Virus record (IMG/VR): IMGVR_UViG_3300044712_002679 | Coordinates: 116,406-180,405 of that record | Strand: one strand, 5' to 3' | Source of the DNA: a virus | Length of the DNA: 64,000 nt | Shown here: positions 1 through 64,000 of the stretch, piece after piece | How positions within the stretch are numbered: position 1 is the first letter of the stretch | How the letters are laid out: every line of letters starts with the position of its first letter | Made by a program: the position numbers and the translations under genes | Notes under the pieces: model-generated | Databases searched by the model: none | What the model was told of the DNA's origin: nothing | The model's input: only the letters and a program-made list of their open reading frames with translations

Positions 1-89
1 CACTATAAATTTTTTCAATACACGACATTTTATTATTTTTTAAATATTAATGAATATTATAAGAAATAATTAAAAAAAAGTTTAAACAA

Positions 90-117
90 AAAAAAGAGGA
101 TAAAATCCTCTTTTTTA
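90..117. terminator. intrinsic terminator, hairpin AGAGGA-TAAAA-TCCTCT flanked by A-run and T-run (bidirectional)
   Basis: perfect 6-bp GC-containing stem in AT-rich context followed by TTTTTT. Confidence 0.6.
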
Positions 118-321
118 CTTTTTTGAAGTAGCTTCAACTGAAGCTTGGCGATAAGGTGCTACCAATTTTTTTATTTCACCTAACGCTTTTCTAGCATCAG
201 TTTCTGCTGATTTATTTCCTTTTTCAACAAATTTTTCATGACGTGTAGTGAATATTGTCCACTGTTCCTGAATTTGTGCATAAATTTCTTCCATATTATA
301 TTTATTTTTTTTTATTATCAA
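115..321 (-). CDS. hypothetical small lysine-rich protein
   Basis: 68-aa ORF whose 3' end abuts the terminator hairpin at 90-117; no recognisable motif. Confidence 0.4.
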   Translation of the reverse strand: MIIKKNKYNMEEIYAQIQEQWTIFTTRHEKFVEKGNKSAETDARKALGEIKKLVAPYRQASVEATSKK

Positions 322-401
322 TCCTATGATTGATTTGAGATATTTATATACTACTAAAAAAATAAAGTTTAAATTTTTAATATATAAAATAAAATTTTCT
401 A

Positions 402-1793
402 ATGAAATATATTAAGCAATTCGAAACTTTGACCGATATTATATATCATTTTACTTTTGCTAATAGTCTTTTTAATATATTAAAAACAAATCAAATAAAT
501 TTAACCCCAATATTTGGCACAAATGCTGATATGGAAATAAACGCCGGAAAAATGTATACTTTATCATTAACATCATCAAGAAGTAGTGATGTTGGATATG
601 CAGCATCATTACCTAAACGTGAATTAGTTAGAATTACATTCAATGGTCGAGAATTAAATTATAACTTTAAATCTAAACGTGTAGATTATTGGCAACACCC
701 AAAAGATCCAAAGAAATATAAACATATTGAATCAGATGATCCAAAAAATATCAAAAACTTTTATAAACATATAGCTCGTCAGAATGAATTAGAAGATAGA
801 ATAGTATCAGATAAAAATACTATAACACCAGCAAACAAATATATTCAAAAAATAGAAATTTTAAATATTGATATCGAAAAAGCGGAAATTATTAAATGGT
901 ATTGTGATAAATTAAATATACCATTATATATTTATGACCAAGATAAATATTTTGATGCATCATATATCAAAATGGCATTAGATATTCAACCAAAAGAAGG
1001 TGATTTAAATACTGATAGACATAGCCAATTTTGGAATATTGAAGGTATACTAGGATTATTAACATTTAAAGACCCAGAACTAGAAAAAACAATATTTGAT
1101 GAAATTTCAGAAAAATTTAATATTGATGTTGAATCAATTAAAAAGAAAAATGATGAAATTAAAGAAAAGAATGCATATTACTTAAATAGTGGTGATTTTT
1201 ATATTGAAGATAAAGCCCATGCAATTTCTGCTGATATTCATAATTTAAAAAGATCAACTAATGAATTATTTAGATTTATTATTCACAAATTTGCATTGGA
1301 TATGAAAAAGAATAATGCAAAAACCATCAAAGAATATATTAACTATAAAGTGTGGAAAGGTAAAAAAACGCAAAAAGATTTCAATAAAGAACTTAATAAT
1401 AAAATTCAAAAATTGATTGATAAAACATATTCAAATGAATTAAAAGAAAAAAATAATTATTCATATTATGATGAAAATGGGGATTATCACAATAATATAT
1501 TTGAATATAAACCAATTAAAATTATTCTTGATGATTACGTATCAAAAATTAAAAAATATTGTTCTGATTATATTTTAAACAATGGTGATATGTTTAAATA
1601 TAGTTATATGTTAAGTTCAAGTGAATTAAAAAATGTAACTATCGGTATAGTTAACAAATTGAAAGACACCATATCAAATTTAGAACATATTGAAGTCGAT
1701 GATATTTTACCTATAATTCAAAAAATAATTTGGGAAATTGATAATATATATTATAATGAAATTAAATCAATTCAAGAAGAATTTTATAATTAA
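402..1793 (+). CDS. hypothetical protein (463 aa)
   Basis: long uninterrupted ORF with non-repetitive composition; no motif recognised. Confidence 0.55.
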   Translation: MKYIKQFETLTDIIYHFTFANSLFNILKTNQINLTPIFGTNADMEINAGKMYTLSLTSSRSSDVGYAASLPKRELVRITFNGRELNYNFKSKRVDYWQHPKDPKKYKHIESDDPKNIKNFYKHIARQNELEDRIVSDKNTITPANKYIQKIEILNIDIEKAEIIKWYCDKLNIPLYIYDQDKYFDASYIKMALDIQPKEGDLNTDRHSQFWNIEGILGLLTFKDPELEKTIFDEISEKFNIDVESIKKKNDEIKEKNAYYLNSGDFYIEDKAHAISADIHNLKRSTNELFRFIIHKFALDMKKNNAKTIKEYINYKVWKGKKTQKDFNKELNNKIQKLIDKTYSNELKEKNNYSYYDENGDYHNNIFEYKPIKIILDDYVSKIKKYCSDYILNNGDMFKYSYMLSSSELKNVTIGIVNKLKDTISNLEHIEVDDILPIIQKIIWEIDNIYYNEIKSIQEEFYN

Positions 1794-1842
1794 AATAACT
1801 AAAAATTTTATAAAAATTGTTGTTTATTAAAAATCTTTTTGT

Positions 1843-1850
1843 ATCTTTGT
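1843..1850 (+). promoter_or_regulatory. TATCTTTG promoter-like element (Bacteroidota -7 consensus TAnnTTTG), 21 nt before ATG 1872, followed by AAAACAACAA leader
   Basis: motif recurs in identical form upstream of genes at 4626, 39681, 40489, 54497 (+) and 21616, 19564 (-). Confidence 0.55.
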
Positions 1851-1871
1851 ATCGACAATTAAAACAACAAT

Positions 1872-2258
1872 ATGACATACGACAGCGATATAAAAACATT
1901 AATTTATGCAATGAATGAAAAACAACGACAAGATTTTTCAACATTGATAAATAATATGAAAGATTCAGATTTAGATGTGAATCTAAAAAAACAACACTCT
2001 GAAATTACTTGCGATGAAATAATTGAATCCATCGAAAGTATCACAAGTTATGAAAAAAAATCAAAACAAAAAGAAATTGCATCTAATAATGGTGAAACAA
2101 CTATCCCTATAGTAGATTGGGGTGTGCATATTAACCATTGCTGCGAAAAACATGGATGTAAATATGGTGATATTGATTGTCCAGTCACACTAAATTTAGT
2201 AACACAAAAATATCCCTGTGAATTTTGTGGGGATGAAGATTGGGATTTGGAATGGTAG
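1872..2258 (+). CDS. small Cys/His-rich protein, probable zinc binding
   Basis: C-terminal cluster HCCEKHGCKYGDIDCP...CEFCGDEDWD; preceded by promoter-like motif. Confidence 0.55.
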   Translation: MTYDSDIKTLIYAMNEKQRQDFSTLINNMKDSDLDVNLKKQHSEITCDEIIESIESITSYEKKSKQKEIASNNGETTIPIVDWGVHINHCCEKHGCKYGDIDCPVTLNLVTQKYPCEFCGDEDWDLEW

Positions 2259-2287
2259 TTCTAATCAACGAAAAGTCTAAACCATAA

Positions 2288-2320
2288 TAAAAAAGCGTGA
2301 TTTTTCACGCTTTTTTATTT
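2288..2320. terminator. bidirectional intrinsic terminator (AAGCGTG...CACGCTT hairpin + T-run) between convergent genes
   Basis: 7-bp inverted repeat flanked by AAAAA and TTTTTT. Confidence 0.65.
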
Positions 2321-3121
2321 ATTCCATTTTAATTCGATAGCTTCAATCATTTTTGGCATATTTGCACTATAAAAACCTGCAGCATTAATGCATCCACATT
2401 CAATAATCTTATATTCAGGTTTATCATCTATTAGCACTTCACAAATATCCATAACAAATGCTTCAGCTAATTGATATATTTTAACCATCTGTTTACAAAA
2501 TTCTAATGCACCAACATCAACATCTTCGCTTCTTCTAATCCAACCACCCATTCTATAAAGACTTCCTGTGACCACTTCACCACCAATAATCCAAAATCTA
2601 AATTCTTTTGTAATATATTTAGGTGTACTAACTTGTATTTCAGTATTATCATTAAGGGATGTTTCTTCACCTTTTTTATAGAATTCTTCTTTCCAAGCAC
2701 ACCATTCATCTTTAGTATAAACTTTACCAGTAAAATATTTAGTATCTTCACATGGTCTAGCAAAAAACAATTCATCATTTATATCATCACCAAATCTTTG
2801 AATTTTTGAATCATAATTTAGAAGATTTTCCTTATAATACTTACTATAAACACGATAATCATGATTTTCATTCAATAAAGAACCAGGATGCCAACCATAC
2901 TTTTTTGCCAACCTTGCCATTTTTACTGAACCAAAACAAAATATATCCTTTCTTTTTGTTTTAAATTCAAAATCTTCAATAAAAGGTCTAACTTTAACTA
3001 CTTCATAATCAAAGTTAAATCTATCTAAAGTATTTATCAAAACATCAAAGTTTTCTTCTTTGAATGTGTTTTCTTGAATAACGTAATACATAAATAAATT
3101 TATTTTTTTAATATATAACAC
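2315..3121 (-). CDS. ATP-grasp-like protein (paralog of 58155-59207)
   Basis: shares block FRFWIIGGEVVTGSLY / YRFIVVDNIVVSGSLY and overall layout with 58155-59207; ATP-grasp assignment from motif memory only. Confidence 0.5.
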   Translation of the reverse strand: MLYIKKINLFMYYVIQENTFKEENFDVLINTLDRFNFDYEVVKVRPFIEDFEFKTKRKDIFCFGSVKMARLAKKYGWHPGSLLNENHDYRVYSKYYKENLLNYDSKIQRFGDDINDELFFARPCEDTKYFTGKVYTKDEWCAWKEEFYKKGEETSLNDNTEIQVSTPKYITKEFRFWIIGGEVVTGSLYRMGGWIRRSEDVDVGALEFCKQMVKIYQLAEAFVMDICEVLIDDKPEYKIIECGCINAAGFYSANMPKMIEAIELKWNK

Positions 3122-3186
3122 AAAATAATTAAAGTTTATATTTATTTTATTTCAGAAATTTTTGATGTTAGAAATATGATTATGAA

Positions 3187-4569
3187 TTATATCGAACTTA
3201 TTTGATTGAATTTTTCTAATGCTATTTCCAAATTACCGAAGAATAGTTTTAATTTTTGATCGTTTTCTCTTAACATAATATGAATAATATTTTTTAATCC
3301 ATTATGTTCAAATAGTGTTTTTTCTAATAAATCTAAATCAAATGTCACAATGGCTTTATCAATATTCTTTTGAATTCTAAATGTATTCATAAATTTAATT
3401 TTATCTAAAATCTTTCTATGTCCATTGAAAAAATTATTAGCTTTTTCTAAAATATATTTAGGTGATAATTTTTTATCTTCACCTAAGTGATATGCCTTAC
3501 ACATCAATGCTATTTGTTCCAAATAAAAAATTAAAGATTCTGCATCATCTGACAATTCACCTTTCTTTTCAATATATTCTTTGATATTACTTAAATCACC
3601 ATCCAATTTAACAAATAAATTAAAATCTATTTTAATATTTTTTCTCGATACTATTGTAAGTGGTAAATTTTTTCCACCATAACTTAAAAATTTTTTAACA
3701 ACATCTAAGTATTCTTTTACTTCTTTTTCATCTTTCTTAATATTATAACCATCACAATATAAATAATTATTTCCTAACGAAAAAATTGGAGTGTAACTAA
3801 CATTGTTTATCAATTTTTTTTGAAAAAAATGAAACAATAAATCATCACCCCTATGATGTTCATCCGATCTAGCTATTGGTATAATATCTGATGTATTATG
3901 ATTAATCATAATATACCCGACATTATCATAATCACCCACATTTAATCCTTTACCAGAATTATTATTTAATATAATTTGAGTTTTCCAATCAGATACATTG
4001 GATATATCACCACTAATGTCTTGATATTTTTGAAGTTTTTCAGGTATTGTAAATTTTATACCCTCATTTATACCCTCATTTATACCCTCATTTACTTTGA
4101 TAAAATTATAATACCAATCTTCTAATTGAAATTCATTACTAAAATATTTAATGTTTTCAGGTTTAAAATTAACCATTTCCCGTCCTTTTATAATAATACC
4201 ATCATATCCCATTTTTTGTAATTCATCTTCAATTGTCGTATTATTAGAAAAATATCTTTTACTTTGTGGTACATTATGTTCTTTACAAAAATTATTAATC
4301 ATTACATTATATTCCCATATTTCCCAATCATTTAAAGTATTAAAAATTTTTGGTTTTTTTGGAATTGCATTAACAATAAAATATACTTTACCATATTGTT
4401 TAGCTAAATCTTTATTGGATAATGCTGCCGTGTATAATCCTCTACCTAACATAGCACCCGCATCATTTTCTAATCCAGCTTCTTTTATCCCACGAATAGT
4501 AACATTCTTTCGCTTCCACGATAAATATTCTTTCCTAGATTCATTATATTTAATAAATTCTGTAAACAT
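3187..4569 (-). CDS. hypothetical protein (460 aa) with EGIN tandem repeat
   Basis: long ORF; contains NEGINEGINEGI encoded by 12-bp DNA repeat at 4057-4092. Confidence 0.55.
   Translation of the reverse strand: MFTEFIKYNESRKEYLSWKRKNVTIRGIKEAGLENDAGAMLGRGLYTAALSNKDLAKQYGKVYFIVNAIPKKPKIFNTLNDWEIWEYNVMINNFCKEHNVPQSKRYFSNNTTIEDELQKMGYDGIIIKGREMVNFKPENIKYFSNEFQLEDWYYNFIKVNEGINEGINEGIKFTIPEKLQKYQDISGDISNVSDWKTQIILNNNSGKGLNVGDYDNVGYIMINHNTSDIIPIARSDEHHRGDDLLFHFFQKKLINNVSYTPIFSLGNNYLYCDGYNIKKDEKEVKEYLDVVKKFLSYGGKNLPLTIVSRKNIKIDFNLFVKLDGDLSNIKEYIEKKGELSDDAESLIFYLEQIALMCKAYHLGEDKKLSPKYILEKANNFFNGHRKILDKIKFMNTFRIQKNIDKAIVTFDLDLLEKTLFEHNGLKNIIHIMLRENDQKLKLFFGNLEIALEKFNQISSI
4057..4092. repeat. 12-bp tandem repeat x3 (tataccctcatt) inside CDS 3187-4569
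   Basis: three perfect copies read directly. Confidence 0.8.
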
Positions 4570-4606
4570 AGTTTTATATATTAAAATTTAAATCAAAATT
4601 TTTTCG

Positions 4607-4614
4607 TATCTTTG
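4607..4614 (+). promoter_or_regulatory. TATCTTTG promoter-like element 11 nt upstream of ATG 4626
   Basis: identical octamer to other instances. Confidence 0.5.
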
Positions 4615-4625
4615 CTAAAAAACAA

Positions 4626-4889
4626 ATGGAATATAAATATTGGAAAATTTGGTACATTTCATGTGAAGGTAATGAAAGATGGGTAGTTGCAAGAACATCT
4701 ATTGATTGGGAAGAATATCAAGTTCATGATAGAATACCTATTGGTGGTTGTGGTGATGATGTTGCAGAAATAACATCAATCGAAGAAACAAATAATGATA
4801 ATTTTTCATGGGACTTTTTTGAATCTGAAGAATATGAAATGATTGGCATTGTATTAAGAAAATTAGATAATATCCCAATAGATGTATAA
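4626..4889 (+). CDS. hypothetical small acidic protein
   Basis: 87-aa ORF with promoter-like motif; overlapping antisense ORF 4724-4957 judged spurious. Confidence 0.5.
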   Translation: MEYKYWKIWYISCEGNERWVVARTSIDWEEYQVHDRIPIGGCGDDVAEITSIEETNNDNFSWDFFESEEYEMIGIVLRKLDNIPIDV

Positions 4890-5091
4890 TCTATGTAAAG
4901 ATTGAATCTGCTAATGATAAAGGATATGAAGTTGAAAAATTTGAATTGGATTCCCACGTTTTTTATTTAATTCAAATTGGTGAAAAAGTTGATGTAAAAA
5001 TTAATTATGATAGGTATAATAATAAAACATCTGTTATGGGTATTGATGAATATTATTATCATAATTATTTAAATGACTATTGAATATTTTG

Positions 5092-5178
5092 TGTGCTAGG
5101 TGGGACTCGAACCCACGGTGAAGCTTACGCTTATCTGATTAAGAGTCAGGACCGTTCGCCAACTACGGATACTAGCAC
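5092..5178 (-). tRNA. class-II (long variable arm) tRNA with anticodon CUU and discriminator A73
   Basis: 7-bp acceptor GTGCTAG/CTAGCAC, T-arm GTGGG-TTCGAGT-CCCAC, anticodon loop CTCTTAA (U33, CUU, A37), 17-nt variable arm with AAGC/GCTT stem; 87 nt. Confidence 0.55.
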
Positions 5179-5186
5179 ATTTTTTG

Positions 5187-5258
5187 CAGGCTGACAAGGA
5201 TTCGAACCCTGATCTAGAGATTTGGAGTCACTTATGCTAACCGTTGCACCATCAACCT
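5187..5258 (-). tRNA. tRNA-Trp (CCA)
   Basis: acceptor AGGTTGA/TCAGCCT (one G-U), T-arm CAGGG-TTCGAAT-CCTTG, anticodon loop CTCCAAA; one U-U mismatch in anticodon stem. Confidence 0.65.
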
Positions 5259-5271
5259 ATTACATAACTAT

Positions 5272-5304
5272 AAAATGGCAGCAAATTCAATTTGCTGCCA
5301 TTTT
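5272..5304. other. perfect 14-bp-arm palindrome (AAAATGGCAGCAAATT-ca-AATTTGCTGCCATTTT) between two tRNA genes
   Basis: read directly; followed by T-run in the direction of tRNA transcription. Confidence 0.7.
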
Positions 5305-5307
5305 ATT

Positions 5308-5443
5308 GTGGAGAAAGAAGGATTCGAACCCCCGACACACGGCTCCCATTGCTTAGATTTTTGGTTTGCTGTGCATAATTTTTACTTTCGACAAATTACG
5401 TTTTTCTCTTTTTACGTTGCTCTACCAACTGAGCTATTTCTCC
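5308..5443 (-). tRNA. interrupted tRNA: canonical 5' acceptor/D-arm and T-arm/3' acceptor separated by ~60-nt AT-rich insert
   Basis: 5' GGAGAAA-TA-GCTCAGTTGGTAGAGC... and ...GGGGG-TTCGAAT-CCTTC-TTTCTCC-A pair perfectly as one acceptor stem; anticodon arm not resolvable. Confidence 0.5.
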
Positions 5444-5450
5444 ATTTTTT

Positions 5451-5948
5451 TTATTCAGGTAAATCCCAAATATAATACTTATCTTCTTTTTCATATATTG
5501 TATCACGAGGTTCCAAATCAATATCTTCCAAATATCCAATACAATTATGAAAATTAGCCGAATCTGTATGATTCCATCTACTGTAATCATCATGTGTTCT
5601 TTGAAAATATGTAGTCAAAAATGATTCAATATATCCATGGTGTACCAATAGTGAATTGCTTGTATAAAAACATATCTTATGACCATTAATTATAGCAAAT
5701 GAAAAATTTATGTATACTGGTAATGTTTCAGATTTAATTTTACCATTTCCGTTAATATTCAATTCTATTATATAATAAGACCACCCCCTACTTACTTCTT
5801 CCCAATTATATTTAGGATCATTGTGATAATCTTGCCACAAATTAAATCTTTCTTCACTTGTTGCTTCAACTATCCATTCTACATCTTCTAAATAAGAATT
5901 TCCTAACTTTTTGTGTAAATAATTCCTGTTGTTTAATCCTACATCCAT
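5451..5948 (-). CDS. hypothetical protein (165 aa)
   Basis: clean ORF between tRNA genes; no motif recognised. Confidence 0.5.
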   Translation of the reverse strand: MDVGLNNRNYLHKKLGNSYLEDVEWIVEATSEERFNLWQDYHNDPKYNWEEVSRGWSYYIIELNINGNGKIKSETLPVYINFSFAIINGHKICFYTSNSLLVHHGYIESFLTTYFQRTHDDYSRWNHTDSANFHNCIGYLEDIDLEPRDTIYEKEDKYYIWDLPE

Positions 5949-6011
5949 AATATCAAATTTAATGTTTGATATTTTTAGATATAAATAAATGAAAAGTTTA
6001 ATAATTTTTTG

Positions 6012-6104
6012 CGGAGAATGTCAGGCTCGAACTGACACACCAGATTACTCATCCGATGACAAGTTTTCAAAACTAGGACGATACCAATTTCGTTTTAATT
6101 CTCC
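6012..6104 (-). tRNA. tRNA-Ser (UGA)
   Basis: 93 nt, acceptor GGAGAAT/ATTCTCC + G73, anticodon loop TTTGAAA, long variable arm, T-arm GTCAG-TTCGAGC-CTGAC. Confidence 0.65.
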
Positions 6105-6108
6105 AAAG

Positions 6109-6182
6109 GGGTAAATTACAGATTCGAACTGTAACTAAGTGAACCACAATCACCCATGCTAACCATTAACACCAATTTACCC
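6109..6182 (-). tRNA. tRNA-His (GUG) with genomically encoded G-1 pairing C73
   Basis: G-1 + GGTAAAT/ATTTACC + C73, anticodon loop TTGTGGT, T-arm TACAG-TTCGAAT-CTGTA. Confidence 0.75.
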
Positions 6183-6185
6183 ATA

Positions 6186-6995
6186 TTACCAATTCATTTT
6201 TCTTCCTTTTTTCCAACCATTTAATAAATAATCATTTAAATCTTTTTTATTTATCTTGATACATTTTTTTTCATTTTCACATATTATCCAACATTTTCCA
6301 AATTGTGAATTCTTTTCACCTTTTTGGGATATTGAATTTGCTTGACCAATTTTTATTTTAGTTTCATCTGAATGTTTTCTATTAACCCAAAATGATATTA
6401 ATTCACCATTAATATATCGTTCATCATCTTTACTAACTAGCATCACCTTATCTATATTATCTTTAACTAGTACTAGTCCTTTGTGTATTGATATTAATTC
6501 ACCATTAATATATCGTTCATCAGTATTAAAAACATTAAAAATATTACCATCTTTATCTTTACATATAATTCTATTTTTTTGTATAGATATCAATTCACCA
6601 TTAATATATCGTTCATCATCTTTACTAACTTTCAAAATATTACCATCTACATCATTAACCACAATTTTATTTTGAAATATTGGTCTATATTTATCTAAAT
6701 TATTATTTATATAATACCAACCACCACTTCCACCCAAAGTTAAATTGTAATATTCTTTAGAATTAACCACATCTTCATTTACTAATTCTTTTTCTTTTTT
6801 TAACATATCTTCTTTAGATTTACAAAAATGCAATATAACTTTTTCAAAATTATCAACACCATATTTATTTATAGCATTTTTTAAATATTTACCCGACCCC
6901 ATATAATCATCAAAAATATTTTCTGTTACATGACAGCCAATATATTTTTTATTATTAATTTTATTGGTTATTTCATAAATAATATAATTTTTCAT
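6186..6995 (-). CDS. GIY-YIG homing endonuclease with C-terminal tandem ~22-aa repeats
   Basis: N-terminus KNYIIYEITNK...KYIGCHV...MGSGKYLKNAINKYG (GIY...YIG + catalytic block); start moved to internal ATG 6995 to avoid overlapping tRNA 7056-7132; repeats (ERYINGELISI) encoded by DNA repeats 6390-6665. Confidence 0.7.
   Translation of the reverse strand: MKNYIIYEITNKINNKKYIGCHVTENIFDDYMGSGKYLKNAINKYGVDNFEKVILHFCKSKEDMLKKEKELVNEDVVNSKEYYNLTLGGSGGWYYINNNLDKYRPIFQNKIVVNDVDGNILKVSKDDERYINGELISIQKNRIICKDKDGNIFNVFNTDERYINGELISIHKGLVLVKDNIDKVMLVSKDDERYINGELISFWVNRKHSDETKIKIGQANSISQKGEKNSQFGKCWIICENEKKCIKINKKDLNDYLLNGWKKGRKMNW
6390..6665. repeat. imperfect tandem DNA repeats (unit containing caccattaatatatcgttcatca) inside GIY-YIG gene
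   Basis: at least three near-identical ~35-bp blocks at ~6397, 6496, 6596. Confidence 0.65.
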
Positions 6996-7055
6996 AACTT
7001 TTTTATTTGTATATATTAAATAAAAAAGTTCGATTTTAGTTCGAATTAAATTTTT

Positions 7056-7132
7056 GGGTGAAAGACGGGGTACGATCCCGCAAAGTTCCTGGTTCACAGC
7101 CAGGCAAGTCTACCAATTCCTCTACAATCACC
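7056..7132 (-). tRNA. tRNA-His-like (anticodon GUG, G-1:C73) with A54/U58-swapped T-loop and two U-U acceptor mismatches; possibly degenerate
   Basis: anticodon arm CCTGG-CTGTGAA-CCAGG, T-arm GCGGG-ATCGTAC-CCCGT. Confidence 0.4.
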
Positions 7133-7142
7133 ATAATTATTG

Positions 7143-7214
7143 TCAACCAGATGGGATTCGAACCCACGTAAACCGTGATTCACAATCACGTCCCGAACAC
7201 CAAACACGGGTTGC
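7143..7214 (-). tRNA. tRNA-His-like (GUG) with E. coli-like T-arm GTGGG-TTCGAAT-CCCAT, G-1:A73, weak D-arm; possibly degenerate
   Basis: anticodon arm CGTGA-TTGTGAA-TCACG perfect; acceptor CAACCCG/CTGGTTG with one mismatch. Confidence 0.4.
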
Positions 7215-7222
7215 TGGAGGGG

Positions 7223-7308
7223 CGGAGAAAACAGGAATCGAACCTGCACCCCAGTTACCCGAGGAACGGTTTTCCAAACCGTTGCAGTACCATTATGCTT
7301 ACTTCTCC
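7223..7308 (-). tRNA. tRNA-Ser (GGA)
   Basis: 86 nt, acceptor GGAGAAG/TTTCTCC + G73, anticodon arm ACGGT-TTGGAAA-ACCGT, variable-arm hairpin CCTCGG/CTGGGG. Confidence 0.65.
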
Positions 7309-7535
7309 AATTTTTTAAATTTTTCTTTTAATTTTTCTTTTACTTCATCAGAAGTATAATACCATTTCATATTAATTTGCATTTCAGAAATGATAATTCC
7401 CCATTCTGCTTTTGCTGAAAATTGTGGTTTGTATTTAATTCTTTGATAAATAAATATAAATGGCACACATAAATACCAACGATATCTAATTATTCTTTCA
7501 ATTAAATTGCATTCTTGAAATCTTTTATTTTTCAT
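7299..7535 (-). CDS. hypothetical small protein (78 aa) within tRNA array
   Basis: ORF in tRNA-free gap; start assignment uncertain. Confidence 0.3.
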   Translation of the reverse strand: MKNKRFQECNLIERIIRYRWYLCVPFIFIYQRIKYKPQFSAKAEWGIIISEMQINMKWYYTSDEVKEKLKEKFKKLEK

Positions 7536-7554
7536 AATTTATACATTTTTTAGC

Positions 7555-7638
7555 GGAGAGAAAGGGGGTCGAACCCTCAAGCCGAATAAACGACCGACAG
7601 ATTAGCAATCTGCTCCAATACCATTATGGGACCTCTCC
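7555..7638 (-). tRNA. tRNA-Ser (GCU)
   Basis: acceptor GGAGAGG/TCTCTCC + G73, anticodon arm GCAGA-TTGCTAA-TCTGT, long variable arm. Confidence 0.65.
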
Positions 7639-7728
7639 AAAATCAGAATACATTTTGTGGGTTTGAACCACGTTAACAAAGTTTCAGTTTGTATTTTAAC
7701 CTTTTGTTTTTGCTGTGCGTATTCTTTG

Positions 7729-7801
7729 TGGGGTAGACTGGTTACGATCCAGTTCCTATGGATTTTCAGTCCACCGCAATGACCACATCTGCCACTACCC
7801 C
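7729..7801 (-). tRNA. tRNA-Phe (GAA) with A54/U58-swapped T-loop (ATCGTAA)
   Basis: acceptor GGGGTAG/CTACCCC + A73, anticodon arm GTGGA-CTGAAAA-TCCAT, T-arm ACTGG-ATCGTAA-CCAGT. Confidence 0.65.
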
Positions 7802-7810
7802 AATTATTTG

Positions 7811-7894
7811 CGGAGAAAAAGGGATTCGAACCCCCACACCAGTTTCCCGATTTCACTGTTTTCGAAACAGCTAACTACACCAATAGGCTTCTCC
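7811..7894 (-). tRNA. tRNA-Ser (CGA)
   Basis: acceptor GGAGAAG/TTTCTCC + G73, anticodon arm GCTGT-TTCGAAA-ACAGT, long variable arm. Confidence 0.6.
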
Positions 7895-8055
7895 AAGTTC
7901 AGAATACTTTTGTGACATCGAATCACGACAAATTTCAAGTTTGCTTTACCTTTTTTTGCTGTATGTATTCTTTTTTGTGGACTGTATCGGATTTGCACCG
8001 ATTGTTAGCATAATTACTTTTTTGGTTTGCTATGCTTCAAAAAGCAACAGCCCAT

Positions 8056-8676
8056 TTATTTTTTATATTTATTTTTATTTTTTCCACCATGTGTATCTAA
8101 TGTTGCATTACAATTTGGACATAATATTCTTAAATTTGTTAATCTATGATCATTATTTATCCCATTTATATGATCTAATATTAAACTTATATGTTTTCCT
8201 TTCCAATTTTCATCTTGTCCACACATTTCACACTTTCTTTTTTTTAATCCATCTTCATATAATCTTTCTTTCAAATGTGTTGTATTAAAATTGGAATTTT
8301 CAACTAATATTAATGATAAATCTATTTTTTTATTTAAATTTTTTATTTGAAATTCATATTTAATAAAATGATCAATATTTATATCATATTTTTTAATATA
8401 TTTTTTTAATGTGTTATAAGAAGAACCAAAATTATTAATATCTAATTTAATTAAACATTCTTTATATGTTTTTGAATTTTTAACAATTTCAATTAAATAA
8501 TCTTTTTCATATTTATTTTTTACACTATAATGTGCTTCTATTTTTAATTTTTTTCGTCTTTCCTCAATTGATCTTATTGATCTATCTAATTTAGTTAAAC
8601 AATATTTTAAACCATAAATAGGATAATTTTCAATCAATATATCATCTTCATTTTTTGTCCATTTTTTATTTTTCAT
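8056..8676 (-). CDS. HNH homing endonuclease
   Basis: C-terminal CEMCGQDENWKGKHISLILDHINGINNDHRLTNLRILCPNCN (Cys pairs + DH...N...H...N HNH core); located inside tRNA array. Confidence 0.75.
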   Translation of the reverse strand: MKNKKWTKNEDDILIENYPIYGLKYCLTKLDRSIRSIEERRKKLKIEAHYSVKNKYEKDYLIEIVKNSKTYKECLIKLDINNFGSSYNTLKKYIKKYDINIDHFIKYEFQIKNLNKKIDLSLILVENSNFNTTHLKERLYEDGLKKRKCEMCGQDENWKGKHISLILDHINGINNDHRLTNLRILCPNCNATLDTHGGKNKNKYKK

Positions 8677-8767
8677 TTTAAGTTATTTTTTGTAGTATAT
8701 ATAAATATTTTAAACTACAAAAAATCACTATGAACTATAAAAATTCAAAAAAATAGTTATGGGAATG

Positions 8768-8848
8768 CACGACAGAGAGGATTCGAACCCCTGAACCTTT
8801 CGGTATAGTTTTGGAGACTATCAGCTTTAACCACTTGCATACTGCCGT
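8768..8848 (-). tRNA. tRNA-Trp-like (CCA) with 12-nt extended variable region; D-stem poorly formed
   Basis: acceptor ACGGCAG/CTGTCGT, anticodon arm ATAGT-CTCCAAA-ACTAT perfect, T-arm AGGGG-TTCGAAT-CCTCT. Confidence 0.45.
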
Positions 8849-8867
8849 ATATTTTTGCGGAGGCGAA

Positions 8868-8951
8868 GGGAATCGAACCCCCAAATCATTACTGATTTAC
8901 TTGTTTTCAAGACAAGCCCCTCGTCCATTCGGACCACCTCCAAATACAATT
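8868..8951 (-). tRNA. tRNA-Ser (UGA), second copy
   Basis: acceptor GGAGGTG/CGCCTCC + G73, anticodon arm CTTGT-CTTGAAA-ACAAG, variable hairpin AAATCA/TGATTT. Confidence 0.65.
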
Positions 8952-9001
8952 TAAAAGATTGTTCGTTATTTTTTGCTGTATGTATTCTTTGTGGGGTGAG
9001 G

Positions 9002-9077
9002 TGGATTCGAACCACCATCCCTGGATTTTCAGTCCAGTGCGAAACTGACCAACTGCGCTACCACCCCAATAAGTATA
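9002..9077 (-). tRNA. tRNA-Phe (GAA), second copy, with enlarged D region (extra hairpin CAGT-TTCGC-ACTG)
   Basis: acceptor GGGGTGG/TCACCCC + A73, anticodon arm CTGGA-CTGAAAA-TCCAG, T-arm GGTGG-TTCGAAT-CCACC. Confidence 0.55.
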
Positions 9078-9094
9078 ACGTATGTGCGTCTGGT

Positions 9095-9167
9095 GGGTCA
9101 CGATCCCACGACTCCATCATTAAAAGTGATGTACTCTACCAACTGAGTTACAGACGCAAAAATATTC
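9095..9167 (-). tRNA. tRNA-Lys (UUU), canonical class I, A54/U58-swapped T-loop (ATCGTGA)
   Basis: acceptor GCGTCTG/CAGACGC + A73, D-arm ACTC-AGTTGGTA-GAGT, anticodon arm CATCA-CTTTTAA-TGATG. Confidence 0.75.
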
Positions 9168-9196
9168 AATATGTCAATGAACTTTAAAAAAAATTG

Positions 9197-9282
9197 TGAT
9201 CCCGATGGGACTCGAACCCATGTACAACTTTCGTATCCCACATTAAAAGTGTGGTGCCTCGTTCCAACTCGGCCACGGAATC
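9197..9282 (-). tRNA. class-II (long variable arm) tRNA with anticodon UUU and discriminator A73
   Basis: acceptor GATTCCG/CGGGATC (one G-U), 3-bp D-stem GCC/GGC, anticodon arm CCACA-CTTTTAA-TGTGG perfect, 16-nt variable arm, T-arm ATGGG-TTCGAGT-CCCAT. Confidence 0.55.
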
Positions 9283-9302
9283 AATAAATAAAGAACGTAA
9301 CA

Positions 9303-9345
9303 AAAAAAAATCCGAACTTTTTACGGTTCGGATTTTTCTGTTTTA
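9303..9345. terminator. bidirectional intrinsic terminator (ATCCGAAC...GTTCGGAT hairpin between A9 and T-run) bounding the tRNA array
   Basis: 8-bp inverted repeat read directly. Confidence 0.65.
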
Positions 9346-9583
9346 TCTTAATTAAAAATCAATTTATTTTGACTTATTAAGTAAGCATACGAAATCCGAA
9401 CCTGATCTATGTGACCAAAAGCTCTTAAAGGATTTACTATGTTTACTTACGTTTCTCATGATTTCTATTTTTTACTTTGTTTTACTTATATAGAAAATTA
9501 ATTCTATTTTGTTTATTTTTTCTTTTATATATTAACGTAAAAAAGTCATTTTTTTCTATTTTTGATTTTTGTGACTTTTCACG

Positions 9584-9640
9584 ATACAAATATACGCATT
9601 ATTTTTAATCTACCAAATTTTTTTAATGTTTTTTTTTAAA
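9584..9640. repeat. ~57-bp direct repeat copy 1 (acaaatatacgcattatttttaatctaccaaatttttttaatg...)
   Basis: near-identical second copy at 9824-9880 flanking a GC-richer core. Confidence 0.6.
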
Positions 9641-9823
9641 ATAATTAACAGAAAGAGTTTTAACCTTTCCGCAAGACTTTCGCAATAACTTTCTCAAGGT
9701 TGTTGTTAGTTCTTGTTTGTATCCAGTCTCTTATCCCCTTTGAGTTGGGTGTTTAGGTATTATAAGTGAACTCTCTTATAATCTTGCTTGGGCGCACATC
9801 CTAAACTTTACTTTTCAAATTCT

Positions 9824-9880
9824 TTACAAATATACACATTATTTTTTAATCACCAAATATTTTTCAATATTTTTTCAATT
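9824..9880. repeat. ~57-bp direct repeat copy 2
   Basis: acaaatatacacattattttttaatcaccaaatatttttcaatat, matches copy 1 with few substitutions. Confidence 0.6.
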
Positions 9881-9949
9881 AAATTCATTGGTTTACAATT
9901 GGTAATTGGCAAAATTACTAAAATTGGCAATAATAAATCAAATGTTTTT

Positions 9950-10270
9950 TCATTTATTTTTCATTTCGAATTCGAATGTTGCATCATATGATTCACAATA
10001 TCCTGGTTTATCGTAAGATATTTTCCAACCATAATCTCGATATAAGTCTTCAAAATCCATCCAATGATTTTTGTATATATGTTCACTTGTCATATGTTCG
10101 GGTGCAACTTTCATAATTTCTGTCATAATATCTTTTTGTCTTATCGTAAAACTAGATTTGACATAATTATTTTTAATTGCATTATTTATTCCGAGTATTA
10201 CAAAATCTGGAATATTACTTTTTGCTTCATTCCTAGCTTCTTCTGGTGTTATTGGCTTAATTTCTGACAT
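9950..10270 (-). CDS. hypothetical protein (106 aa)
   Basis: ORF heading a long minus-strand gene block. Confidence 0.45.
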   Translation of the reverse strand: MSEIKPITPEEARNEAKSNIPDFVILGINNAIKNNYVKSSFTIRQKDIMTEIMKVAPEHMTSEHIYKNHWMDFEDLYRDYGWKISYDKPGYCESYDATFEFEMKNK

Positions 10271-10272
10271 AT

Positions 10273-10485
10273 TTAGAATATTTTATTATACCACTTAGTT
10301 TTATCTTCCCAATATTTTAATAATATTTCAAACCCTTCTTTGGTTTTATCATCAATTTCTCCGTTATTACGCATTTGGGCAATTCTTTTCTTCAAAGATT
10401 TAAGATACATACGTTTACGTATGATCATAAATAACAATAAAAAAAATGCATTAAATACTAAGTAAATTACAATTTTTGTTATCAT
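10273..10485 (-). CDS. small membrane-anchored protein (70 aa)
   Basis: N-terminal hydrophobic stretch IVIYLVFNAFFLLLFMII then basic tail. Confidence 0.4.
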   Translation of the reverse strand: MITKIVIYLVFNAFFLLLFMIIRKRMYLKSLKKRIAQMRNNGEIDDKTKEGFEILLKYWEDKTKWYNKIF

Positions 10486-10542
10486 AAAATATAGTTTTTT
10501 AAATTACAAATGCAAATATAATAAAAATATTTAAATATACAA

Positions 10543-11196
10543 TTATTTTTCACCAGAATTATAACTATTGTCTAACATTATGACACCATCTGAATTATAG
10601 ATATCAATTACATCTTTAACATAGTTTAATAGTCTTTTGGGTGCTTTATAAATTGAACAAGGTCTACCATCAATACCATTTTCTTCTTTTTCGTTAGTTT
10701 TTTTAAATAATACAGAAACACTTTCAGAAAATGATCCACCAACATGATGCCAATCTTCATAATTCACTTTATAATTATAAGTATTCCAAGTCATTCTTTT
10801 AATTCTTTCTTCAGTATCAAAATTATGAACAAATGTATATAATCTTCGTCTACTATAAATACCATCATTTATATATGCTACTAGCGATATTAGAAATATA
10901 TTAATTGTTGCTTGATTATATTCTTTTAATAAGTTATCAAATTGTTTATACCAAGATTTGATAAAATTTAATATATTTTCATCTATATCAATATCAAGGT
11001 CTAAATTAAATGCACGAGAAGCATTTAATGGTGTATCTGTTTTTATTTTTGGTGATATTTTTGTTTTTGGTGTATCTTTTACACCATATTTAGCTGGATC
11101 AAGTCCATTTCGTCTAAAGGTGTCTGCTAATGTTTCACCGGGTAGTGCTGATAATAATTCGAATAAAAAATCATCATAATTTTTTAATATTTTCAT
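10543..11196 (-). CDS. hypothetical protein (217 aa)
   Basis: clean ORF; no motif recognised. Confidence 0.5.
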   Translation of the reverse strand: MKILKNYDDFLFELLSALPGETLADTFRRNGLDPAKYGVKDTPKTKISPKIKTDTPLNASRAFNLDLDIDIDENILNFIKSWYKQFDNLLKEYNQATINIFLISLVAYINDGIYSRRRLYTFVHNFDTEERIKRMTWNTYNYKVNYEDWHHVGGSFSESVSVLFKKTNEKEENGIDGRPCSIYKAPKRLLNYVKDVIDIYNSDGVIMLDNSYNSGEK

Positions 11197-11574
11197 AAAA
11201 AATTTTATTGTTATATATAAAATTTTTATGAAAAAAAAAGTAAATAATAGCTTTTCATTTAATGAGGTTAATAAGCAATTAAGGATGTATCCTCTTATAC
11301 ACCCACTATTATTTACGATTTTATTTTTTCACACAAATCTTTAAATATGTATTCAAATTCTTCATCATTAACAACTTTATTAATATAATCTTCGAAGGAT
11401 ATATTATTATCTTTTGAATATAATTCATAAGTTGTTTCGATTAATTTTTCTAATATCATAATTTAAATAAAGTGAAAAAAACAAGTAATTCTTAGTCATC
11501 CTATGTACTAATCAATATTCGTGCATTATAGAATCTGCCAATCAACCAAACACTTAATTACTTGTTTTTTAATT

Positions 11575-11787
11575 TTAATTTTTGTTTTGGTTACTGTTAT
11601 ATGATTTGAATAAAATATTACTAAGAATATTTACACCAAGTGCTTGCCAAAATGTGATTTTTGTTAAGCCAAATAATATTGGCATTAGCCAATTCCACAA
11701 CCACATTGTTGGTAATGCTAAAATCAATGAAACAATAGCAATTAATACAATTACACCAAAAACTTTAAGAAATGCTTCCATAATCAA
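11575..11787 (-). CDS. small two-TM membrane protein (holin-like topology, speculative)
   Basis: two hydrophobic segments; the overlapping plus-strand ORF 11582-11974 is low-complexity antisense. Confidence 0.4.
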   Translation of the reverse strand: MIMEAFLKVFGVIVLIAIVSLILALPTMWLWNWLMPILFGLTKITFWQALGVNILSNILFKSYNSNQNKN

Positions 11788-11844
11788 TATTTTTAATTTA
11801 TTTATTATTTATTATATATTGAATATATGGATTTGTTTAATTAA

Positions 11845-12057
11845 TTACCATTCATCTTCGAAATATTCTTTATCTTTTTTGTCTTTAAGATATTTATTTC
11901 TTTTTTTTATCCATTTTTGTAATTTTTTCTTTAATTTTTCATTAATTCCAAATTCATCCATTTCTTGGGAATAAATACCTTTTTCTAAGATTTCAATAAA
12001 ATTTTCTAAAAATTCATCATCAATTTTTAATACATCTTTAGCCATTATTGTTTTCAT
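11845..12057 (-). CDS. hypothetical charged small protein
   Basis: 70-aa ORF in operon context. Confidence 0.4.
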   Translation of the reverse strand: MKTIMAKDVLKIDDEFLENFIEILEKGIYSQEMDEFGINEKLKKKLQKWIKKRNKYLKDKKDKEYFEDEW

Positions 12058-12060
12058 ACA

Positions 12061-12282
12061 TTATTTATCACTATTAAGAAATCTACGTGGATTCCAAATC
12101 ATTTCATTTATCACCATTGCTAAAATTTCAACTTCTTTCAGCGTAATATCATCAGGTAAGAATTGATGGAGTAAATTATTTATTTCTGGCTTTAATCTAT
12201 CCATATGTTCTTGTTTTTCTTCGATTGTAATATCGGGTTTTTCACACAATAATTCTTGTGTCATTCTAATTGCTTCTTGCAT
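12061..12282 (-). CDS. hypothetical small protein
   Basis: 73-aa ORF in operon context. Confidence 0.4.
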   Translation of the reverse strand: MQEAIRMTQELLCEKPDITIEEKQEHMDRLKPEINNLLHQFLPDDITLKEVEILAMVINEMIWNPRRFLNSDK

Positions 12283-12295
12283 AATTTTATCTGTT

Positions 12296-12763
12296 TTATT
12301 TTTTCATTCGATTTGATGTCTCCCCATCAAAATTATCTTGTTTTGCCTTATGTGGAAACATTGCATAAAATATTTTCCAAACTTTTTTTGATCGAGTTTT
12401 CTTTGGGTATCTGATTGAATTTTTGTTAGACCCACCACTACCAACATAGACACCTTTATTGTCTCTTGTTTCTTTTATACTATTTGTATCTAATGTTTTA
12501 TTTTTTTTATCAAATTCTTCCAAATAAATATTATGTAATTCTGTCATATCAATGTTAGTATCCATTACAATTGTTCGTATTTCTTTTAAAGCCAAATATC
12601 TTTCTTTCACTATACCCCTACAATGCTTATCTTCGTTTATGTTTGTTTCTAAATATGCTATTTGTTTATTTAAATGTTCGATATAAAGATTTTTATCTAC
12701 ATAATTACCACCATGTCCATCGTGTTTGTGAATAAGTGTTCTTAATTTTCTATATTTTTCCAT
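12296..12763 (-). CDS. hypothetical protein (155 aa)
   Basis: operon context. Confidence 0.45.
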   Translation of the reverse strand: MEKYRKLRTLIHKHDGHGGNYVDKNLYIEHLNKQIAYLETNINEDKHCRGIVKERYLALKEIRTIVMDTNIDMTELHNIYLEEFDKKNKTLDTNSIKETRDNKGVYVGSGGSNKNSIRYPKKTRSKKVWKIFYAMFPHKAKQDNFDGETSNRMKK

Positions 12764-12764
12764 A

Positions 12765-13322
12765 TTAATCTGTATAACTTAATACTGCAATTTTTATATT
12801 GTTGGTGTAGATACTATCTACTCGAATAAATAAGGCATCCCCATTTTCATATTTTTCATATAATTCATCATAATTGTCTTCTAATGATCCTATTATTTCT
12901 TTAATTTCTAAATAATAAAAATTAAAATCATATTCTTTTTCTAAATATTCATATTCTTTTTCTAATTTTTCTATCCATTTAGCTTGTTCATTAATATTTT
13001 TAAATGAATTCAATTTTGGTTTATATGAATTATCATCATATGCAATATAATCATAATCAACGATTAACATCAAATCTAATAATTCTTTGGCTTTTTCAGA
13101 CAATTTAGTCGATGTTATATGATCATCATAATCAACCAACAGTGAATCTATTTTACCGTCAATTTCTATATTTTCTCTTAGCCAATTATCCAAATGATGT
13201 TCTAAATTATCATATGTAAAAAAATTAGTATCAAAATTTTTCTTAAATTCTTCTATTAATTCTTGTCGTACTTCTAAGTATCTTTTTATTAATTCATTAT
13301 CTTTATTTACTATTGGTCTCAT
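12765..13322 (-). CDS. hypothetical acidic protein (185 aa)
   Basis: operon context; 2-nt spacing to neighbour. Confidence 0.45.
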   Translation of the reverse strand: MRPIVNKDNELIKRYLEVRQELIEEFKKNFDTNFFTYDNLEHHLDNWLRENIEIDGKIDSLLVDYDDHITSTKLSEKAKELLDLMLIVDYDYIAYDDNSYKPKLNSFKNINEQAKWIEKLEKEYEYLEKEYDFNFYYLEIKEIIGSLEDNYDELYEKYENGDALFIRVDSIYTNNIKIAVLSYTD

Positions 13323-13331
13323 ATTTTTTTA

Positions 13332-13877
13332 TTATTTTTTGTCACACATCAACCGTCTTTGTCTAATAAGATCAATTAATTCTATTGAAAAATCTTTATT
13401 AACTTCATTAGCTAACGGTAGAATATATTTTTCTGTTTGTTGTAAATATTCTAAAACTTTTTTATCTGTGTGTGTATCTAAATGTAAATCTGTCAAATTA
13501 CTAATTCTATCAGCGCATTTTAATATCTTTGCTCTTATTGAAATATATTGTAATCTTTGACAATATTCTTCTTTTGTTTCATCTTCACGTTTAGTAACTT
13601 CCAAAATTACATTAACGACTTCTGGTCCATCAATATCAAGTGATCTAATTTCATCTAAATTTGTTCCCAATTCTTCTATTAAATCGTGCAACAGACTAGA
13701 TTTCAATAATATGGGATCATAAAAATATTTGTAATCTAATAAAATACCCAATGTTGCAAAAGAATGTCTAAATTGATTTCCACCAACTTTTCTATGAACA
13801 CCAATTAAAGCAGTTGCTTTTAAAATGTATGGTGCAAGATTTAAATTTTGCAATGATATTAGGTTATTATTTGTCAT
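13332..13877 (-). CDS. HD-domain phosphohydrolase (5'-deoxynucleotidase YfbR-like)
   Basis: H...HSFATLGI and SSLLHDLIEELGTN (H, HD, D motif order of HD superfamily). Confidence 0.6.
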   Translation of the reverse strand: MTNNNLISLQNLNLAPYILKATALIGVHRKVGGNQFRHSFATLGILLDYKYFYDPILLKSSLLHDLIEELGTNLDEIRSLDIDGPEVVNVILEVTKREDETKEEYCQRLQYISIRAKILKCADRISNLTDLHLDTHTDKKVLEYLQQTEKYILPLANEVNKDFSIELIDLIRQRRLMCDKK

Positions 13878-13952
13878 ATAAATATTGATTTATAGTAAAT
13901 AAAAATGTGGTTAATATATCATCAGGCATTTCTGTTTTAATTTTATACATAA

Positions 13953-14144
13953 TTATTTAAATCTTTTTTCAAAACTTTCTTTATTTAATGATACACCATT
14001 CTGAAATTTATAAAATCTTCCATCGAAAATAACATTAAATACATCACCAGATTTTGCATCTAATTTATTATCAATGCCATTTCGAACATTTTTTATTTGT
14101 ACATCTTCTGTACACGTTACAGTTTTTGTTATACTTTTTTTCAT
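13953..14144 (-). CDS. hypothetical small protein
   Basis: start moved to internal ATG (MKKSITK) to give a 4-nt overlap with the upstream gene. Confidence 0.35.
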   Translation of the reverse strand: MKKSITKTVTCTEDVQIKNVRNGIDNKLDAKSGDVFNVIFDGRFYKFQNGVSLNKESFEKRFK

Positions 14145-14632
14145 ATTGGTAATATGTGAAATTCTTTTAAAAATATATAATTTACAATATATTCCCAATT
14201 AGGGAATTCTTTAGAACCAAATTTTATAAATTCACCTTTAAAATCTAATTGTCCATGCATATCAGTATCATCAATTAGATAATCTCCAATATGTAAAGAT
14301 TTATCACATGACATATCAAGTCTTTCTAATGTTTCAAATCCTAAATGTTCAAGAACCCAATATGCTTTTTCTGTATAACTATTTAGATTATATATTGATG
14401 GTCGAGTTAAAATACGAACTTCAAAATATTCTTCAAGTTTTTTAAATGCTTTAATTGCACCTGGGATTTCTTCCAATTTAATAAAAAATCCAAACTGTGA
14501 TTGTGGATATTTTTGTGTTGGACATTTTTCCAAATCATTTAAATATGCCTTTGCAAAATTGCAAAGAACCCCATCTAAATCCACATATATTATTTTATTT
14601 TTTTTCATTTTTAAAATTTTTAAATTTTTCAT
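14141..14632 (-). CDS. HAD-family 5'(3')-deoxyribonucleotidase
   Basis: N-terminal IIYVDLDGVLCNF (DxDGVL motif I of HAD deoxyribonucleotidases). Confidence 0.65.
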   Translation of the reverse strand: MKNLKILKMKKNKIIYVDLDGVLCNFAKAYLNDLEKCPTQKYPQSQFGFFIKLEEIPGAIKAFKKLEEYFEVRILTRPSIYNLNSYTEKAYWVLEHLGFETLERLDMSCDKSLHIGDYLIDDTDMHGQLDFKGEFIKFGSKEFPNWEYIVNYIFLKEFHILPI

Positions 14633-15389
14633 ATTTTCTATTCAAATATATATCAGACAAATTTTCTTCATAAATATAATTTAAAAAATTAAATGCATCT
14701 CTATACAAATATAATCTATTTGTTGAATAATGTTTTAAAATTTTTGTTTTTTTTGTTATTATTTTATTTTTTTCTAAAAAATCTTGAATTTGTTCTAAGC
14801 ATTCTTTAGTTGATATTAAATTTACTTTTATTCTATTATTATCTTTACCATATATTGTTAATGATCCATCACCATCAAACATACCAGCTATAAAATTCAA
14901 ATAATATTTTTCATCTATGTTTTTAATAATGAAATTATCACTTTTTTCAACATTTATATATTTTTGTAATTTTTTTGTGAATAAATTATTTGTAATAGAT
15001 ATTACATATGAAGTATATTCTTTATTGTTTCTTTTGTCAATAGTTGTATTTTTAACAATTTTATGTTCAGATTCTAATGACTTTTTAAATTTTATTAATA
15101 TTTCTTCATCTTTAGATACTAATCTAACTTTATTATTTTTTAAACAACCATCTGCAACAATAAAACCTAACCAATACGCTTTTTCTTTCGTGTCAATATT
15201 ATCAAAATATGATATATTGAATTTTAATTTGCTTTCATTTAACCTATTTCTATTTGTATTAATATTATTGTTTCTTAATATATTACTTACTGTTACTTGT
15301 GATATATTTAATTTTTTTGATATTTCAATTTGTTTATTTGTTAACGATAAATTAATTATTTCTGTTATTAAATCTTTATTTATTTTCAT
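14595..15389 (-). CDS. LAGLIDADG homing endonuclease (two-motif, monomeric type)
   Basis: AYWLGFIVADGCL and NFIAGMFDGDGSL motifs; N-terminal HTH-like segment. Confidence 0.7.
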   Translation of the reverse strand: MKINKDLITEIINLSLTNKQIEISKKLNISQVTVSNILRNNNINTNRNRLNESKLKFNISYFDNIDTKEKAYWLGFIVADGCLKNNKVRLVSKDEEILIKFKKSLESEHKIVKNTTIDKRNNKEYTSYVISITNNLFTKKLQKYINVEKSDNFIIKNIDEKYYLNFIAGMFDGDGSLTIYGKDNNRIKVNLISTKECLEQIQDFLEKNKIITKKTKILKHYSTNRLYLYRDAFNFLNYIYEENLSDIYLNRKYEKFKNFKNEKK

Positions 15390-15441
15390 TTATATTCCAT
15401 ATCATTTTTTTTATTTTAATATTTGTCCATATCAACATATA

Positions 15442-15882
15442 TTATATATTAATATTAAAATCTCGTTTTATTCTAATTTTTTCTTCTCGATCAAAAATAG
15501 AATTTTTTTTATCATACAGTTTTTTTCCTTTGGCAATACAAATTGTTACTTTACAAAGACCTTGTTTATTAACAAACATATTCAAAGGAATTATTGTTAA
15601 TCCTTTTTCTTTTATTTTGACTTTAAGTTTTTTTAATTCTTTTTTTGTTAATAATAATTTTTTTGGTCGTTTTGGATCATGATTAAATTGATTTGCAAAT
15701 TCATATTCATCAATATGACAATTTACTAAATATAAATCGTTTCCTGTAAACGAACAAAAACTTTCAGATAATGATGCTTTACCCTTTCTTATTGATTTTA
15801 TTTCTGAACCCACAAGCTGAATCCCCGCTACGATTTCATCTTCTATAAAAAATTCGTAGTATGCTTTTTTATTTTTTATCAT
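15442..15882 (-). CDS. smpB: SsrA-binding protein SmpB
   Basis: aligns along full length with E. coli SmpB by eye ([24 protein letters not shown] / [40 protein letters not shown] / KVKIGVAKGKKQHDKR). Confidence 0.85.
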   Translation of the reverse strand: [146 protein letters not shown]

Positions 15883-16201
15883 ATCTGATTTTATTTATTT
15901 TTTGTAATTTTAACTTTCTATCATTTCGTAATATTAATACATTAATTTCATTAGCACCACTAACATTATCATCAATTTTTTTAACATTATCTAACATTTC
16001 AGAATTTAATATTTCAATACTATTACCCTTTAAATCATTTACTACACTACCTATTTTTGGATATGTTGGATATGTTAACGGTAATTTTGTTTTTCGGCAA
16101 AGAAATTCAAATATTAAAGTAGATCCATAATTTAAAGGATTCCAATCTTTTTCATTTGAAATAATCCATGTATTATAAAAAATATATCCATAATATTTCA
16201 T
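15869..16201 (-). CDS. hypothetical protein (110 aa)
   Basis: operon context, overlaps neighbours by 4/14 nt. Confidence 0.4.
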   Translation of the reverse strand: MKYYGYIFYNTWIISNEKDWNPLNYGSTLIFEFLCRKTKLPLTYPTYPKIGSVVNDLKGNSIEILNSEMLDNVKKIDDNVSGANEINVLILRNDRKLKLQKINKIRYDKK

Positions 16202-17169
16202 AATAAAATTCTTCCTTTATTTGGAAATTTGTAATTTTTAACTATTTCGTTATATACTTTATCGACTGTTGGATGACATTTATAAATATTTGGATCAGGA
16301 TCAATATCTTGACCCACTGTTTCTGGATTATCTAAACAAAAAGCTACAGGTGGCATAATATTATATTTACTGTTATATTTAATGCAATATTTCATATCTG
16401 ATGCACAAAATAATTTACAATCACCTAAAATATATGAATATTTATAATTTTGATATCCTTTTCTATATGGTGATCTCAATCTTGGATCAATTGAACTACC
16501 CAATTGAATAATATGTGTATCTGTTGTACCAGCCAAATGTAATATTCCGGAGTCCATTGTAATTACCATTGATGATTTATTTAAAATATGCCAAGTCTGA
16601 TGAATATTTATTTTATTAATTAGATTAAGTCCATTTTTAACATCTATATCATAAACAGGCTTCTGTATTTTATAATTTCCGTGTTCAACAGCATCTTTAC
16701 CAATTAATACTATCGGAATATTAATTTTGTTTATTTCATTTACTAGTTCTTGCCATCGTTCTTTTTCCCAACTTCTAGATGGCCAAGATTTAACAGGATG
16801 CATCACAATATAATTTTCTGGTAAATTAGATATCTCTTCATATTCATCAGGAAAAAATTCAATTTTCATTTCTTCGGGTAATAATTGAAATCCGGCACTA
16901 ATAGAATGAATTTGTCTAATATCTGTTCTAGTGTGAAGAAATTTATCGGGTCTAAAAGTTTCAATAAATAAATCACCATCATCTGGTGTTTGGTTATCAG
17001 TCAATATTATATATGGATAATTTTTAAGTAATTCTTTTTGATATGTGTAAACATAAATATTTTGATCATAGATTTCACTAAGATATTTTATTGTTGGAAT
17101 AGCACATAATGTATCACCGACACTTTGAGAACCAATTAAAACTAATATTTTCATTCTAATTATATACAT
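16198..17169 (-). CDS. glycosyltransferase family 9 (ADP-heptose:LPS heptosyltransferase-like)
   Basis: MKILVLIGSQSVGDTL N-terminus and MDSGILHLAGTTDTHIIQLGSS match WaaC/WaaF signature blocks. Confidence 0.75.
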   Translation of the reverse strand: MYIIRMKILVLIGSQSVGDTLCAIPTIKYLSEIYDQNIYVYTYQKELLKNYPYIILTDNQTPDDGDLFIETFRPDKFLHTRTDIRQIHSISAGFQLLPEEMKIEFFPDEYEEISNLPENYIVMHPVKSWPSRSWEKERWQELVNEINKINIPIVLIGKDAVEHGNYKIQKPVYDIDVKNGLNLINKINIHQTWHILNKSSMVITMDSGILHLAGTTDTHIIQLGSSIDPRLRSPYRKGYQNYKYSYILGDCKLFCASDMKYCIKYNSKYNIMPPVAFCLDNPETVGQDIDPDPNIYKCHPTVDKVYNEIVKNYKFPNKGRILL

Positions 17170-17197
17170 TTTATAGTTTAAGTTTTAATAAAAATTG

Positions 17198-17205
17198 TAT
17201 ATTTG
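17198..17205 (+). promoter_or_regulatory. TATATTTG (TAnnTTTG) promoter-like element upstream of 17254
   Basis: same consensus as other instances. Confidence 0.4.
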
Positions 17206-17253
17206 CATAAAAAATTTTTTCATTTTTAATATATATCTAAAAAAAACAAAAAT

Positions 17254-17925
17254 ATGGCTAAATTATTAAAATATGAATCTTTTTTGAATGAAAAAAAATT
17301 GAATTTAGATAACACATATGAATATTTGAAAAAAGTTACTAAAAAATGTAATTATGAACAATCCCAACATTTTTATATGAAAGAACCAATTGAAATTGGA
17401 ACATGTAAAAGTGGTAAATTTTATTTAAATTATTTAAGTGTTAATTATTATGATGATCATTTAGCATTTTGGATTATATATAATGAAAGACCAGATAAAT
17501 TATTTGGCACATCTTGGGATTCATCCGTAATATGGGAAGAAGAAGGTAAATTGAATTATATTGATGAAAACATCAAAGAAGAATTTAAATTATATCCAAA
17601 TTTTATGGAAATTATTGCAGAAAAAATCAAATCATATGATGATTTAGATAACTGGTGTAAATATTTAGTTGATCTTGGTTTAAAATCTAGAAAATATCAT
17701 CGTTGGGCAATATCAGCATCTATAAAAGATAAATTAACATGGGATGAAAGAATAGAATGGACAAAAAATCAAATTGAAATTGACAAATTATTGAATCGTC
17801 ATTCTAAACCTGTTGAAGAAAAACGATTGAAAGATATGTTAACTTTGGGTGAAGTTGAATATGATAAAAAAATGAATAAACAGAATAAAGAAATTGAAGA
17901 TATTTTAAAAGAAATGGATTTATAA
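17254..17925 (+). CDS. hypothetical protein (223 aa)
   Basis: isolated plus-strand ORF. Confidence 0.5.
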   Translation: MAKLLKYESFLNEKKLNLDNTYEYLKKVTKKCNYEQSQHFYMKEPIEIGTCKSGKFYLNYLSVNYYDDHLAFWIIYNERPDKLFGTSWDSSVIWEEEGKLNYIDENIKEEFKLYPNFMEIIAEKIKSYDDLDNWCKYLVDLGLKSRKYHRWAISASIKDKLTWDERIEWTKNQIEIDKLLNRHSKPVEEKRLKDMLTLGEVEYDKKMNKQNKEIEDILKEMDL

Positions 17926-18615
17926 TAAGTGACATATTTTTTTAGCTGCTTCAACACAAGACAATACATCATGTTCACAATAGTTTTTAATTCTTTCTAA
18001 TTCACCACGTTCCCAATAACTAGTGTGGACTTCTTTTCCACACATATCAGTTTTTGGACTTTCGATATTTAAACAATATAACATATCATCGAATGATGAT
18101 GTTTCTAATGTTCCTATACTTCGCCACACTTCAGATAAATCGAATACTGGCATATCCCATGGTTTAACATCAAATGTTTTTAATATCTTAGGTATTTCTA
18201 AACCATATGACAACATTTTTTTATTCATCCAGGGAATGTCAAATCCCTTTATATAATATCCACATAGTTGATATAAAGTTTTATTTGCGTTAGAAAAAAT
18301 CGAATGTGATTTTTTCATGATTTTTTCTTCATCATCATCATAACATGATATGATTTTAACATTTCCTTTTGTTGCTGTTGCAATTGATACACAAACAGTT
18401 TTACCAAATTCAGGCATAATACCTGCCTTTTTAATATATACTATATTTGGATCACCTGCCCATTCAGCACTTCCTGATGCAGATGATGCCCTACGTCTTT
18501 CTAACTTATTCATAAATAAATCATATCCCCGTACATCATTTACTTTTAATGTTTCTAAATCGGGATATTTGCCGACAGTTTCTATATCGAAATATATTAA
18601 TTCACCATAATTCAT
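17920..18615 (-). CDS. DnaQ-like DEDDh 3'-5' exonuclease
   Basis: Exo I YFDIETVG, Exo II GFDIPW, Exo III YCEHDVLSCVEA. Confidence 0.6.
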   Translation of the reverse strand: MNYGELIYFDIETVGKYPDLETLKVNDVRGYDLFMNKLERRRASSASGSAEWAGDPNIVYIKKAGIMPEFGKTVCVSIATATKGNVKIISCYDDDEEKIMKKSHSIFSNANKTLYQLCGYYIKGFDIPWMNKKMLSYGLEIPKILKTFDVKPWDMPVFDLSEVWRSIGTLETSSFDDMLYCLNIESPKTDMCGKEVHTSYWERGELERIKNYCEHDVLSCVEAAKKICHLL

Positions 18616-18644
18616 ATTTTATTATAGTGAAAAAAATAAAAAAG

Positions 18645-18680
18645 GTTAAAAAAAAGAACCTTTCGGTTCTTTCTTAATCA
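18645..18680. terminator. intrinsic terminator hairpin AGAACC-TTTC-GGTTCT
   Basis: flanked by A8 and TTTCTT. Confidence 0.55.
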
Positions 18681-18976
18681 AATAATAAATCTTTTTATGT
18701 TATATTGTGTTCAAGATTATACAGCTTTATAATTTGATCATCTGTTACCCGATTTGGATCAAATGGTGTATCAAAACCATATTTCATCATCAACCACATC
18801 TGATCATCATTAGTTAAATTATTCCACCAAAGTCACGATAAAATTGCTTATGTCTTTTATATCGCACAATTCTCCTTTTTATAATAGGGATTATGTCGTA
18901 ATAGAATATACCAATTAACAATATTGTAAAAAATATTATTAGCATAATACTAAAAAAATGCATAATTTGTTCCATA

Positions 18977-19564
18977 TTATTTAATATATGCTAAACATTT
19001 GTTTTTTGCTTCTGTAAGTTCAATGAATTTATCTTGACTACCACCTTTATCAGGATGATATATTTTAGATAATTCACGATATTTAGACTGAACATCATCT
19101 TTAGTGGCATCAGTAGTCAACCCCAAGAAATCAAATGATTCTCTTGGTACTAAACTATTAAAGAATAAGGATGCCAAAAAACCGAAATGTGCAAATGGAT
19201 CAAATCCATCAAATGGATCATTCCATCTTCGATATTCTTCCCGTCTACGTTGATTTTCTTCTTTTTCTCTACGTCTACGTTCCATTTCTGTTGGAAACAA
19301 ATCTTCACGCATTTTAACTATAACTGATGCATAAAAATAATTCCAAAGTTTTTCTGGCAATTGACCAGCAGTTTTTTTATCAATACCATCCCATTTCATT
19401 CGAATTGCACGAACAGCATTTTCGAATCCTTTGATATTTTGATAAGAATTTCCAACTTCAAGTAGTGTTAGAAAATCTTGTGTTAAATCAGCAATAAATT
19501 CATTATGCTTAAAATTAACACCATGTAATAAATTGTACTTTTTTTGATAATCTAATGTTTTCAT
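18977..19564 (-). CDS. J-domain (DnaJ-like) protein, J domain C-terminal
   Basis: DVQSKYRELSKIYHPDKGGSQDKFIELTEAKN (HPD motif); start moved to ATG 19564 (track start is a TTG). Confidence 0.6.
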   Translation of the reverse strand: MKTLDYQKKYNLLHGVNFKHNEFIADLTQDFLTLLEVGNSYQNIKGFENAVRAIRMKWDGIDKKTAGQLPEKLWNYFYASVIVKMREDLFPTEMERRRREKEENQRRREEYRRWNDPFDGFDPFAHFGFLASLFFNSLVPRESFDFLGLTTDATKDDVQSKYRELSKIYHPDKGGSQDKFIELTEAKNKCLAYIK

Positions 19565-19588
19565 TGTTGTTGTTTTTAAATGATGACA

Positions 19589-19596
19589 CAAAGATA
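19589..19596 (-). promoter_or_regulatory. TATCTTTG promoter-like element (minus strand) + AAAAACAACAACA leader before ATG 19564
   Basis: reverse complement reads TATCTTTGTGTCATCATTTAAAAACAACAACAATG. Confidence 0.55.
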
Positions 19597-19639
19597 GTAA
19601 TAATTTTTTTAATATTACCAAAATATTGTAGTTTTTTCA

Positions 19640-19685
19640 AAAAAAAAGGAAGGCTATACAGTTTAAGCCTTCCCAAAAATTTTAA
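19640..19685. terminator. intrinsic terminator hairpin GGAAGGCT...AGCCTTCC
   Basis: 8-bp inverted repeat flanked by A9 and AAAAATTTT. Confidence 0.55.
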
Positions 19686-19927
19686 GATATTATTTTATTC
19701 AATGATCAATTGAATATGGGTCAATATTCTTAATAAACCCTTACGTTTGATTAGGTTACAAACCTTTAAAAAAACCGTTTCTCCACTATATTTTTCATTA
19801 ACGTTGAAAAACATCTCCAAACTAGAACCCAAAAAATCATACGACTGTCAAATTAAGATTATGATCCGATTAACGTTGAACGATCTTAATTTATATAATA
19901 TATAATGAAGTTAAAAAAAAGTTTATT

Positions 19928-20329
19928 TTATTTACAATAATAGCAAAAATTATAACCTGAATTAACCCGTCTAGTCAAACATTTTTGACACCATTCATTA
20001 TTTCCTTTGCGCAATTCTATTTCCGATTTAGTTAAAGCAACATTATAATTTTGTTTTCGATTGGTTATTTTATTTAATTTTGGATTATATTTTTTAATCA
20101 AGTCATATTCTAAATCAAGCATATCTGTTTGATTTTCACATATTTTTATTACTTCAAAAATCAAATCCTTTCCATTAGCTTTATGCCAACGAAATCTATC
20201 ATTTGGAACTTGGACTGTTGTACCAATATAGACAAGTTCTTTTGTTTTTTTATCAAGACCTTTATAAATATAAAAACCTTTTGAAAAAATAAGATTTTTA
20301 TTTTTTGCACACAATAAATCAGATTCCAT
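19928..20329 (-). CDS. GIY-YIG endonuclease with C-terminal Cys4 zinc finger
   Basis: GFYIYKG...ELVYIGTT...R...H and CQKC...CYYCK. Confidence 0.7.
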   Translation of the reverse strand: MESDLLCAKNKNLIFSKGFYIYKGLDKKTKELVYIGTTVQVPNDRFRWHKANGKDLIFEVIKICENQTDMLDLEYDLIKKYNPKLNKITNRKQNYNVALTKSEIELRKGNNEWCQKCLTRRVNSGYNFCYYCK

Positions 20330-20706
20330 TATCCAAGTTTTCTTAAATAAATTAATTGTAGTGGACTAACTTTACCATATTTTTTCAATGTTGCTAATAT
20401 ACTTTTGTAGAATTTTCTGTCATTTACTGATAAACGACTATTTAGATCATATAACTGTTTGAAATGTGTATAGCTAACAGAAACCCAATCATCAGGTACT
20501 TTGTCCAACTTATTATCTAAATTGTTGTAAATTTTAGTCACAGCACCAAAAGATGCTTGTTTTTTACCATTATCTGTCGCAATTTTTATCGCTTTAATCC
20601 ACAATTCTGGTTCTTCAATATGTCGCATATCCTGCATCATAAAAAATTCTTTTGGATATACAGGTGATTTTACATTTTCGTTAAATTCAACAAATTTGGT
20701 TTTCAT
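20329..20706 (-). CDS. hypothetical protein (125 aa)
   Basis: 1-nt overlap with downstream GIY-YIG gene. Confidence 0.45.
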   Translation of the reverse strand: MKTKFVEFNENVKSPVYPKEFFMMQDMRHIEEPELWIKAIKIATDNGKKQASFGAVTKIYNNLDNKLDKVPDDWVSVSYTHFKQLYDLNSRLSVNDRKFYKSILATLKKYGKVSPLQLIYLRKLG

Positions 20707-20878
20707 ATACCTATATATATTAAAAAATTATTTAATAAAATCGGATGTGTTTCTATGTTCCCAAAATTTTCTACATTTAACAGCAGTATTCTTTTTTTCG
20801 AGTTTACAGTTCCCATATTCTGCACATTTTCTACACAAGATGATGTATGATGTATTTTTTTCAGTTTTCATATACCAA

Positions 20879-21616
20879 TTATTTTAATCTTGTTATAGTT
20901 ATAATAACACCACCAACACTAGTTCCACTTGTTTTGAATGCACCCCTTGGAATATTTTCGATATTAGCATTAACTTCACTTAGCCAATTTCTAAATTCGG
21001 TTTCTTTTTTATTATTTGAATTTTTCCAATGTTCAGATGCGATTGATACCAATTTGCCACCACATTTCAATAATTCATACATATGTTTTACGTGGTCGAT
21101 ATCTTGATTGGCTGTGAATGGTGGATTTGCTATAATTTTATCATATACAGGTTGATTCGGAATCATTAAAAAATCTCCAACTTCATGATGAAAACCTTTT
21201 TTATTTAGTATTAATGAATTTGCTTCCATCAATTCAATTGCAAGAACTTGACAATCAATATTTTTTCTTAATATCGCTTCGATTATAGCACCTTGACCTG
21301 CACTAGGTTCTAATACAATATCATTTTCTTTTAAATCTGCCAAATTCACTAATTTATCTGCAAGTTCACTTGGTGTTTCAAAAAATTGATATTCTTTTTT
21401 TAAATTACGTTTTTCACCATTGGATATTTGATTAAGTAAATCAGTAGGATCAGAATTAAACACAAACCCAAACGTTTTACCACCAACCCATTTACCACCA
21501 ATCAAATTAAGTGATTTTGCTACATCTTGGTATAATTTTCTTTCGAGTTGAACATTTGGTAATTTAACAACATTACCATCAACGGTACATTGAATTAATA
21601 CTTCTTCTTTTGTCAT
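20879..21616 (-). CDS. DNA methyltransferase, N6-adenine (or N4-cytosine) type
   Basis: motif I VLEPSAGQGAII and motif IV IIANPPF. Confidence 0.7.
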   Translation of the reverse strand: MTKEEVLIQCTVDGNVVKLPNVQLERKLYQDVAKSLNLIGGKWVGGKTFGFVFNSDPTDLLNQISNGEKRNLKKEYQFFETPSELADKLVNLADLKENDIVLEPSAGQGAIIEAILRKNIDCQVLAIELMEANSLILNKKGFHHEVGDFLMIPNQPVYDKIIANPPFTANQDIDHVKHMYELLKCGGKLVSIASEHWKNSNNKKETEFRNWLSEVNANIENIPRGAFKTSGTSVGGVIITITRLK

Positions 21617-21651
21617 AAAATTGTTGTTTTAAATGATTGTGCAAAGATAGT

Positions 21652-21659
21652 TAATTTTT
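21652..21659 (-). promoter_or_regulatory. TATCTTTG promoter-like element (minus strand) before ATG 21616
   Basis: reverse complement TATCTTTGCACAATCATTTAAAACAACAATTTTATG. Confidence 0.55.
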
Positions 21660-21670
21660 TATTAAATAAC

Positions 21671-21702
21671 AAAAAAAAAGAGGATTTAAATCCCCTTTTT
21701 TA
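21671..21702. terminator. intrinsic terminator hairpin GGATTT-AAATCC with flanking A/T runs
   Basis: follows stop of 21700-23271. Confidence 0.5.
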
Positions 21703-23271
21703 ATCTAATGTTGTGTATTCAAACCCATCTTTGGTTTTAAAGAATACTATATGTTGAAATTTGCCTAATTTATTTATAATTCCGTGTGCATTAATCCAAG
21801 TAGTTAAACCCTTATTATAATTTAATCGTAATTGTGTAGATGTTCCAACACAACAACTTCCAGAAACCCTAGAAATTGCGTGTGTGTGTCCAACCACATT
21901 TTTAACCGACAATTTTGAAAATTGATTCATTCCACCACGACTGCCAGATGCACCTAAATTTCCATGCATTGAACACAAATATCCATTAACAACAATATTA
22001 TCATTATATGTTAAACAATGAAAATTTGGATATTTTTTATTAATAACATAAGGTACGATACCATTTGGTGCTTCACCTTTTAATATAACACTAGCATATT
22101 CCATATAAGGAATTGCATTTTTTAGTGAATTCATTTTTCTCCAATCAGTTTCACGCAAAAATCTATCAACATGTTCATCATGATTTGATTTCACTATATA
22201 AACATCATAATCTTTTATTTGTGATAACCATTCTAACATTTCATCCAATTCTTTTTGAAGCGAATTTGATCCGTTCATTTCCATTTCGTGTTGTAAAAAT
22301 GGATCATTTGTGTTATGATGTGTTATAGAATATGAATCCATTATATCATGAATAAACAATGTTTTTGGATATAATTTTTGACATAAATCATTTAATGTTT
22401 TATCAATAATTTCAGTATTTACACATTTTGTATGAATATCACCCATTATCAACGCATCAACAGTTTCAATTCTTTTAACAACACCATTATTTACATGATA
22501 AAACAAATCAATAAATTCGCCAGTATCTTTTGCGCTTACTTGTCTAAAGAAATAAGTATCTTCATCTTTTATTTCAACAATAGCAAACCCACTCGAAAAA
22601 TGAAATTCCCCTTTTTTACCAGCCTTTGTATCAGAAAAATTTTGTTTTGTAACTGCACCAGTAGTAAACATTAACTTTGGTTTATATTCATTTATAACTG
22701 GAACTGTTTTTAATTCTATTTTTGGATGTCCAACAACACAAGAATAATCACCTGTCATACCTTCAAGTCCCATTAATGGTGAATAAGCTGTTGGTTGTAT
22801 TTTAACATCACCTAGTACTTGTATTGATTTATTTAAGTTGTGCCTATTTAACGTTAAATGTGGTACAATTTTTTCATCCCACCAATCATTATCAGTATTT
22901 GTATTTATACTTGTTGGGTTGTGATAACGAAAAGGAATTACCAAAATTTCAGCATCAAGAACATCTTTATATGATAACATATTATTCCATAACCCAATAT
23001 TTACACTTGTTGCATTTTGTGCAGAAGTAATAAAATAATATTTTTTTGATTTATCGTGTTGTTTTAATTTTGCAAGTTTTATTTGTTCAGGTATAATAAT
23101 TACTTTTTCTTTTATTCCTAATTTTTCTGAACACCATCTTCTAAGTGTTCTTTCGGATTTATTTGTAAAATCCATAAGTATTTTCATCCTATCATCCCAA
23201 GTTTTTGTTCTATCCCAATATATACTACGAATTTTTTCAATATCTTCATCTTTTAGGTCTTTAAATTTCAT
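21700..23271 (-). CDS. calcineurin-like metallophosphoesterase with N-terminal HTH-like region
   Basis: LIMGDIHTK (GDxH), VKSNHDEH (GNHD/E), GHTH blocks in C-terminal half. Confidence 0.65.
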   Translation of the reverse strand: MKFKDLKDEDIEKIRSIYWDRTKTWDDRMKILMDFTNKSERTLRRWCSEKLGIKEKVIIIPEQIKLAKLKQHDKSKKYYFITSAQNATSVNIGLWNNMLSYKDVLDAEILVIPFRYHNPTSINTNTDNDWWDEKIVPHLTLNRHNLNKSIQVLGDVKIQPTAYSPLMGLEGMTGDYSCVVGHPKIELKTVPVINEYKPKLMFTTGAVTKQNFSDTKAGKKGEFHFSSGFAIVEIKDEDTYFFRQVSAKDTGEFIDLFYHVNNGVVKRIETVDALIMGDIHTKCVNTEIIDKTLNDLCQKLYPKTLFIHDIMDSYSITHHNTNDPFLQHEMEMNGSNSLQKELDEMLEWLSQIKDYDVYIVKSNHDEHVDRFLRETDWRKMNSLKNAIPYMEYASVILKGEAPNGIVPYVINKKYPNFHCLTYNDNIVVNGYLCSMHGNLGASGSRGGMNQFSKLSVKNVVGHTHAISRVSGSCCVGTSTQLRLNYNKGLTTWINAHGIINKLGKFQHIVFFKTKDGFEYTTLD

Positions 23272-23326
23272 ATTTAAATTTTTTTTTTTCTTATATAATA
23301 TATTTTAAATTATTTGTTTAATAATA

Positions 23327-23761
23327 TTATGTTAATTGTTGCTTATGATTCATCAACTTATAAAAATCATATTCAAAAATCATATTTTTTGGTATTGAAA
23401 AAGTTGAAAACATGTCAGCCATTTCTTGACACGAATAATTATTTAAATTATCACCAGTACCAGAATATGCTACAATAAATAGAAATTTTAATCCATTTTC
23501 ACTTTCAGCATATTCATATAATTCTTTAATTTGTTTAATTATAAAATCTTTTGAAATTGATGGATGTATTTTTTTTGTTAAATCTTTTGTTATAATTGCA
23601 TAAGAATTACCTTGTAATCCTGATGCTTGCCCGTAAATTGCCCCACATCTTAATCTTGCAAACAAAGCGGATCCTTTCCCGTGGCGACCTTGATTATTAG
23701 ATCCAAATACAAAAATTTGATTTGGTTTAATATTTTTTATTTTTCCTTTATAAACTAACAT
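23327..23761 (-). CDS. LOG/SLOG-like Rossmann-fold protein (tentative)
   Basis: IFVFGSNNQGRHGKGSA ... GLQGNSYAII ... YSGTGDN pattern. Confidence 0.35.
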   Translation of the reverse strand: MLVYKGKIKNIKPNQIFVFGSNNQGRHGKGSALFARLRCGAIYGQASGLQGNSYAIITKDLTKKIHPSISKDFIIKQIKELYEYAESENGLKFLFIVAYSGTGDNLNNYSCQEMADMFSTFSIPKNMIFEYDFYKLMNHKQQLT

Positions 23762-23826
23762 AATATTATTTAATTCAATATTTTAAAAAAGTTTAACATT
23801 TATTGTACGATATTTAAAAACTTTTT

Positions 23827-23834
23827 TATATTTG
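23827..23834 (+). promoter_or_regulatory. TATATTTG promoter-like element upstream of 23882
   Basis: TAnnTTTG consensus. Confidence 0.4.
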
Positions 23835-23881
23835 TCCACTAATATAGAATATTAATAATTTAAAAATTCAAAATAAACAAT

Positions 23882-25027
23882 ATGAGTGAAAATCAAGAAA
23901 ATATAAATTCTGAAAAAACATATAATAAGTTTTCTGTGAGATATATGTATACTAAAGATGAGTGTTATCAGGAATCATTAAATTATAATTCCCGAATTGA
24001 ATTCGCTAGGGAGTCAAAAAGTATTTATAAGTGTGCAGAATTGAATTGTTGGTTAAATGATTTTCCACATTTAAGAACAAAAGATACCCCAGTAAAAACA
24101 AGATATACTAAGTTTGAATGTTATAATATGTCATTGAAATGTAAAAACACAAGAGAATTTAAAGCTAAATATAAATTTTATTACATGTGTTCAGCATTAA
24201 ATGGTTGGTTGGATGAATTTAAATTAAACCAAAAAACTAAAACTAAAGAAAAATTAACAAAAGCACAATGTAAAAGATCAGCAAAAAATTATACTACCCG
24301 AAGTGAATTTGCAGCTAAAGGAAAAAAATATTATGAATTTGCTACTAAAAATGGATGGATAAAAGAAATATGTTCACATATGATTGAATCTGAACACGAT
24401 AAAAATTATTGGACAAAAGAAAATTGTAATAGTGAAGCCTTGATATATAAAACTAGAAAAGATTTTGAACTTGGGAATCCATCAGCTTATACACAATCAA
24501 AATTAAAGGGTTGGTTGGATGATATTTGTTCACATATGGAAATAGAAATTAAAGATGAATTTTGGACAAAACAACGTTGTCAAATTGAAGCTGCAAAATA
24601 TCCGAAAAAAAGTCATTTTTCTTATTATTCAGAACCAGCATATAGAATAGCAAGTCAAAATGGATGGTTAGATGATATATGTAAACATATGTTAGATGAT
24701 GATAATGAAAGATTTTTAAAACTAACAGAAAAAGAAATATGTTTCAATGAAGCTTTGAAATATTCTACAATGAAAGACTTTTTTGAAAATTCTCCTGAAA
24801 AATTTGAAAAATGTAGAATAAATAAATGGTTTTATGAAGCATGTAAACATATGCCATCACAAACTTTACCTGTTGATTATTGGACATATGAAAGATGTGC
24901 AATTGAAGCAAAAAAATATAAAACAATAAGAGATTTTAGATATCACGCTAAAGGTGCATACAATAAAATATTAGAATTCAAATGGAAAGAATTAGATCAG
25001 CATTTAAGAAATGATATTTCAATATGA
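23882..25027 (+). CDS. repeat protein: ~8 tandem ~44-aa modules (WTKExC..EAxKYxTRxDF....NGWLDDICxHM)
   Basis: repeats read directly; module resembles the repeat unit of the 40489-47426 family. Confidence 0.6.
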   Translation: MSENQENINSEKTYNKFSVRYMYTKDECYQESLNYNSRIEFARESKSIYKCAELNCWLNDFPHLRTKDTPVKTRYTKFECYNMSLKCKNTREFKAKYKFYYMCSALNGWLDEFKLNQKTKTKEKLTKAQCKRSAKNYTTRSEFAAKGKKYYEFATKNGWIKEICSHMIESEHDKNYWTKENCNSEALIYKTRKDFELGNPSAYTQSKLKGWLDDICSHMEIEIKDEFWTKQRCQIEAAKYPKKSHFSYYSEPAYRIASQNGWLDDICKHMLDDDNERFLKLTEKEICFNEALKYSTMKDFFENSPEKFEKCRINKWFYEACKHMPSQTLPVDYWTYERCAIEAKKYKTIRDFRYHAKGAYNKILEFKWKELDQHLRNDISI

Positions 25028-26190
25028 CAGAAGAATTAGATAAAAGTTATATTAAGTCGGTTATTCAACTGATTTTAAATAAAGTTCACGTTGAACCACA
25101 GAAAAGAAACATTAAAGAATTTTCTGATAGATTTAATTTTGCTTGTCCAATATGTGGTGATAGTCATAAAAATATAAATGCAAAACGTGGAAATATGTAT
25201 TTCAATACGATGCATTATGTCTGTTTTAATGAAAAATGTGGTAGGTCATTTATAAAACTATTAAAAACATTTGAAGTTGATATTGATCTTCAAAAGAAAA
25301 TGGATATATATAATTATATTGATAATAATGTACATTGGAATAAAAAAGAAGATAATTATGTCTTGCAACGTCTTGATAAATTAATTGACATTGATTTTCT
25401 TATTGAAACTTTAAATAATAATCCATCATCGCAATTTTCAAAATTTGGACCAATTAAAACCAATTCAGCAGCATATCAATATTTGAAATTTGAACGGTTA
25501 ATTGATAACTTTGAAAATATATATGAAGCTGAATATACAGTAACACCTAAATGGAAAGAAAAAGTAATCGTCATTCTTAATAAAAGTGGTAATAAGGTAC
25601 TTGGATTACAAATACGTAACTTAAAATCTGGTGATAAAAGATGGTTTAAAATTTTTAATTTTGAAAAACTTCATAATATGGTTCATCCCGAAGATCCACT
25701 TGATGAACTTGAAGCATTATCTTATAATAAAATATCAAATTTTTATAATATATTAAATGTTGATTGGGATAAACCAGTAACTATATTTGAAGCTTATTTA
25801 GATTCAACATTTTTTCCCAACGCAATAGGTGCTATTGGACTAAATAGTATTAATGATATGGGGTTTTTATTAAGTGACGATCTTGATACCCGTTTTTTCT
25901 TTGATCAAGATGAAGTTGGAATAAAAAATTCAATAGTGATGTTAGACAAAGGTTATAAAGTATTTTTGTGGCAAAAATTGAATGTTGATTTTTTAAAAAA
26001 TAAAGTTGATAAATATCAAGCAGAAAAAATATTATTAAAAATAAAAGATTTAAATAAATTGGTACAGGATATGAAAAATACTGACCCTTATAATAAATTA
26101 AAATTAGATAAATATTTTTCAAATGACACATTTGATAAAATATATTTGGATTTTACAAAATACCCAAAAAATTCAAAATCTAAAAATTAA
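25024..26190 (+). CDS. DnaG-like DNA primase (CHC2 zinc finger + TOPRIM)
   Basis: FACPICGDSHKN...MHYVCFNEKCG zinc finger; TOPRIM E (IFEAYLD) and DxD (FFFDQDEVG). Confidence 0.65.
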   Translation: MTEELDKSYIKSVIQLILNKVHVEPQKRNIKEFSDRFNFACPICGDSHKNINAKRGNMYFNTMHYVCFNEKCGRSFIKLLKTFEVDIDLQKKMDIYNYIDNNVHWNKKEDNYVLQRLDKLIDIDFLIETLNNNPSSQFSKFGPIKTNSAAYQYLKFERLIDNFENIYEAEYTVTPKWKEKVIVILNKSGNKVLGLQIRNLKSGDKRWFKIFNFEKLHNMVHPEDPLDELEALSYNKISNFYNILNVDWDKPVTIFEAYLDSTFFPNAIGAIGLNSINDMGFLLSDDLDTRFFFDQDEVGIKNSIVMLDKGYKVFLWQKLNVDFLKNKVDKYQAEKILLKIKDLNKLVQDMKNTDPYNKLKLDKYFSNDTFDKIYLDFTKYPKNSKSKN

Positions 26191-27068
26191 TTTTCTTCGA
26201 AATATGAAAATTTGTGTAATTTTTTAATAAAAATTTGACCTTGCTTGCGTATATAAGCTTCCACTTTTTTAATATTCTTATTATCAAAATATTTTCCAAT
26301 ATTATTTTTTTCTGTTTTAGATAATTCATCAAAATTAAAATTAAAATTACACATATCTTTATAATACTTAAGTGGATATTTATTTTCTTCTTCTTTTATT
26401 GTATTTAATAAATTTTTGGATTTTTTCACTTTAAGATAAAATTCGTGTAATCTTGCGGATAATTCATCTTCGTTTGCCAAGTAACAATAAACTAAAAATT
26501 TTTTATATGATTCAGAACCATCGGTTGTTGAAGTTAAATCAGTAATTGATGCGATACTACCAAATCTAACTTCATGTATAAATAAGTCAACAATATCACC
26601 CTTAAAAATGCGTTTAGTATCATCTGAAAAAAATTCATTTCGACTACGAGAATATAATATCTTACTTTTAATAGTTCTATCTACTAAATGTTTAATTTCG
26701 TGAGTTAATAGTTCTTTAGTATCATATTCTTTATTTTCAATACCCAACATTATATCAACATAATATTTATTTCTTTTGTTTTTTTGTTTTTTTGGTATAA
26801 TATTAACTGAAGCTATTGCTCGATTATAATATATACTAACTATAATATTACTTATAAAAACTAATTCTGTATTTTTTAATTGCCATGATCCATTAATATA
26901 AACTTCATTGGGCTTTAAAATATTTATATTAAATTCTGAAATATCAACAATTGTTTGGGTTTCTTTTTTATCAATCGCATCTTCAATTTGTTTCCACATT
27001 TTTTCGACAATTTCAAGTGTTAATTTATTTACACCCAATTTTTCAAATATTTTAAAAGTTGTTATCAT
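26187..27068 (-). CDS. hypothetical protein with HExxH motif (possible zinc metallopeptidase)
   Basis: ELLTHEIKHLVD. Confidence 0.4.
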   Translation of the reverse strand: MITTFKIFEKLGVNKLTLEIVEKMWKQIEDAIDKKETQTIVDISEFNINILKPNEVYINGSWQLKNTELVFISNIIVSIYYNRAIASVNIIPKKQKNKRNKYYVDIMLGIENKEYDTKELLTHEIKHLVDRTIKSKILYSRSRNEFFSDDTKRIFKGDIVDLFIHEVRFGSIASITDLTSTTDGSESYKKFLVYCYLANEDELSARLHEFYLKVKKSKNLLNTIKEEENKYPLKYYKDMCNFNFNFDELSKTEKNNIGKYFDNKNIKKVEAYIRKQGQIFIKKLHKFSYFEEN

Positions 27069-28588
27069 AATTCAATAATTTTGATTTTTTTCTTTTTACA
27101 CAATGAAATCAATTTTTCTTTATTTTCTTGGTCTGATTCAGATACTTTAAGATAGTTATCAGTTAATCTGATTTCTTTAATGTAATTTATTGGTATTTTA
27201 TTTGCATGAATTTGAATTTCCGAATATAAATTATAAAATCTATCCCCTTCGATAAATACTTTACCTTTACTTGTTTCAAAAACACGACCATCATTTTTAT
27301 GATTTAAATTTTCTAAAATTGTTTTTGATTCATATTTATATTCTGGATAAAATTTTTCTTTTACTAAATTTGAATAAATTTTTTTTAATTCTTTTTTCTT
27401 ATATATTGTATCCACATTTTCTGCCACACTATCCAATAATGTAAAAGTCACTTTAAATTTTTCATAAATAGATGGTTTAAAATATATCATAACCGAACCA
27501 TGACCAGTTTCATATCCACCATCATTAAACCAATCCGGAATACAAAATATCAAATCTTCTGTTCCAAATTTTTCAAGTTCAATTTCTTTTCTTTCATTCC
27601 ACCAAGTTTCATTTTCATCTATAATTTGAATTTCTTTTTTTAATTCATTTCTACTCATCAAAAATCCTTTTTCAAGTATTGATATTACGGATTCATATGA
27701 TGATAAGTGTCTAGCAAATGGATATTCATCATTTTCAGCATCATTTTCAGCATCATTTTCAGCATCATTTTCAGCATCATTTTCAGCATCATTTTCAGCA
27801 TCATTTTCAGCATCATTTTCAGCATCATTAAATAATATACCAATTCCTTGTATTTGATTATTATTAGTTTGATATGTAAATTCTTTATATATTTTACCTT
27901 CTTTAATTTCATTCCAAAATTTAACAACACCTGGACAAGTTGAATCGTTAATGTCATGAAACATAACGATTTTAGCATATTTACCCAAATTTTCATAATC
28001 GGTAGATACACCTTCATATGAATGATCAGCATCAATAAATATAAAATCATATTTTTGACCTTTAAAATCTTCACTTGTTCCTATATGTAAATTAATGTAT
28101 TGTTTTATATCTTCAGTTAATCCTTTATCTGAAATATCAACACCAATAGATTTTAAATTTGGATTTTTGAGTTTTAAAATATTATCAATTAATATATGGG
28201 TTCCACCTTTAAATATACCCACCTCAACATATGTATTTATATCATATTTCAACAATTCTAATAAAGCATCAGCTATTTGTTTTGGGGTTTGAAACATAGC
28301 TTCTTCGTTTCTATCATAAACCATATATTGATTCCATTCACCATAACCATCTCTATCTTCTACACATAAACCATAATCGCAAACTAAATTTATAATATCA
28401 ACTTCTTTAATATCGGTCGCATTTAATTTAGAAATACTTTCAATTAATTTTTTATTTTTACTAAATTTGTTATCTTCAAATATATTTATATTTTTGTGCG
28501 TGAAATCACTAAACCGTTTAATCATAATCAAAAAATCTATTTTACATATATATAAAAAAATTAAACAACATTCTAATAAAAAAAACAT
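27065..28588 (-). CDS. CmcI/TylF-type class I SAM-dependent O-methyltransferase domain protein with (ENDA)n repeat and C-terminal extension
   Basis: YVEVGIFKGGTHILIDN ... YDFIFIDADHSYEGVSTD ... HDI; ENDAENDA... from 12-bp repeat. Confidence 0.6.
   Translation of the reverse strand: MFFLLECCLIFLYICKIDFLIMIKRFSDFTHKNINIFEDNKFSKNKKLIESISKLNATDIKEVDIINLVCDYGLCVEDRDGYGEWNQYMVYDRNEEAMFQTPKQIADALLELLKYDINTYVEVGIFKGGTHILIDNILKLKNPNLKSIGVDISDKGLTEDIKQYINLHIGTSEDFKGQKYDFIFIDADHSYEGVSTDYENLGKYAKIVMFHDINDSTCPGVVKFWNEIKEGKIYKEFTYQTNNNQIQGIGILFNDAENDAENDAENDAENDAENDAENDAENDAENDEYPFARHLSSYESVISILEKGFLMSRNELKKEIQIIDENETWWNERKEIELEKFGTEDLIFCIPDWFNDGGYETGHGSVMIYFKPSIYEKFKVTFTLLDSVAENVDTIYKKKELKKIYSNLVKEKFYPEYKYESKTILENLNHKNDGRVFETSKGKVFIEGDRFYNLYSEIQIHANKIPINYIKEIRLTDNYLKVSESDQENKEKLISLCKKKKIKIIEL
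27727..27838. repeat. 12-bp tandem repeat (catcattttcag) x~9 inside CDS
   Basis: read directly; in-frame, encodes NDAE repeats. Confidence 0.85.
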
Positions 28589-28620
28589 ATATAAAACTGT
28601 ACAATAAATAAAAAATATTA

Positions 28621-29154
28621 ATGAAGCAAAAAGAATCAGAAAACAGAATTAATTATTCAATTAAAGATTTAACCGTAAGGTTAGTTGGTGATAATGTTAC
28701 AAATGGTGTAATTGACACTAAAAGTGCAATAAAATTGGCTAGAGATATGGAATTAGATTTGGTCGAAATTTCGGGTCCAGTTAACGGAAATCCATCAATT
28801 TGCAAAATAGTTGACTATCAAAAATATCTTTACGACAAAAAGAAAAAAGATAAAGATCAAAAGAAAAAGCAAAAATTAAGTCAGTCAGAAGTCAAAGAAA
28901 TTAGAATGACCCCGCATACTGATGAACACGATTTTAATTTTAAATTAAATCATGCTAAAAACTTCTTAACCAATAACGATAAAGTATTAGTTTCAGTATT
29001 CTTTAAGGGTAGAGAAATATCATATAAAGAACAAGGTCAAATTGTTTTATTAAAATTTGCAAAGGAATTGGAAGATATTGGCATACCTGAGTATTTACCT
29101 AAACTAGAAGGAAAAAAAATGCTAATGATGATTAAACCTAAACCAAAAAAATAA
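28621..29154 (+). CDS. infC: translation initiation factor IF-3
   Basis: aligns by eye with E. coli IF3 across N- and C-domains (NRIN..VRL.G; DLVEISP.A.PPVCRI.DY.K.LY; KKKQK...VKEI..P..DEHD...KL.....FL; GRE). Confidence 0.85.
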   Translation: MKQKESENRINYSIKDLTVRLVGDNVTNGVIDTKSAIKLARDMELDLVEISGPVNGNPSICKIVDYQKYLYDKKKKDKDQKKKQKLSQSEVKEIRMTPHTDEHDFNFKLNHAKNFLTNNDKVLVSVFFKGREISYKEQGQIVLLKFAKELEDIGIPEYLPKLEGKKMLMMIKPKPKK

Positions 29155-29192
29155 AAAAGCAGAATAATCTGCTTTTTTATTTTTTAAAATTG
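29153..29192. terminator. bidirectional intrinsic terminator AAGCAG-AATAAT-CTGCTT between convergent genes
   Basis: A-run / hairpin / T-run. Confidence 0.65.
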
Positions 29193-29606
29193 GGGAATAT
29201 CACGCTTATTTATATTAATATTATAATCTTTTAATATATTAAACATTATATTTGCTGTTTTTCTATCTGCATATAGAGAATTACGAATACTATTATTATA
29301 ATATATTACATTGTTTTCAATATTAAATGTTATATTTTGAATTCGTACATCTTGAATTTCACCTGTTCCAATTAAGCATAACATTTTAGGATGTGGTAAT
29401 TCAATTTTAAACACATTAAAAAGAAATGGTGTCGTATCATCATCTACTGGTTTAAAAGTTATAGAATCACTTATATATTTTTTTAAAATTAAATCAGATG
29501 CCATTTTTATATATTGTTTATGTCTAAGATCATCATAATTTTTAACTTTATCTATATATGAATTATATGTGTTGACCATTAATTCATTAAATTTAAAAAT
29601 TTTCAT
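29184..29606 (-). CDS. hypothetical protein (140 aa)
   Basis: ORF. Confidence 0.45.
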   Translation of the reverse strand: MKIFKFNELMVNTYNSYIDKVKNYDDLRHKQYIKMASDLILKKYISDSITFKPVDDDTTPFLFNVFKIELPHPKMLCLIGTGEIQDVRIQNITFNIENNVIYYNNSIRNSLYADRKTANIMFNILKDYNININKRDIPQF

Positions 29607-29649
29607 ATTATTTTTTTTAATATATATATTAATTTAAAAATGATAAAAT

Positions 29650-30456
29650 ATGATAAAATTATTTGAAAAATGGTTAATTTTTGAAAGATTAAATTCTGCT
29701 AAAGGTCGAAATATGATGAAATTGGTCGATTATTTTGAAAAATCCATCAAAGAAAAAGAAGCAGAATTACCAGAATTCTTTCAAATACATTATCCCCACA
29801 TATTCGATAATTGGGCTTTAGAAAATTCAAACTATTTTGTAGAATTAGATGAATATGATTCAGAAGAAGAAGCATATGAAAATGTTATATATCCAACAAC
29901 ATATTATGAATTAGAATCTGATATTCTAGAAAAATACAAAAATTTTTTAATTGAAATTGTTGATAATGTTTTTAAAAAAAATCCATATAATTTAGATTTG
30001 TGTATATTACCATTATATGTAACATATACTTATGAAGATGATGTAATTGATGGGTGGCTAGTTCATTTTACTGATTATGAAAAAAATATTAAATCTATAC
30101 TAAAATCACAACACTTCCAAGGAATTCCAAATATGTATAATTTAGCAATAACAAGCACAAATGAAGATGATTATAGTGAAGATGGTTATTGTTTTGGATT
30201 TGATATATCTGATGTATATGAAAATTTTAAAGATGGATATTCACATTATGGTAATTTTGGTATTTTATTTAAATCTAGTGGAATAAAACTTTACCATAAT
30301 GGTGATGATGAACATCAAGTAGTATTCATTGGAAATCAAGTCAGTAATTTAATTCCTTTTTGGTATGATCCAAATACAAAAGAACTTTACAATAAAAATA
30401 AGACTATTAGGTCAAATGATTATGAATACTTTTTTGAACAAATCATTGAATCTTAA
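29650..30456 (+). CDS. hypothetical acidic protein (268 aa)
   Basis: ORF. Confidence 0.5.
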   Translation: MIKLFEKWLIFERLNSAKGRNMMKLVDYFEKSIKEKEAELPEFFQIHYPHIFDNWALENSNYFVELDEYDSEEEAYENVIYPTTYYELESDILEKYKNFLIEIVDNVFKKNPYNLDLCILPLYVTYTYEDDVIDGWLVHFTDYEKNIKSILKSQHFQGIPNMYNLAITSTNEDDYSEDGYCFGFDISDVYENFKDGYSHYGNFGILFKSSGIKLYHNGDDEHQVVFIGNQVSNLIPFWYDPNTKELYNKNKTIRSNDYEYFFEQIIES

Positions 30457-30707
30457 TTGTTGTGCTTATTATAATATTTAGATACAGTATAATTAAACCA
30501 ATTTTTTGCAACTAAGTTAGCTTCGATTGAATAAATTAATAAATCCTTTATTTTATTGAGAAAATTATAAGTCATTTCATTTTGAAACATAACATTAGAA
30601 AAAGAATTTTTAATTAAACCATCTTCATAATCAAAGCCAGATTTAATATTATCATTTATATGTTTTAATTCATATAATTCTTTTATTTGTATATCTTTTT
30701 CTATCAT
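30453..30707 (-). CDS. hypothetical small protein
   Basis: first of seven tightly packed minus-strand genes 30453-33355. Confidence 0.4.
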   Translation of the reverse strand: MIEKDIQIKELYELKHINDNIKSGFDYEDGLIKNSFSNVMFQNEMTYNFLNKIKDLLIYSIEANLVAKNWFNYTVSKYYNKHNN

Positions 30708-30716
30708 AGTATGTTA

Positions 30717-31307
30717 TTATTTTGTGTTTAAATCAAATTCCACTATTTTATCTTTTGGTTTGATTGTTATTATATTAACAATTTTTTTCATATTATATAA
30801 CACCATCATTTTACCATTACCAAATGGATTATTCATTAAATCGTAATCTACTCCATTTTTAATATAAAATTCCCTAAGATATTTGGTATTTGTTGATTTT
30901 ATTGCTTTTTCATTTAAAATAATGTTATTAAAAATATATCCTGGAACTTTACCATCTTTGATATATTTTTCTAATCTATTCATTACCATTTTTTTCAAAC
31001 TTCCAATTACATAAAATTTTATAAATTCTTTAACCTTTTCAATATCTAAAAATACTTTATTAATATCAACACCATATTCAACTGTAATCAAATATAATTT
31101 TCGACTTCCTTTTGCATATCGTATTGCGGTACTATAATCTGTTGCTATATATAAACCAGCACCATACTCATATCTACCATTTTTTTGTGCAATAATATCA
31201 TCATAATGGTCAAGATTTCCACCATGCCAAAAATTCATAGTGTTTGGTATGTTGGGTGGAAAAATTTCTTCTTCGTTTAATTTGAATTTATCAAATTGTA
31301 ATATCAT
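30717..31307 (-). CDS. hypothetical protein (196 aa)
   Basis: operon context. Confidence 0.45.
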   Translation of the reverse strand: MILQFDKFKLNEEEIFPPNIPNTMNFWHGGNLDHYDDIIAQKNGRYEYGAGLYIATDYSTAIRYAKGSRKLYLITVEYGVDINKVFLDIEKVKEFIKFYVIGSLKKMVMNRLEKYIKDGKVPGYIFNNIILNEKAIKSTNTKYLREFYIKNGVDYDLMNNPFGNGKMMVLYNMKKIVNIITIKPKDKIVEFDLNTK

Positions 31308-31630
31308 AAACTACTTTTTCTTTCGATTGCTTCAGCAGATGGTATTTTATCAGTTACATATTCAATTAGATTTGATAATGATTCAACTTCATCTTTAACA
31401 TCATCATCTGATGATTCCATTTTTAAATACACATCATATGATTCATTGCCTACTTTATCAATTTCAATTTTTCTGATTTCTCCAGATTTGGGTATATAAA
31501 AAAATAAAGATTCGTCACCTCTTTGTAATTGAAATCCAAGTGTTTCTAATTTATCCATTTCTATTTCATTCCAAGCTGTATCACTTTTTGATTTTTTAAA
31601 AAACCCTTCATAAGTTTTAATTATTTTCAT
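31304..31630 (-). CDS. hypothetical protein (108 aa)
   Basis: 4-nt overlaps both sides. Confidence 0.45.
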   Translation of the reverse strand: MKIIKTYEGFFKKSKSDTAWNEIEMDKLETLGFQLQRGDESLFFYIPKSGEIRKIEIDKVGNESYDVYLKMESSDDDVKDEVESLSNLIEYVTDKIPSAEAIERKSSL

Positions 31631-31908
31631 ATTATATTATATTTTTTTCCTTTCATTAAAATATCTAAATCTTTTGGATATAAATTTTCTGTTGTTGTTT
31701 TTTTAAGAAATACGGTATTATCTATTTTTTGATATTTTTTAAGTAATTTATACATATCATTTAAATCATATGGATTATATTTAATTGTATTTCCAAATTT
31801 ATCATTTGGTGTATCAAGTAATTCTTCATCATTATATTTATCTAAATGAAATAATTCATACTGTATATCTTCATCTATTTGAAAATTTTCAAATTTTTTT
31901 AAAATCAT
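31627..31908 (-). CDS. hypothetical protein (93 aa)
   Basis: 4-nt overlaps. Confidence 0.45.
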   Translation of the reverse strand: MILKKFENFQIDEDIQYELFHLDKYNDEELLDTPNDKFGNTIKYNPYDLNDMYKLLKKYQKIDNTVFLKKTTTENLYPKDLDILMKGKKYNII

Positions 31909-32453
31909 ACTGTTAATTTATCTTTTTTGTTACTCCAAATATAATAACCTTGATATTCATTTTCATATACCATTCCACCCAACGTTGATATGACATTTAA
32001 TGTTGTATCAAACGTTATTGTTTGTTGAAAAGTGTATTTTAATGATTCTTTATCAATAAAAGATAATGGTTTTAATTTAATACCAAATATATCCAATGAA
32101 TCTGGAATATCTGAATAAAATTCCGACAAAGCATAAGTTACTAAGTTTTCTCTAATATTTTCAATATCTTCTTTATCAAAAATATAACATTTAAATATTA
32201 CACGTTCAGAACCAAGAATATCGCCTGTTATATCATTTAGTTTATATAAATGTTTTTTCTTATCTAACAAATCCACATATTGATCATATGTTTTATAATA
32301 ATCAACAAGTGTTTTAGTATATTTATTTCCAGCTAATTTAATATTATAGAAAAATTCGTCTATTTTAACATTTGGAATTTGAAATTCGTATAACGAATTC
32401 CATTCTGTAAATTTTGTAATATTTAATGTTTCTTTCATATTTTTTTCATTCAA
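31905..32453 (-). CDS. hypothetical protein (182 aa)
   Basis: operon context. Confidence 0.45.
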   Translation of the reverse strand: MNEKNMKETLNITKFTEWNSLYEFQIPNVKIDEFFYNIKLAGNKYTKTLVDYYKTYDQYVDLLDKKKHLYKLNDITGDILGSERVIFKCYIFDKEDIENIRENLVTYALSEFYSDIPDSLDIFGIKLKPLSFIDKESLKYTFQQTITFDTTLNVISTLGGMVYENEYQGYYIWSNKKDKLTV

Positions 32454-32455
32454 TT

Positions 32456-32776
32456 TTAAATTAAATTAAAAGAATTAAATTCTTTTATATGTTTCAATTT
32501 TTTATTTTTGGAATTATCATCTTTTTCTTTAGCTATAAAATCATCTAAAATTTCATTTAATATTTCTTTCACTAATTGATGATATTCTATTTCATCTTTC
32601 ACTAGATTTATTCCTTTGTTCTTGATATCTTCTAAAATATCATTGAATCTTTTATTGTTTTTATAATATTTTTTAAGTGAACTTGGTTTTGCTCCTTTTT
32701 TAATATAAAAACTAATAATTGGATATAATTCTTTAAATATGTCCGATTTAGCTTGTTTTTTTATTGATTTTTCCAT
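32456..32776 (-). CDS. hypothetical lysine-rich protein (106 aa)
   Basis: operon context. Confidence 0.45.
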   Translation of the reverse strand: MEKSIKKQAKSDIFKELYPIISFYIKKGAKPSSLKKYYKNNKRFNDILEDIKNKGINLVKDEIEYHQLVKEILNEILDDFIAKEKDDNSKNKKLKHIKEFNSFNLI

Positions 32777-32896
32777 ATTCTATATATATAATTTTAAAAT
32801 TTTCATTTTTATATATATCATATGATTATATGGTGAAAATTGAATTGTCCTGTGTAGTAAATTCTAGAACAATCATAAATATGGATTACCTAAAAA

Positions 32897-33355
32897 TTAA
32901 ATTAATGATTGAAATTTTACATATTTTTTAGGACACAAATAAAAATTTCGATAACTTTTTTCTTTTTTATCATACAATTCTTTAAAAAACCAATTTTTAT
33001 ATGTACTACTATATATTATTAAACACTTGGTTTTAGAAGCATTTAATATTATATAGCAATATAATGTCCTTATATTTCTTTTATCTATTTTATATTTTTC
33101 ATCAACAATTATATCTTGGTATGGTACATCATCAAATGTCATAAAATCTATTTCTTTCCATTGTTTGACTTCAACCCGCATTGATATTTTTATATCACCA
33201 TCATCAGTATGTTCATATCTCGATTCTTCATCTGGTGTTACAGTATATGGTAAAATCTCACTATCAAAACCCAATTTTGTCATCCAATTATTAACAACAA
33301 TTGTTGCTTTTTTAGCATCATTTAAATTTTGCGTAAAAATGTTTCTGGGTTTCAT
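32897..33355 (-). CDS. hypothetical protein (152 aa)
   Basis: 4-nt overlap with polB fragment stop. Confidence 0.45.
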   Translation of the reverse strand: MKPRNIFTQNLNDAKKATIVVNNWMTKLGFDSEILPYTVTPDEESRYEHTDDGDIKISMRVEVKQWKEIDFMTFDDVPYQDIIVDEKYKIDKRNIRTLYCYIILNASKTKCLIIYSSTYKNWFFKELYDKKEKSYRNFYLCPKKYVKFQSLI

Positions 33356-34722
33356 ATTGAAAATATTGAATTTAATACTGACAATCTTTTATTTATTGTT
33401 GGTAATCCTATTGGTTCGAGAAAACGATTCACAATATGTAAGAATGTTAAATCAAATTGTTCATCAAAATCAATTTTAACACCTTCTTTTTCTACAATTT
33501 CATATGGATGCATACTTCTTTGAAAAGCAAAAACATTATTTTTAGGATGATTACAATAATAATATTTTATTCTTCCACCTCTTATATTATCATATTTTAC
33601 TTTATATTCCGAATTTTTGTTTAATAAATAATTGTGTAATGCTGCAGCTTTAACACCAAAATGCGCACCTTTAATACATACAACATCGGTTACATCATCT
33701 ATACACTTAATTGAATAATTACTACAACTAGTGGTCATACTAATATCTTCGATATCTGCCATTATAAATTCTCGCTTCATATCTTTAACCAATTTTAAAA
33801 CTTTTCTAATATCAATATTATTAGGATTTCCAAATATATACCTTAAAAAATCATAAATATTTTCTCTAACAAATGGTGGTGTAGAAGATTTAACAATCTC
33901 AACACCCTTTGGATAAAAATATGTCAAATTTTCATAAAAAATTCCATCTTCCCAAACAACATTGTTTATGTAATTCTTTTTTTGAATATGTAATGCTGAA
34001 CGATTAATTGTTTCAAGTTCAAATACATGAAGATTTTTAACACCATATCTTGATGCATATTCAACAAGCCAACTGTTATATAATTTTTCAACAAATATTC
34101 TATTAGCATGTAATATCCAATCCAATTCTTCACCCATATAATTAGATGAATCAATCATTGGTTTAAAAGAAATATATAATGAATCGGTATCACCATATAT
34201 GATTATTGGCTTTTCTTTTGGAATTTGTTCTATATGTGAAAAGTCACCAATTATTCTTTTAAATAAAATATTATAACTTTTAAATTCTTTCTTATCTTCA
34301 ATTAAATCGAATTTATTTATATTTAACTTTTTTAATAACCCATCATCACCATCTAATGAATTGTGTGGATAATTAATATTCATTCCATTAATATCCAACA
34401 AGAAATATTTACCTTCTTTTTCGGCTATATATTCTAAACCTAATCTTTTGTGGGTTTCGATATCCAAATGCCACTCATTATAAAAATATTGTTCAATTTT
34501 TTTCAACATAAAATTTATAACATCACGACCATGTGCAGTAATAGCATTTGCTATATGTGAATTTGATATTACAAAATGCGGATTTGCGAATGCGCCGTAT
34601 GTTCCGTTAATCACGAGCTTAAGTGCTAATTGCATCGCTTTCGCTCTATCATATTCAGCTTTTGTTTCGTCTATTCGACTTTTTAATTCCGCAATTTTTT
34701 GTCTTTTTTCATCAGGTGTCAT
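33352..34722 (-). CDS. family-B DNA polymerase, C-terminal half only (motif B to thumb)
   Basis: KLVINGTYGAF (KxxxNSxYG motif B), IIIYGDTDSLY (motif C), IQKKNYI (KKRY-like); ORF begins ~40 aa before motif B; no exonuclease or motif A region. Confidence 0.75.
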   Translation of the reverse strand: MTPDEKRQKIAELKSRIDETKAEYDRAKAMQLALKLVINGTYGAFANPHFVISNSHIANAITAHGRDVINFMLKKIEQYFYNEWHLDIETHKRLGLEYIAEKEGKYFLLDINGMNINYPHNSLDGDDGLLKKLNINKFDLIEDKKEFKSYNILFKRIIGDFSHIEQIPKEKPIIIYGDTDSLYISFKPMIDSSNYMGEELDWILHANRIFVEKLYNSWLVEYASRYGVKNLHVFELETINRSALHIQKKNYINNVVWEDGIFYENLTYFYPKGVEIVKSSTPPFVRENIYDFLRYIFGNPNNIDIRKVLKLVKDMKREFIMADIEDISMTTSCSNYSIKCIDDVTDVVCIKGAHFGVKAAALHNYLLNKNSEYKVKYDNIRGGRIKYYYCNHPKNNVFAFQRSMHPYEIVEKEGVKIDFDEQFDLTFLHIVNRFLEPIGLPTINKRLSVLNSIFSI

Positions 34723-34815
34723 TTAATATAATATATTTTTCTATATTTAGCATAAAAAAATTTTTTTGTTTATAAATTGTTTTCTGTTTTTAATATATAA
34801 GAAAAAAAATACAAT

Positions 34816-35217
34816 ATGCATATACAATTATTTAATGAACATCATAATGATTTAGAAATTTGGAAAAAAATGATGGATGAATATGATTTAAAATATTTTA
34901 CAGAATTAAGTCAATTATCTAAATCTGATTTAGAACAAATGAGGGAAGATTGGAAAGCGATGAGAAGATATGCGTTATATAAATTAAATCTAGAATTAAA
35001 TAATTCTGGTAAAATTGGACAATTATTGAATGTTGATGTTGAAGATTCAGAATTATATCCATATTTAGATGATAAAGAAGCCAAATTCGGTGGAAATAAA
35101 GAACATTTAACATATAAACAATTATTCTTTAAATATTCTAGAATATTAGATTTTAATGATGGATATAAGCCAAAAAATTTAATATTGATAACCAAAGAAT
35201 TGAAAAATCTCAAATAG
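34816..35217 (+). CDS. hypothetical protein (133 aa)
   Basis: antisense ORFs 34911-35237 are low-complexity and rejected. Confidence 0.45.
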   Translation: MHIQLFNEHHNDLEIWKKMMDEYDLKYFTELSQLSKSDLEQMREDWKAMRRYALYKLNLELNNSGKIGQLLNVDVEDSELYPYLDDKEAKFGGNKEHLTYKQLFFKYSRILDFNDGYKPKNLILITKELKNLK

Positions 35218-36454
35218 TTTTTAATCCAACTTGCCAATATGTTTTACCAGATAATATAATAGACACTTGATTACTTAATCCATTTATAGTGTGTTCTAAT
35301 ATATTATTTGTATTTGAAAAATTAATTATACCGCCATCCCAAGCTGAAATATTCATTAATGATGCAATTCTATCAATTCTACATGCATATCCATAATAAC
35401 AATCATTTCCGATATATGATCCGGCAAAAACTAATCCGATAATTTTTTTAACTCCCGAAAAATCAGCAATTAACGCAGAACCAGAATCACCACGATTTAT
35501 AGGATATGGACAATCTGGGTGCATTGGCTGTGTTGAACCTGTTGTAGCAACAAATTCAATTAGATCAGAATAGCTAACGTTTATATATTTTCCTTGTTTT
35601 TTATAATAAATATTTGAAATAACTGATGGAAATTGTGAAATTCGTAATTTTGTAATCCCTTCACCTTTCCCACCTGTTGTTCTTCCTGCACTATATAATA
35701 ATGGATTATATGATGATGATCCAGGAATTAAAATATTATTAATTTCTTCAGTTGTCGCAAATGGTAGTGGGTTTGTAAAACTCAATCCTTCATATTTATA
35801 TGATGTATTATTTGAAAATGTGTCTCCTGAATTAATTGTTGTTAATGCAACATCGACATAATTATAACCATATGAACTTATTGGATAATATTTTTTAACA
35901 ACACCAATTGGATGATTATCAGATATGCTTTCGTGTGGTTGTGTTACGATATTATTCTTAATGTTACTAATTATGCTAGTTGAACTTCTTTCCGAGCATA
36001 TAAAAGCATCATCAATAAAAACATGATTATTAGATACACCAACCAAAGAATTAGTATCATTATCTTTAGCAATAAATCCCAATGTGCCTGTTGAGTTTGG
36101 CATTGATGTAATATTACTTGCTGATATTCCACCTTTCAATGGTCTAAAAATATTTTTATTTGATATCGTTGTACCAGACCAAATGTAAAATTTAGGATCA
36201 CAACCCAATAATTTAAAATCTTTTTGTACAACATCAGTTTTAATAAATTGATCATTTATATTAATCTCATTTGGTAATAACTGATCTTCAGTCAATTGAT
36301 CTTTTGGTATTTTTTCTTTAACTGAAAAAACGATTGATTTTTCATCTGTTAATATTCCATTAACAGATTTATATCCATATCCAACACCAATTATATTGTC
36401 ATCTGTATTTTGATGGTATTCTTCAATAGTCTTTAATAATTCTTCATGGCCCAT
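35210..36454 (-). CDS. trypsin-like (S1/V8-type) serine peptidase domain protein
   Basis: VSNNHV (His), ...D..., NRGDSGSALI (GDSG catalytic Ser) in correct order. Confidence 0.6.
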   Translation of the reverse strand: MGHEELLKTIEEYHQNTDDNIIGVGYGYKSVNGILTDEKSIVFSVKEKIPKDQLTEDQLLPNEININDQFIKTDVVQKDFKLLGCDPKFYIWSGTTISNKNIFRPLKGGISASNITSMPNSTGTLGFIAKDNDTNSLVGVSNNHVFIDDAFICSERSSTSIISNIKNNIVTQPHESISDNHPIGVVKKYYPISSYGYNYVDVALTTINSGDTFSNNTSYKYEGLSFTNPLPFATTEEINNILIPGSSSYNPLLYSAGRTTGGKGEGITKLRISQFPSVISNIYYKKQGKYINVSYSDLIEFVATTGSTQPMHPDCPYPINRGDSGSALIADFSGVKKIIGLVFAGSYIGNDCYYGYACRIDRIASLMNISAWDGGIINFSNTNNILEHTINGLSNQVSIILSGKTYWQVGLKTI

Positions 36455-36458
36455 AATA

Positions 36459-37232
36459 TTATAATAAATTTGGGATGTGTATAAACACAGTTACTATTCT
36501 AGTTGTCGTCGTCGTTGTCGTAGGTGCTACGGTTGTCGTCGTCGTTGTCGTAGGTGCTACGGTTGTCGTCGTCGTTGTTATTGGTCTTCTAGTAGTTGTC
36601 GTCGTTGTTATTGGTCTTCTAGTAGTTGTCGTCGTTGTTATTGGTCTTCTAGTAGTTGTCGTCGTTGTTATTGGTCTTCTAGTAGTTGTTGTCGTTGTTG
36701 TTATTGGTCTTCTAGTAGTTGTTGTCGTTGTTGTTATTGGTCTTCTAGTAGTTGTTGTCGTTGTTGTTATTGGTCTTCTAGTAGTTTTTGGTCTATTTGT
36801 TATTATTTTTGATCTATTTACAGATGATAATAATACAATTGTTGTAGTAATTGTTGTAGTTGGAACAAAAATAAAATCAGATTCAAATATTCGTAAATTC
36901 ATAGTATGCCAATCTGTTGCTGTTTCTGAAAAAGCAAAAAATATATTTGTTCCTGTTGAATATTTAATTTTAGCTATTGAAATTATATAATAATTTAAAA
37001 ATTTATTTATTAATAAATAATTTGAATTATTATTTGATAAATATTGTACTAAATTTTTGCTATAACCCTTACCTCTTAAAGATAATGGAATTGTATTGAA
37101 ATCAATTTCAACTTCAGCTAAAAATGTGATATTATTTTTTTCAAAAAAATCAAATATATTAGAATATGTGCCAGATTTAAGTTTAAATTTAACATAATGA
37201 TCATTTAACCAACAATATCCAACATTTGTCAT
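36459..37232 (-). CDS. protein with GNAT-like N-terminal region (tentative) and Thr-rich (TTTTTTRRPI)n tail
   Basis: LRGKGYSKNLVQYL resembles GNAT motif A; tail encoded by ~33-bp DNA tandem repeats. Confidence 0.45.
   Translation of the reverse strand: MTNVGYCWLNDHYVKFKLKSGTYSNIFDFFEKNNITFLAEVEIDFNTIPLSLRGKGYSKNLVQYLSNNNSNYLLINKFLNYYIISIAKIKYSTGTNIFFAFSETATDWHTMNLRIFESDFIFVPTTTITTTIVLLSSVNRSKIITNRPKTTRRPITTTTTTTRRPITTTTTTTRRPITTTTTTTRRPITTTTTTRRPITTTTTTRRPITTTTTTRRPITTTTTTVAPTTTTTTTVAPTTTTTTTRIVTVFIHIPNLL
36503..36800. repeat. ~30-33-bp tandem repeats (gtcgtcgttgttattggtcttctagtagtt) x~9
   Basis: read directly; in-frame Thr-rich repeats. Confidence 0.85.
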
Positions 37233-37286
37233 TTTTATAATTATTTAATTTTTTTATATATTAAAATTAAATAATGATAAAAATAA

Positions 37287-37574
37287 TCACCAACTATTCG
37301 CAAATCGAATTTTGTGTACACCATCTGGTATTTCCGATACAATGATTTCAAATCCATCTGTCATATCTTTACTGTATTCGTGTTTTGGTATAGGTATTTC
37401 TAATTTTTCATCTAATAATGACAAATATGGATACTTATTCCCAAAATATTCAGCAGTTTCTTTTGGTAATTCTTTAATACCTGCTTCTAAACAAGCAATC
37501 AATACTTTTGATTGTTTCTTATAATTTTCATTTTCGGGTGAAACAAACCCTGTGATTTTCGTTGACATTCCCAT
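37287..37574 (-). CDS. hypothetical protein (95 aa)
   Basis: ORF. Confidence 0.45.
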   Translation of the reverse strand: MGMSTKITGFVSPENENYKKQSKVLIACLEAGIKELPKETAEYFGNKYPYLSLLDEKLEIPIPKHEYSKDMTDGFEIIVSEIPDGVHKIRFANSW

Positions 37575-37585
37575 TTTTTAATAAT

Positions 37586-38122
37586 TTATTTATTAATTAA
37601 TTCTTTAATTGCATTTATTCCGTTTTCATTAATGTTCCTCGTACCGATTCCAGCAAATTTTTTTGTTAATTTTGGTATTTCTTCATATATTTCAAAACTT
37701 TCTGATTCATAATCATAATAATACCATTGATTAGCAGTTTGTTCAAACAAAAAAATTGGTTTTTTATTATCTATTGCACAAGATACTGCATATCCTGTTC
37801 CACCACATACGTTATTTATATCATCTAACATACCAATAGCAAAAATAGTATCTGAACATTTTACTTGAAACCAATCTCTTGATATTAAATTTTTAATATA
37901 CGATGATAGATTTGAAATATTTCGATTTAATCTAACATTAGCAATTTTAATATGTTCATATCCTTCTTTAAGCTGTTTTGGTGACAATATATGACGGTTC
38001 TTTGAATCTGTATCGTGACCATCAAAAGAAAATGCGACTACATCAAAACCTTTCTTTATAGCTTCATTTTCGAATATAGTATCTGATCCTTTTGCACCCC
38101 CAGAATAACAAGTATATTTCAT
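37586..38122 (-). CDS. SLOG-family (YpsA/DprA-like) Rossmann-fold protein (tentative)
   Basis: CYSGGAKGSDTIFENEAIKKG ... GGTGYA ... GIGTRN. Confidence 0.35.
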   Translation of the reverse strand: MKYTCYSGGAKGSDTIFENEAIKKGFDVVAFSFDGHDTDSKNRHILSPKQLKEGYEHIKIANVRLNRNISNLSSYIKNLISRDWFQVKCSDTIFAIGMLDDINNVCGGTGYAVSCAIDNKKPIFLFEQTANQWYYYDYESESFEIYEEIPKLTKKFAGIGTRNINENGINAIKELINK

Positions 38123-38721
38123 ATTTTTAAATTAAAATTCAATTTTAAAAAATTAGAATCATCATCAATTCTAGTATCATCAATTTTTTTCATTTTATCA
38201 ATAATCTTTCTAAAATTTGAATTGGATATATCTAAAATATTAAAAATACAAGATAATCTACAAGGATAATATCCATCTATTGATATTGTTCCAAATCTAT
38301 TGTTTTTTTGTGGTTCTTCTTGATCACCCAAATAATATTCTAATGTCATATTATCTAAATTTATTATATAGCCATATTCACAATATAACGATTCTTTTAT
38401 AAATTGATTATCTATAATATAATCTTCTATTTTTCCATCATACATTTCAATAAGCCATTCTGTGCTTTGTATATCACTAAATAAATCAGAATTATTTGGA
38501 CTTGTGTATTGTTTATATTTGTCGATCATTTCTTTGTCAGTAATATCGACATTTTTTAATTTTGATGATCGTTCTTTAAAAGTTTTCCAACCTTTTTCAT
38601 TATTTATTCTAACAATCAAATCTAAAACATCTTCACCCAATCCATCAGGATCAGAATTTTCATTATTATAACCCAATGATAATTTATCCTGATAAATTAT
38701 TCCTACTACACCTTTACACAT
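38119..38721 (-). CDS. hypothetical protein (200 aa)
   Basis: 4-nt overlap. Confidence 0.45.
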   Translation of the reverse strand: MCKGVVGIIYQDKLSLGYNNENSDPDGLGEDVLDLIVRINNEKGWKTFKERSSKLKNVDITDKEMIDKYKQYTSPNNSDLFSDIQSTEWLIEMYDGKIEDYIIDNQFIKESLYCEYGYIINLDNMTLEYYLGDQEEPQKNNRFGTISIDGYYPCRLSCIFNILDISNSNFRKIIDKMKKIDDTRIDDDSNFLKLNFNLKI

Positions 38722-38733
38722 ATTTAACTTAAT

Positions 38734-39498
38734 TTATATTGTTAATTCTAATGCTATTAATAAACTGGTATTTTGATTATCTATAAATAAAAAAGTGTCA
38801 AACACATAGACTGTAATATCATCTTCTGTGAATGTTATAGATTTAAAATATTTTTTGGGGAATGTTATTGATAAGTCATCGTGGGTTATATCACAAATTT
38901 TAAGATTCCATTGTATATCTTCACCAATCGAAAGACTATTATCAGTTATATCTAATGTAAGAATATCATTTTCATTATCAACTGCTCCAATTTTTTTAAT
39001 TTTTGTAAATGAATTTTTATCTAATGTGAATTTAAAATCCATATTATTTATATTGACAGTTTTTTTAATTTTTTCGATATCAATATTTGTGTTCATACCC
39101 CGAATATCACCACCAATAATACTTAATTTTAATTTAGAATTTTTTAATTTTAAATTATCTGCATACGTATCATCGTTCATAAAAAATTCACAATTGACAC
39201 TTTCATCATAATCTAAATAATTTTTAAGTGTACTTTCAAATTTAGCACCCTTTTTGACGATATATCTAATTTCTTGTGTTATATCATCAGTAAATGAAAA
39301 AACTTCATTTGTTTTAAAAATAAATGATTTAAATGCATTTACATTTGATTTTTCACCTACAACCACATAAAATAATGTGTCATTTTTATTTATTTTAAAA
39401 AGAATTTCATCATCAATTGATAAAAGATCATGGATTTTATCCAAGAAAAAGTTTAACTGTTGTATTGACATGCTAAACTTGTATGAAATATTCGACAT
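38734..39498 (-). CDS. hypothetical protein (254 aa)
   Basis: ORF heading the minus-strand block. Confidence 0.5.
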   Translation of the reverse strand: MSNISYKFSMSIQQLNFFLDKIHDLLSIDDEILFKINKNDTLFYVVVGEKSNVNAFKSFIFKTNEVFSFTDDITQEIRYIVKKGAKFESTLKNYLDYDESVNCEFFMNDDTYADNLKLKNSKLKLSIIGGDIRGMNTNIDIEKIKKTVNINNMDFKFTLDKNSFTKIKKIGAVDNENDILTLDITDNSLSIGEDIQWNLKICDITHDDLSITFPKKYFKSITFTEDDITVYVFDTFLFIDNQNTSLLIALELTI

Positions 39499-39611
39499 AG
39501 TTATATTTTTACTTTTTTATAGATTAAAAATAAATTAGAGTTTATTTTATTTTATTTGATCTAATTATTTTCGAATTATATTTATTTTGTTTCATGTTGT
39601 TGAATTTTTAT

Positions 39612-39619
39612 TATCTTTG
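39612..39619 (+). promoter_or_regulatory. TATCTTTG promoter-like element in divergent intergenic region upstream of 39681
   Basis: identical octamer. Confidence 0.45.
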
Positions 39620-39680
39620 CACAATTAATGACACCAATCATCATATCAACGGGTGTGGTTAAATTATTTAAATTCATAAA

Positions 39681-40418
39681 ATGTCAAAAATAATCGAATT
39701 AATAAAGATCCATTTTGGTGATAATTCATTTACACCATATGGGCAATGGATTAAAATATTTAAACTTTTTGTTGAAAATTCATCTGAATCAACCAAACAT
39801 AAAATTGATCAAATAGATGAATTTATAAATAAATGGATTGAAAAAGAATATGGTGATTGGTCTATTCCAAATACAATTATAGAAGCCAAAGAAAAATTAG
39901 AAAATAAAATTAATGTTTTTTATGAAATATTAAAAGAATATTCTATAAATAATGAAAAAATTAAAAAAATTATAATAATTCCTGATACTAATGCGCTAAT
40001 ACAAAAACCTGATCCAAAGTCATATAAACAATTAATGAATAACGATAATCTAACGATTATTTTTTTACCTACTGTGTTAAGTGAACTAGATGAACTTAAA
40101 ATTAAAACTTCAAATTTAGATTTTCAAGAAAAAGTAAAATCAGTAATAAATAGATTAAAAGGATATAGAAAACAAGGCAACTTAATTGATGATGATGTAA
40201 CAGTCGAAAAAACAATAAAACTTAAAATGGTTGCATCAGAACCAAATTTTGATAAAACGTTATCTTGGCTTGATAGAAATAACAATGATGATCGGATAGT
40301 TGCAAGTGCATTAGAAATTCAACGGGATAATCCTTCTTCTGTTGTTTGTTTAATAACAAGTGACATAAATTTTCAAAATAAAATAATGATGGCAAAATTA
40401 CCATACAAAGATATATAG
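39681..40418 (+). CDS. PIN-domain nuclease with unknown N-terminal domain
   Basis: IIIIPDTNALI (D), PTVLSELDEL (E/D), NDDRIVASAL (D), LITSDINF (D) in canonical PIN order. Confidence 0.55.
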   Translation: MSKIIELIKIHFGDNSFTPYGQWIKIFKLFVENSSESTKHKIDQIDEFINKWIEKEYGDWSIPNTIIEAKEKLENKINVFYEILKEYSINNEKIKKIIIIPDTNALIQKPDPKSYKQLMNNDNLTIIFLPTVLSELDELKIKTSNLDFQEKVKSVINRLKGYRKQGNLIDDDVTVEKTIKLKMVASEPNFDKTLSWLDRNNNDDRIVASALEIQRDNPSSVVCLITSDINFQNKIMMAKLPYKDI

Positions 40419-40457
40419 AAAGAAGTTTAAAAAACTTCTTTTTTGTTAAAAATTTTG

Positions 40458-40465
40458 TATCTTTG
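40458..40465 (+). promoter_or_regulatory. TATCTTTG promoter-like element 23 nt before ATG 40489
   Basis: identical octamer. Confidence 0.5.
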
Positions 40466-40488
40466 CAAATATTTTTTAACATTCAATT

Positions 40489-41808
40489 ATGACAAAAACA
40501 GAAGAATTTATCCAAAAAGCGAAACTTGTTCACGGGGATAAATATAATTATTCTAAAGTCGAATATATTAATAATCACACTAAAGTTACTATTATTTGTC
40601 CAAAGCATGGTGAATTTAAACAACAACCAGCAAATCATTTAAATAATATGGGTTGTCCAAAATGTGTTGGCAATATAAAATTAACAACAACAGATTTTTT
40701 ATCAAAAGCAAAAGAAATTCATGGGGATAAATATGATTATTCAAAAGTTGAATATGTCGGAATATTTAATCACGTGAAAATAATTTGTCCAATTCATGGG
40801 GAATTTGAACAAACACCAAGACAACATCTTAAAGGTCGTGGGTGTTATAAATGTGGTGGTACACAAAAATATACACAAAATGAATATGTTATAAAAGCAA
40901 AGGAACTTCACGGGGATAAATATGATTATTCAAAAGTTAATTATTTGGGTGGTAGAAAAGATATAATTATAATTTGTCCTAAACACGGTGAATTTAAACA
41001 AAAAGCTGGTCAACATATACATGGTTCAGGTTGTCCAAATTGTGCTGGATTAGGGTTTATATTTCTATCATTTGAAGAAGCAAAAATTTTTGTTAAAAAT
41101 CTTAATTTACAAACACAAAATGAATGGCAAAAATATTGTAAATCGGGAAATAAACCTGATAATATACCAATAGCACCCGAAATTGTTTATAAAAAAGTTT
41201 GGATTAACTGGGGTGATTGGTTGGGTACATTTAAAATTTCAAATCAAAAAAAAGAATATTGGACATTTGAAGAAGCTAGAATATTTGTTAGAAATCTTAA
41301 TTTAAAATCAATAACAGAATGGAAAAGATATTGTAAAAATGAAAATAAACCTAGCAATATTCCAAATGATCCATACGGAACGTATAATAAATATGGTTGG
41401 TTAAATTGGGGTGATTTTTTAGGCTCATTTACATTAGCACCAAAAGATAGACAATATTTATCATTTGAAGAAGCAAGAAATTTTGTTAGAACACTTAATT
41501 TAAATTCAAAAGAAAAATGGGTAAATTATTGTAAATCGGGAAGTAAGCCTAACAATATTCCAAATGATCCATATAGTTATTATAAAGATGATGGTTGGAT
41601 TGATATGGGGGATTGGTTGGGTACATTTACAATTGCCCCACGATATAAACAATTAAATTATCTTTCAGAAGAAGAATTCATACAATTTATTAAAGATACA
41701 TTTCCAAATTTATATGGTGCTGAACTTCATAAAGCATATGAAGCTTGGTGGGATGAAAATAAACCAGAATATTTACCAAAGGATGTTGCTAAATATTATA
41801 ATAAATAA
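40489..41808 (+). CDS. repeat-family protein 1: 4 N-terminal Zn-ribbon modules + 5 x ~57-aa KSGNKP.NIP/WGDWLG repeats + conserved C-terminal tail
   Basis: modules HGDKYDYSKVEY..(K)V.IICP.HGEF.Q.P..HL.G.GCP.C x4; repeats (FEEAR.FVR.LNL.S...W..YCKSGNKP.NIP.DP...Y...GW..WGDWLGTF); tail LSEEEFIQFIKDTFPN...AYEAWWDENKPEYLPK. Confidence 0.7.
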   Translation: MTKTEEFIQKAKLVHGDKYNYSKVEYINNHTKVTIICPKHGEFKQQPANHLNNMGCPKCVGNIKLTTTDFLSKAKEIHGDKYDYSKVEYVGIFNHVKIICPIHGEFEQTPRQHLKGRGCYKCGGTQKYTQNEYVIKAKELHGDKYDYSKVNYLGGRKDIIIICPKHGEFKQKAGQHIHGSGCPNCAGLGFIFLSFEEAKIFVKNLNLQTQNEWQKYCKSGNKPDNIPIAPEIVYKKVWINWGDWLGTFKISNQKKEYWTFEEARIFVRNLNLKSITEWKRYCKNENKPSNIPNDPYGTYNKYGWLNWGDFLGSFTLAPKDRQYLSFEEARNFVRTLNLNSKEKWVNYCKSGSKPNNIPNDPYSYYKDDGWIDMGDWLGTFTIAPRYKQLNYLSEEEFIQFIKDTFPNLYGAELHKAYEAWWDENKPEYLPKDVAKYYNK

Positions 41809-41811
41809 TTT

Positions 41812-43515
41812 ATGTCAAAAAAACGACCTTTTTTATCATTTGAAAATGCTAGATTTTTTTCACGATCTATTAATTTAAAAAGTGGGAAAGAATGGAAAGA
41901 ATTTTGCAAATCAGGTAATAAGCCTGATAATATACCAACAAATCCATATGAAGTATACAAAAAAGAATGGATTAGTATGGGTGATTGGTTAGGGACATTT
42001 TCGGTTCATACTAAAAATTTTTTATCATTTAATGAAGCAAGAATTTTTGCTAGATCAAATAATTTCAAAAATAGAGAAGATTGGAAATTATATTGTAAAT
42101 CGGAAAATAAACCTAATAATATTCCGACAAATCCATATGAAGTATACAATAAAGAATGGATTAGTTGGGGGGATTGGCTAGGAACAAAAATAGGATTTGA
42201 AGGATTTTTATCATTTGAAGAAGCTAGAAATTATGTTAGAAATCTGAACTTAAAATCAAATAAAGAATGGTATAAATATTGTAAGTCAGGAGATAAGCCT
42301 GATAATATTCCATCTACACCAAATAAAAAATATAAAAATTGTGGTTGGACTAATTGGTATGATTGGTTTGGAACAAAAATTGAATTTGAAGGATTTTTAT
42401 CATTTGAAGAAGCTAGAAATTATGTTAGAAACCTGAATATAAAATCATCAAATGATTGGGCTAAATATTGTAAATCTGGAAATAAACCTAATAATATTCC
42501 AAGTAATCCACGTGAAGTATATAAAAATGAATGGAATGATTGGGGTGATTGGTTAGGAACATTTACTATATCAACACAAAACTATGTGTATTTATCATTT
42601 GATGATGCAAGAAATTTTGCTAGAAATCTTAATCTAAAAACACAAACATATTGGAGGAAGTATTGTAAATCGGGAAATAAACCTGATAATATACCAAGTG
42701 ATCCATCCAAAGGTTATAAAGATAAAGGTTGGCTTAGTTGGGGTGATTGGTTAGGTACAAAAATTGGATTTAATGGGTTTTTACCATTTGAAGATGCAAG
42801 AAATTTTGTTAGAAATCTTAATCTAAAAACCCAATATGAATGGAAAGTGTATCTTAATAGTGGAAACAAACCTAACAATATTCCAAATAAACCACGGGAT
42901 GTATATAAAGATTGGATTAGTATGGATGATTGGTTAGGTACTTTTGTGATATCAACCCATAAACAAAAATTTTTATCATTTGATGAAGCAAGAATATTTG
43001 TTAAAAATCTTAGATTAATCGGTAAAGATGATTGGTATAATTATTGTAAAAGCGGAAACAAACCAACGGATATTCCAACTACACCCAATACCGTTTATAG
43101 TGAATGGGTGGGTTGGGGTGATTGGTTAGGAACATATAATATAGCATCATTTGATAAAGAATTTTTATTGTTTAATGATGCGAGAAATATTATTAGAAAC
43201 AAAAATTTTAAAAATCAAAATGAATGGTTTGAATATTGCAAATCGGGAAATAAGCCAAAAAACATTCCAAGTGATCCATCAAAAACCTATATAAATGATT
43301 GGATTGATTGGGGTGATTGGTTGGGTACATTTACTATTGCAACCCAAAATAAACAATTAAATTATCTTTCAGAAGAAGATTTCATACAATTTATTAAAGA
43401 CACATTTCCAAATATTCCACCTGGAATTGAACTTCGCAAAGCATATGAAGCTTGGTGGGATGAAAATAAACCTGATTATTTACCAAAGGATGTTGCAGGA
43501 TACTACAATAAATAA
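41812..43515 (+). CDS. repeat-family protein 2: ~9 tandem ~57-aa repeats + conserved tail
   Basis: same repeat and tail as 40489-41808; 3-nt intergenic spacing. Confidence 0.7.
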   Translation: MSKKRPFLSFENARFFSRSINLKSGKEWKEFCKSGNKPDNIPTNPYEVYKKEWISMGDWLGTFSVHTKNFLSFNEARIFARSNNFKNREDWKLYCKSENKPNNIPTNPYEVYNKEWISWGDWLGTKIGFEGFLSFEEARNYVRNLNLKSNKEWYKYCKSGDKPDNIPSTPNKKYKNCGWTNWYDWFGTKIEFEGFLSFEEARNYVRNLNIKSSNDWAKYCKSGNKPNNIPSNPREVYKNEWNDWGDWLGTFTISTQNYVYLSFDDARNFARNLNLKTQTYWRKYCKSGNKPDNIPSDPSKGYKDKGWLSWGDWLGTKIGFNGFLPFEDARNFVRNLNLKTQYEWKVYLNSGNKPNNIPNKPRDVYKDWISMDDWLGTFVISTHKQKFLSFDEARIFVKNLRLIGKDDWYNYCKSGNKPTDIPTTPNTVYSEWVGWGDWLGTYNIASFDKEFLLFNDARNIIRNKNFKNQNEWFEYCKSGNKPKNIPSDPSKTYINDWIDWGDWLGTFTIATQNKQLNYLSEEDFIQFIKDTFPNIPPGIELRKAYEAWWDENKPDYLPKDVAGYYNK

Positions 43516-43518
43516 TTT

Positions 43519-44823
43519 ATGTCAAAAAAATTAACAACAGAAGAATTCATTATTAAAGCCAAAGGTGTTCATGGTGATAAATATGATTATTCTAAAGTTG
43601 ATTATGTTAATAATCATATTAAAGTTACTATTATTTGTCCAATACATGGTATTTTTGAACAAACACCAAGTAATCATTTACAAGGTAAGAATTGTATTAA
43701 TTGTGGTTCTTATAATCAATCTAATACCATAAAAAATAAAAATATATCATTTGAAGAATCAAGAAATTTTGTTAGAAATCTTAATTTGAAATCGCAAAAA
43801 GAATGGAATAAATATATTAAATCAGGTAATAAACCTGATAATATTCCAAGTATGCCAAATCGAATATATAAAAATAAAGGTTGGATTAGTATGGGTGATT
43901 GGTTAGGAACTTTTACAATAGCATCATATAAAAAAATTTTTTTACCATTTGAAGAAGCAAGAATTTTTGCTAGAAATCTTAATTTAAATTCACAAAAAGA
44001 ATGGTTAAAATATCGAAAATCTGATAATAAACCTGATAATATTCCAAGTAATCCATATAGTGTATATAAAAATGATGGTTGGTTATCATGGGGTGATTGG
44101 TTAGGAACAAAAAATGATTTTAATGGATTTTTACCATTTGATGATGCTAGAAATTTTGCTAGAAATCTTAATTTAAAACCATATGATAAATGGAAAAAAT
44201 ATTGTAAATCAGGAAATAAACCTAACAATATTCCAAGTAGTCCTGATAAAGTATATAAAAATAAAGGTTGGATTGATTTTGGTGATTGGTTAGGTTATAA
44301 AAAAGATTTTTTATCATTTGAAGAAGCCAGAACTTTTGTTAGAAATCTTAATTTAAAATCACAAAAAGAATGGATTGAATATTGTAAATTAGGAAATATG
44401 TTAGATAATATACCAAGTAATCCACAACATACTTATAAAAATAAAGGTTGGATTAGTTGGGGTGATTGGTTAGGCACATTTACTATTTATAAAAACAATT
44501 TTTTACCATTTGAAGAAGCAAGAATATTCGCAAGAAATCTTAATTTAAAATACAAAAAGAAATGGATTGATTATTGTAAATATGGTAATAAACCAAATAA
44601 TATTCCATCTGATCCATATCGTACATATAAAAATAATGGATGGGTTAGTTTTGGTAATTGGTTAGGTACTGAATATTTATCGGAAGAAGAATTCCAACAA
44701 TTTATTATTGATAATTTTTCAGATGTTCATCCTGATGATATGAATAAATTTTATGAAATATGGTGGAATGATAATCAACCAATTAATTTACCAAAATATC
44801 CAAAAGAATATTATAATAAATAA
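43519..44823 (+). CDS. repeat-family protein 3: 1 Zn-ribbon module + ~6 repeats + tail variant
   Basis: HGDKYDYSKVDYVNNHIKVTIICPIHGIFEQTP..HLQGKNCINC then repeats; tail LSEEEFQQFIIDNFSDVHPDDM. Confidence 0.7.
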   Translation: MSKKLTTEEFIIKAKGVHGDKYDYSKVDYVNNHIKVTIICPIHGIFEQTPSNHLQGKNCINCGSYNQSNTIKNKNISFEESRNFVRNLNLKSQKEWNKYIKSGNKPDNIPSMPNRIYKNKGWISMGDWLGTFTIASYKKIFLPFEEARIFARNLNLNSQKEWLKYRKSDNKPDNIPSNPYSVYKNDGWLSWGDWLGTKNDFNGFLPFDDARNFARNLNLKPYDKWKKYCKSGNKPNNIPSSPDKVYKNKGWIDFGDWLGYKKDFLSFEEARTFVRNLNLKSQKEWIEYCKLGNMLDNIPSNPQHTYKNKGWISWGDWLGTFTIYKNNFLPFEEARIFARNLNLKYKKKWIDYCKYGNKPNNIPSDPYRTYKNNGWVSFGNWLGTEYLSEEEFQQFIIDNFSDVHPDDMNKFYEIWWNDNQPINLPKYPKEYYNK

Positions 44824-44877
44824 AATAAAAATTTTTTAAAAAACTTACAATAAATTTGCTTTTTCGTAATAAAAACT

Positions 44878-44885
44878 TATATTTG
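44878..44885 (+). promoter_or_regulatory. TATATTTG promoter-like element upstream of 44914
   Basis: TAnnTTTG. Confidence 0.4.
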
Positions 44886-44913
44886 CACAATGTTTAATTA
44901 AAAATATAAGTTT

Positions 44914-45546
44914 ATGAAAAAGTTTTTATCATTTGAAGAAGCAAAGGCATTTGCACAAAGTTTAAATTTAAAATCCTTAAAGGATTGGAAAGATTACTGT
45001 AAATCGGGTAACAAACCTAATAATATTCCAAATGATCCGTACAGTGCATATAAAAACAACAATTGGATTTCGTGGGGTGATTGGTTGGGTACATTTAGGG
45101 TTTCGAATAGGAACAAACAGTTCATATCTTTTGAAGAAGCAAAAGAAATTATCAAAAAATTAAATTTGAAAAACCGAAAAGATTATGAAAAATATCAATC
45201 AGATATGATTGAAAAACTTAATAATGCGACTGTACCAACAAATCCAAATGTTGTATATAGTAGTTCTTGGAAAAGTTGGAATGATTTTTTGGGTATAGAA
45301 CCAAATGAATTTCTTCCATTTGAAGAAGCAAGGAATTTTGTGCGATCACTTAATTTAAAAAGTGTTCGGGATTGGGAAAAATACAGAAAACAAAAACCTG
45401 ATAATATTCCATCTTTACCAAGTAGTTATTATAAAGAAAAATGGATAAATTGGGGGGATTGGTTAGGAACAAACAATGTTGCTACTAAATACGTATCATT
45501 CGAAGATGCAAAAAATATTGTTCGTAAATTAAAAGATTCAAAATGA
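44914..45546 (+). CDS. repeat-family protein 4 (short; ~3.5 repeats, no Zn ribbon, no tail)
   Basis: same repeat unit. Confidence 0.65.
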   Translation: MKKFLSFEEAKAFAQSLNLKSLKDWKDYCKSGNKPNNIPNDPYSAYKNNNWISWGDWLGTFRVSNRNKQFISFEEAKEIIKKLNLKNRKDYEKYQSDMIEKLNNATVPTNPNVVYSSSWKSWNDFLGIEPNEFLPFEEARNFVRSLNLKSVRDWEKYRKQKPDNIPSLPSSYYKEKWINWGDWLGTNNVATKYVSFEDAKNIVRKLKDSK

Positions 45547-46670
45547 AAAAGGAATTTTTACCATTTGAAGAAGCAAGAACATTCGTAAGATGCCTTAATT
45601 TAAAATCTTTTAAAGATTGGAAAAAATATTGTAAATCTGGAAATAAACCTATTAATATCCCATCTTGTCCTCATGTTATATATAAAAATGATTGGATTAG
45701 TTGGGGGGATTGGATAGGAACATTTTCAGTTCATACTAAAGAATTTTTACCTTTCGAAGAAGCAAGAAATTTTGTTTATACTAAAAATTTGAAAAATCAA
45801 GCTGAATGGTGGATATATTGTAAATCTGGAAATAAACCTGATAATGTGCCGTGTTCACCTGACATAATTTATAAAAATAATGGTTGGAATGGTTGGTATG
45901 ATTGGTTTGGATATGATAAAATATCGGTTTTAAAAAATAACTTCATAATAAAAGCTAACATTGTCCATAATAATAAATTTGATTATTCAAAAGTTAATTA
46001 TATTAATGTTAAAAATAAAGTTATAATTGGATGTCCCATACATGGTGATTTTGAACAAACTATAAATGGACATTTAAATGGTAGGGGGTGTTCAAAATGT
46101 GCTAAAATTGATTATAGATCATTTGAAAATGCTAGAAATTTTGTTCATTCTTTAAATTTACAAACGAATGCGGAATGGATAATTTTTAATAAAAGCGAAA
46201 ATATGCCTAAAGATATTCCACATAACCCAAATGTTGTATATAAAGATAATGGTTGGATTAGCATAGGTGATTGGTTAGGAACAAATTCAATTGCACCACA
46301 ATATATGAAATATAGAACATTTGAAGAAGCTAAAATTTTTGCACAAAAGCAAAATTTAAAATCTAAAGATGAATGGAAAGTATTTAAAAAATCCGAAAAT
46401 TTTCCTATTGATATACCTAAAAATCCAAACGTTACATATAAAGATAATGGATGGATTTCTTGGGGTGATTTTTTAGGTACATTTACATTAGCACCAAAAA
46501 ATATATCAAAAAATTATTTATCGGAAGAAGCAGCCAAACAATTTCTTATTGCTAATTTTTCAGATGTTCATCCCGATGATATGGATGATGCTTATGAAAA
46601 ATGGTGGAATAATAATCAACCAATTAATTTACCAAAACATATAAAATTACATTATAAATTGTTTTATTAA
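45543..46670 (+). CDS. repeat-family protein 5: repeats flanking an internal Zn-ribbon module + tail
   Basis: HNNKFDYSKVNYINVKNKVIIGCPIHGDFEQTINGHLNGRGCSKC internal; tail LSEEAAKQFLIANFSDVHPDDM. Confidence 0.65.
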   Translation: MKKEFLPFEEARTFVRCLNLKSFKDWKKYCKSGNKPINIPSCPHVIYKNDWISWGDWIGTFSVHTKEFLPFEEARNFVYTKNLKNQAEWWIYCKSGNKPDNVPCSPDIIYKNNGWNGWYDWFGYDKISVLKNNFIIKANIVHNNKFDYSKVNYINVKNKVIIGCPIHGDFEQTINGHLNGRGCSKCAKIDYRSFENARNFVHSLNLQTNAEWIIFNKSENMPKDIPHNPNVVYKDNGWISIGDWLGTNSIAPQYMKYRTFEEAKIFAQKQNLKSKDEWKVFKKSENFPIDIPKNPNVTYKDNGWISWGDFLGTFTLAPKNISKNYLSEEAAKQFLIANFSDVHPDDMDDAYEKWWNNNQPINLPKHIKLHYKLFY

Positions 46671-46673
46671 AAA

Positions 46674-47426
46674 ATGAAAAAGGAATTCTTATTATTTGAA
46701 GAAGCTAGAAATTTTGTTAGAAATCTTAAATTAAAATCACAAAAAGAATGGAACAAATATATTAAATCAGGAAATAAACCTGATAATATTCCAAGTGATC
46801 CATATATTGCTTATAAAGATAATGGTTGGCTTAATTGGGGTGATTGGTTAGGTACATTTACTATAAAAAATAAAGATTTTTTACCATTTGAAGAATCAAG
46901 AAATTTTGTTAGAACACTTAAATTTAACAATAGAAAAAAATGGAAATTGTATTGTAAATCTGGTAAACCTGATAATATTCCAAGTAATCCAAACGTTGTA
47001 TATAAAGATAATGGTTGGTATAATTGGGGTGATTGGTTAGGAACATATACAATTGCAACATTTAATAAAGAATATTTATCATTTTATGATGCTAAAATAT
47101 ATGTTCATACATTAAATTTAAAAACCAAAATTGAATATGTTAAATATATTAAATCTGGTAATAAACCTGATAATATTCCAAGTGATCCATATAAGGTTTA
47201 TTACGATAAAGGTTGGATTAATTGGGGTGATTGGTTAGGTACATTTACTATTTCAAATCAAAATAAACAATTATATTATTTATCAGAAGAAGAATTTCAA
47301 CAATTTATTATTGCTAATTTTTCAGATATTCATCCAGATGATATGGATGAAGCTTATAGTAATTTTTGGAATAAAAATGAACCTATAAATTTACCAAAAT
47401 ATCCAAAAATATTTTATAATCAATAA
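46674..47426 (+). CDS. repeat-family protein 6: 4 repeats + tail
   Basis: same repeat and tail. Confidence 0.65.
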   Translation: MKKEFLLFEEARNFVRNLKLKSQKEWNKYIKSGNKPDNIPSDPYIAYKDNGWLNWGDWLGTFTIKNKDFLPFEESRNFVRTLKFNNRKKWKLYCKSGKPDNIPSNPNVVYKDNGWYNWGDWLGTYTIATFNKEYLSFYDAKIYVHTLNLKTKIEYVKYIKSGNKPDNIPSDPYKVYYDKGWINWGDWLGTFTISNQNKQLYYLSEEEFQQFIIANFSDIHPDDMDEAYSNFWNKNEPINLPKYPKIFYNQ

Positions 47427-47434
47427 AAAATGTT

Positions 47435-47442
47435 TATATTTG
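47435..47442 (+). promoter_or_regulatory. TATATTTG promoter-like element upstream of 47458
   Basis: TAnnTTTG. Confidence 0.4.
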
Positions 47443-47457
47443 TATTAAATTTATAAA

Positions 47458-50097
47458 ATGAAAAAAGTACCAAATAATGAATGGTGGTATGTTATTAAAA
47501 ATGAACAACCACCACGATTACAAAAGTTAGAATTGTTAAATAAATTGGAACATGATTTAAAATATTGTGAACCATATGAACTTCAACTAATAATTGATTC
47601 TGGCTTGATTCCAAAAGAATTTAGTGAAGTTATTAAATATGAAGCAGGATCAAGTGGTCGATTAAAAATTTTTGAAAAATTAAAAGAAAAATTTGAAGAT
47701 CCATTCTATAAAGATAATAATGAATCAGAATCAGAATCAGAATCAGAATCAAAAACAGATGAAGAAATTAATCAAAAAGATGAAATTGATGCTACAATCA
47801 CAGAAGAAAATAATGAAACTGAACCATCTTTACCATCGTTAACAATTATTCAAGATTTATATAATATTGATAATTATAATTATAATGCAGATGATGAACG
47901 TTTAGAAGCATTAATTCAATTTAAATTAAGAAAGGCTTGGAATACCGCATTAAATGATAATAATTTTATATCTTTATTAAAAGATAAAGATGGTGGTGAA
48001 AGATATAATATTATCAAACAATTGTTTTTTGATGAATATGATGAAGTTATTAAATATATACCACCTAAAGGTTACAATTTTAAAATAGAAAATAAAATAG
48101 CACCGCCATTGTTAATGCAATCATTAACCGTATATAGATTATTGAAATATAAAATATATGGTAATTGGTCTGGAACTGGTGCAGGAAAAACATTATCTTA
48201 CATATTAGCAAGTAGATCAATTGATGCTAAAATTACATTAGTTGTTGTTTTGAATTCAATTATAAAGCAAACAGTACGAGTAATAAATTCAGTATATCCT
48301 GATAGTGTTATATATACACAATATGATAAAAAATTAAAAATTGACACATCAAAAAATAATTATATCATATTGAATTATGAAAAATTTCAACAAAATTATT
48401 CTGAAGAATTATATCAACATTTAAATATTAATCATAAAATTGATTTTATTGTAATTGATGAAATTCATAATATAAAACATAGAGAAGATGGCAGAAAGCC
48501 AAAAGATGATCCAAAAGAATCAATTAGACGACAAGTTTTGAGTAGGATTATTGGTAGATCAAAAGAAAAAAATCCAAACTTATATCTTTTAGCGTTGTCA
48601 GCAACACCCATAATAAATGATATATCAGAAGCAAAATCATTATTAGAATTAATGACAGGATATTCTTATGATGATATAGGTAATAGTCCTACTATTGATA
48701 ATGGAAGAGAAATGTTTAAAGCATTATCATTAAATGGGCTAAGATATATTCCAAAATATGATATAACGATAAATGAATTAAATGGACACAATACACCCGA
48801 ATTGAATATTAATGGTGATCATTTAGCTGATCAATTATCAAATATATCATCTAAAAAAACATTAGATATTGAAAAAATTTTAATTCCTGATAAATTAAAT
48901 GCGATTAAAAAATTTTTAAAGAAAGGTACTGTCATTTATTCATATTTTAAAACTGATATTATAAATCAAGTAATATCATATGTTGAAGATTTGGGATTTA
49001 AAATCGGAACATATACAGGTGATGATGATGTTGATGATAGAGATAAAACTTTTGAAAAGTTTAAAAATGGTGAAATTGATATTCTTATTGGAACAAAACC
49101 AATTGGTACAGGATTAGATGAATTGCAAAAATGTTGTAATCAGATGATATTACTTAATTTACCTTGGACTCATGCTGAATATATTCAACTTATTGGTCGT
49201 TTGATAAGAAAAGGTAATTTATTTGAAAAAGTTGATATTATCATTCCACAAATTAAAATAAATTTAGATAATGATGTTTGGTCTTGGGATATTCAAAGGT
49301 TCAATCGCATAAAGTTCAAAAAAACATTATCAGATTTAGTTATTGATGGTATAATACCATCAGATAAAATGCCATCAATTGAAACAATGCGCAGACAAGC
49401 TATTCAAGCATTACAGAATTGGAAAGATCGAATTGCATCAGGTAATATTATTGAAATTAACAGAAAGAAATTAGAAATTGATTTATATCCAGAAATTTTA
49501 GATTATAGTCAAAAACTTGAACATATTAATTCCGAACTTCAAGATATTATAAGAAAAGCTAAAACTAGTAAATCTAGCACAACACATAAAGAATTTATTA
49601 CTAAACCCGAAAATTGGTTTAGATATCATGCATTAAGAGATGAAAGTATGAAATCCTGGTCTGAAATTCCATATGAATACATAGCCAAGAAAATAAAAAA
49701 TAAACGCCATTATGTTGCTGATTTTGGTTGTGGTGAAAACAAATTAAAAGATTTGATTCCTAAGAATAAAGTTATTTCTTTTGATCATATTGCATTTGAT
49801 GATACAGTACACGCATGTGATATGAAAGATGTTAGTGAATATATTAAAGATGAAGAACTTGACATTGCAGTATTTAGTTTAGCACTTTGGGGGATAAATT
49901 ACAAAGATTATTTGGTTGAAGCATATAGAACATTGTGTTATGGTGGGTTTATTTATATTGCAGAACCATCTAAAAAATATGATGGTGAAGATGGACAAGA
50001 AGAATTAAAAAAATTGATAGTTGAAGCAGGATTTAAGTTGGTTGGTGATATTGAAACTAGAGGAAAATTCATTTACATTACAGGAACTAAAGTATAA
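47458..50097 (+). CDS. SF2 helicase fused to C-terminal Rrp8-type (Methyltransf_8) SAM-dependent methyltransferase
   Basis: helicase motifs GTGAGKT (I), VIDEIH (II), SAT (III), QLIGRLIRKG (VI); C-terminal VADFGCGENKL ... ACDM ... DIAVFSLALWGINYKDYLVEAYRTLCYGGFIYIAEP ... AGFKLV aligns by eye with yeast/human Rrp8 catalytic domain. Confidence 0.7.
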   Translation: MKKVPNNEWWYVIKNEQPPRLQKLELLNKLEHDLKYCEPYELQLIIDSGLIPKEFSEVIKYEAGSSGRLKIFEKLKEKFEDPFYKDNNESESESESESKTDEEINQKDEIDATITEENNETEPSLPSLTIIQDLYNIDNYNYNADDERLEALIQFKLRKAWNTALNDNNFISLLKDKDGGERYNIIKQLFFDEYDEVIKYIPPKGYNFKIENKIAPPLLMQSLTVYRLLKYKIYGNWSGTGAGKTLSYILASRSIDAKITLVVVLNSIIKQTVRVINSVYPDSVIYTQYDKKLKIDTSKNNYIILNYEKFQQNYSEELYQHLNINHKIDFIVIDEIHNIKHREDGRKPKDDPKESIRRQVLSRIIGRSKEKNPNLYLLALSATPIINDISEAKSLLELMTGYSYDDIGNSPTIDNGREMFKALSLNGLRYIPKYDITINELNGHNTPELNINGDHLADQLSNISSKKTLDIEKILIPDKLNAIKKFLKKGTVIYSYFKTDIINQVISYVEDLGFKIGTYTGDDDVDDRDKTFEKFKNGEIDILIGTKPIGTGLDELQKCCNQMILLNLPWTHAEYIQLIGRLIRKGNLFEKVDIIIPQIKINLDNDVWSWDIQRFNRIKFKKTLSDLVIDGIIPSDKMPSIETMRRQAIQALQNWKDRIASGNIIEINRKKLEIDLYPEILDYSQKLEHINSELQDIIRKAKTSKSSTTHKEFITKPENWFRYHALRDESMKSWSEIPYEYIAKKIKNKRHYVADFGCGENKLKDLIPKNKVISFDHIAFDDTVHACDMKDVSEYIKDEELDIAVFSLALWGINYKDYLVEAYRTLCYGGFIYIAEPSKKYDGEDGQEELKKLIVEAGFKLVGDIETRGKFIYITGTKV

Positions 50098-50376
50098 ATT
50101 AAAAATATGAAAGAAGATGAAAAAAGTGTAATTGGGGATTTCACAATAAACATTGTGTTATATATTATGATATTAAAACCTGTATTAAAACTAAAACCAG
50201 GTTTTTGGGAATATCTAAAGGAATCTGATTATTTGGATAAAATATGTTATATAGAAAACGATCAAACGATTTATTTTAATTGATGGAATATATTTTAAAG
50301 AATAAATTAGTATATGTTTAGCATGTTTTAATGATATAAGAATTGCACATAATTATTTAAATGATACGAATTAAAA

Positions 50377-50694
50377 TTGGCAAAAAAGTTAAAATATGGT
50401 AGGGAAGTTGTTTGGATAAATCACAATCGAAAAAGATTTAGCAAATCTGAACGGGAATTTATATTTAAACGGGACAATTATATTTGTCAATTATGTAAAA
50501 AAGATTTATATTTGTATCCACATAAACGAATATTAGATCACAAAGTACCATTATCTCAACTTGGGTCGAATGATTTTACTAACATATGGTTATTGTGTGA
50601 TGAATGTGATAAAAATAAAAAATCAGAAATATTACCATCTGTGATTAAAGAAAGATTATTATTTTTGCAAAATAAATATGGTCACATTAAATGA
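50377..50694 (+). CDS. HNH endonuclease (small)
   Basis: CQLC...DHKVPLSQLGSNDFTNIWLLCDECDKNK. Confidence 0.65.
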   Translation: MAKKLKYGREVVWINHNRKRFSKSEREFIFKRDNYICQLCKKDLYLYPHKRILDHKVPLSQLGSNDFTNIWLLCDECDKNKKSEILPSVIKERLLFLQNKYGHIK

Positions 50695-51119
50695 CACGAA
50701 TTAATTCATCAATTAAGCCTAGAAATCTAACAGATCAGCATTTAATAGCTGAACTTCGGGAATTACCAAGGATATTCACAGCAGTTAATAAACGTTTAAT
50801 TTTGGGAAGGTCATTTAATGATATTCCAAAGGAATTTACTTTAGGTGTTGGGCATTGTAAATTTTTCTACGATAAATTGGATTTTTTATATTTACGACAC
50901 ATAGAATTAAAAAACGAATATTTGTTAAGATTCGATAAAAAATGGAAATATGACATAGAATATTTATGTCGATTTAAATCATATATTCCGACTGACAAAG
51001 AAAGGCGAATTCTTATTGATCGTATATCACAACGAATACTAGATAGTAGTCAAATTCCAAGATATTATGGTAAATCCATATCAAAAGATGATGCAATTGA
51101 AATTTTACAAAATTGTTAA
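50691..51119 (+). CDS. hypothetical protein (142 aa)
   Basis: ATGA overlap with HNH gene. Confidence 0.45.
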   Translation: MTRINSSIKPRNLTDQHLIAELRELPRIFTAVNKRLILGRSFNDIPKEFTLGVGHCKFFYDKLDFLYLRHIELKNEYLLRFDKKWKYDIEYLCRFKSYIPTDKERRILIDRISQRILDSSQIPRYYGKSISKDDAIEILQNC

Positions 51120-51197
51120 ATTTTTTTGTCAATTTTTTGCATAATTAAAATATCTTATTTATGTTTGTGTGTTATAGAAAATGTATAAAGATATATT

Positions 51198-51482
51198 ATG
51201 GAAAGAACGATAGGTGATGGTTTTTTTGTATCAAAAGATGAAAATGGTAATGATTGCAAAATTGGTGATAGTGTCATAATATCAGAACCACCTTGTAGAA
51301 TTTATAGTAGTGAACGAAATGCATATATTGAAACCGAACGTAAAAATTACGAAGGTATTTTAATGCTTAGTTTAGAAAATGGATATTATTTAAAAGGTGA
51401 TGGAATTCATTTTCAACCACCAAAACACGGAACACCAAGTATTTTTGGTGGAAAAGAACTATGGTTGTGGCGACTTAAATAA
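51198..51482 (+). CDS. hypothetical protein (94 aa)
   Basis: ORF. Confidence 0.4.
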   Translation: MERTIGDGFFVSKDENGNDCKIGDSVIISEPPCRIYSSERNAYIETERKNYEGILMLSLENGYYLKGDGIHFQPPKHGTPSIFGGKELWLWRLK

Positions 51483-51490
51483 AATAAGAT

Positions 51491-51763
51491 ATGAAAGAAT
51501 ATATTTGTTATAGAACCAAAGATTTAGAAGGTGATATTTGGTGTGAAAGAGCATTTTTATTTGAACGTGGTCAAGATGTAGAAAGATTTTTCACAAAAGA
51601 AAAAATTGCTGAATTATTTTTTGAAGGTGAGATTGAAAGTGTAAGGTCTATTGTTTTTCACAAGGTTAATCCAACTAATGAAACACCATATAACATTGAA
51701 ATAAATGGTGGTGATGTCGAAATAGTTGCAATGTTTAATGGTATTTTTATTAAATCTTTTTAA
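51491..51763 (+). CDS. hypothetical protein (90 aa)
   Basis: ORF. Confidence 0.4.
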   Translation: MKEYICYRTKDLEGDIWCERAFLFERGQDVERFFTKEKIAELFFEGEIESVRSIVFHKVNPTNETPYNIEINGGDVEIVAMFNGIFIKSF

Positions 51764-51764
51764 T

Positions 51765-52613
51765 ATGACAGTTGTCGAAAAAATTCACAATGACATTGAT
51801 TCAGCACAAATTAGACTTTTGGCTGAATGTAAAAAAAATGTTATTTCCATAGAAATGGAAGAAAAAAGTAGTGGTATTATAGAAAAAGCAGAAAGACTAA
51901 AAAAGTTAGGATTTGTTAATAATATTGAAGTTAAAAATGTCGAAAAAACATTAGAAATTTTAACATTAAGTAAAAAACAAATTGAATATTTAGAATATTT
52001 AACAAATAAGTATCCTTTTCATAAATTTATTACAATTGATGAATTTGATAAAATTTGTAAAAAATATAAATTAATTTATGCATCAGTTGATAATTATTTA
52101 AAAGAAGTTCCGAATAAAAATTTGTTAGAAATTGAAAATGGAAAACAATTAGAATCTGTTGATAAATTGGGGGTAGGGTATAAAATTGAAATCGTTAATG
52201 ATGTTGTAATTTGTGATAAATTTCTTAAAATGTTTAACCTTGATGAAAATTTTATAACAGATGATGAAGTTAAAGAATTACATTTAAAATATCGGAAATC
52301 TGAACCTAAAAATTGGTACTTTAGGGATGATTCATCTATGGTATTTTATGATGCTATGAAAGAAACTGGATTAAATTTTAATATTAAAAAATATTCGGAA
52401 ATTAATAAAAATGGATATTTTATTGCTGCACCAAAATCGCATTTTAATTTAAGGGGATTAAAATCCCAAGGATTAGGATACTTTTTAAATAAAACTTTCG
52501 AAGTAAAGGATCCAATTGTTTTTCAATATTGTAAAAATAAATTTTTGAGGATTGAAACTAAGTGGGGATTAGAAGCTGAAGATGATAATTTAATATTACC
52601 AATATCAAACTAA
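51765..52613 (+). CDS. hypothetical protein (~283 aa)
   Basis: start moved to ATG 51765 (MTVVEK) right after the upstream stop. Confidence 0.45.
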   Translation: MTVVEKIHNDIDSAQIRLLAECKKNVISIEMEEKSSGIIEKAERLKKLGFVNNIEVKNVEKTLEILTLSKKQIEYLEYLTNKYPFHKFITIDEFDKICKKYKLIYASVDNYLKEVPNKNLLEIENGKQLESVDKLGVGYKIEIVNDVVICDKFLKMFNLDENFITDDEVKELHLKYRKSEPKNWYFRDDSSMVFYDAMKETGLNFNIKKYSEINKNGYFIAAPKSHFNLRGLKSQGLGYFLNKTFEVKDPIVFQYCKNKFLRIETKWGLEAEDDNLILPISN

Positions 52614-52723
52614 TGACTAAGAAGAAAATAATTTTGTATTATGTTATTATGTGTATTTTATTGCTTGTTGTAGGATTATCAATAATAATTTCAAGTTTAT
52701 TGTAATAATTGAAATAATTTTAT

Positions 52724-52731
52724 TATATTTG
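52724..52731 (+). promoter_or_regulatory. TATATTTG promoter-like element upstream of 52756
   Basis: TAnnTTTG. Confidence 0.4.
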
Positions 52732-52755
52732 CATCGTAAATAAATACTCAAGAAT

Positions 52756-53109
52756 ATGAAAGAATATAAACTTTGGTTGAATCCAGAAAAATTTAAAGTC
52801 GTTGGATATTATCCATACACATCAGGTGTAGAAAGAAAAATATTATCACAATGTCATAATTACAAAACAGATGATCATGATTATCTTGATGATTTTTGTA
52901 ATTCTGTAAAAGATATGGCAATAGCCAAAGGTTGTGTTTGGGATAATAAGGTTGTTATCGAACTCGAACCAATATCGACAAATCATAATCACGTTAAAGC
53001 ATCCAATATTTTTGTTGGTTGTTATGATGGTCTTTGGTCAGTTGGATTGGGTGTTTGGCAAGATGTGTGGCTTGAAAAAAATGGTGCAAATAAATATTTT
53101 ACGGAATGA
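52756..53109 (+). CDS. hypothetical protein (117 aa)
   Basis: ORF. Confidence 0.45.
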   Translation: MKEYKLWLNPEKFKVVGYYPYTSGVERKILSQCHNYKTDDHDYLDDFCNSVKDMAIAKGCVWDNKVVIELEPISTNHNHVKASNIFVGCYDGLWSVGLGVWQDVWLEKNGANKYFTE

Positions 53110-53294
53110 AAAAAATACCAATTGAACTACAAATAATTTTTAAAATCCTTGGATATTGTATTTTAGGCATCCTTCTTGGGATGATATTAGTATATATTTT
53201 AGGAACATCAAAAGGTACACCACAGGAAAAGGAATGGCATTTCAGGGATAGTGTAAATAAAGCTTGGGTTTATAAACACGATAGTATAAAATAG
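53106..53294 (+). CDS. small membrane protein (62 aa, one TM)
   Basis: ILGYCILGILLGMILVYILG hydrophobic helix. Confidence 0.4.
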   Translation: MKKIPIELQIIFKILGYCILGILLGMILVYILGTSKGTPQEKEWHFRDSVNKAWVYKHDSIK

Positions 53295-53302
53295 TTTAAA
53301 TT

Positions 53303-53671
53303 ATGGAAAAAATTATTTTAGAAATACCAAAAGAAGATATTGAAGAAGTTATACACTTACTGAGATATGCAATGTACGAAGAACCTACAAGTAATGATGT
53401 TTGGACATTACTTGCACCATTTTGTGAAGAACACAGTAGTATTAAATTTGATGGAAGAGAAGAAGAATTTTTGATGAATAAGTCAAAAAATTCAGGCAAT
53501 ACCACTAATACTATGTTAGATATTCTTCAATCAAAAGAAGAATTGTTGGAATGTATCCAAAATTTGATGGGTGTATTTGATACACCAGTTTCAAGAAGAT
53601 TAATAAAGGGTGATTTTACAGATGAAGTTCGTAAGATAGGTCGCCAAATTTTGGAAAGTAATGGCAAATAA
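53303..53671 (+). CDS. hypothetical acidic protein (122 aa)
   Basis: ORF. Confidence 0.45.
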   Translation: MEKIILEIPKEDIEEVIHLLRYAMYEEPTSNDVWTLLAPFCEEHSSIKFDGREEEFLMNKSKNSGNTTNTMLDILQSKEELLECIQNLMGVFDTPVSRRLIKGDFTDEVRKIGRQILESNGK

Positions 53672-53678
53672 ATGACTT

Positions 53679-54203
53679 ATGAAAAAGAAAATTAAAAAAC
53701 ATAATCCAGATAGGTATGGTGAAACATACGATATCAATTGGATAAATACCCAAATTGAAGTTTTGGTCAATATAAGACCATGGATTATTTTATCTGGTGG
53801 GTGGGCTTGGCATTTCATTTCACCACCACATACCGAATATAAACACATTCATGATCATAAAGATATTGACATTTTTGTACTACCAGAAAATTTCACAATA
53901 GTACAATTAGCACTCGAATCAATTGGTTTTTATCGAATGAAAACTAAATATGATAATAATACTTTCATTCGGTATGAAAAAATTGATAATGATAAAAAAA
54001 TTGTTATTGATATGTTCAAATCTAAAGTTCCATTCATTACTGTTAAAGGGTGGAATGTAGTTGATCCTACACATTTATTGACATTGTACTATTCAGTTCA
54101 TCAAAGTGATCATTGTATAGCGGTTAAAGCATCCAGGATGCTTATTGAACAGGGTATAGACATAATAGATAATGAAGAACTGGTAAAAATCCCAAATAAT
54201 TAA
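53679..54203 (+). CDS. putative nucleotidyltransferase-fold protein (tentative)
   Basis: LSGGWAWHFI ... HDHKDIDIFV resembles G[GS]...DxD NTase core. Confidence 0.3.
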   Translation: MKKKIKKHNPDRYGETYDINWINTQIEVLVNIRPWIILSGGWAWHFISPPHTEYKHIHDHKDIDIFVLPENFTIVQLALESIGFYRMKTKYDNNTFIRYEKIDNDKKIVIDMFKSKVPFITVKGWNVVDPTHLLTLYYSVHQSDHCIAVKASRMLIEQGIDIIDNEELVKIPNN

Positions 54204-54465
54204 ATCATTTTTTAGCGATGGGAAAATTTAAAAAAATGTTTATAATGTTGAAATCAAAAGAATGTAATTTCTTTTTTTATACAACAAGCGGAAGTTATGG
54301 AATGTATTGCGAACAAATAAGGCATAAGTGTTTTTGCATTCCGTTTTTAGTTGGAATTAGATATACGGTTTCGTGGGGTGGCTAATATGTTGTACATGAA
54401 AATATAGAAATAGTGAAATAACAAAAAAAAAGTTAAAAAACATATAGGAATTTGAAATTTTTTCG

Positions 54466-54473
54466 TATCTTTG
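54466..54473 (+). promoter_or_regulatory. TATCTTTG promoter-like element 23 nt before ATG 54497 with AAAACAACAACAA leader
   Basis: near-identical 35-nt upstream block to gene 1872. Confidence 0.55.
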
Positions 54474-54496
54474 TATCGTAATTAAAACAACAACAA

Positions 54497-54883
54497 ATGA
54501 AAGTATTTGAAATAATCTACACAAAAGAATCGGAAAAATTAACATTACCATATGGTAGTTTGAATACATATTATGTAAAAGATGACAATGTATGTTTTTC
54601 TGTTGATGTATATATTGAAACGGTAAAAGATATCGTTGAAAGTAAAAGTGAAATTGCTGTTACTGAAAAATATAGTAATTTCAATATTGTTTCAATAAAA
54701 CATATTGGTAATAAAGATTACCAATTTGAAGCTATTGCACCCGATGATTACGTTAAAATAAATTCATCAGATGTTTTAAATTCTGTAAAAAATGGACAAC
54801 GTGATAGGGTTTGTTCCGAAGAAGTGCAAGAATTTCAGAAAAATGGTAAACGAATACCACATCCTACATATTCGGAATTTTAG
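54497..54883 (+). CDS. hypothetical protein (128 aa)
   Basis: ORF with promoter-like motif. Confidence 0.5.
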   Translation: MKVFEIIYTKESEKLTLPYGSLNTYYVKDDNVCFSVDVYIETVKDIVESKSEIAVTEKYSNFNIVSIKHIGNKDYQFEAIAPDDYVKINSSDVLNSVKNGQRDRVCSEEVQEFQKNGKRIPHPTYSEF

Positions 54884-54971
54884 AAAACAAATTATTAAAA
54901 TATTACTATATACTTTATGATTAAATTTTATAATTCGCTTTCTCCACCTTCATATTCCATTAAACTAGAAT

Positions 54972-55196
54972 ATGAAAGCAATTTCGAAACTGCGACTTTG
55001 GAGAGTTGCAATCGTACACCGTAATGGTTACGAAGCACCATCAATATTGGTGGAAGCTAAAGCAAATGATGTACACGATGAAGTACGAAAATTAAATCTG
55101 AGACTTTTAGATTTTCCTGACAAATGGAGTTATCATTTGTTAGACCTCAAAAAAAAATTTGATGATAAAAGGGGAAAATGGGTAACAGAAGAATGA
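54972..55196 (+). CDS. hypothetical protein (74 aa)
   Basis: ORF ending at terminator. Confidence 0.4.
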   Translation: MKAISKLRLWRVAIVHRNGYEAPSILVEAKANDVHDEVRKLNLRLLDFPDKWSYHLLDLKKKFDDKRGKWVTEE

Positions 55197-55238
55197 AAAA
55201 AAAGGTTGTCAAATGGCAACCTTTTCTTTTTTATGTAT
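55195..55238. terminator. bidirectional intrinsic terminator AGGTTG...CAACCT
   Basis: A8 / hairpin / TTTTCTTTTTT. Confidence 0.65.
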
Positions 55239-55239
55239 C

Positions 55240-55752
55240 TTATTTATCAGATTTGACCTGATCTAATTGATTTAAACCATAATCTGGCTTATCTAATACA
55301 TCAAAATCAAAATCATATAATTTATATTTTATAATATAATGTAAAACTTTAGTGTACCAGTTAGGATCGGCTGAATAACCTTTTCGTATTTCATTCAACC
55401 AAACTTTATAATCTGTTATTTTGTTTTGAGTCAAGTTGTTGTAATATTTCTTTTTTGAAATAAATGTACAAAAATGTTGAAATGATAATGTATCAGTTTC
55501 ATATCCACGATAATGACTTCCATACTTTACACCAAAAAAATTGTTTTTATATTTACACAATTTACTATTACCATAAGCACTTTCGTGCATTGATATTCCT
55601 AATATAATACTTGGTGGAATTTCATATTCTTTCATAAGTTCAATTGAAATACTATCATATTTTTCAATAAAAGTTAATGGTGTGTGTTTTTGTGCATTTA
55701 AAATTAAAGTAAAAAATAACATTACTATTACTAGTTTAATTTTTTTTATCAT
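55240..55752 (-). CDS. secreted GH73-type N-acetylglucosaminidase (peptidoglycan hydrolase) with signal peptide
   Basis: MIKKIKLVIVMLFFTLILNAQ signal; ILGISMHESAYGNSKL...NNFFGVKY matches GH73 catalytic-Glu block. Confidence 0.55.
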   Translation of the reverse strand: MIKKIKLVIVMLFFTLILNAQKHTPLTFIEKYDSISIELMKEYEIPPSIILGISMHESAYGNSKLCKYKNNFFGVKYGSHYRGYETDTLSFQHFCTFISKKKYYNNLTQNKITDYKVWLNEIRKGYSADPNWYTKVLHYIIKYKLYDFDFDVLDKPDYGLNQLDQVKSDK

Positions 55753-55997
55753 ATTTTTTGTTGTTTTTTATTGATAAAATACTATAATAATTTCACCTAT
55801 TATCTTCCGCTTTGGTTTTAATTGAAAAGATTTTTTGAATAGCGGATTGTGATTTTTTATCAATAATAATTCACCTAAGAATTATTGTCATTTTTAAAAA
55901 GCTAAAAATTATTTTTTACATATATATAAAAAATTCTAATTTGTTTTTTAAATTGAATAATTTATTGTATATTTGTTGAAATTTTAAAATGTGAATT

Positions 55998-56222
55998 ATG
56001 AAAAAAGAACTTTTTTGCGTAGCGTTATATCACCCAGTTAAAAACGATTTTAATGGTGAATTTGATTCTTTTGCTATTGATGCTAAATGTACTACTGATG
56101 ATTTGGCAAAATTAAAAACTGATGATGATCTTGGTTATATTGAGTTAGTTGGATGGTTACCAATTAAACATTATAATGGTGCTACAGTTAGCGAATCAAA
56201 TGATTATTTTGTACGTTGGTAA
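55998..56222 (+). CDS. hypothetical protein (74 aa)
   Basis: ORF. Confidence 0.4.
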   Translation: MKKELFCVALYHPVKNDFNGEFDSFAIDAKCTTDDLAKLKTDDDLGYIELVGWLPIKHYNGATVSESNDYFVRW

Positions 56223-56223
56223 A

Positions 56224-56433
56224 ATGGAAGAAAAATTATATGAAACATTAAAAAAAGTATTTGACTTAACACATGGTGCTTGGGATGATCCTGTAATAAG
56301 TGAAGAATTGTATAATGAAATGGAAAATGTTTTGATTGAATATGAAAAAAATATTCAGACAAATGGTAGAAAATATCGAATAACAAACGATATCACAATG
56401 ACAATAAATGATATTAAACCTGATAAATTATGA
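56224..56433 (+). CDS. hypothetical protein (~69 aa)
   Basis: start at internal ATG (MEEKLYE) immediately after the upstream stop. Confidence 0.4.
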   Translation: MEEKLYETLKKVFDLTHGAWDDPVISEELYNEMENVLIEYEKNIQTNGRKYRITNDITMTINDIKPDKL

Positions 56434-57065
56434 AAAATTTAGCTACTAGTTCAACCGATCCTAAAGTATTAGAAGATTTAGATAATACTATTTGTGAAGA
56501 ACTCAAATTAGCCGGAATACCAATAATAAAACTTGAAGAACGATCAGGTGAAGTACCAACAATATTTGGTGGAAAAATTGGGAATTGGACTTTTCGTAGA
56601 GCTTGGTATTATTGGGTTGCATCAACAGAAAACGTGGAAGATGGATTACCATTAAAATTAGCATTGGAATTGCACAATAAATCAATAACTAGTATCACTG
56701 GTGTCGAATATGATATTCTTGGTAAATATATTCGATCTGGTGGTGATTGTTCATGTCCATCACCCGATGGTTATACTTCACAACCAAAGTATAATGAAGA
56801 ATTGGAAGAAAGATTAATCGAATTAGGATATATACGAAAGACATTTAAAGGTAGTGATAAAGAATATTCTTATATTGATATCAATTGTGGTGATGTTGCT
56901 AAATTGTGCAATGAAGGTAAATTAAATGTTGAACGATATGTAGATTGCTATCATATAGATGAACAATTTGGATTAAATGAACTTGCGTATGCAATATTTA
57001 ATCACAATGTTAGAATAGGAAATTCTATATTAGAATCATTAAAAATAAAAGGATTAATAAAGTAA
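56430..57065 (+). CDS. hypothetical protein (211 aa)
   Basis: ATGA overlap. Confidence 0.45.
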   Translation: MKNLATSSTDPKVLEDLDNTICEELKLAGIPIIKLEERSGEVPTIFGGKIGNWTFRRAWYYWVASTENVEDGLPLKLALELHNKSITSITGVEYDILGKYIRSGGDCSCPSPDGYTSQPKYNEELEERLIELGYIRKTFKGSDKEYSYIDINCGDVAKLCNEGKLNVERYVDCYHIDEQFGLNELAYAIFNHNVRIGNSILESLKIKGLIK

Positions 57066-57069
57066 TAAA

Positions 57070-58158
57070 ATGACAAAATACGAAAAATTAGTAATAAAAC
57101 CGATATTTGATATAATTGAAAAATATCAAGAATATTTAACCCAACCAGAAAATTTACCACAATTAGCTAAGATTGGATATATTTACAATAAATTGTATTA
57201 TGCTGGAAGAATTGCATATGGTTATAGTGGTATAGTCAAAAAAGGAAGTACTTGTGAAAATAACCCCAAAGATTGGTTGGAAAATGTTAATTATTTAAAT
57301 GAAAAAATTGATTATCTTGTTTATGATGCTTGGGGAATGCATGTATCAAATGATGGTAATATACTAAGTTTTGAAGAAATAAAAAATCTTGTTTTTGAAG
57401 GTAAAACATTAACAGAATTTGAAATTAAACAAAGAAAACCGAACAAAACCTTCGATGAATGGGTTGAAATTTTAACAGACAAACAATATAAGTATTATAC
57501 ATTATTTCCAAATAGAAGAAAAGTTGCAGATTATTTATTGTGTGTTATTGGTACTGATTTTGGCTACAATAAAAAAAGTGGATATATTATAGAAGAAGCT
57601 GGTGGTGCAGATCAAGATATTGATTTATATGGTTATTGGGAAAATTCAGTTATTTGTTCTGAAATAAAACCAATTATTGAAAAAATATTTGAATATACTG
57701 AAGTTAAAATTGCACTTGATGCTGTAAGTGATTATGTGAAATCATTAAGAATCAAAAGACAAAAAGAAGAACAAAAATCTTGGGATGTTTTTTATAAAAT
57801 TATAAATGAACAAAGGAAAGAAAATAATTTACCAGAACTTGATATATCTGATCCAAATACTTTACCTATTATTCAGGATTTTATAAATGATGAAATTTCA
57901 AAAATTGATAAAGTTGATAAAGTTGATAAAGTTGATAAAGTTGATAAAGTTGATAAACCACGTTTATATTATCCAATAAGTAATTATTCAATCATAACAT
58001 TATTTGATGAAAATACACATATTTCATACATTAATGCTGGTATCGAAGTTTGTGAAGATATTTTATTGCATAAAAATGATTATTTAATTAAAAATGATGT
58101 TGGTTATGAAAAAAACATCATATTTGCTGAAAAATTCTTAAAAAAATTTAAAAAATGA
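57070..58158 (+). CDS. hypothetical protein (362 aa) with (KVD)n repeat
   Basis: KVDKVDKVDKVDKVD from 9-bp DNA repeat 57906-57957. Confidence 0.5.
   Translation: MTKYEKLVIKPIFDIIEKYQEYLTQPENLPQLAKIGYIYNKLYYAGRIAYGYSGIVKKGSTCENNPKDWLENVNYLNEKIDYLVYDAWGMHVSNDGNILSFEEIKNLVFEGKTLTEFEIKQRKPNKTFDEWVEILTDKQYKYYTLFPNRRKVADYLLCVIGTDFGYNKKSGYIIEEAGGADQDIDLYGYWENSVICSEIKPIIEKIFEYTEVKIALDAVSDYVKSLRIKRQKEEQKSWDVFYKIINEQRKENNLPELDISDPNTLPIIQDFINDEISKIDKVDKVDKVDKVDKVDKPRLYYPISNYSIITLFDENTHISYINAGIEVCEDILLHKNDYLIKNDVGYEKNIIFAEKFLKKFKK
57906..57957. repeat. 9-bp tandem repeat (gataaagtt) x~6 inside CDS
   Basis: read directly. Confidence 0.85.
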
Positions 58159-59207
58159 AAACTGTAAATATTAAAAATAATATTTGGTTGGTGGGTCGAA
58201 GTACTAAATTTAATTTAACTAGAATTACAAAAATTCATATATTATTGGGGGATGAAATTATTTATAGTGGTAAAACTTCCGATGCTCCTGTTGAATATAT
58301 TAAGTATGTCGGTGACGAAGAATATTGCTTAATATATAAAAAGATAAAAAAAGTTAATTGGATAATAGATAAATATGTTTTCGATGATTACGAAGAAAAA
58401 TTAGAAACTGCTATAAAAAATAGTGGTCATAATGTTTTATTTTATGATGATTTCATTTTTGAAAATCTTACTGAATTTTTCAATAAAAAGTTTGAATGGA
58501 AAGGTATATCAAATCCAATTACAATTTTTCACGGATCATATCAAACTGCTAAACAATTGAATAAGTATGCATATTATCCTGGAATTTATTTGACATTGGA
58601 CAATTATGAATGTTTCAAATATTATGGTTTATTTGGAGATAATCTATTAAATTCCAACTATTTTATGATGGGATTAAATGATGTATTGCGAAATAAAGAT
58701 AAATTCTTCGACATATTTAAAACTGACGGCATCTTCATCAGACCTTCAGATGGATTCAAATCTTTTCCTGGTCAAACATTACCGAAAGATAACTTTGATT
58801 TTGAATTTAATGTATTTTTACAATCATATGGTGGTTTAGATACTGACACACTTGTTGTTGTTTCTGCAATTCAAGATATTGAAGAAGAATATAGATTTAT
58901 TGTTGTTGATAATATTGTTGTTTCAGGTTCATTGTATATGGATAAGAATAATCGTGATAGTCACAATGCATATTACGATAAATTATGTACTGATCAAAAT
59001 GCTTGGGATTTCGCTGTTGAAATGTCAAAAATTTATCAACCAGATAAAGCATATGTAATAGATGTATGTAAATTATCAAATGGTGAATACAAAATGATTG
59101 AATTGAATTCGTTTTGTTGTGGTTCTATGTATGGAAATGATTATGATAAAGTTGTAGATGCTGTAAATAATTTATGTATTAAAGATTTTGAAGATGTTTA
59201 TGAATAA
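58155..59207 (+). CDS. ATP-grasp-like protein (paralog of 2315-3121)
   Basis: shared block YRFIVVDNIVVSGSLY...IDVC...IELN with 2315-3121. Confidence 0.5.
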   Translation: MKTVNIKNNIWLVGRSTKFNLTRITKIHILLGDEIIYSGKTSDAPVEYIKYVGDEEYCLIYKKIKKVNWIIDKYVFDDYEEKLETAIKNSGHNVLFYDDFIFENLTEFFNKKFEWKGISNPITIFHGSYQTAKQLNKYAYYPGIYLTLDNYECFKYYGLFGDNLLNSNYFMMGLNDVLRNKDKFFDIFKTDGIFIRPSDGFKSFPGQTLPKDNFDFEFNVFLQSYGGLDTDTLVVVSAIQDIEEEYRFIVVDNIVVSGSLYMDKNNRDSHNAYYDKLCTDQNAWDFAVEMSKIYQPDKAYVIDVCKLSNGEYKMIELNSFCCGSMYGNDYDKVVDAVNNLCIKDFEDVYE

Positions 59208-59217
59208 ATAAAATAAA

Positions 59218-59628
59218 ATGAAAAAAGACACAAAAAAAATAACAATAAGATCATTTCTTAAAGAATGGTTTAAAAATACAAATGAAGATATTATTATTGA
59301 TTCAGAAAAAAATATTTCAGTTAAAAATAAAAATATGCGATTTTTTTTCGAAGAATTTTTAACAGCATTTTTAAATAATTCTGGTCATTATAGAATTGTT
59401 GGATGTGATTTAGCATCATCATTTAAAATAAATTTTTCGGAAGAAGAAACAATGTTAAAAATTGCACAAGATATTTGGGATAATCCACATGATTATTTCA
59501 AATTTAATAAAAAAGAAAATGAATATTATGAATTTTTAAAATATTTATGGGTTGAAACCCCTAATAGTAAAATGAGATTGACTGATTGTGTGAATACTGG
59601 TATTCCAGAAGAATTAAAAACGAATTAA
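59218..59628 (+). CDS. hypothetical protein (136 aa)
   Basis: ORF. Confidence 0.45.
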   Translation: MKKDTKKITIRSFLKEWFKNTNEDIIIDSEKNISVKNKNMRFFFEEFLTAFLNNSGHYRIVGCDLASSFKINFSEEETMLKIAQDIWDNPHDYFKFNKKENEYYEFLKYLWVETPNSKMRLTDCVNTGIPEELKTN

Positions 59629-59629
59629 A

Positions 59630-60031
59630 ATGAAAACAAAAAAAGTTTGTTCAAATGATCATTTTCTTAAATTATTGAAACAATTTAAGAAAATAAGTTG
59701 TCGTGTAATACTTGATCATAAAGAAAGCAAATATTACAAATTATATTGTGATTTTGCTTTTGGTGATTTTATAAATAAATCACCATTTGATCACATATTG
59801 GACGATTTATTTAAAAACTTTAAAGCAAATCCAATAAAAACCAATTCTGGTCTTACTGATGAAATGTGTAGTGAATATATGAACAAATTTTATGTGACAT
59901 ATACATTCGAAAACGAATTAGGTAAACGTTCAATTGATTCTAATTATATTGTATTCCGAATTTATGTTAAAATTGGAACAATTAGGAAAAAACGATTAGT
60001 TAAATGGTCAGTACCAATAATATGGAATTAA
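59630..60031 (+). CDS. hypothetical protein (133 aa)
   Basis: ORF. Confidence 0.45.
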   Translation: MKTKKVCSNDHFLKLLKQFKKISCRVILDHKESKYYKLYCDFAFGDFINKSPFDHILDDLFKNFKANPIKTNSGLTDEMCSEYMNKFYVTYTFENELGKRSIDSNYIVFRIYVKIGTIRKKRLVKWSVPIIWN

Positions 60032-60582
60032 AAAATATTATATTTGAAGGAATAACAATAAAACCAAAAAATGGTTTTTATAAATGTCCATTTAAGTGTG
60101 GTGTTCCAAATTATCCAACACCCAAATGGAAAACTGAAAATGGTTTTATGAAACATTTAGAAAAATGTTATAAAAGACCATCATTAATTACTAAACATGA
60201 AAATGATAAGCAAGAATTGTTGGATGAATTAGAAAAGGTTAAACAAGAATATTTGCCAACAATCAAATATAAAATAGGTGATAAAATTTGGTTTGTTCGA
60301 AAAATTGTTGAAAAAGATACCCACGAATGGCGATTCAATAGATCAGTAAAAGTTAGATATGAACCAATATTAAGATTTGATGCTGAAGAAACAATAATTA
60401 ATAGTATCAATTTTGATAACCCATATTTTCATGTTACATTAGAAAATATTGAAAGATTGTTATATTTCAATAATGAAATTAGACCTTCTGATATAATGAA
60501 TAAAGAAGATGCTATTAAAACTGCAAAACAAAAAACAATTGAAGATAAAGAATATAGAGATGAATGTTCACGTTACAGATAA
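60022..60582 (+). CDS. hypothetical protein (~186 aa) with CPFKCG motif
   Basis: start moved to ATG 60022 overlapping the upstream stop. Confidence 0.4.
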   Translation: MELKNIIFEGITIKPKNGFYKCPFKCGVPNYPTPKWKTENGFMKHLEKCYKRPSLITKHENDKQELLDELEKVKQEYLPTIKYKIGDKIWFVRKIVEKDTHEWRFNRSVKVRYEPILRFDAEETIINSINFDNPYFHVTLENIERLLYFNNEIRPSDIMNKEDAIKTAKQKTIEDKEYRDECSRYR

Positions 60583-61000
60583 TAAAAATATTAGTTCTGA
60601 TTTAGAAGATGATAGTTTTGCTAATGGATTACGTGCATTGTTTACTCGTGGTGAATTTTGTAAAAAATGTAGATTAAATAATAAAATCAAAAATATTTTA
60701 AGTTTAATGTTAAATGAAACAAGTGAAGATACTTGTTTTATGGAAGAATCCCAATTTGAACTATTTATGCAAGCAAAAATTTGGATAAATAAACAAATTG
60801 GTTTATCTTCGGAAAAACAAATATTAACAGCACGATTAGCTGGATTTATATATCATTGGATGAATGTTGATTTTAAATATTATCCATTCGATAATGAAAA
60901 TGATTATAATCAAGCTTGTGAATGGATTATGAATAAATTGAGTGATAAATATTCTGTTTCTGAAATGACTATTGGTTCAGATGAAAAAATAAGAAAATGA
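60560..61000 (+). CDS. hypothetical protein (~146 aa)
   Basis: start moved to ATG 60560 (MNVHV) to limit overlap. Confidence 0.4.
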   Translation: MNVHVTDNKNISSDLEDDSFANGLRALFTRGEFCKKCRLNNKIKNILSLMLNETSEDTCFMEESQFELFMQAKIWINKQIGLSSEKQILTARLAGFIYHWMNVDFKYYPFDNENDYNQACEWIMNKLSDKYSVSEMTIGSDEKIRK

Positions 61001-61275
61001 AAATTAAATTAAAAAATTTAATACTTGGTTTAAAAGAACAATGTCCAATTAAACGAGCATTTAGAAATTTCATTATTACAGGAAATGCTTGGGGGTTATT
61101 TAGCATTAGAAGCCACCAAAGAGCTGATGGTAAAGAAAAAGTAATGTATAATACTAAAGCAACAGCACAAAAAGCTGCTGATAGTATGAAGATAAAAATG
61201 AAAAAACACTTTTCGGTATATAAATGTATCTATTGTGATGGTTATCATTTAGGTAAAAATAGGGAAAATAAATAA
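60997..61275 (+). CDS. hypothetical basic protein (92 aa) with CIYCDGYH C-terminus
   Basis: ORF. Confidence 0.4.
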   Translation: MKIKLKNLILGLKEQCPIKRAFRNFIITGNAWGLFSIRSHQRADGKEKVMYNTKATAQKAADSMKIKMKKHFSVYKCIYCDGYHLGKNRENK

Positions 61276-61286
61276 AATTAAACGAT

Positions 61287-61730
61287 ATGAAATTAAAATC
61301 ACCATTTGGAATGTCACCAACAGGTGTGGGTCCAAAAATATATGCAAGTGCGATACCATTTATTGTAATTGGATGTTTGTTTCCATCACATAGTTCAAAT
61401 ATATTATTGCAACTTATTGGGATATGCTTTATTTTATTGGGTATCATTGTATTTATATTAACAATGATTCAACTTATAATTAAATTTAATGAAGGGAAAT
61501 TAGCAACAACTGGTGCTTTTAAGTTTTCTAGAAATCCATTATATTCATGTTGGATTGTATTTATAATTCCTGGTTTGGCGTTATTGTGCCTTAATTGGTG
61601 GTTTATATTGGGTTCTGTTTCAATGACTATAACATTAAATATTTTCATAAAGAAAGAAGAAAATATGTTATTGAATGCGTTTGGTCAAGAATATTTAGAT
61701 TATAAAAAAGAAGTTGGTAGAATAATTTAA
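61287..61730 (+). CDS. ICMT/phospholipid-methyltransferase-family integral membrane protein
   Basis: multiple TM helices; TTGAFKFSRNPLYS (RHPxY-like) and EENMLLNAFGQEYLDYKKEVGR C-terminal block. Confidence 0.55.
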   Translation: MKLKSPFGMSPTGVGPKIYASAIPFIVIGCLFPSHSSNILLQLIGICFILLGIIVFILTMIQLIIKFNEGKLATTGAFKFSRNPLYSCWIVFIIPGLALLCLNWWFILGSVSMTITLNIFIKKEENMLLNAFGQEYLDYKKEVGRII

Positions 61731-61736
61731 AATACT

Positions 61737-62045
61737 ATGGGACTAGAAATTAAAAGAAATGCTAAAGGTAAATATCAACTGAAATCAACGATATCAGATG
61801 AAAAATTACATAAAGATTGGATAACTGAAGATGAAGCTAAAAAAATTTTAATTGAAAGAGAATATTGGAGATTTATTGAAGAAACAATTAAAATTTATTT
61901 GGATTTTCCAAATGGTTGTATGGTCAATGGTAAATATGAAGCTAAAAATTTCCAAGGAAATAAATTTATTATTGAACATTGGAATGATGGTAAAATTGAA
62001 GAAAAATATAAAGAAATAATTAGTCAATTAAATATAGTGTTGTAA
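61737..62045 (+). CDS. hypothetical protein (102 aa)
   Basis: ORF. Confidence 0.4.
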   Translation: MGLEIKRNAKGKYQLKSTISDEKLHKDWITEDEAKKILIEREYWRFIEETIKIYLDFPNGCMVNGKYEAKNFQGNKFIIEHWNDGKIEEKYKEIISQLNIVL

Positions 62046-62046
62046 A

Positions 62047-62580
62047 ATGAAACGAATTAAAACAGAAGAAATCAAACAATGGAATGTAGCGAAAAAAACT
62101 AAATCCATTAAAGCAAAACCATTAATTTCTATTATGGTTGATAAAAGTGTTATGAGTAAATTTCTTGTTGATACATTGGAAGGTAAAGAACCATTAGGTG
62201 ATGGTGCCATCATTTGTATTGGGGAAAGTAATGATGTTTGGCAACAAATGCCAAAAAAGCTTCTTCAAAAATATGATGTAACTGCAATTGATAATGATGG
62301 ATGGATGGTTTGTGAACCTAAACCTGATAATTCTGTTGAAGCAATTGAAATAACTGAAAATTTAAAAGAATATATTGATAATGTTGATACATTTATTGGT
62401 GATAATGAAGATTTTTATATTATCGGTCTTTGGGGTGAAAAAACAGTATTATTAGATGTTCCAATTCAAATTCAACGTGCAGATATTGGTGATTTTATTT
62501 GTCGAAATCGGGAAGATAAAACAGATGTTTGGATTGTTAAAAGAAAAATATTCATTAACACATATAATATTATTGGATAA
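62047..62580 (+). CDS. hypothetical protein (177 aa)
   Basis: ORF. Confidence 0.45.
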   Translation: MKRIKTEEIKQWNVAKKTKSIKAKPLISIMVDKSVMSKFLVDTLEGKEPLGDGAIICIGESNDVWQQMPKKLLQKYDVTAIDNDGWMVCEPKPDNSVEAIEITENLKEYIDNVDTFIGDNEDFYIIGLWGEKTVLLDVPIQIQRADIGDFICRNREDKTDVWIVKRKIFINTYNIIG

Positions 62581-62631
62581 TAAACTTTTTTGTTTTTATA
62601 ATCTATAAATTATAAAAAAAGTTGTTGATGC

Positions 62632-62970
62632 ATGTATTCTTTTGTAATAAGAGGAATTAAAATTAAAGTTGATGATTTGATGAAATTATTAAATATTGAA
62701 CAACATCAAATCGGACTTAAAGATTATAATTTTCAATTTTTTAAAGATTTGTTAAAAACGTTTTCAGTTGAACCAACAGGTAATTATTTTGGAAATATTG
62801 ATTACGAAACAATTATAATTGGTGATGACATTGGTTATATTGAAAATGGTGAAGTTGAAGAATTTGAAGATAGGACTAAATTTCAAGATGATGCATTACT
62901 TAATAGATTAAATGAAGTCGGAATTACTGGAACGTTGAAAACATATATCCAAGTAATTTCAAAAAAATAA
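62632..62970 (+). CDS. hypothetical protein (112 aa); 3' end lies in 51-bp tandem duplication
   Basis: ORF. Confidence 0.45.
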   Translation: MYSFVIRGIKIKVDDLMKLLNIEQHQIGLKDYNFQFFKDLLKTFSVEPTGNYFGNIDYETIIIGDDIGYIENGEVEEFEDRTKFQDDALLNRLNEVGITGTLKTYIQVISKK

Positions 62971-63039
62971 AGATTAATGAAAACAGTTAAAACATATATT
63001 CAAGTAATTTCAAAAAAATAAAGATTAATGAAAACAGTT
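62938..63039. repeat. 51-bp tandem duplication x2 (1 mismatch) spanning the stop of 62632-62970 and the start of 63028-63303
   Basis: aaacatatat[c/t]caagtaatttcaaaaaaataaagattaatgaaaacagtt read twice. Confidence 0.85.
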
Positions 63040-63303
63040 AAAACAATTATAGGTGTTGTAGCAGAATATAATGGGAAATATTGGGGAACACAATATGCAG
63101 ATGAAAAATTTACAGTTAATGAATTTGGTGATATTAAAAATGCAAAAATATGTGATCCAAAATATTGTCTTAAACCAACAGATATGACTTGGGATCCAAA
63201 AAATACATTAGGAAATAATCACGAATATGATTTGTTGAAAAATGCAAAATTAGTAAAGATAAAAAAAATAATAACTACTGAAATAGAATTAGAATTAAAA
63301 TAA
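63028..63303 (+). CDS. hypothetical protein (91 aa)
   Basis: ORF; start lies in second copy of the duplication. Confidence 0.45.
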   Translation: MKTVKTIIGVVAEYNGKYWGTQYADEKFTVNEFGDIKNAKICDPKYCLKPTDMTWDPKNTLGNNHEYDLLKNAKLVKIKKIITTEIELELK

Positions 63304-63319
63304 AAAATAATAAATAAAT

Positions 63320-64000
63320 ATGATAAGACAAGACATAAAATTTGATTTTGATGATATTTTAATTGTACCAAAAAATCAAAGTTCAATAGATACAAGAAGC
63401 ATTATTAATGTGTATGATGAAAATGAAATGCTTCCATTATTTACAGCACCAATGGATACTGTTGTTGGAAATAAAAATATGGAAATATTTAAACAAAATA
63501 AAATATATCCAATAATACCTAGAACATATAAGCTATCATTTGGACCAGGTACTAATGATTCTTGGATTGATGAATGGGTGGCATTAGGGTTAAATGATTT
63601 TGAAAAATTATTAAATATCACTAATCCATATTTTGATTTAGATCATGTTGATACCAAATATATTCTTATTGATATTGCCAATGGTAATATGAAAAAAATG
63701 CATGATTTAATTGTAAAATCAAAAAATATTTATGGTGATAAATTACAATTAATGGTTGGTAATGTCGCTAATCCTGAAACATATAAAATAGTATCAGAAT
63801 TAGGTGCTGATTATGTGCGAATTGGTGTGGGTAATGGTGGTGGGTGTTTTGTAGAAAACACAAAAGTTATAACTAAAAGAGGAATTATAAATATTCAAGA
63901 TGTCATAATTGGTGATGAAGTATTAACCCACACTGGTGAATATAAGAGAGTATATAATACAATATCATATGAAACTTTTGAAGATTTAATTCAAATTAAT
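63320..64000 (+). CDS. GMP reductase/IMPDH-family enzyme (GuaC-like, no CBS domains) interrupted by an intein at the catalytic cysteine; 3'-truncated by window end
   Basis: FDDILIVPK, TAPMDTV, LIDIANG, MVGNVA, GADYVRIGVGNGGG-C then FVENTKVITKRGIINIQDVIIGDEVLTHTGE (Hint block A) instead of the expected TTR. Confidence 0.7.
   Translation, partial: MIRQDIKFDFDDILIVPKNQSSIDTRSIINVYDENEMLPLFTAPMDTVVGNKNMEIFKQNKIYPIIPRTYKLSFGPGTNDSWIDEWVALGLNDFEKLLNITNPYFDLDHVDTKYILIDIANGNMKKMHDLIVKSKNIYGDKLQLMVGNVANPETYKIVSELGADYVRIGVGNGGGCFVENTKVITKRGIINIQDVIIGDEVLTHTGEYKRVYNTISYETFEDLIQIN

Follow-up and report, generated by a model that had tools for sequence, protein, structure and literature searches.

The window analysed here is a 64,000-nt stretch of the IMG/VR virus record IMGVR_UViG_3300044712_002679 (positions 116,406-180,405). 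On its minus strand, a tRNA-like gene of 135 nt at 5309-5443 combines a tRNA body with an inserted module and reads, 5' to 3', GGAGAAA-TA-GCTC-AGTTGGTA-GAGC-A-ACG ... CGT-GTGTC-GGGGG-TTCGAAT-CCTTC-TTTCTCC-A. The 5' part (5415-5443) comprises the acceptor strand GGAGAAA, U8 and A9, the D-arm, A26 and the ACG of anticodon-stem positions 27-29. The 3' part (5309-5352) provides the remainder of the anticodon arm (GC, the loop AATGGGA and GCCGT), followed by the variable loop GTGTC, the T-arm GGGGG-TTCGAAT-CCTTC, the acceptor strand TTTCTCC and the discriminator A. The first-pass annotation, made from the letters alone, had taken these pieces for the acceptor stem, D-arm and T-arm of one split tRNA, and rightly so. 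Indeed, the Rfam tRNA model (RF00005) matches the gene from end to end (model positions 1-71) with 45.5 bits for a gathering score of 29, far beyond chance (E=1.7e-6 over the whole window), and its alignment places a 73-nt insertion inside the anticodon arm. A contiguous 5-bp anticodon stem closing a 7-nt loop with U33 is absent from the gene. Default ARAGORN makes no call at 5309-5443 though it lists 14 other tRNAs in the 5.1-9.3 kb region; with introns allowed, it proposes a tRNA-Leu(aag), which was rejected as a poor and implausible model.

The insert itself (5353-5414, minus strand) had been described as about 60 nt of AT-rich sequence. It is AT-rich and exactly 62 nt long, but far from being featureless filler it is a conserved module. 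An A-rich linker, TAAAAAGAGAAAAA (5401-5414), precedes a hairpin (5374-5400), the conserved single-stranded motif ACAGCAA (5366-5372) and a tail, ACCAAAAATCTAA (5353-5365), linker and tail being delimited as in the family anatomy. In the hairpin, which is the TAATTT...AAATTA structure already noticed at first reading, strand S, CGTAATTT (5393-5400), pairs with strand S', AAATTATG (5374-5381), across the 11-nt loop GTCGAAAGTAA (5382-5392). As across the family, this loop starts with GU and the motif lies 9 nt past it. Folding stability of the insert is ordinary relative to shuffled sequences (z=-0.11); its distinguishing mark is conservation rather than folding energy. With 5353-5414 deleted, ACG meets GC and the sequence ACGGC-AAUGGGA-GCCGU results, in which five Watson-Crick pairs enclose a 7-nt loop. 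The normal 17-nt anticodon arm that could not be found initially is thus present around the insertion point (29/30, within the anticodon stem), though with A33 where tRNAs have U33.

Alignment with related phages, proposed initially as a check, shows that the insert is kept in four diverged orthologues (window, L001/L331, L332 and L333), in which the exons are identical and the insert is near-identical. In the IMG/VR contig L001, all four substitutions of a near-identical gene fall within the insert or the loop. In L332, 24 nt of the hairpin are deleted between two CGTAA repeats, and a 5-bp helix can still be formed. The anticodon loops of the four orthologues (AAUGGGA, AAUGAAA, AUUGAAA and AUGUAAA) are the most variable and fastest-changing part of the gene, and such drift next to unchanging exons speaks against a decoding tRNA as well as against simple decay. 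Near-identical phages were not found by megablast of window positions 4000-9500 against GenBank phages. Over its first 25 nt, the split tRNA does not differ from a normal bacterial tRNA-Phe(GAA) in L330, and the best explanation for the tRNA body is derivation from a tRNA-Phe-like gene.

Of the three options first offered for the locus, namely a tRNA with an unusual intron, a tRNA-derived structured RNA and a disrupted pseudogene, the last is disfavoured by the four orthologues. It is quite improbable that a decaying tRNA gene was hit by a small selfish hairpin repeat, mobile in phage tRNA arrays, and now yields a functionless product. Such an origin would suit the window loop lacking U33 and the hairpin deletion in L332, yet the exons stay identical where the neighbouring tRNA-Trp differs at 3/72 positions and the spacers cannot be aligned. 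The module is present in many copies (1061 occurrences of RCAGCAA across the viral loci, 290-347 for control heptamers) and homing endonuclease genes crowd the tRNA arrays bearing it, but compensatory changes maintain its helix across the family, and the strict same-strand adjacency to one protein family described below is not expected of junk. A GCAGCAA hairpin at 5272-5304, in the window and missing from L001, would also suit a mobile repeat. This perfect 16-bp palindromic hairpin, AAAATGGCAGCAAATT/GAATTTGCTGCCATTTT, lies between the split tRNA and tRNA-Trp and shows GCAGCAA on both strands; since L001 lacks the stretch of ~47 nt that holds it, the hairpin may be mobile and akin to the module.

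Several tRNAs of the window array have non-standard lengths (77-82 nt), and ARAGORN reports a 79-nt tRNA-His (7142-7220, minus strand) overlapping a 90-nt tRNA-Ser (7220-7309, minus strand) by one base. Two others (5091-5178 and 9196-9282, both minus strand) combine a long variable arm and a D-arm of the Ser/Leu type with the Lys anticodons CUU and UUU. To our knowledge, a long-arm tRNA with a Lys anticodon would be unexpected in a bacterium; these two could reflect recoding, mischarging or another tRNA mimic. Three homing endonuclease genes, all on the minus strand, lie in or beside the array, encoding a GIY-YIG (SegE-like) enzyme (6186-7097), an HNH enzyme (8056-8676) and a LAGLIDADG enzyme (14595-15389). 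A similar placement is that of segB in the T4 tRNA cluster. The window also encodes a full-length IF3 (28621-29154, plus strand), a PIN protein, SmpB and a PolB fragment, a 456-aa ORF (33352-34722, minus strand) whose match to family B DNA polymerase is confined to the C-terminal part and suggests a split or interrupted polB. Six consecutive paralogous ORFs with Pfam INT_rpt (integrase repeat unit) occupy 40489-47426 (plus strand).

The SmpB gene (15442-15882, minus strand; Pfam E=1e-52) lies 10 kb from the split tRNA, and the motif ACAGCAA contains GCA, a common tmRNA resume codon, from which a miniature tmRNA-like rescue RNA working with the phage SmpB might be imagined. Pair 3:70 is A3-U70 instead of the G3:U70 of tmRNA, however, the D-arm is canonical rather than reduced to a degenerate D-loop, and no frame starting from the motif ends consistently in a stop codon (window, L040 and L026). 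Neither ARAGORN nor Rfam calls a tmRNA at the locus, no tmRNA gene was found in the window, and the family is linked to Ro60-like genes rather than to SmpB. As a conserved tag ORF is absent, a tmRNA is effectively refuted, in agreement with the first-pass annotation, whose suggested connection with smpB gains no support.

The module family and its layouts

A search of viral contigs for the same D-arm and T-loop 60-90 nt apart returned 90 loci. About 60 of them show perfect 7-bp acceptor pairing across the gap, which indicates that interrupted tRNA genes are common in viral contigs. One class consists of tRNA-Tyr genes with introns at position 37/38, some of them in giant-virus MAG contigs, and another is marked by the motif GGCTA...GTTACTTC. 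Inserts of the latter class, 50-61 nt long, sit in phage tRNA anticodon stems (L030, L042/L069, L014/L054/L079, L077, L044, L047), and their excision likewise restores canonical arms, e.g. Asn GUU. The class to which the window belongs is laid out as an A-rich linker, a hairpin of ~7 bp, 0-3 nt, RCAGCAA and a tail, and its insertion point is always within the 5' strand of the anticodon stem. A further search, for ACAGCAA with a T-loop after it, added another >120 loci with many different tRNA bodies.

Family geometry is strict around the motif, with CAGCAA invariant, a loop-to-motif distance fixed at 9 nt and a loop beginning with GU. The helix, with the consensus AAGUCAU/GUGACUU, shows changes on both sides at all 7 pairs and 96.8% of cells paired, an observed value that 0/500 shuffles reach, for sequences that had been picked for possessing a hairpin. 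A covariance model (R1) built from 18 other phages, with the window left out, matches window positions 5360-5404 with 25 bits (E=0.0033), its sole significant match in 64 kb. The window copy is nevertheless atypical for the family in its 11-nt loop and in the absence of pairing between linker and tail.

Besides its position within the anticodon stem, the module occurs in other layouts. In tRNA-like RNAs of roughly 90 nt (89-95 nt; L064/L009, L169, L119), it replaces the whole anticodon arm. In units of the form S'-NN-ACAGCAA-X-S-(U)AGU, the two helix strands stand far apart, and X is nothing, a complete tRNA or a circularly permuted tRNA (~50 distinct cases); at some loci, modules flank complete tRNAs. 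The permuted genes begin with the 3' half, often with CCA after the discriminator and a few further nucleotides, and continue with the 5' half, the module strands being at the ends. Canonical arms are restored when these halves are joined, and one permuted unit (L122) has the arm of the window gene itself, ACGGC-...-GCCGU-GUGUC.

The window contains three such modules without a tRNA body, filling the spacers upstream of the three tRNA-Ser genes and all on the minus strand. The first, AGAATAC-AT-ACAGCAA-X-GTATTCT-GAAC (7901-7971), lies just upstream of tRNA-Ser(cga), and its X contains a T-arm-like hairpin. The second, AGAATAC-GC-ACAGCAA-X-GTATTCT-GATT (7645-7725), lies between tRNA-Phe and tRNA-Ser(gct), and its X contains an anticodon-arm-like and a T-arm-like hairpin. 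The third, AGAATAC-AT-ACAGCAA-X-TGTATTT with an X of 24 nt (8942-8988), lies between tRNA-Phe and tRNA-Ser(tga). The module thus occurs in layouts where splicing cannot yield a tRNA. Because standard tRNA finders miss genes bearing it, inventories of phage tRNAs and non-coding RNAs are undercounted.

Elsewhere, one phage tRNA array with several ACAGCAA modules (L173) also holds ROOL (7558-8229), GOLLD (12269-12780) and drum (2541-2667) RNAs. Three other identities of the module were considered and rejected. A DNA element of the IS200/IS605 or integron attC type is at odds with an unconserved target sequence and with helices that vary by compensatory changes; a CRISPR repeat or RNA anti-CRISPR, in which a hairpin with a handle of ~9 nt is similar, was dropped as no arrays of true repeats were found; and a hairpin promoter would leave the complementary distal strand unexplained.

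A Ro60-like protein gene beside the module in related phages

ORFs of all viral loci were clustered and their co-occurrence with module RNAs was counted. The most widespread cluster (median 484 aa) carries Pfam DUF2828, VWA_2 and DUF7788 and corresponds to PHROG 850, 'RNA-binding protein'. A DUF2828+vWA gene of this kind is found in 28/46 loci with a tRNA-embedded module, on the same strand in 59/59 pairs and at a median distance of 325 nt, and in 14/35 loci with a permuted module, always on the same strand and at a median distance of 672 nt, compared with 27/253 loci having neither module type. Its enrichment near modules is significant (p=2e-7), and RNA and gene share the strand in 73/73 pairs when embedded and permuted modules are taken together.

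Over its full length, an AlphaFold model of the DUF2828+vWA protein (pLDDT 78.7) resembles Ro60/TROVE structures, the best matches being Ro60 of the Thermus phage phiLo (9kop, 9l5y) and Deinococcus Rsr (2nvo), with E values of 1e-6 to 3e-5 and TM scores of 0.43-0.60. This Ro60-like family is very large, as >7,900 of 8,000 scored candidate proteins reach E<=1e-5, and we know of no RNA partner previously assigned to it. A Ro60-like ORF was found neither in the 64-kb window nor in L001 and L331-L333, which are short related contigs, so that the gene linkage, including a Ro60 homologue within ~4 kb on the same strand, is shown for relatives only.

Splicing and the known intron types

The module may alternatively belong to a new protein-dependent tRNA intron or circularisation signal, in which the helix and ACAGCAA would act as a processing signal, a functional counterpart of the archaeal and eukaryal bulge-helix-bulge; this is the main rival of the reading preferred below, and a less likely one. 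The 62 nt would be excised and the halves ligated into a 73-nt tRNA, whereas in the permuted genes the signal would circularise the precursor, whose acceptor end RNase P and RNase Z would then open, and the Ro60-like protein could belong to the machinery. Support comes from the restored arms. Excision of one segment restores a canonical arm (5 bp, U33 and R37) in 22/49 long tRNA-like candidates, where shuffles predict 0.4, the restored tRNAs including Lys, Thr, Asn, Ile, Val, Asp, Phe and Pro, and five Watson-Crick pairs are restored in the window; the restored window loop has A33, however, and its anticodon differs among the orthologues. The anticodons of module tRNAs are duplicated in the neighbouring tRNA sets in 5/49 cases, about chance level, and they are not more complementary to the neighbouring standard tRNAs than expected by chance. 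In a module-tRNA lineage with the acceptor GGCAAGG, L006, L008, L011 and L055 have the loop AUUACAA (Val UAC), and L022 and L085 have a 9-nt loop, AUUCAAAAY; the latter loop contains UCA, an anticodon that would read UGA.

The constant insertion in the 5' strand of the anticodon stem also speaks for splicing, as does a pairing of linker with tail beyond that of mismatched partners (p=1.5e-4), but the distance from splice site to motif is variable (linker 2-20 nt, tail 3-20 nt). The permuted genes, with halves that join into canonical arms and a CCA often encoded after the discriminator, mirror the permuted tRNA genes of Cyanidioschyzon; against this, the module is also found without any anticodon arm and as empty units. 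Some module loci hold kinase-phosphatase-Rnl1 ligase genes, yet across the clustered viral loci Rnl1-kinase-phosphatase, kinase, phosphatase and HNH clusters show no enrichment near modules, and neither RtcB, Rnl nor EndA genes were found among the scanned window proteins. That the helix with ACAGCAA is a genuine signal for RNA cleavage and ligation, a phage or bacterial counterpart of the bulge-helix-bulge, appears unlikely. If it were, bacteriophages would have protein-dependent tRNA splicing as well as circularly permuted tRNA genes that are functional, the first of both in bacterial viruses, and the Ro60-like ring would be the processing platform, perhaps together with phage Rnl1/PNK enzymes. 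Excision by RNase P and RNase Z with the insert arm as a minihelix was rejected, the linker-tail pairing geometry being too inconsistent.

The intron option proposed at first keeps support from the canonical arms restored in many relatives, although the insert corresponds to no known intron type. In archaea and eukaryotes, the bulge-helix-bulge resembles the module in that one motif serves introns, permuted tRNA genes and stems flanking whole RNAs. The module differs from it in lacking a 3-nt bulge, 4-bp helix and 3-nt bulge, in junctions of variable geometry with the conserved sequence away from them, and in bacterial hosts in which no splicing endonuclease was seen. tRNA genes of bacteria and phages are also interrupted in their anticodon region by group I introns. 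These introns measure at least ~200 nt, lie in the anticodon loop and contain a catalytic core; the window insert has 62 nt, and no Rfam Intron_gpI match appears at any E value up to 10. When the locus and a typical family member were scanned permissively against Rfam, tRNA was the only family returned; twister, pistol, hatchet, hammerhead, HDV and group I all gave no match. Of the covariance models named for checking by the first-pass annotation, that of tRNA matched and those of tmRNA and the group I intron did not. In a many-tRNA phage locus (L149), a sub-threshold group I match lies at 430-625 (minus strand; 34.9 bits, gathering score 50).

The sole literature report of phage tRNA introns concerns the 'enigmatic' ones of Lak megaphages (Devoto et al. 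2019, PMC6784885). There also, tRNA genes are interrupted in huge phages of ~26% GC, are missed by bacterial tRNA finders and have an intron mechanism that is not known (PMC6784885). Their inserts, however, measure 79-114 nt, lie in the anticodon loop after 36/37, hold a mini tRNA-like acceptor and T-arm and lack ACAGCAA (PMC6784885), whereas the window insert interrupts the stem at 29/30 and contains no T-arm. The Lak tRNA introns are a different class.

A Y-RNA-type reading and its known counterparts

The explanation preferred here, with a probability of roughly one half, is a Y-RNA-like RNA built on a non-permuted tRNA scaffold, the module being the candidate binding site of a Ro60-like protein. 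Since the conserved module adjoins a Ro60-like gene in related phages, a tRNA-shaped molecule of the Y-RNA type is likelier than a classical intron or a dead gene. The locus would encode a chimeric RNA, a complete tRNA body with an arm protruding from the anticodon stem and made of a 7-8 bp helix, two nucleotides and single-stranded ACAGCAA. From the family and its gene linkage in relatives, we infer that this arm is bound by protein, most likely as the predicted binding site of the phage Ro60-like (TROVE + vWA) protein. The RNA would then be a phage relative of the bacterial tRNA mimic YrlA rather than a tRNA awaiting splicing. By analogy with Ro60-Y RNA particles, its tRNA-like domain may tether the Ro60-like ring to tRNA-binding or RNA-decay/repair enzymes or gate it towards them.

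Counted in favour of the Y-RNA-type molecule are the conservation of the module, its layouts beyond splicing, the permuted YrlA-like genes, the Ro60-like linkage, the structure match, the precedent of known systems and the drift of the anticodon loop; among the initial options, the tRNA-derived structured RNA thereby fits best, on account of the conserved module, the non-spliceable layouts and the Ro60-like gene. Counted against it are the lack of a Ro60-like ORF in the window, the intron-like restorations in 22/49 relatives and the atypical window copy with its long loop and unpaired linker and tail. The module also lacks the GNCGAA/CGAA motif of known Y RNAs, and Rfam YrlA (RF02553) has no match at the window locus. 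A Y-RNA-type function and splicing are compatible, because the Ro60-like particle could itself be the processing platform.

Among small phage RNAs, rnaC and rnaD of T4 are comparable as stable RNAs of unknown function encoded together with phage tRNAs. Whereas rnaC has a T-arm-like 3' end, both lack the complete tRNA body of the window RNA, and the RCAGCAA module was not seen in either.

As described by Chen et al. 2014 (PMC4201824), Y RNAs mimic tRNA, and their genes lie no more than 4 kb away from Ro60 and share its strand, also in 22 phages. YrlA of M. smegmatis is cleaved by RNase P and receives CCA, and the short YrlB RNAs have a T-arm only (PMC4201824). The phage Ro60 of phiLo binds Y-like RNAs (Yrl1/2) encoded upstream of its gene and recruits the host PNPase (PMC12135203), and a ROT/TROVE protein with a tRNA-like partner has been noted in jumbo phages (PMC7824862). 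The module family shares with these systems a tRNA-like domain (acceptor, D-arm and T-arm, all present in the window RNA) joined to a helix, partner binding being predicted for the family, as well as short companion RNAs with a T-arm only. In relatives, its genes likewise adjoin, on the same strand, the gene of a TROVE+vWA-type protein, which is of the DUF2828 branch whereas the Y RNA partner Ro60 is Pfam TROVE.

The arrangement of the parts differs. The window RNA keeps the normal tRNA order and ends at the acceptor stem, its predicted protein-binding helix being a hairpin closed by a loop and set into the anticodon stem next to an anticodon hairpin that is kept, whereas in YrlA the permuted order leaves paired 5' and 3' ends as the Ro-binding stem. 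The motif is also distinct, RCAGCAA with a GUC/GAC helix in the module family versus GNCGAA(N)G in Y RNAs, in which an Rfam score of at least 69 bits is expected. The YrlA-like relatives reverse the window arrangement: the ~50 circularly permuted tRNA-like genes with module strands at their ends have the YrlA architecture, and they match Rfam YrlA exactly at the predicted places, with 32-41 bits for a threshold of 69 (E 9e-6 to 3e-3 in a 57-kb scan, 1.2e-7 in a 231-nt scan). The signature of a 7-bp helix, two nucleotides and RCAGCAA would assign to DUF2828-vWA proteins an RNA partner and open binding, structure and function to direct tests. Since the same RNA is built in permuted, non-permuted, anticodon-less and stand-alone forms, the family is informative on the evolution of YrlA-type tRNA mimics from real tRNA genes.

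Follow-up and report, generated by a model that had tools for sequence, protein, structure and literature searches.

A tRNA gene with the lysine anticodon UUU and the long variable arm of class II tRNAs is present at positions 9197-9282 of the window, i.e. the whole 64,000-nucleotide stretch of viral DNA that was analysed. On balance, its product is best explained as a class II-shaped tRNA that truly accepts lysine, probably a counter-defence variant. By the textbook account, the long variable arm is reserved for leucine, serine, tyrosine (in bacteria) and selenocysteine tRNAs and, to our knowledge, all described lysine tRNAs have the class I architecture with a variable loop of 4-5 nt and a D-stem of 4 bp. 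The novelty of 9197-9282 is that it is a tRNA-Lys without this architecture, its arm being 16 nt long and its D-stem 3 bp.

Positions 9197-9282 encode a real tRNA. ARAGORN calls a tRNA-Lys(ttt) on the minus strand (9196-9282) and the Rfam tRNA model RF00005 gives 53.8 bits for 9197-9282 (gathering score 29, E = 9.5e-10). The acceptor stem is GAUUCCG/CGGGAUC, including one U-G pair, the anticodon stem CCACA/UGUGG and the T-arm AUGGG-UUCGAGU-CCCAU. These arms, the D-stem, the arm length and A73 had been listed in a preliminary description made from the sequence alone, and all are correct on the minus strand. The anticodon loop C-U-UUU-A-A (9249-9243) is the same as that of class I Lys tRNAs. The minimum-energy fold of the single sequence is a cloverleaf; the conserved tRNA nucleotides U8, A14, G18G19 and the T-loop UUCGAGU are present, and the CCA end is not encoded. 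A variable region of at least 10 nt with a stem-loop, together with the 3-bp D-stem, makes the shape class II.

For the variable arm, the 4-bp stem proposed by ARAGORN from the single sequence was dropped and a 2-bp register adopted, because two pairs of the longer stem are broken in homologues (L047 and L063) and the 2-bp register covaries. Across homologues, the core of the arm consists of a 2-bp stem (A-U and C-G, plus a U.U), a GAAA or GNRA-like loop and a 4-nt 3' tail, GUAC. The first pair covaries as AU/UA/CG in the alignment of the close homologues (family B) and the second is C-G in all seven of the family B sequences that have letters there (7/7). The D-loop holds A14, G15, G18 and G19, and the D-arm is, outside Lys, most similar to those of long-arm Trp, Tyr and Cys tRNAs. 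The exact D-arm, GCCGAGTTGGNNNGAGGCA, was scanned in IMG/VR with five chance matches only, all in non-tRNA DNA; family B homologues vary slightly in the D-loop and were retrieved via the anticodon arm instead.

The gene lies in a tRNA array with two further long-arm tRNAs (Table 1). The sister tRNA with anticodon CUU that had been proposed at 5092-5178 is real, and the window does contain long-arm tRNAs for both Lys codons. The CUU tRNA belongs to a second family (family A) with the D-arm CCGUAGUUGG(Y)CGAACGG, the copy in the window being without the Y, and the same family A body carries the Asn anticodon GUU in other phages. The long-arm tRNA-Trp bears the Trp marks A1-U72 and G73 and has a class I partner at 5187-5258. 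The neighbouring tRNA-Lys, placed at 9095-9167 in the preliminary description, is in fact located at 9085-9157. It is a class I tRNA-Lys(UUU) as proposed, and the term canonical does not extend to its T-loop, AUCGUGA, which has A54...U58 rather than T54...A58. A class I Lys(UUU) is found near the long-arm Lys(UUU) in 19/28 loci. Two elements of the array are doubtful, a 'His' tRNA called by ARAGORN at 7142-7220 and an interrupted tRNA-like element at 5309-5443. The hairpin just 5' of the long-arm gene looks from its sequence like a terminator closing the upstream unit. A scan of the window DNA (25% GC) for sigma-70 promoters gave 27 sites for 31.7 expected and no convincing promoter. SmpB and IF3 are also encoded within the window and thus the phage invests in translation.

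Table 1. Coordinates of the long-arm tRNA-Lys, its parts and neighbouring elements in the window.
Feature	Positions	Strand	Basis
Long-variable-arm (class II shaped) tRNA, anticodon UUU, 86 nt, family B	9197-9282	-	ARAGORN, Rfam, fold, homologues
Anticodon UUU (positions 34-36)	9245-9247	-	Sequence and ARAGORN (anticodon at position 36)
Discriminator A73	9197	-	Sequence; A73 in 92/92 class I and 28/30 long-arm phage Lys tRNAs
Variable arm GAUACGAAAGUUGUAC, 16 nt	9222-9237	-	Family B alignment and pair counts
Class II type D-arm GCC-GAGUUGGAACGA-GGC, 3-bp stem, 12-nt loop	9256-9273	-	Sequence, fold
Class I tRNA-Lys(UUU), partner copy 40 nt downstream in array	9085-9157	-	ARAGORN; Rfam 63.6 bits
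Long-arm tRNA-Lys, anticodon CUU, family A	5092-5178	-	ARAGORN; Rfam 47.7 bits
Long-arm tRNA-Trp(CCA), 81 nt, variable region ACCGAAAGGUUC	8768-8848	-	ARAGORN; Rfam 46.8 bits
Hairpin flanked by T/A runs, immediately 5' of the 9197-9282 tRNA (minus strand)	9306-9337		Sequence

The 9197-9282 tRNA is conserved under structural selection and is confined to phage-type tRNA arrays. Close family B homologues are carried by about 10 metagenomic phage contigs with compensatory changes and with UUU and A73 invariant, the invariance of UUU being read in the light of their retrieval through the anticodon arm. In the family B alignment (10 sequences), 99.5% of cells are paired and seven pairs show compensatory change, which was matched by 0/500 shuffles. 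For family A, 98.7% of cells are paired with compensatory change in 17/25 pairs. An identical copy of the 9197-9282 tRNA occurs on a separate metagenome contig (L097). Related phages of 630-735 kb also encode long-arm Lys tRNAs (three in LR745206 and one in LR756504), and the comparison of related genomes called for in the preliminary description yielded these long-arm Lys anticodons and no ordinary tRNA-Leu(UAA) at the locus. Its claim of a coherent, selected feature rather than decay is thereby borne out by close homologues in other phage contigs that keep UUU and A73. Leu and Ser anticodons were absent from the homologues retrieved.

Long-arm Lys tRNAs are also found in unrelated cultured phages, namely the Caulobacter phiCbK group and Xanthomonas phage X1. 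In Caulobacter phage CcrRogue, all Lys tRNAs (CUU and UUU) are long-arm and are annotated plainly as 'tRNA-Lys'; the two genes occupy 50365-50451 and 50457-50546 of JX100814. The GC content of the phages that carry the family varies between 25% and 66% and their size between about 200 kb and over 600 kb. A search of 185,579 species genomes for the family A D-arm gave just three loci at which it lies in a tRNA, all within dense tRNA arrays. Long arms were also observed on Asn, Thr, Trp, Cys, Met and Val tRNAs among 807 unique phage tRNAs, a sample that was retrieved with Lys and Asn patterns and is hence biased. Among the tRNAs outside the search patterns, the long-arm form is most frequent for Lys(UUU) (9/35) and Thr(UGU) (5/25), and it is absent from Arg(ACG), Arg(UCU), Gln, Glu, Pro and Ala tRNAs. 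A megablast of the whole tRNA array against cultured and deposited phages gave no match. The long-arm members are entered simply as tRNAs in the phiCbK genome paper, and the freely accessible literature searched yielded no account of phage long-arm Lys, Asn or Thr tRNAs. The long-arm tRNAs are a phage-specific family of which no earlier description was found.

The amino-acid identity of the tRNA was approached from several sides. E. coli LysRS reads mainly the anticodon U34-U35-U36, with U35 and U36 as chief determinants, and A73. The core of 9197-9282 (acceptor, anticodon and T arms) is identical at 38/42 positions to the class I Lys(UUU) of LR756501, and 46 of the 60 nearest neighbours of its acceptor-plus-T-arm are Lys tRNAs. 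With the anticodon masked, the profile scores are 36.0 bits for Lys, 23.6 for Ser, 21.7 for Leu and 15.0 for Tyr, the lowest of the three class II profiles; the Lys score is inflated since many of the training Lys tRNAs were fetched via the same anticodon arm. With the whole anticodon arm masked, Lys is marginally best (Lys 17.8, Ser 15.9 and Leu 12.3 bits). Under this masking, canonical tRNAs of the window score 15.6-42 bits on their own isotype, and the true Ser tRNAs of the window reach 32-42 bits on the Ser profile versus 15.9 for 9197-9282. Because the body-only profiles are ambiguous for both long-arm Lys tRNAs of the window, the body alone is not claimed as proof of Lys identity.

The discriminator matches the amino acid of the anticodon in 61/63 long-arm phage tRNAs other than Leu, Ser and Tyr. 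The marks are A73 for Lys, G73 and U1-A72 for Asn, U73 for Cys and Thr, G73 and A1-U72 for Trp, and A73 for Met and Val. In the family A body, A73 changes to G73 when the anticodon goes from Lys to Asn. A73 is common to Lys, Leu and Tyr tRNAs, so that the discriminator of the Lys members, taken alone, is also compatible with LeuRS and TyrRS. U73, which fits none of the Lys, Leu and Tyr enzymes, is found in the Caulobacter-phage members and one MAG-borne member, and is recorded for L109. The preliminary description had assigned 9197-9282 to a Leu/Ser-type scaffold, an assignment that is unsupported in view of the Lys-like core arms, the G15-C48 pair and the lack of both G73 and a 5-6 bp arm stem. 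A tRNA-Leu would share A73 with 9197-9282, which lacks a Leu anticodon and the A15-U48 pair of 39/40 phage Leu tRNAs. Against tRNA-Ser stand A73 instead of G73, an arm stem of 2 bp instead of 5-6 bp, a 4-nt tail instead of one unpaired base on the 3' side, and the lack of a Ser anticodon. As to tRNA-Tyr, A73 and the arm geometry fit and the anticodon is UUU, not GUA.

The meaning of the codons themselves can be read in the phage DNA polymerase (PolB), in which AAA/AAG at conserved positions fall on conserved lysines in 18/18 cases and never on a conserved L, S or Y column. AAA/AAG still mean lysine in this phage, and the different reading of Lys codons hinted at in the preliminary description is unsupported in the light of these positions as well as of the discriminators.

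These observations bear directly on the possibility that LeuRS, TyrRS or SerRS charges the tRNA and that Leu, Tyr or Ser is inserted at AAA/AAG, giving deliberate ambiguity or reassignment during infection along the lines suggested for nematode nev-tRNAs. The class II D-arm and variable arm, the A73 of Leu and Tyr tRNAs, a U35 in common with tRNA-Tyr, an arm geometry (short stem, 3' tail of 3-4 nt) like that of phage tRNA-Tyr and the ambiguous body-only profiles would all suit such charging, for which nematode nev-tRNAs that take Leu in vitro provide a precedent (PMC3333845). It is nevertheless unlikely, given that across the family the 1:72 pair and the discriminator agree with the anticodon's amino acid, including G73 (Asn, Trp) and U73 (Cys, Thr), which LeuRS and TyrRS would not be expected to favour. 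The A15-U48 pair of Leu tRNAs is missing and, in comparison with Ser tRNAs, G73 is lacking and the arm stem is 2-4 bp rather than 5-6 bp. The PolB columns point the same way, and the sole Lys tRNAs of CcrRogue are long-arm. Substitution of lysine would be highly damaging because Lys makes up about 9% of PolB codons (42/456), which also counts against mischarging. Partial mischarging may occur because A73 and U35 are common to tRNA-Tyr; overall, the data argue against recoding. The stronger version, in which both the UUU and the CUU long-arm tRNAs take Tyr or Leu via a class II-recognising synthetase for a deliberate recoding of AAA/AAG in infection, is accordingly rated as quite improbable. 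Farther still from being credible is a decayed or chance tRNA-like sequence, i.e. a tRNA-Leu(UAA) or tRNA-Ser after point changes. The class II shape and the doubtful elements of the array would agree with it; homologues on at least 10 independent contigs, always with UUU and A73 and with compensatory changes, the identical copy on a separate contig, the absence of Leu or Ser anticodons among homologues and the high Rfam score speak against it, and the conservation data refute it in practice.

The preferred reading, a lysine tRNA shaped by counter-defence, draws on the tRNA-cutting immunity systems of bacteria. The tRNAs that AriB attacks are Lys(UUU), Thr(UGU) and Asn(GUU), with a cut between positions 40 and 41 (PMC12409363). 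In an AlphaFold 3 model, the AriB dimer grips the anticodon stem around 40/41 and reaches the D-loop, with its second active site facing D-loop U16-U17 (PMC12409363). P2-OLD cuts Thr(UGU), Lys(UUU), Asn(GUU) and Val(UAC) (PMC12445682), and Lys(UUU) is cut by a bacterial Schlafen (PMC13056530) and also targeted by PrrC (PMC10264068). Like a rescue tRNA, 9197-9282 is a phage-encoded copy of a nuclease-cut isoacceptor, Lys(UUU), and a counter-defence role is probable because the known targets of the PARIS and OLD nucleases are Lys(UUU), Thr(UGU) and Asn(GUU). Neither PARIS nor OLD is known to target long-arm tRNAs for Met, Trp or Cys. The contacts made with the tRNA in the published AriB model fall in the region of the remodelled D-loop and arm. 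In the AriB site U36AAUC|A41, C40 is replaced by G in 9197-9282 (UAAUG) and the class I neighbour is likewise devoid of C40. The long arm is therefore not needed to explain escape of 9197-9282 from an AriB-like enzyme. The AriB string UAAUC (positions 36-40) is kept in family A more often than in class I phage tRNAs, both for Lys CUU (7/7 vs 12/24) and for Asn (9/9 vs 15/32), counts that share ancestry and, with a reversed trend for Thr, are treated as a hint only. The defence link, which is a correlation taken from systems of E. coli, is probable.

According to the proposed mechanism, an ordinary phage tRNA-Lys(UUU) would have retained its acceptor, anticodon and T arms and had its D-arm and variable region rebuilt to class II shape, the D-stem having 3 bp, the D-loop being large and the variable arm forming a short hairpin that is followed by a 3' tail of 4 nt. 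The host LysRS would most likely charge the tRNA with lysine and the charged tRNA would decode AAA, and AAG by wobble, beside the class I copy 40 nt away. The arm protruding next to position 44 and the remodelled D-loop may hinder the docking of AriB-like enzymes and leave aminoacylation and decoding intact. We infer LysRS charging, ribosomal use and nuclease resistance from the features described above.

The same evidence for Lys identity would serve a lysine-accepting tRNA whose long arm has another purpose, such as a handle for a phage factor or a non-ribosomal use of Lys-tRNA. Candidate arm-binding phage factors include a modification enzyme, an array-processing enzyme, a phage aminoacyl-tRNA synthetase and an elongation factor. 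Many translation factors are encoded by huge phages, with SmpB and IF3 in the window, aminoacyl-tRNAs can be donors in phage DNA hypermodification as in the case of Mom that uses Gly-tRNA-Gly (PMC13219725), and long arms on Met, Trp and Cys tRNAs are outside the known PARIS and OLD targets. This reading is the less probable one, although by no means negligible: a candidate partner protein was looked for within the window and none was found, phages as different as those described above in GC content and size are unlikely to share one dedicated factor, and the many amino acids represented argue against a single non-ribosomal pathway. Alternatively, the RNA could act outside translation as a decoy, its Lys anticodon stem-loop soaking up or misleading tRNA-Lys nucleases or sensors. 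The anticodon loop is that of functional Lys tRNAs, UAAUC is kept more often in family A than in class I phage copies (in counts that are phylogenetically non-independent), and competition by phage tRNAs was raised as a possibility in the AriB paper (PMC12409363). A decoy for an anticodon-arm nuclease would have no need for a discriminator and first pair that follow the anticodon, nor for a fully conserved acceptor stem, T-loop and D-loop G18G19, and CcrRogue has no Lys tRNAs but long-arm ones, all of which makes a decoy rather improbable, slightly more so than mischarging.

As a lysine tRNA with a probable counter-defence role, 9197-9282 can be compared with several known systems. Known rescue tRNAs are also phage-borne extra copies of the isoacceptors cut by defence nucleases, with the anticodon loop and cognate identity marks kept and with host-differing features that could block the nuclease. 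However, they are ordinary class I tRNAs that owe their escape to one or two changed bases of the D-loop or anticodon stem, whereas in 9197-9282 the whole D-arm and variable region are rebuilt to class II and resistance is putative. Nematode nev-tRNAs have class II bodies and carry Gly(CCC) or Ile(UAU) anticodons (PMC3333845; PMC4300185); they similarly combine a long arm with a class I-family anticodon in a lineage-conserved manner. Contrary to the phage long-arm tRNAs, whose acceptor and discriminator go with the anticodon and which have no Leu mark A15-U48, nev-tRNAs are eukaryotic, have Leu identity and are Leu-charged in vitro. The allo-tRNAs of bacteria and metagenomes are also non-standard, with a long arm and many anticodons outside Leu, Ser and Tyr, yet they have an 8/4 or 9/3 acceptor/T branch and Ser or Ala identity (PMC5389517; PMC7609411) and are charged by body, not anticodon. 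9197-9282 has the standard 7/5 branch, supported by covariation, as well as A73 and a short arm stem, and is thus not an allo-tRNA. The closest canonical class II arm geometry is that of bacterial and phage tRNA-Tyr (A73, 3-bp arm stem, 3-nt 3' tail), which shares A73 and U35 with 9197-9282 and differs in the anticodon (GUA instead of UUU) and in the Lys-like acceptor and T arms of the latter. tRNA-Leu(UAA) resembles it in class II shape, A73 and 3-bp D-stem but has A15-U48 instead of G15-C48 and an arm 3' tail of 1-2 nt instead of 4 nt.

Overall, Lys, Asn, Thr, Trp, Cys, Met and Val phage isoacceptors adopt the long-arm shape with their own identity marks kept. If they are charged as their anticodons predict, LysRS, AsnRS, ThrRS and others would tolerate a class II body, a tolerance that would be useful in the design of orthogonal or nuclease-proof tRNAs, and annotation pipelines would have to cease classing these tRNA genes as odd. 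Direct tests of the hypothesis are possible in the cultured phages that have members of the family, i.e. phiCbK and CcrRogue of Caulobacter and X1 of Xanthomonas. If true, the long arm would represent a second, structural phage route past tRNA-cutting immunity, besides the anticodon-stem point mutations already described.

The window DNA (25% G+C) is that of a phage. The nearest relatives of its family B DNA polymerase fragment are the uncultured 'huge phages' LR756501-LR756504 and LR745206 (630-735 kb; 41-48% identity), and its further genes include homing endonucleases, methyltransferases, a helicase, SmpB and IF3. The structure proposed in the preliminary description for the tRNA-Lys(UUU) with an extended variable region (referred to as long-arm, i.e. 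of class II shape) was correct in every detail: the acceptor stem has 7 bp and the D-stem 3 bp, with a D-loop of 12 nt; the anticodon stem (5 bp, loop CUUUUAA) and the T-arm are perfect; the variable region measures 16 nt, and the discriminator is A73. The gene does not encode the CCA end. The second long-arm tRNA, with anticodon CUU, is equally real; the adjoining class I tRNA-Lys(UUU), of ordinary short variable region, exists too, at a position ten bases away from the one first reported.

Features of the tRNA array and of other parts of the window
Feature	Position	Strand	Remarks
tRNA array	5091-9282	-	ARAGORN
Long-arm tRNA, anticodon CUU	5092-5178	-	47.7 bits
Class I tRNA-Trp, partner of long-arm Trp	5187-5258	-	
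tRNA-like element	5309-5443	-	Rfam tRNA, 45.5 bits
Weak tRNA match	6014-6102	-	25 bits, below threshold
Homing-endonuclease genes	6186-7097, 8056-8676, 14595-15389, 19928-20329	-	
tRNA-His copy	7057-7131	-	T-loop AUCGUNA
Third 'tRNA-His' (ARAGORN)	7142-7220	-	two acceptor-stem mismatches; without Rfam match
tRNA-Phe copy	7729-7801	-	T-loop AUCGUNA
Two tRNA-Ser genes	7811-7895, 8859-8941	-	Rfam tRNA-Sec model, 32 and 43 bits
Long-arm tRNA-Trp(CCA), 81 nt	8768-8848	-	variable region ACCGAAAGGUUC; Trp marks A1-U72, G73
Class I tRNA-Lys(UUU), neighbour of long-arm Lys(UUU)	9085-9157	-	
Long-arm tRNA-Lys(UUU) (window tRNA)	9197-9282	-	ARAGORN; Rfam tRNA model, 53.8 bits, E = 9.5e-10
SmpB	15442-15882	-	178 bits
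Translation initiation factor IF3	28621-29154	+	both domains
PIN-domain protein	39681-40418	+	
Six adjacent genes with 'integrase repeat unit' (INT_rpt) motifs	40489-47426	+	

The window tRNA and the class I tRNA-Lys(UUU) from LR756501 agree at 38 of the 42 positions that make up the acceptor stem, anticodon arm, T-arm and discriminator. When acceptor and T-arm alone are compared, Lys tRNAs account for 46 of the 60 nearest neighbours. The D-arm of the window tRNA most resembles that of long-arm Trp, Tyr and Cys tRNAs. The combination of Lys-like acceptor, anticodon and T-arms with a class II D-arm and variable region makes it a hybrid, in which a class II middle joins two functional ends of Lys type. 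Per-isotype profile HMMs trained on phage tRNAs scored the window tRNA at 36.0 bits for Lys with the anticodon masked (Ser 23.6, Leu 21.7, Tyr 15.0) and at 17.8 bits with the entire anticodon arm masked (Ser 15.9, Leu 12.3), a margin that leaves the isotype of the body ambiguous. Among the 12 other ARAGORN tRNAs of the window used as controls, 11 scored best with their own isotype (15.6-42 bits), the exception being the long-arm Trp, whose top profile was Tyr (16.1 bits).

Long-arm tRNAs were surveyed by running ARAGORN on the window and on the fetched loci L001-L102, a biased sample of 1,089 phage tRNAs (807 unique) in which a variable region of at least 12 nt defined the long arm. Long-arm versions were seen for Lys, Asn, Thr(UGU), Trp, Cys, Met and Val, and for a few others as single cases. 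Among tRNAs not selected by the search patterns, long arms were commonest in Lys(UUU) (9/35) and Thr(UGU) (5/25), whereas Arg(ACG), Arg(UCU), Gln, Glu, Pro and Ala had none. Of 28 loci with a long-arm Lys(UUU), 19 also have a class I Lys(UUU) beside it, the median separation being 162 nt. Outside Leu, Ser and Tyr, the arm has a 3-4 bp stem and a 3-4 nt 3' tail, a geometry closest to that of phage tRNA-Tyr and different from phage Leu (1-2 nt tail) and phage Ser (5-6 bp stem, 1-nt tail). The 15-48 tertiary pair is G15-C48 in 23/29 long-arm Lys and 9/9 long-arm Asn tRNAs, and A15-U48 in 39/40 phage Leu tRNAs. Conversely, twelve unique phage 'tRNA-Leu' genes (each 74-77 nt long; L008 7114-7189, L016 12876-12949, L109 and others) have a variable region of at most 6 nt. 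Phage arrays therefore cross the boundary between class I and class II in both directions.

The scaffold had initially been read as a Leu/Ser-type adaptor. Leu or Ser tRNAs whose anticodon had changed by mutation would be expected to carry uniform A or G discriminators, whereas in 61 of the 63 unique long-arm cases the discriminator is that of the class I majority for the same anticodon family: A73 for Lys, Met and Val, U73 for Cys and Thr, G73 for Asn (with U1-A72) and for Trp (with A1-U72). Judging from these sequences, each long-arm tRNA retains the identity set of the synthetase predicted by its own anticodon. This is the opposite of the nematode nev-tRNAs and the allo-tRNAs, the closest described cases, in which identity follows the body rather than the anticodon. 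The codons were examined in the window polymerase, aligned with 57 homologues (51-57% identity). At columns conserved in at least 80%, all 18 AAA/AAG codons fall on conserved lysines and none on conserved Leu, Ser or Tyr, which rules out reassignment as their main meaning, although low-level mischarging may be compatible with these data. The adaptor reading was thus not borne out: the discriminators follow the anticodon, and lysine identity of the window tRNA is probable.

Homologues of the window tRNA (family B) were searched for in IMG/VR with the anticodon arm and in JGI metagenomes with that arm extended into the first three variable-region bases. All those recovered (L029, L042/L090/L093, L045/L101, L047, L063/L102, L095, L099, L100 and L097, the last identical to the window tRNA) have UUU and A73. 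In the alignment of ten distinct sequences, 99.5% of proposed-pair cells show standard pairing, falling to about 35-42% once the 3' partners are slid, and compensatory changes occur at seven pairs, a number reached in 0 of 500 shuffles; the anticodon stem served as the search key, so it is invariant by construction. The conserved variable arm is short: one pair covaries (A-U, U-A, C-G), and a GNRA-like or AAAA loop, closed by C-G, is followed by the 3' tail GUAC. In the preliminary description, an ordinary tRNA-Leu(UAA) at this locus in relatives would have counted against the reading. Instead, LR745206 carries two UUU and one CUU long-arm Lys tRNAs beside a class I Lys(UUU), and LR756504 carries one, with UUU. 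The preliminary description's view of a coherent set rather than a decay product is upheld by conservation across homologues.

The sister CUU tRNA belongs to a second body (family A), with the shared D-arm CCGUAGUUGGYCGAACGG. Scanning IMG/VR with this D-arm returned 17 loci, all 17 of them tRNAs, in two anticodon states: Lys CUU/UUU with A73, or Asn GUU with G73 and usually U1-A72. Every long-arm Asn tRNA found belongs here. Across eighteen distinct sequences, 98.7% of cells are paired, with compensatory change in 17/25 pairs, including 4/4 of the variable stem. Among 185,579 bacterial and archaeal species (one genome each), the D-arm matched 34 times. Three matches lie in tRNAs, each within a dense array (6-15 tRNAs per fetched 2.9-8 kb) of the kind that is a hallmark of phage DNA; the remaining 31 are chance matches outside tRNAs. 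Family A therefore appears restricted to phages.

By BLAST, the CUU tRNA matches genes annotated 'tRNA-Lys' in the Caulobacter phiCbK group and in Xanthomonas phage X1. In Caulobacter phage CcrRogue, adjoining tRNA-Leu genes, the long-arm CUU and UUU genes (87 and 90 nt) are the sole Lys tRNAs. They have U73 instead of A73 (L001 285-371, 377-466), as does L109 1358-1446. By the E. coli standard, U73 fits none of the Lys, Leu, Tyr and Ser identities; it may reflect a different host LysRS. Long-arm Lys genes are already in GenBank records, labelled merely 'tRNA-Lys'. The phiCbK-group genome paper is silent on their shape, and full-text literature searches and targeted reading turned up no account of phage tRNAs for Lys, Asn, Thr or the like with a long arm.

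The window array holds further unusual tRNAs. The long-arm and class I Trp genes repeat the phenomenon of the Lys pair, and L029, L049 and L070 have comparable long-arm Trp tRNAs. The class I tRNA-Lys(UUU) shares the T-loop AUCGUNA of the His and Phe copies, in which the universal T54-A58 pair is swapped for A54 and U58; the same exchange is seen in about 25 of the 807 unique phage tRNAs. With the swapped and long-arm copies, the array thus contains two structurally different versions each of His, Phe, Lys and Trp. The tRNA-like element has normal acceptor, D and T arms and about 55 extra nt in the anticodon arm. ARAGORN, with introns allowed, reads it as Leu(AAG) with a 55-nt intron; it may be an intron-bearing gene, a disrupted gene or something else. 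The third 'tRNA-His' and the weak match may be decayed copies. Both tRNA-Ser genes score higher with the tRNA-Sec model, whose threshold of 47 neither reaches, than with the general tRNA model. In one of the two, ARAGORN puts the anticodon at position 31, a hint of an unusual D-arm. The ARAGORN calls in the window include no tmRNA gene. Some INT_rpt genes also encode treble-clef zinc-finger or DUF723 domains. A GIY-YIG SegE-like gene and an HNH gene lie within the array, a LAGLIDADG and a second GIY-YIG gene nearby. The T4-type SegB endonuclease is reported to amplify tRNA anti-defence loci (2026 paper, PMC13096335).

AriB, the nuclease of the PARIS defence, has Lys(UUU), Thr(UGU) and Asn(GUU) tRNAs as its targets and recognises U36AAUC|A41 (PMC11464382, PMC12409363); in the published AlphaFold 3 model, D-loop U16-U17 lies opposite its second active site (PMC12409363). 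Variant Lys, Thr and Asn tRNAs let T5 escape AriB (PMC11464382, PMC12409363). P2-OLD acts on Thr(UGU), Lys(UUU), Asn(GUU) and Val(UAC) tRNAs, taking off their anticodon arm, and phage Thr tRNAs provide rescue (PMC12445682). tRNA-Lys(UUU) is also cut by bacterial Schlafen (PMC13056530) and PrrC (PMC10264068). A hairpin leaving at position 44, combined with a remodelled D-loop, would occupy the proposed docking area of such enzymes, making steric escape plausible. A counter-defence rationale for the long arm, drawn from this nuclease work, can be offered tentatively. Position 40 is already G in the window tRNA and in its class I neighbour, a caveat for the escape mechanism; U73 of the Caulobacter-phage members is a caveat for the best reading. 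Met, Trp and Cys tRNAs, which also occur as long-arm versions, are to our knowledge not known targets of PARIS or OLD, a caveat for the counter-defence reading. Overall, the best explanation, which we somewhat favour, is that the window tRNA would be a bona fide lysine isoacceptor built on a class II scaffold, with counter-defence as its rationale.

Follow-up and report, generated by a model that had tools for sequence, protein, structure and literature searches.

The attenuators of the E. coli trpL, hisL, pheL, thrL and leuL leaders have a short ORF in which regulatory codons follow one another, four RNA segments that pair in mutually exclusive combinations (1:2, 2:3 and 3:4), and, immediately ahead of the genes they control, an intrinsic terminator. 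The region described here, which lies before the tRNA array of a giant phage, has the same parts, and the logic proposed for it is shared as well: a ribosome stalls where a charged tRNA is scarce. The DNA analysed (the window) is a stretch of 64,000 nt, positions 116,406 to 180,405 of IMG/VR record IMGVR_UViG_3300044712_002679. The targets of the trpL-type attenuators are biosynthetic enzymes, whereas those of the phage leader would be tRNA genes, so that the product would feed back directly on the sensor. Unlike the trpL-type leaders, the phage leader mixes five amino acids, mirroring a multi-isotype array; it is phage-encoded, with a predicted Bacteroidota host, and shows no sequence or Rfam similarity to those leaders above threshold.

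In E. coli pheST, which is governed by the pheM leader, a gene of the translation apparatus lies under a leader peptide rich in cognate codons, as in the phage. The leaders found in LR745206.1 before PheS-like, ValRS-like and AsnRS/ArgRS-like genes are direct analogues of pheM, while the window differs from pheST in its phage setting and in that the target is a tRNA array, not an aminoacyl-tRNA synthetase (aaRS). The T-box riboswitches of Firmicutes likewise sense tRNA charging and choose between terminator and antiterminator for translation-related genes. They bind uncharged tRNA directly and need no ORF, whereas in the phage leader the specificity would reside in the codons; the window contains no T-box match that reaches the gathering threshold, and 9250–10000 contains none even at E ≤ 10.

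Two further systems concern tRNA genes themselves. The tRNA cluster of phage T4 is accompanied by small stable RNAs, species 1 and 2 (rnaC and rnaD), an arrangement that the window resembles in having a predicted small structured RNA transcribed with or beside the tRNAs. We know of no leader-peptide attenuator in T4. The E. coli pheV and pheU genes for tRNA-Phe reportedly have tandem promoters and an attenuator-like upstream region, which would make them a possible precedent for the attenuation of tRNA genes. Theirs is the case of a single tRNA gene of one isotype in a bacterial chromosome, whereas the phage has a multi-isotype array with a matching mixed-codon leader, a pairing that apparently recurs as a regulon. 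In the literature searched, no phage tRNA array was reported to be controlled by leader-peptide attenuation.

The gene-free region before the tRNA array

The first-pass annotation of this DNA singled out a gene-free region as the longest of the window, and the stretch from 9283 to 9949 (667 bp) is indeed the longest lacking a tRNA or an ORF ≥60 aa. Its features all share one orientation, that of the minus strand, on which the tRNAs and all neighbouring genes also lie. Judged from its sequence, it is probably the control region of the tRNA array of a giant phage, comprising, all on the minus strand, two promoters (P1 and P2), a core RNA, and an attenuator of the trp/his/pheST kind. The features are:

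9827–9857, minus: predicted promoter P1, inside repeat copy 9825–9875; −33 TTTG at 9857–9854 and −7 TATATTTG at 9834–9827, with a 19-nt spacer
9636–9820, minus: GC-richer core (GC 0.38–0.39), a predicted structured RNA of ~180 nt or 5′ module of the P1 transcript (RNAalifold)
9806–9800 / 9757–9751, minus: outer stem of the core 5′ domain, enclosing hairpins 9796–9785 and 9782–9759
~9720–9698, minus: core centre, a CA-rich single strand
3′ domain of the core, minus: holds all three phased repeats
9665–9700, minus: three phased repeats, reading CUUGAGAAAG / UUGCGAAAG / CUUGCGGAAAGG, the third being the 5′ arm of the terminator-like hairpin of the core
9638–9672, minus: terminator-like hairpin at the end of the core; stem-loop 9672–9648 (9 pairs, 3 of them G-C), then the T-rich tract UAAUUAUUUU
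9587–9617, minus: predicted promoter P2, TTTG-N19-TATATTTG, inside repeat copy 9585–9635; a duplicate of P1
9540–9580, minus: 5′ stem-loop of the P2 transcript, GAAAAGUCA...UGACUUUUU, then A-rich UUAAUAUAUAAAAGAA (MFE fold)
9364–9459, minus: leader-peptide ORF of 31 codons, MRNVSKHSKSFKSFWSHRSGSDFVCLLNKSK, with the regulatory run SKHSKSFKSFWSH at 9447–9409
9430–9449, minus: region 1, 5′ strand of the anti-antiterminator, within the regulatory codons; pairs with 9378–9397
9378–9402, minus: region 2, pairing through its 3′ part with region 1 and through its 5′ part, GGUUCGGAUUU (9402–9392), with the 5′ arm of the terminator
9298–9337, minus: intrinsic terminator (regions 3 and 4), AAAAAUCCGAAC-CGUAAAAA-GUUCGGAUUUUU, then a U-run
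5091–9282, minus: tRNA array, the putative regulated unit (ARAGORN, Rfam, PHROGs), interrupted by homing-endonuclease genes; in order Lys(ttt) x2, Phe, Ser(tga), Trp, Ser(cga), Phe, Ser(gct), Ser(gga), His x4, Trp, Lys(ctt)

An additional tRNA-like gene of uncertain isotype is present at 5308–5443.

The direct repeats that flank the core, previously annotated as ~57 bp long (9584–9640 and 9824–9880), cover 51 nt each (9585–9635 and 9825–9875; repeat family D1), are 80% identical and lie 240 bp apart. They are two predicted Bacteroidota-type promoters pointing at the array: each has a −33 TTTG and a −7 TAnnTTTG about 19 nt apart, upstream of a unit on the same strand, and the Bacteroidota sigma-A consensus is reportedly TTTG-N19-TAnnTTTG. 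A search for TTTG-N18-20-TAnnTTTG gave 12 matches in the window (4.0 expected). Two sites are ~80% identical to P2, namely the promoter preceding the asnS leader in LR745206.1 and a site between genes in the Flavobacteriia phage TCUEAP1 of Elizabethkingia; the same extended promoter motif lies upstream of the LR745206 leaders. When the region was compared by BLAST with 50,697 phage records, the promoter repeat was the sole match. In the related locus L016, P1 is kept and P2 is destroyed by a 20-bp deletion; L022 and L024 have no P1. The earlier proposal that the region is a promoter hub for the tRNA array came closest to the truth, both repeats being perfect predicted promoters of this type aimed at the array.

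The higher GC content noted earlier for the core was borne out (0.38–0.39 across 9650–9799, against 0.17–0.27 on each side). The core would be transcribed first from P1, ending at its own hairpin terminator, which is weak compared with the main one. The RNAalifold consensus for the window, L016 and L022 contains 43 pairs, and the three one-sided substitutions found in the core all retain a G-U pair on the minus strand, where a plus-strand RNA would have C·A. Folding of the single sequence favoured the plus strand (z = −3.2 vs −0.7), but the plus-strand reading drawn from such folds is misleading, as the substitutions favour the minus strand. A structured non-coding RNA bracketed by promoter- and terminator-like repeats had been suggested; what stands of this is a predicted minus-strand RNA starting at P1 and having its own hairpin and T-rich tract, while the downstream repeat is a second promoter and not a terminator.

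The core is confined to this lineage. Six related contigs and LR745206 have neither the core nor its repeats at the homologous position, and a core profile (nhmmer) found no homologue in LR745206, the rest of the window or L041–L048. In its place, and within the leader transcript, the other members of the family have segments that are unrelated and differ in length. Viral contigs gave no exact match to a 19-mer taken from the 5′ end of the core, and a core 20-mer revealed one true homologue among metagenome contigs, L024, which is identical to L022; L023 and L025 were discarded as chance matches in GC-rich DNA. A locus search showed the neighbouring gene for a 106-aa protein to be widespread in a mosaic neighbourhood, the region itself being common only to L016 and L022/L024. 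The core had no match in Rfam, where only tRNAs and sub-threshold, terminator-driven matches came up when the window was searched at the gathering threshold and 9250–10000 at E ≤ 10.

Most likely, P1 would drive a lineage-specific predicted structured RNA of ~180 nt, either a variable 5′ module or a small RNA. A more specific suggestion for the core, namely a trans-acting small RNA as stable as T4 species 1 and 2 and playing no part in the control of the array, is possible though doubtful. It would fit the core having its own promoter and a terminator-like end, the G-U-preserving substitutions that back its structure, and the CA-rich single-stranded stretch, a possible seed. Yet no complementary target was found in the window (blastn-short gave only chance-level antisense matches), and since L022 and L024 lack P1, the core there would belong to the 3′ UTR of the upstream gene. 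The unrelated segments that occupy the same place in other leaders of the family also speak against it.

The leader ORF and the predicted attenuator

In the leader ORF, 13 consecutive residues (SKHSKSFKSFWSH) are drawn from Ser, Lys, His, Phe and Trp alone, the five isotypes to which the 14 tRNAs called by ARAGORN in the array all belong; what precedes the array is a short ORF whose codon run is cognate to the putative regulated product. No second run of this length occurs when the window is translated in six frames: the next longest run of these residues has 8, and 0.0055 runs of this length are expected. In the leader as a whole, 19/30 residues belong to the set, which was fixed beforehand by the isotypes of the array (binomial P = 4e-5, with the background of 0.274 taken as the six-frame fraction of LR745206.1 and not of the window, whose own value is 0.278). 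The correspondence extends to the codons: the Ser codons AGT, AGC, TCC, TCA and TCG match anticodons gct, gga, tga and cga, and AAA/AAG match ttt/ctt. As the leader codons name exactly the downstream tRNAs, the phage probably makes the tRNAs of the array only when they run short. The ATG of the ORF lies ~120 nt from the predicted P2 start, a point against an attenuator.

The TTTACTT-type repeats reported earlier are real and constitute the two arms of a 20-nt inverted repeat (9378–9397 and 9430–9449; 85% complementary). They form the 1:2 hairpin, in which 17/20 positions pair (−24.2 kcal/mol) and which also appears in the RNAalifold consensus of 11 leaders. The segment GGUUCGGAUUU at 9402–9392 is a copy of the 3′ arm of the terminator, and can pair with 9335–9325 in all of 11 positions (2:3, −23.1 kcal/mol); this antiterminator excludes the terminator. 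The terminator hairpin itself (9337–9306) has 13 pairs (−15.8 kcal/mol), is followed by U9, and ends 16 nt before tRNA-Lys, i.e. between the leader ORF and the putative regulated genes. The MFE structure of the full leader consists of the 1:2 hairpin plus the terminator. The 1:2 pairing involves the regulatory codons, and the stop codon (9366–9364) is located 12 nt past region 2, a position from which a ribosome completing the ORF would cover region 2. The last regulatory codon (His, 9411–9409) is only 7 nt from region 2, and the antiterminator might be covered by a ribosome that stalls at this codon. The combination of the 5′ hairpin and TTTTTAATATATAAGAA is also present in the LR745206 leaders and the family loci. 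Rfam leader families (Trp_leader, Thr_leader, Phe_leader, L20_leader and others) scored at best 16–29 bits against thresholds of 41–90, matches driven by the terminator hairpin.

In the first-pass annotation the attenuator at 9298–9459 had been registered merely as TTTACTT-type short repeats; the common minus-strand orientation of the features, the 11/11 complementarity of 9392–9402 and 9325–9335, and the 31-codon ORF at 9459–9364 had gone unnoticed.

A mechanism can be proposed. The leader, ~280 nt long, would be transcribed from P2 or by read-through from P1. The run of 13 codons in region 1, the 1:2 pairing and the alternative 2:3 pairing with the 5′ arm of the terminator are seen directly in the sequence. 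If the leader were left untranslated, or were translated smoothly to the stop codon just past region 2, the 3:4 hairpin would form and transcription would end. If charged tRNA-Ser, -Lys, -His, -Phe or -Trp were scarce, a ribosome would stall in region 1, regions 2 and 3 would pair, the terminator would not form, and RNA polymerase would enter the array. In effect, supply and demand would be linked in a feedback loop that governs the making of phage tRNAs. To our knowledge, Bacteroidota have yielded no experimental evidence for transcription-translation coupling or leader-peptide attenuation.

Related leaders were found in six other phage contigs of IMG/VR (L041, L042, L044, L046, L047 and L048), in which a ...KHSKSFKFWS... 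leader precedes Lys/Trp/Ser/Phe/His arrays, and in LR745206.1, where the leader reads STHKNFSKSHKWFS. The terminator hairpin is common to LR745206 and the six contigs and precedes homologous arrays, although its invariance in the family follows from the search pattern. The KHSKSFKFWS motif is kept in 9 further leaders. The GTTCGG of region 2, which was outside the pattern used to collect the leaders, is invariant in 11/11. The 8-bp core of the antiterminator forms in 10/11 members with one compensatory change (G-C to A-U), and 93/500 shuffles do equally well; covariation is weak, the family being closely related in its stems. In LR745206 the 2:3 pairing extends over only ~6 bp. Region 2 of L022 has two uncompensated substitutions, by which both 1:2 and 2:3 are weakened, and the stop codon of the L022 leader follows region 2 directly.

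Leaders that match targets of their own were found at further loci in related huge phages:

L014/L017/L020: ...LRQ...QRQQ..., before tRNA-Arg(acg), Arg(tct) and Gln(ttg)
LR745206.1: MTTMNLNMTMNLTLNVVNITLCNIR..., before 19 tRNAs of N/R/L/V/I/T/M; 29/37 residues after the initial Met belong to the set
LR745206.1: PQPQDQDP, before a Pro/Asp/Gln array
LR745206.1: SYESYYEEG, before a Glu/Tyr/Ile/Gly/Met array
LR745206.1: TSKSSSRSSS, before tRNA-Arg and tRNA-Ser
LR745206.1: INNRNR, before an AsnRS and an ArgRS-like gene
LR745206.1: FNFFF, before a PheS-related ligase
LR745206.1: LVVVNV (VVVNV), before a ValRS-like gene

Binomial P values for eight leaders ranged from 4e-5 to 0.02, in a set that leaves out SYESYYEEG and TSKSSSRSSS, which were found afterwards. 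The candidate leader of the HisRS-like gene of LR745206 (MRALHTYKITIDLG) showed no convincing match and was not counted. Loci L004–L006, where a tmRNA is accompanied by two amber-suppressor tRNAs, come from a GC-rich phage that is unrelated.

It is improbable that the hairpin at 9337–9306 merely ends the P2 transcript, the ORF being a chance occurrence or a small protein and the array being expressed by read-through or from unrecognised promoters. The hairpin would make a good stand-alone terminator, AT-rich genomes yield many spurious ORFs rich in Lys, Phe and Ser, and the weak covariation could be read in the same way. However, a run of such length occurs only once in the window, and the match between leader and isotypes recurs, with different amino acid sets, at no fewer than eight independent loci. 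L022 and L048a retain the RNA element GGTTCGGA but not the C-terminal half of the peptide, which past FKFWS is frameshifted or unconserved, and this argues against a functional protein. Further, the 16-nt gap between the terminator and the first tRNA leaves no room for a promoter.

The phased repeats of the core

The triplet CTTTC(C/G/T)CAA of the first-pass annotation was confirmed for two exact copies 12 bp apart (9677 and 9689), but the third (9665–9676) has a 1-nt insertion. The unit is 9–10 nt long, with a spacing of 11–12 bp, and the only two exact matches to CTTTCBCAA in the 64 kb are those at this site. The repeats are invariant in L016 and show one change in L022.

Slighter still is the likelihood that, within the core, the repeats (UUGNG(G)AAAG in the RNA) bind an RNA-binding protein, which would block the terminator hairpin and allow read-through from P1, as in HutP- or TRAP-like regulation. 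The phase of 11–12 nt and the position of the last repeat inside the terminator-like hairpin would suit such binding, as would the near invariance of the repeats in three variants whose core centre varies. Against it, those variants are just three and closely related, the repeats fall within ordinary helices in the RNAalifold structure, the core with its weak hairpin is restricted to one lineage, and no candidate protein is known.

That the region is a replication origin, as first proposed, with the repeats as iterons for an initiator and the AT-rich flanks as an unwinding element, is very hard to credit: the three phased units confined to this site, the AT-rich flanks and the length of the gene-free stretch suit an origin, but cumulative GC skew passes 9.5 kb without inflection in the 64-kb window (its minimum, at ~39–40 kb, falls at the gene-strand switch), the core and its repeats are missing from the homologous loci, the substitutions in the core preserve minus-strand RNA pairs, the flanking repeats are accounted for as promoters, and the three units are short where iteron arrays typically have four or more copies of 17–22 bp.

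A possible regulon over the phage translation apparatus

With somewhat less assurance than for the window itself, it seems likely that Bacteroidota huge phages have a leader-attenuator regulon over their own translation apparatus, in which the leaders spell the isotypes of the array or the amino acid of the aaRS. Why phages carry tRNA genes and how these are expressed is a long-standing question; the proposals are that they compensate for codon usage, stand in for host tRNAs that have been degraded, or let the phage evade defences that cleave tRNAs. Leader codons that list the isotypes of an array amount to a built-in statement of purpose, implying that the array is made when those codons are decoded slowly. 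The link between codons and array also makes it possible to look for regulated tRNA arrays and aaRS genes in metagenomic phages by a rule that needs only sequence.

Classical ribosome-mediated attenuation would be extended to phages, to expression signals of the Bacteroidota type, and to RNA genes as targets, and the mixed-codon leaders would serve as multi-input sensors. If the regulon is real, stalling would be sensed codon by codon, and exactly the limiting tRNAs or synthetases would be switched on. Possible triggers are the degradation of host tRNAs, cleavage by anticodon nucleases, or an AT-rich codon demand of the phage that outstrips the host tRNAs. The arrays would then be inducible, self-limiting modules of supply or counter-defence, and not constitutive patches for codon usage.

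The gene-free stretch and its predicted promoters

The window is rich in AT, with about 25% GC. A protein identical to the 106-aa product of 9950-10270 is encoded on a metagenomic contig of 501 kb, which places the window in a huge phage genome. A homologue of this protein also occurs in an unrelated GC-rich phage (L004, L005, L006 (6309-7661)) that also encodes a tmRNA and two amber-suppressor tRNAs (anticodon CTA). The first-pass annotation had placed the longest non-coding stretch of the window here, and inspection of the region confirmed it: 9283-9949 is the longest interval that contains neither a tRNA nor an ORF of 60 aa or more. Every gene near it lies on the minus strand, as do 14 tRNA genes (5091-9282; ARAGORN), an array broken up by homing-endonuclease genes. 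All 14 tRNAs belong to exactly five isotypes: Ser, Lys, His, Phe and Trp. Rfam called a further 135-nt tRNA at 5308-5443 (minus) that standard ARAGORN missed; when introns were allowed, ARAGORN assigned it to tRNA-Leu(aag) interrupted by a 55-nt insertion, its isotype being uncertain.

The flanking direct repeats described earlier are real (9585-9635 and 9825-9875; 80% identical), and so is the GC-richer core between them (GC 0.38-0.39 vs 0.17-0.27 on either side). On the minus strand, each repeat holds TTTG-N19-TATATTTG, the -33/-7 consensus of Bacteroidota promoters, a pattern matched 12 times in the window vs 4 expected. Judged from their sequence, the repeats are predicted minus-strand promoters, named P1 (9857-9827) and P2 (9617-9587). 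This element was the region's sole similarity to known phages: Elizabethkingia phage TCUEAP1 has it between genes of a same-strand block, and LR745206.1, a 634-kb uncultured phage, has it upstream of a leader and a gene for asparaginyl-tRNA synthetase. In contig L016, P2 is hit by a 20-bp deletion, while the identical loci L022 and L024 lack P1, the core directly following the upstream gene's stop codon; either promoter can thus be missing among close variants.

The interval that separates P1 from the stop codon of the 106-aa gene holds three AATTGG(T/C)AA motifs (9899-9937), including a direct repeat (9904-9917 / 9922-9935), which may form an operator or upstream element of P1. Plus-strand Bacteroidota-type promoter matches were also seen at 50483-50514 and 51136-51167, the former within and the latter just past the second-longest ORF-free gap of the window (50098-50690; 593 bp). 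In LR745206.1, tandem promoters recurrently enclose a short element (387508-387643, 342121-342323 and 419956-420080), two of these elements having the motif AACGATTCAGATACAAA(A)TCT in common.

Other repeats of the window lie within ORFs. Five consecutive plus-strand ORFs (40489-47426) are made of at least 26 copies of a ~190-bp unit (~63 aa), 60-85% identical. Motifs like WGDWLGTF and FEEAR.F.R.LNLK are conserved in the unit, and HNH/endonuclease PHROGs match the first of the ORFs. A 507-aa ORF with a weak DNA-methyltransferase match (27065-28588, minus) contains about 10 perfect tandem copies of the 12-bp unit CATCATTTTCAG (27703-27846), and ORF 36459-37232 (minus) contains about 11 tandem copies of a ~30-bp unit (36472-36867).

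A predicted attenuator ahead of the tRNA array

The following features lie between P2 and the first tRNA:

Features of the leader (9298-9580, minus strand)
Downstream of P2, minus: 5′ hairpin, then an A-rich stretch
9459-9364, minus: leader ORF of 31 codons, MRNVSKHSKSFKSFWSHRSGSDFVCLLNKSK
9449-9430 with 9397-9378, minus: pairing 1:2 (anti-antiterminator), 17/20 pairs, -24.2 kcal/mol; region 1 within the regulatory codons
9402-9392 with 9335-9325, minus: pairing 2:3 (antiterminator), 11/11 pairs, -23.1 kcal/mol
9337-9306, minus: pairing 3:4 (terminator), 13 pairs, -15.8 kcal/mol; with its U-run a predicted strong terminator that stops 16 nt short of the first tRNA

The leader ORF contains 13 residues in a row, SKHSKSFKSFWSH, drawn solely from Ser, Lys, His, Phe and Trp. 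A run of this length is unique in the six-frame translation of the window (0.0055 expected; the next longest has 8 residues). The correspondence extends to codons: Ser is encoded by AGT, AGC, TCC, TCA and TCG, facing the array's four Ser anticodons (gct, gga, tga, cga), and Lys by AAA/AAG, facing ttt/ctt. HNH and homing-endonuclease genes sit between the tRNA blocks (8056-8676 and 6186-7097, minus), and the isotypes of the blocks beyond these insertions are still listed in the peptide, which suggests that the array was formerly contiguous.

The leader RNA is predicted to adopt three alternative pairings, as in a trp-type attenuator. The 5′ part of region 2 duplicates the 3′ arm of the terminator, and the ribosome-free minimum free energy fold combines the 1:2 hairpin with the terminator. 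The two arms of the 1:2 hairpin account for the short TTTACTT repeats noted in the first-pass annotation.

Homologous leaders and the predicted core RNA

Searching viral contigs for the terminator hairpin identified six more AT-rich phage contigs (L041, L042, L044, L046, L047, L048). In all six, the hairpin immediately precedes a Lys, Trp, Ser, Phe, His tRNA array, and an ORF with ...KHSKSFKFWS... lies upstream of the hairpin. The leader and terminator unit is doubled in tandem before one tRNA array in L041 (upstream of 3176-3319, minus) and L048 (8910-9058 and 9078-9219), which amounts to a predicted double attenuation. LR745206.1 shares the hairpin before a His-Phe-His-Phe-Trp-Lys4-Arg-Ser array, its leader being more diverged (MTTNSTHKNFSKSHKWFSNQSFG...).

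In an alignment of 11 leaders, GTTCGG of region 2, which lies outside the search pattern, was invariant. An 8-bp antiterminator forms in 10 of the 11, with a compensatory G-C to A-U change in one L048 unit (L048b). Since there is little variation in the stems, covariation statistics were weak (equalled by 93 of 500 shuffles). In L022 and the other L048 unit (L048a), the peptide is frameshifted past FKFWS and the RNA element is retained, which fits a leader peptide rather than a functional protein.

The core (about 9820-9636, minus) had no Rfam match. Single-sequence folding favoured the plus strand. Among three variants, all three one-sided helix substitutions give G-U on the minus strand and C·A on the plus strand; in L022, a CCC...GGG hairpin, omitted from the RNAalifold consensus, becomes CUA...UGG (read by eye). 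From these changes the core looks like a minus-strand RNA, modelled as a 5′ multi-hairpin domain, a CA-rich linker and a 3′ domain. The latter holds three repeats, the last of which supplies the 5′ strand of a weak hairpin resembling a terminator. No core homologue was found in LR745206 or the other family loci, where unrelated 60-150 nt segments lie between the promoter and the conserved leader start; in LR745206 this segment is flanked by tandem promoters. We conclude that the core is a candidate lineage-specific variable 5′ module or small RNA, and is not essential to the switch.

The replication origin proposed earlier is unsupported: GC skew across the 64-kb window showed no inflection at the gene-free stretch, the repeats are short and few, and the core is missing from homologous loci. 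The iteron-like triplet put forward with it is a local feature: CTTTCBCAA has just two exact matches in the window, both of them here and 12 bp apart, and a 1-nt insertion interrupts the third copy.

Leaders with other codon sets

Relatives of the window phage, and LR745206.1 (59 tRNAs) when examined over its whole sequence, contain leaders of different composition.

Leaders and the genes downstream of them
L014, L017, L020: MKKLRQNMIMIQRQQINVGCVI, then terminator; tRNA-Arg(acg), Arg(tct), Gln(ttg)
LR745206.1: MTTMNLNMTMNLTLNVVNITLCNIR...; 19 tRNAs (Asn, Arg, Leu, Val, Ile, Thr, Met)
LR745206.1: ...PVNPQPQDQDP...; Pro-Asp4-Pro-Gln3 array
LR745206.1: ...SYESYYEEG...; Glu/Tyr/Ile/Gly/Met array
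LR745206.1: ...TSKSSSRSSS...; tRNA-Arg, tRNA-Ser
LR745206.1: MKTMTINNRNRLTDII; AsnRS and ArgRS-like gene
LR745206.1: MNTNTTFNFFFSHKMV; PheS-related ligase
LR745206.1: MKTINLNNLVVVNVSV; ValRS-like gene

The AGA, CGA and CAA codons of MKKLRQNMIMIQRQQINVGCVI match the three tRNAs that follow, and 29 of the 37 residues of the MTTMNLNMTMNLTLNVVNITLCNIR leader, its initial Met left out, are cognate to the tRNAs downstream (in set). Binomial P values for in-set composition ranged from 4e-5 to 0.02 in eight leaders, a set that leaves out the later-found SYESYYEEG and TSKSSSRSSS leaders. Where the set was small (RQ, DPQ, NR, F, V), no other leader in the comparison had as high an in-set fraction as the cognate one. 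Several of these leaders contain a copy of the terminator 3′ arm inside or just past the ORF. A candidate before a HisRS-like gene of LR745206.1 was rejected, its codons not fitting the downstream gene. In the relatives L014, L015 and L017, the adjoining genes encode SmpB, RtcB, ClpP, an ECF-like sigma factor and a 5′-nucleotidase (NT5C); this lineage therefore has an extensive translation and RNA-repair toolkit.

The mechanism class is classical. The E. coli tRNA-Phe gene pheV reportedly has tandem promoters and an attenuator-like leader. A full-text literature search found no leader-peptide attenuation of phage tRNA arrays or phage aminoacyl-tRNA synthetase genes. A 2010 survey (PMC2965389) states that demonstrated leader-peptide systems were confined to Proteobacteria and Actinobacteria, setting aside the atypical ermC leader and the Firmicutes cases that it newly described. 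What appears to be new is the predicted attenuation of multi-isotype phage tRNA arrays by mixed-codon leaders that mirror the array, and the predicted use of such attenuators as a regulon in a range of huge phages whose expression signals are of the Bacteroidota type.
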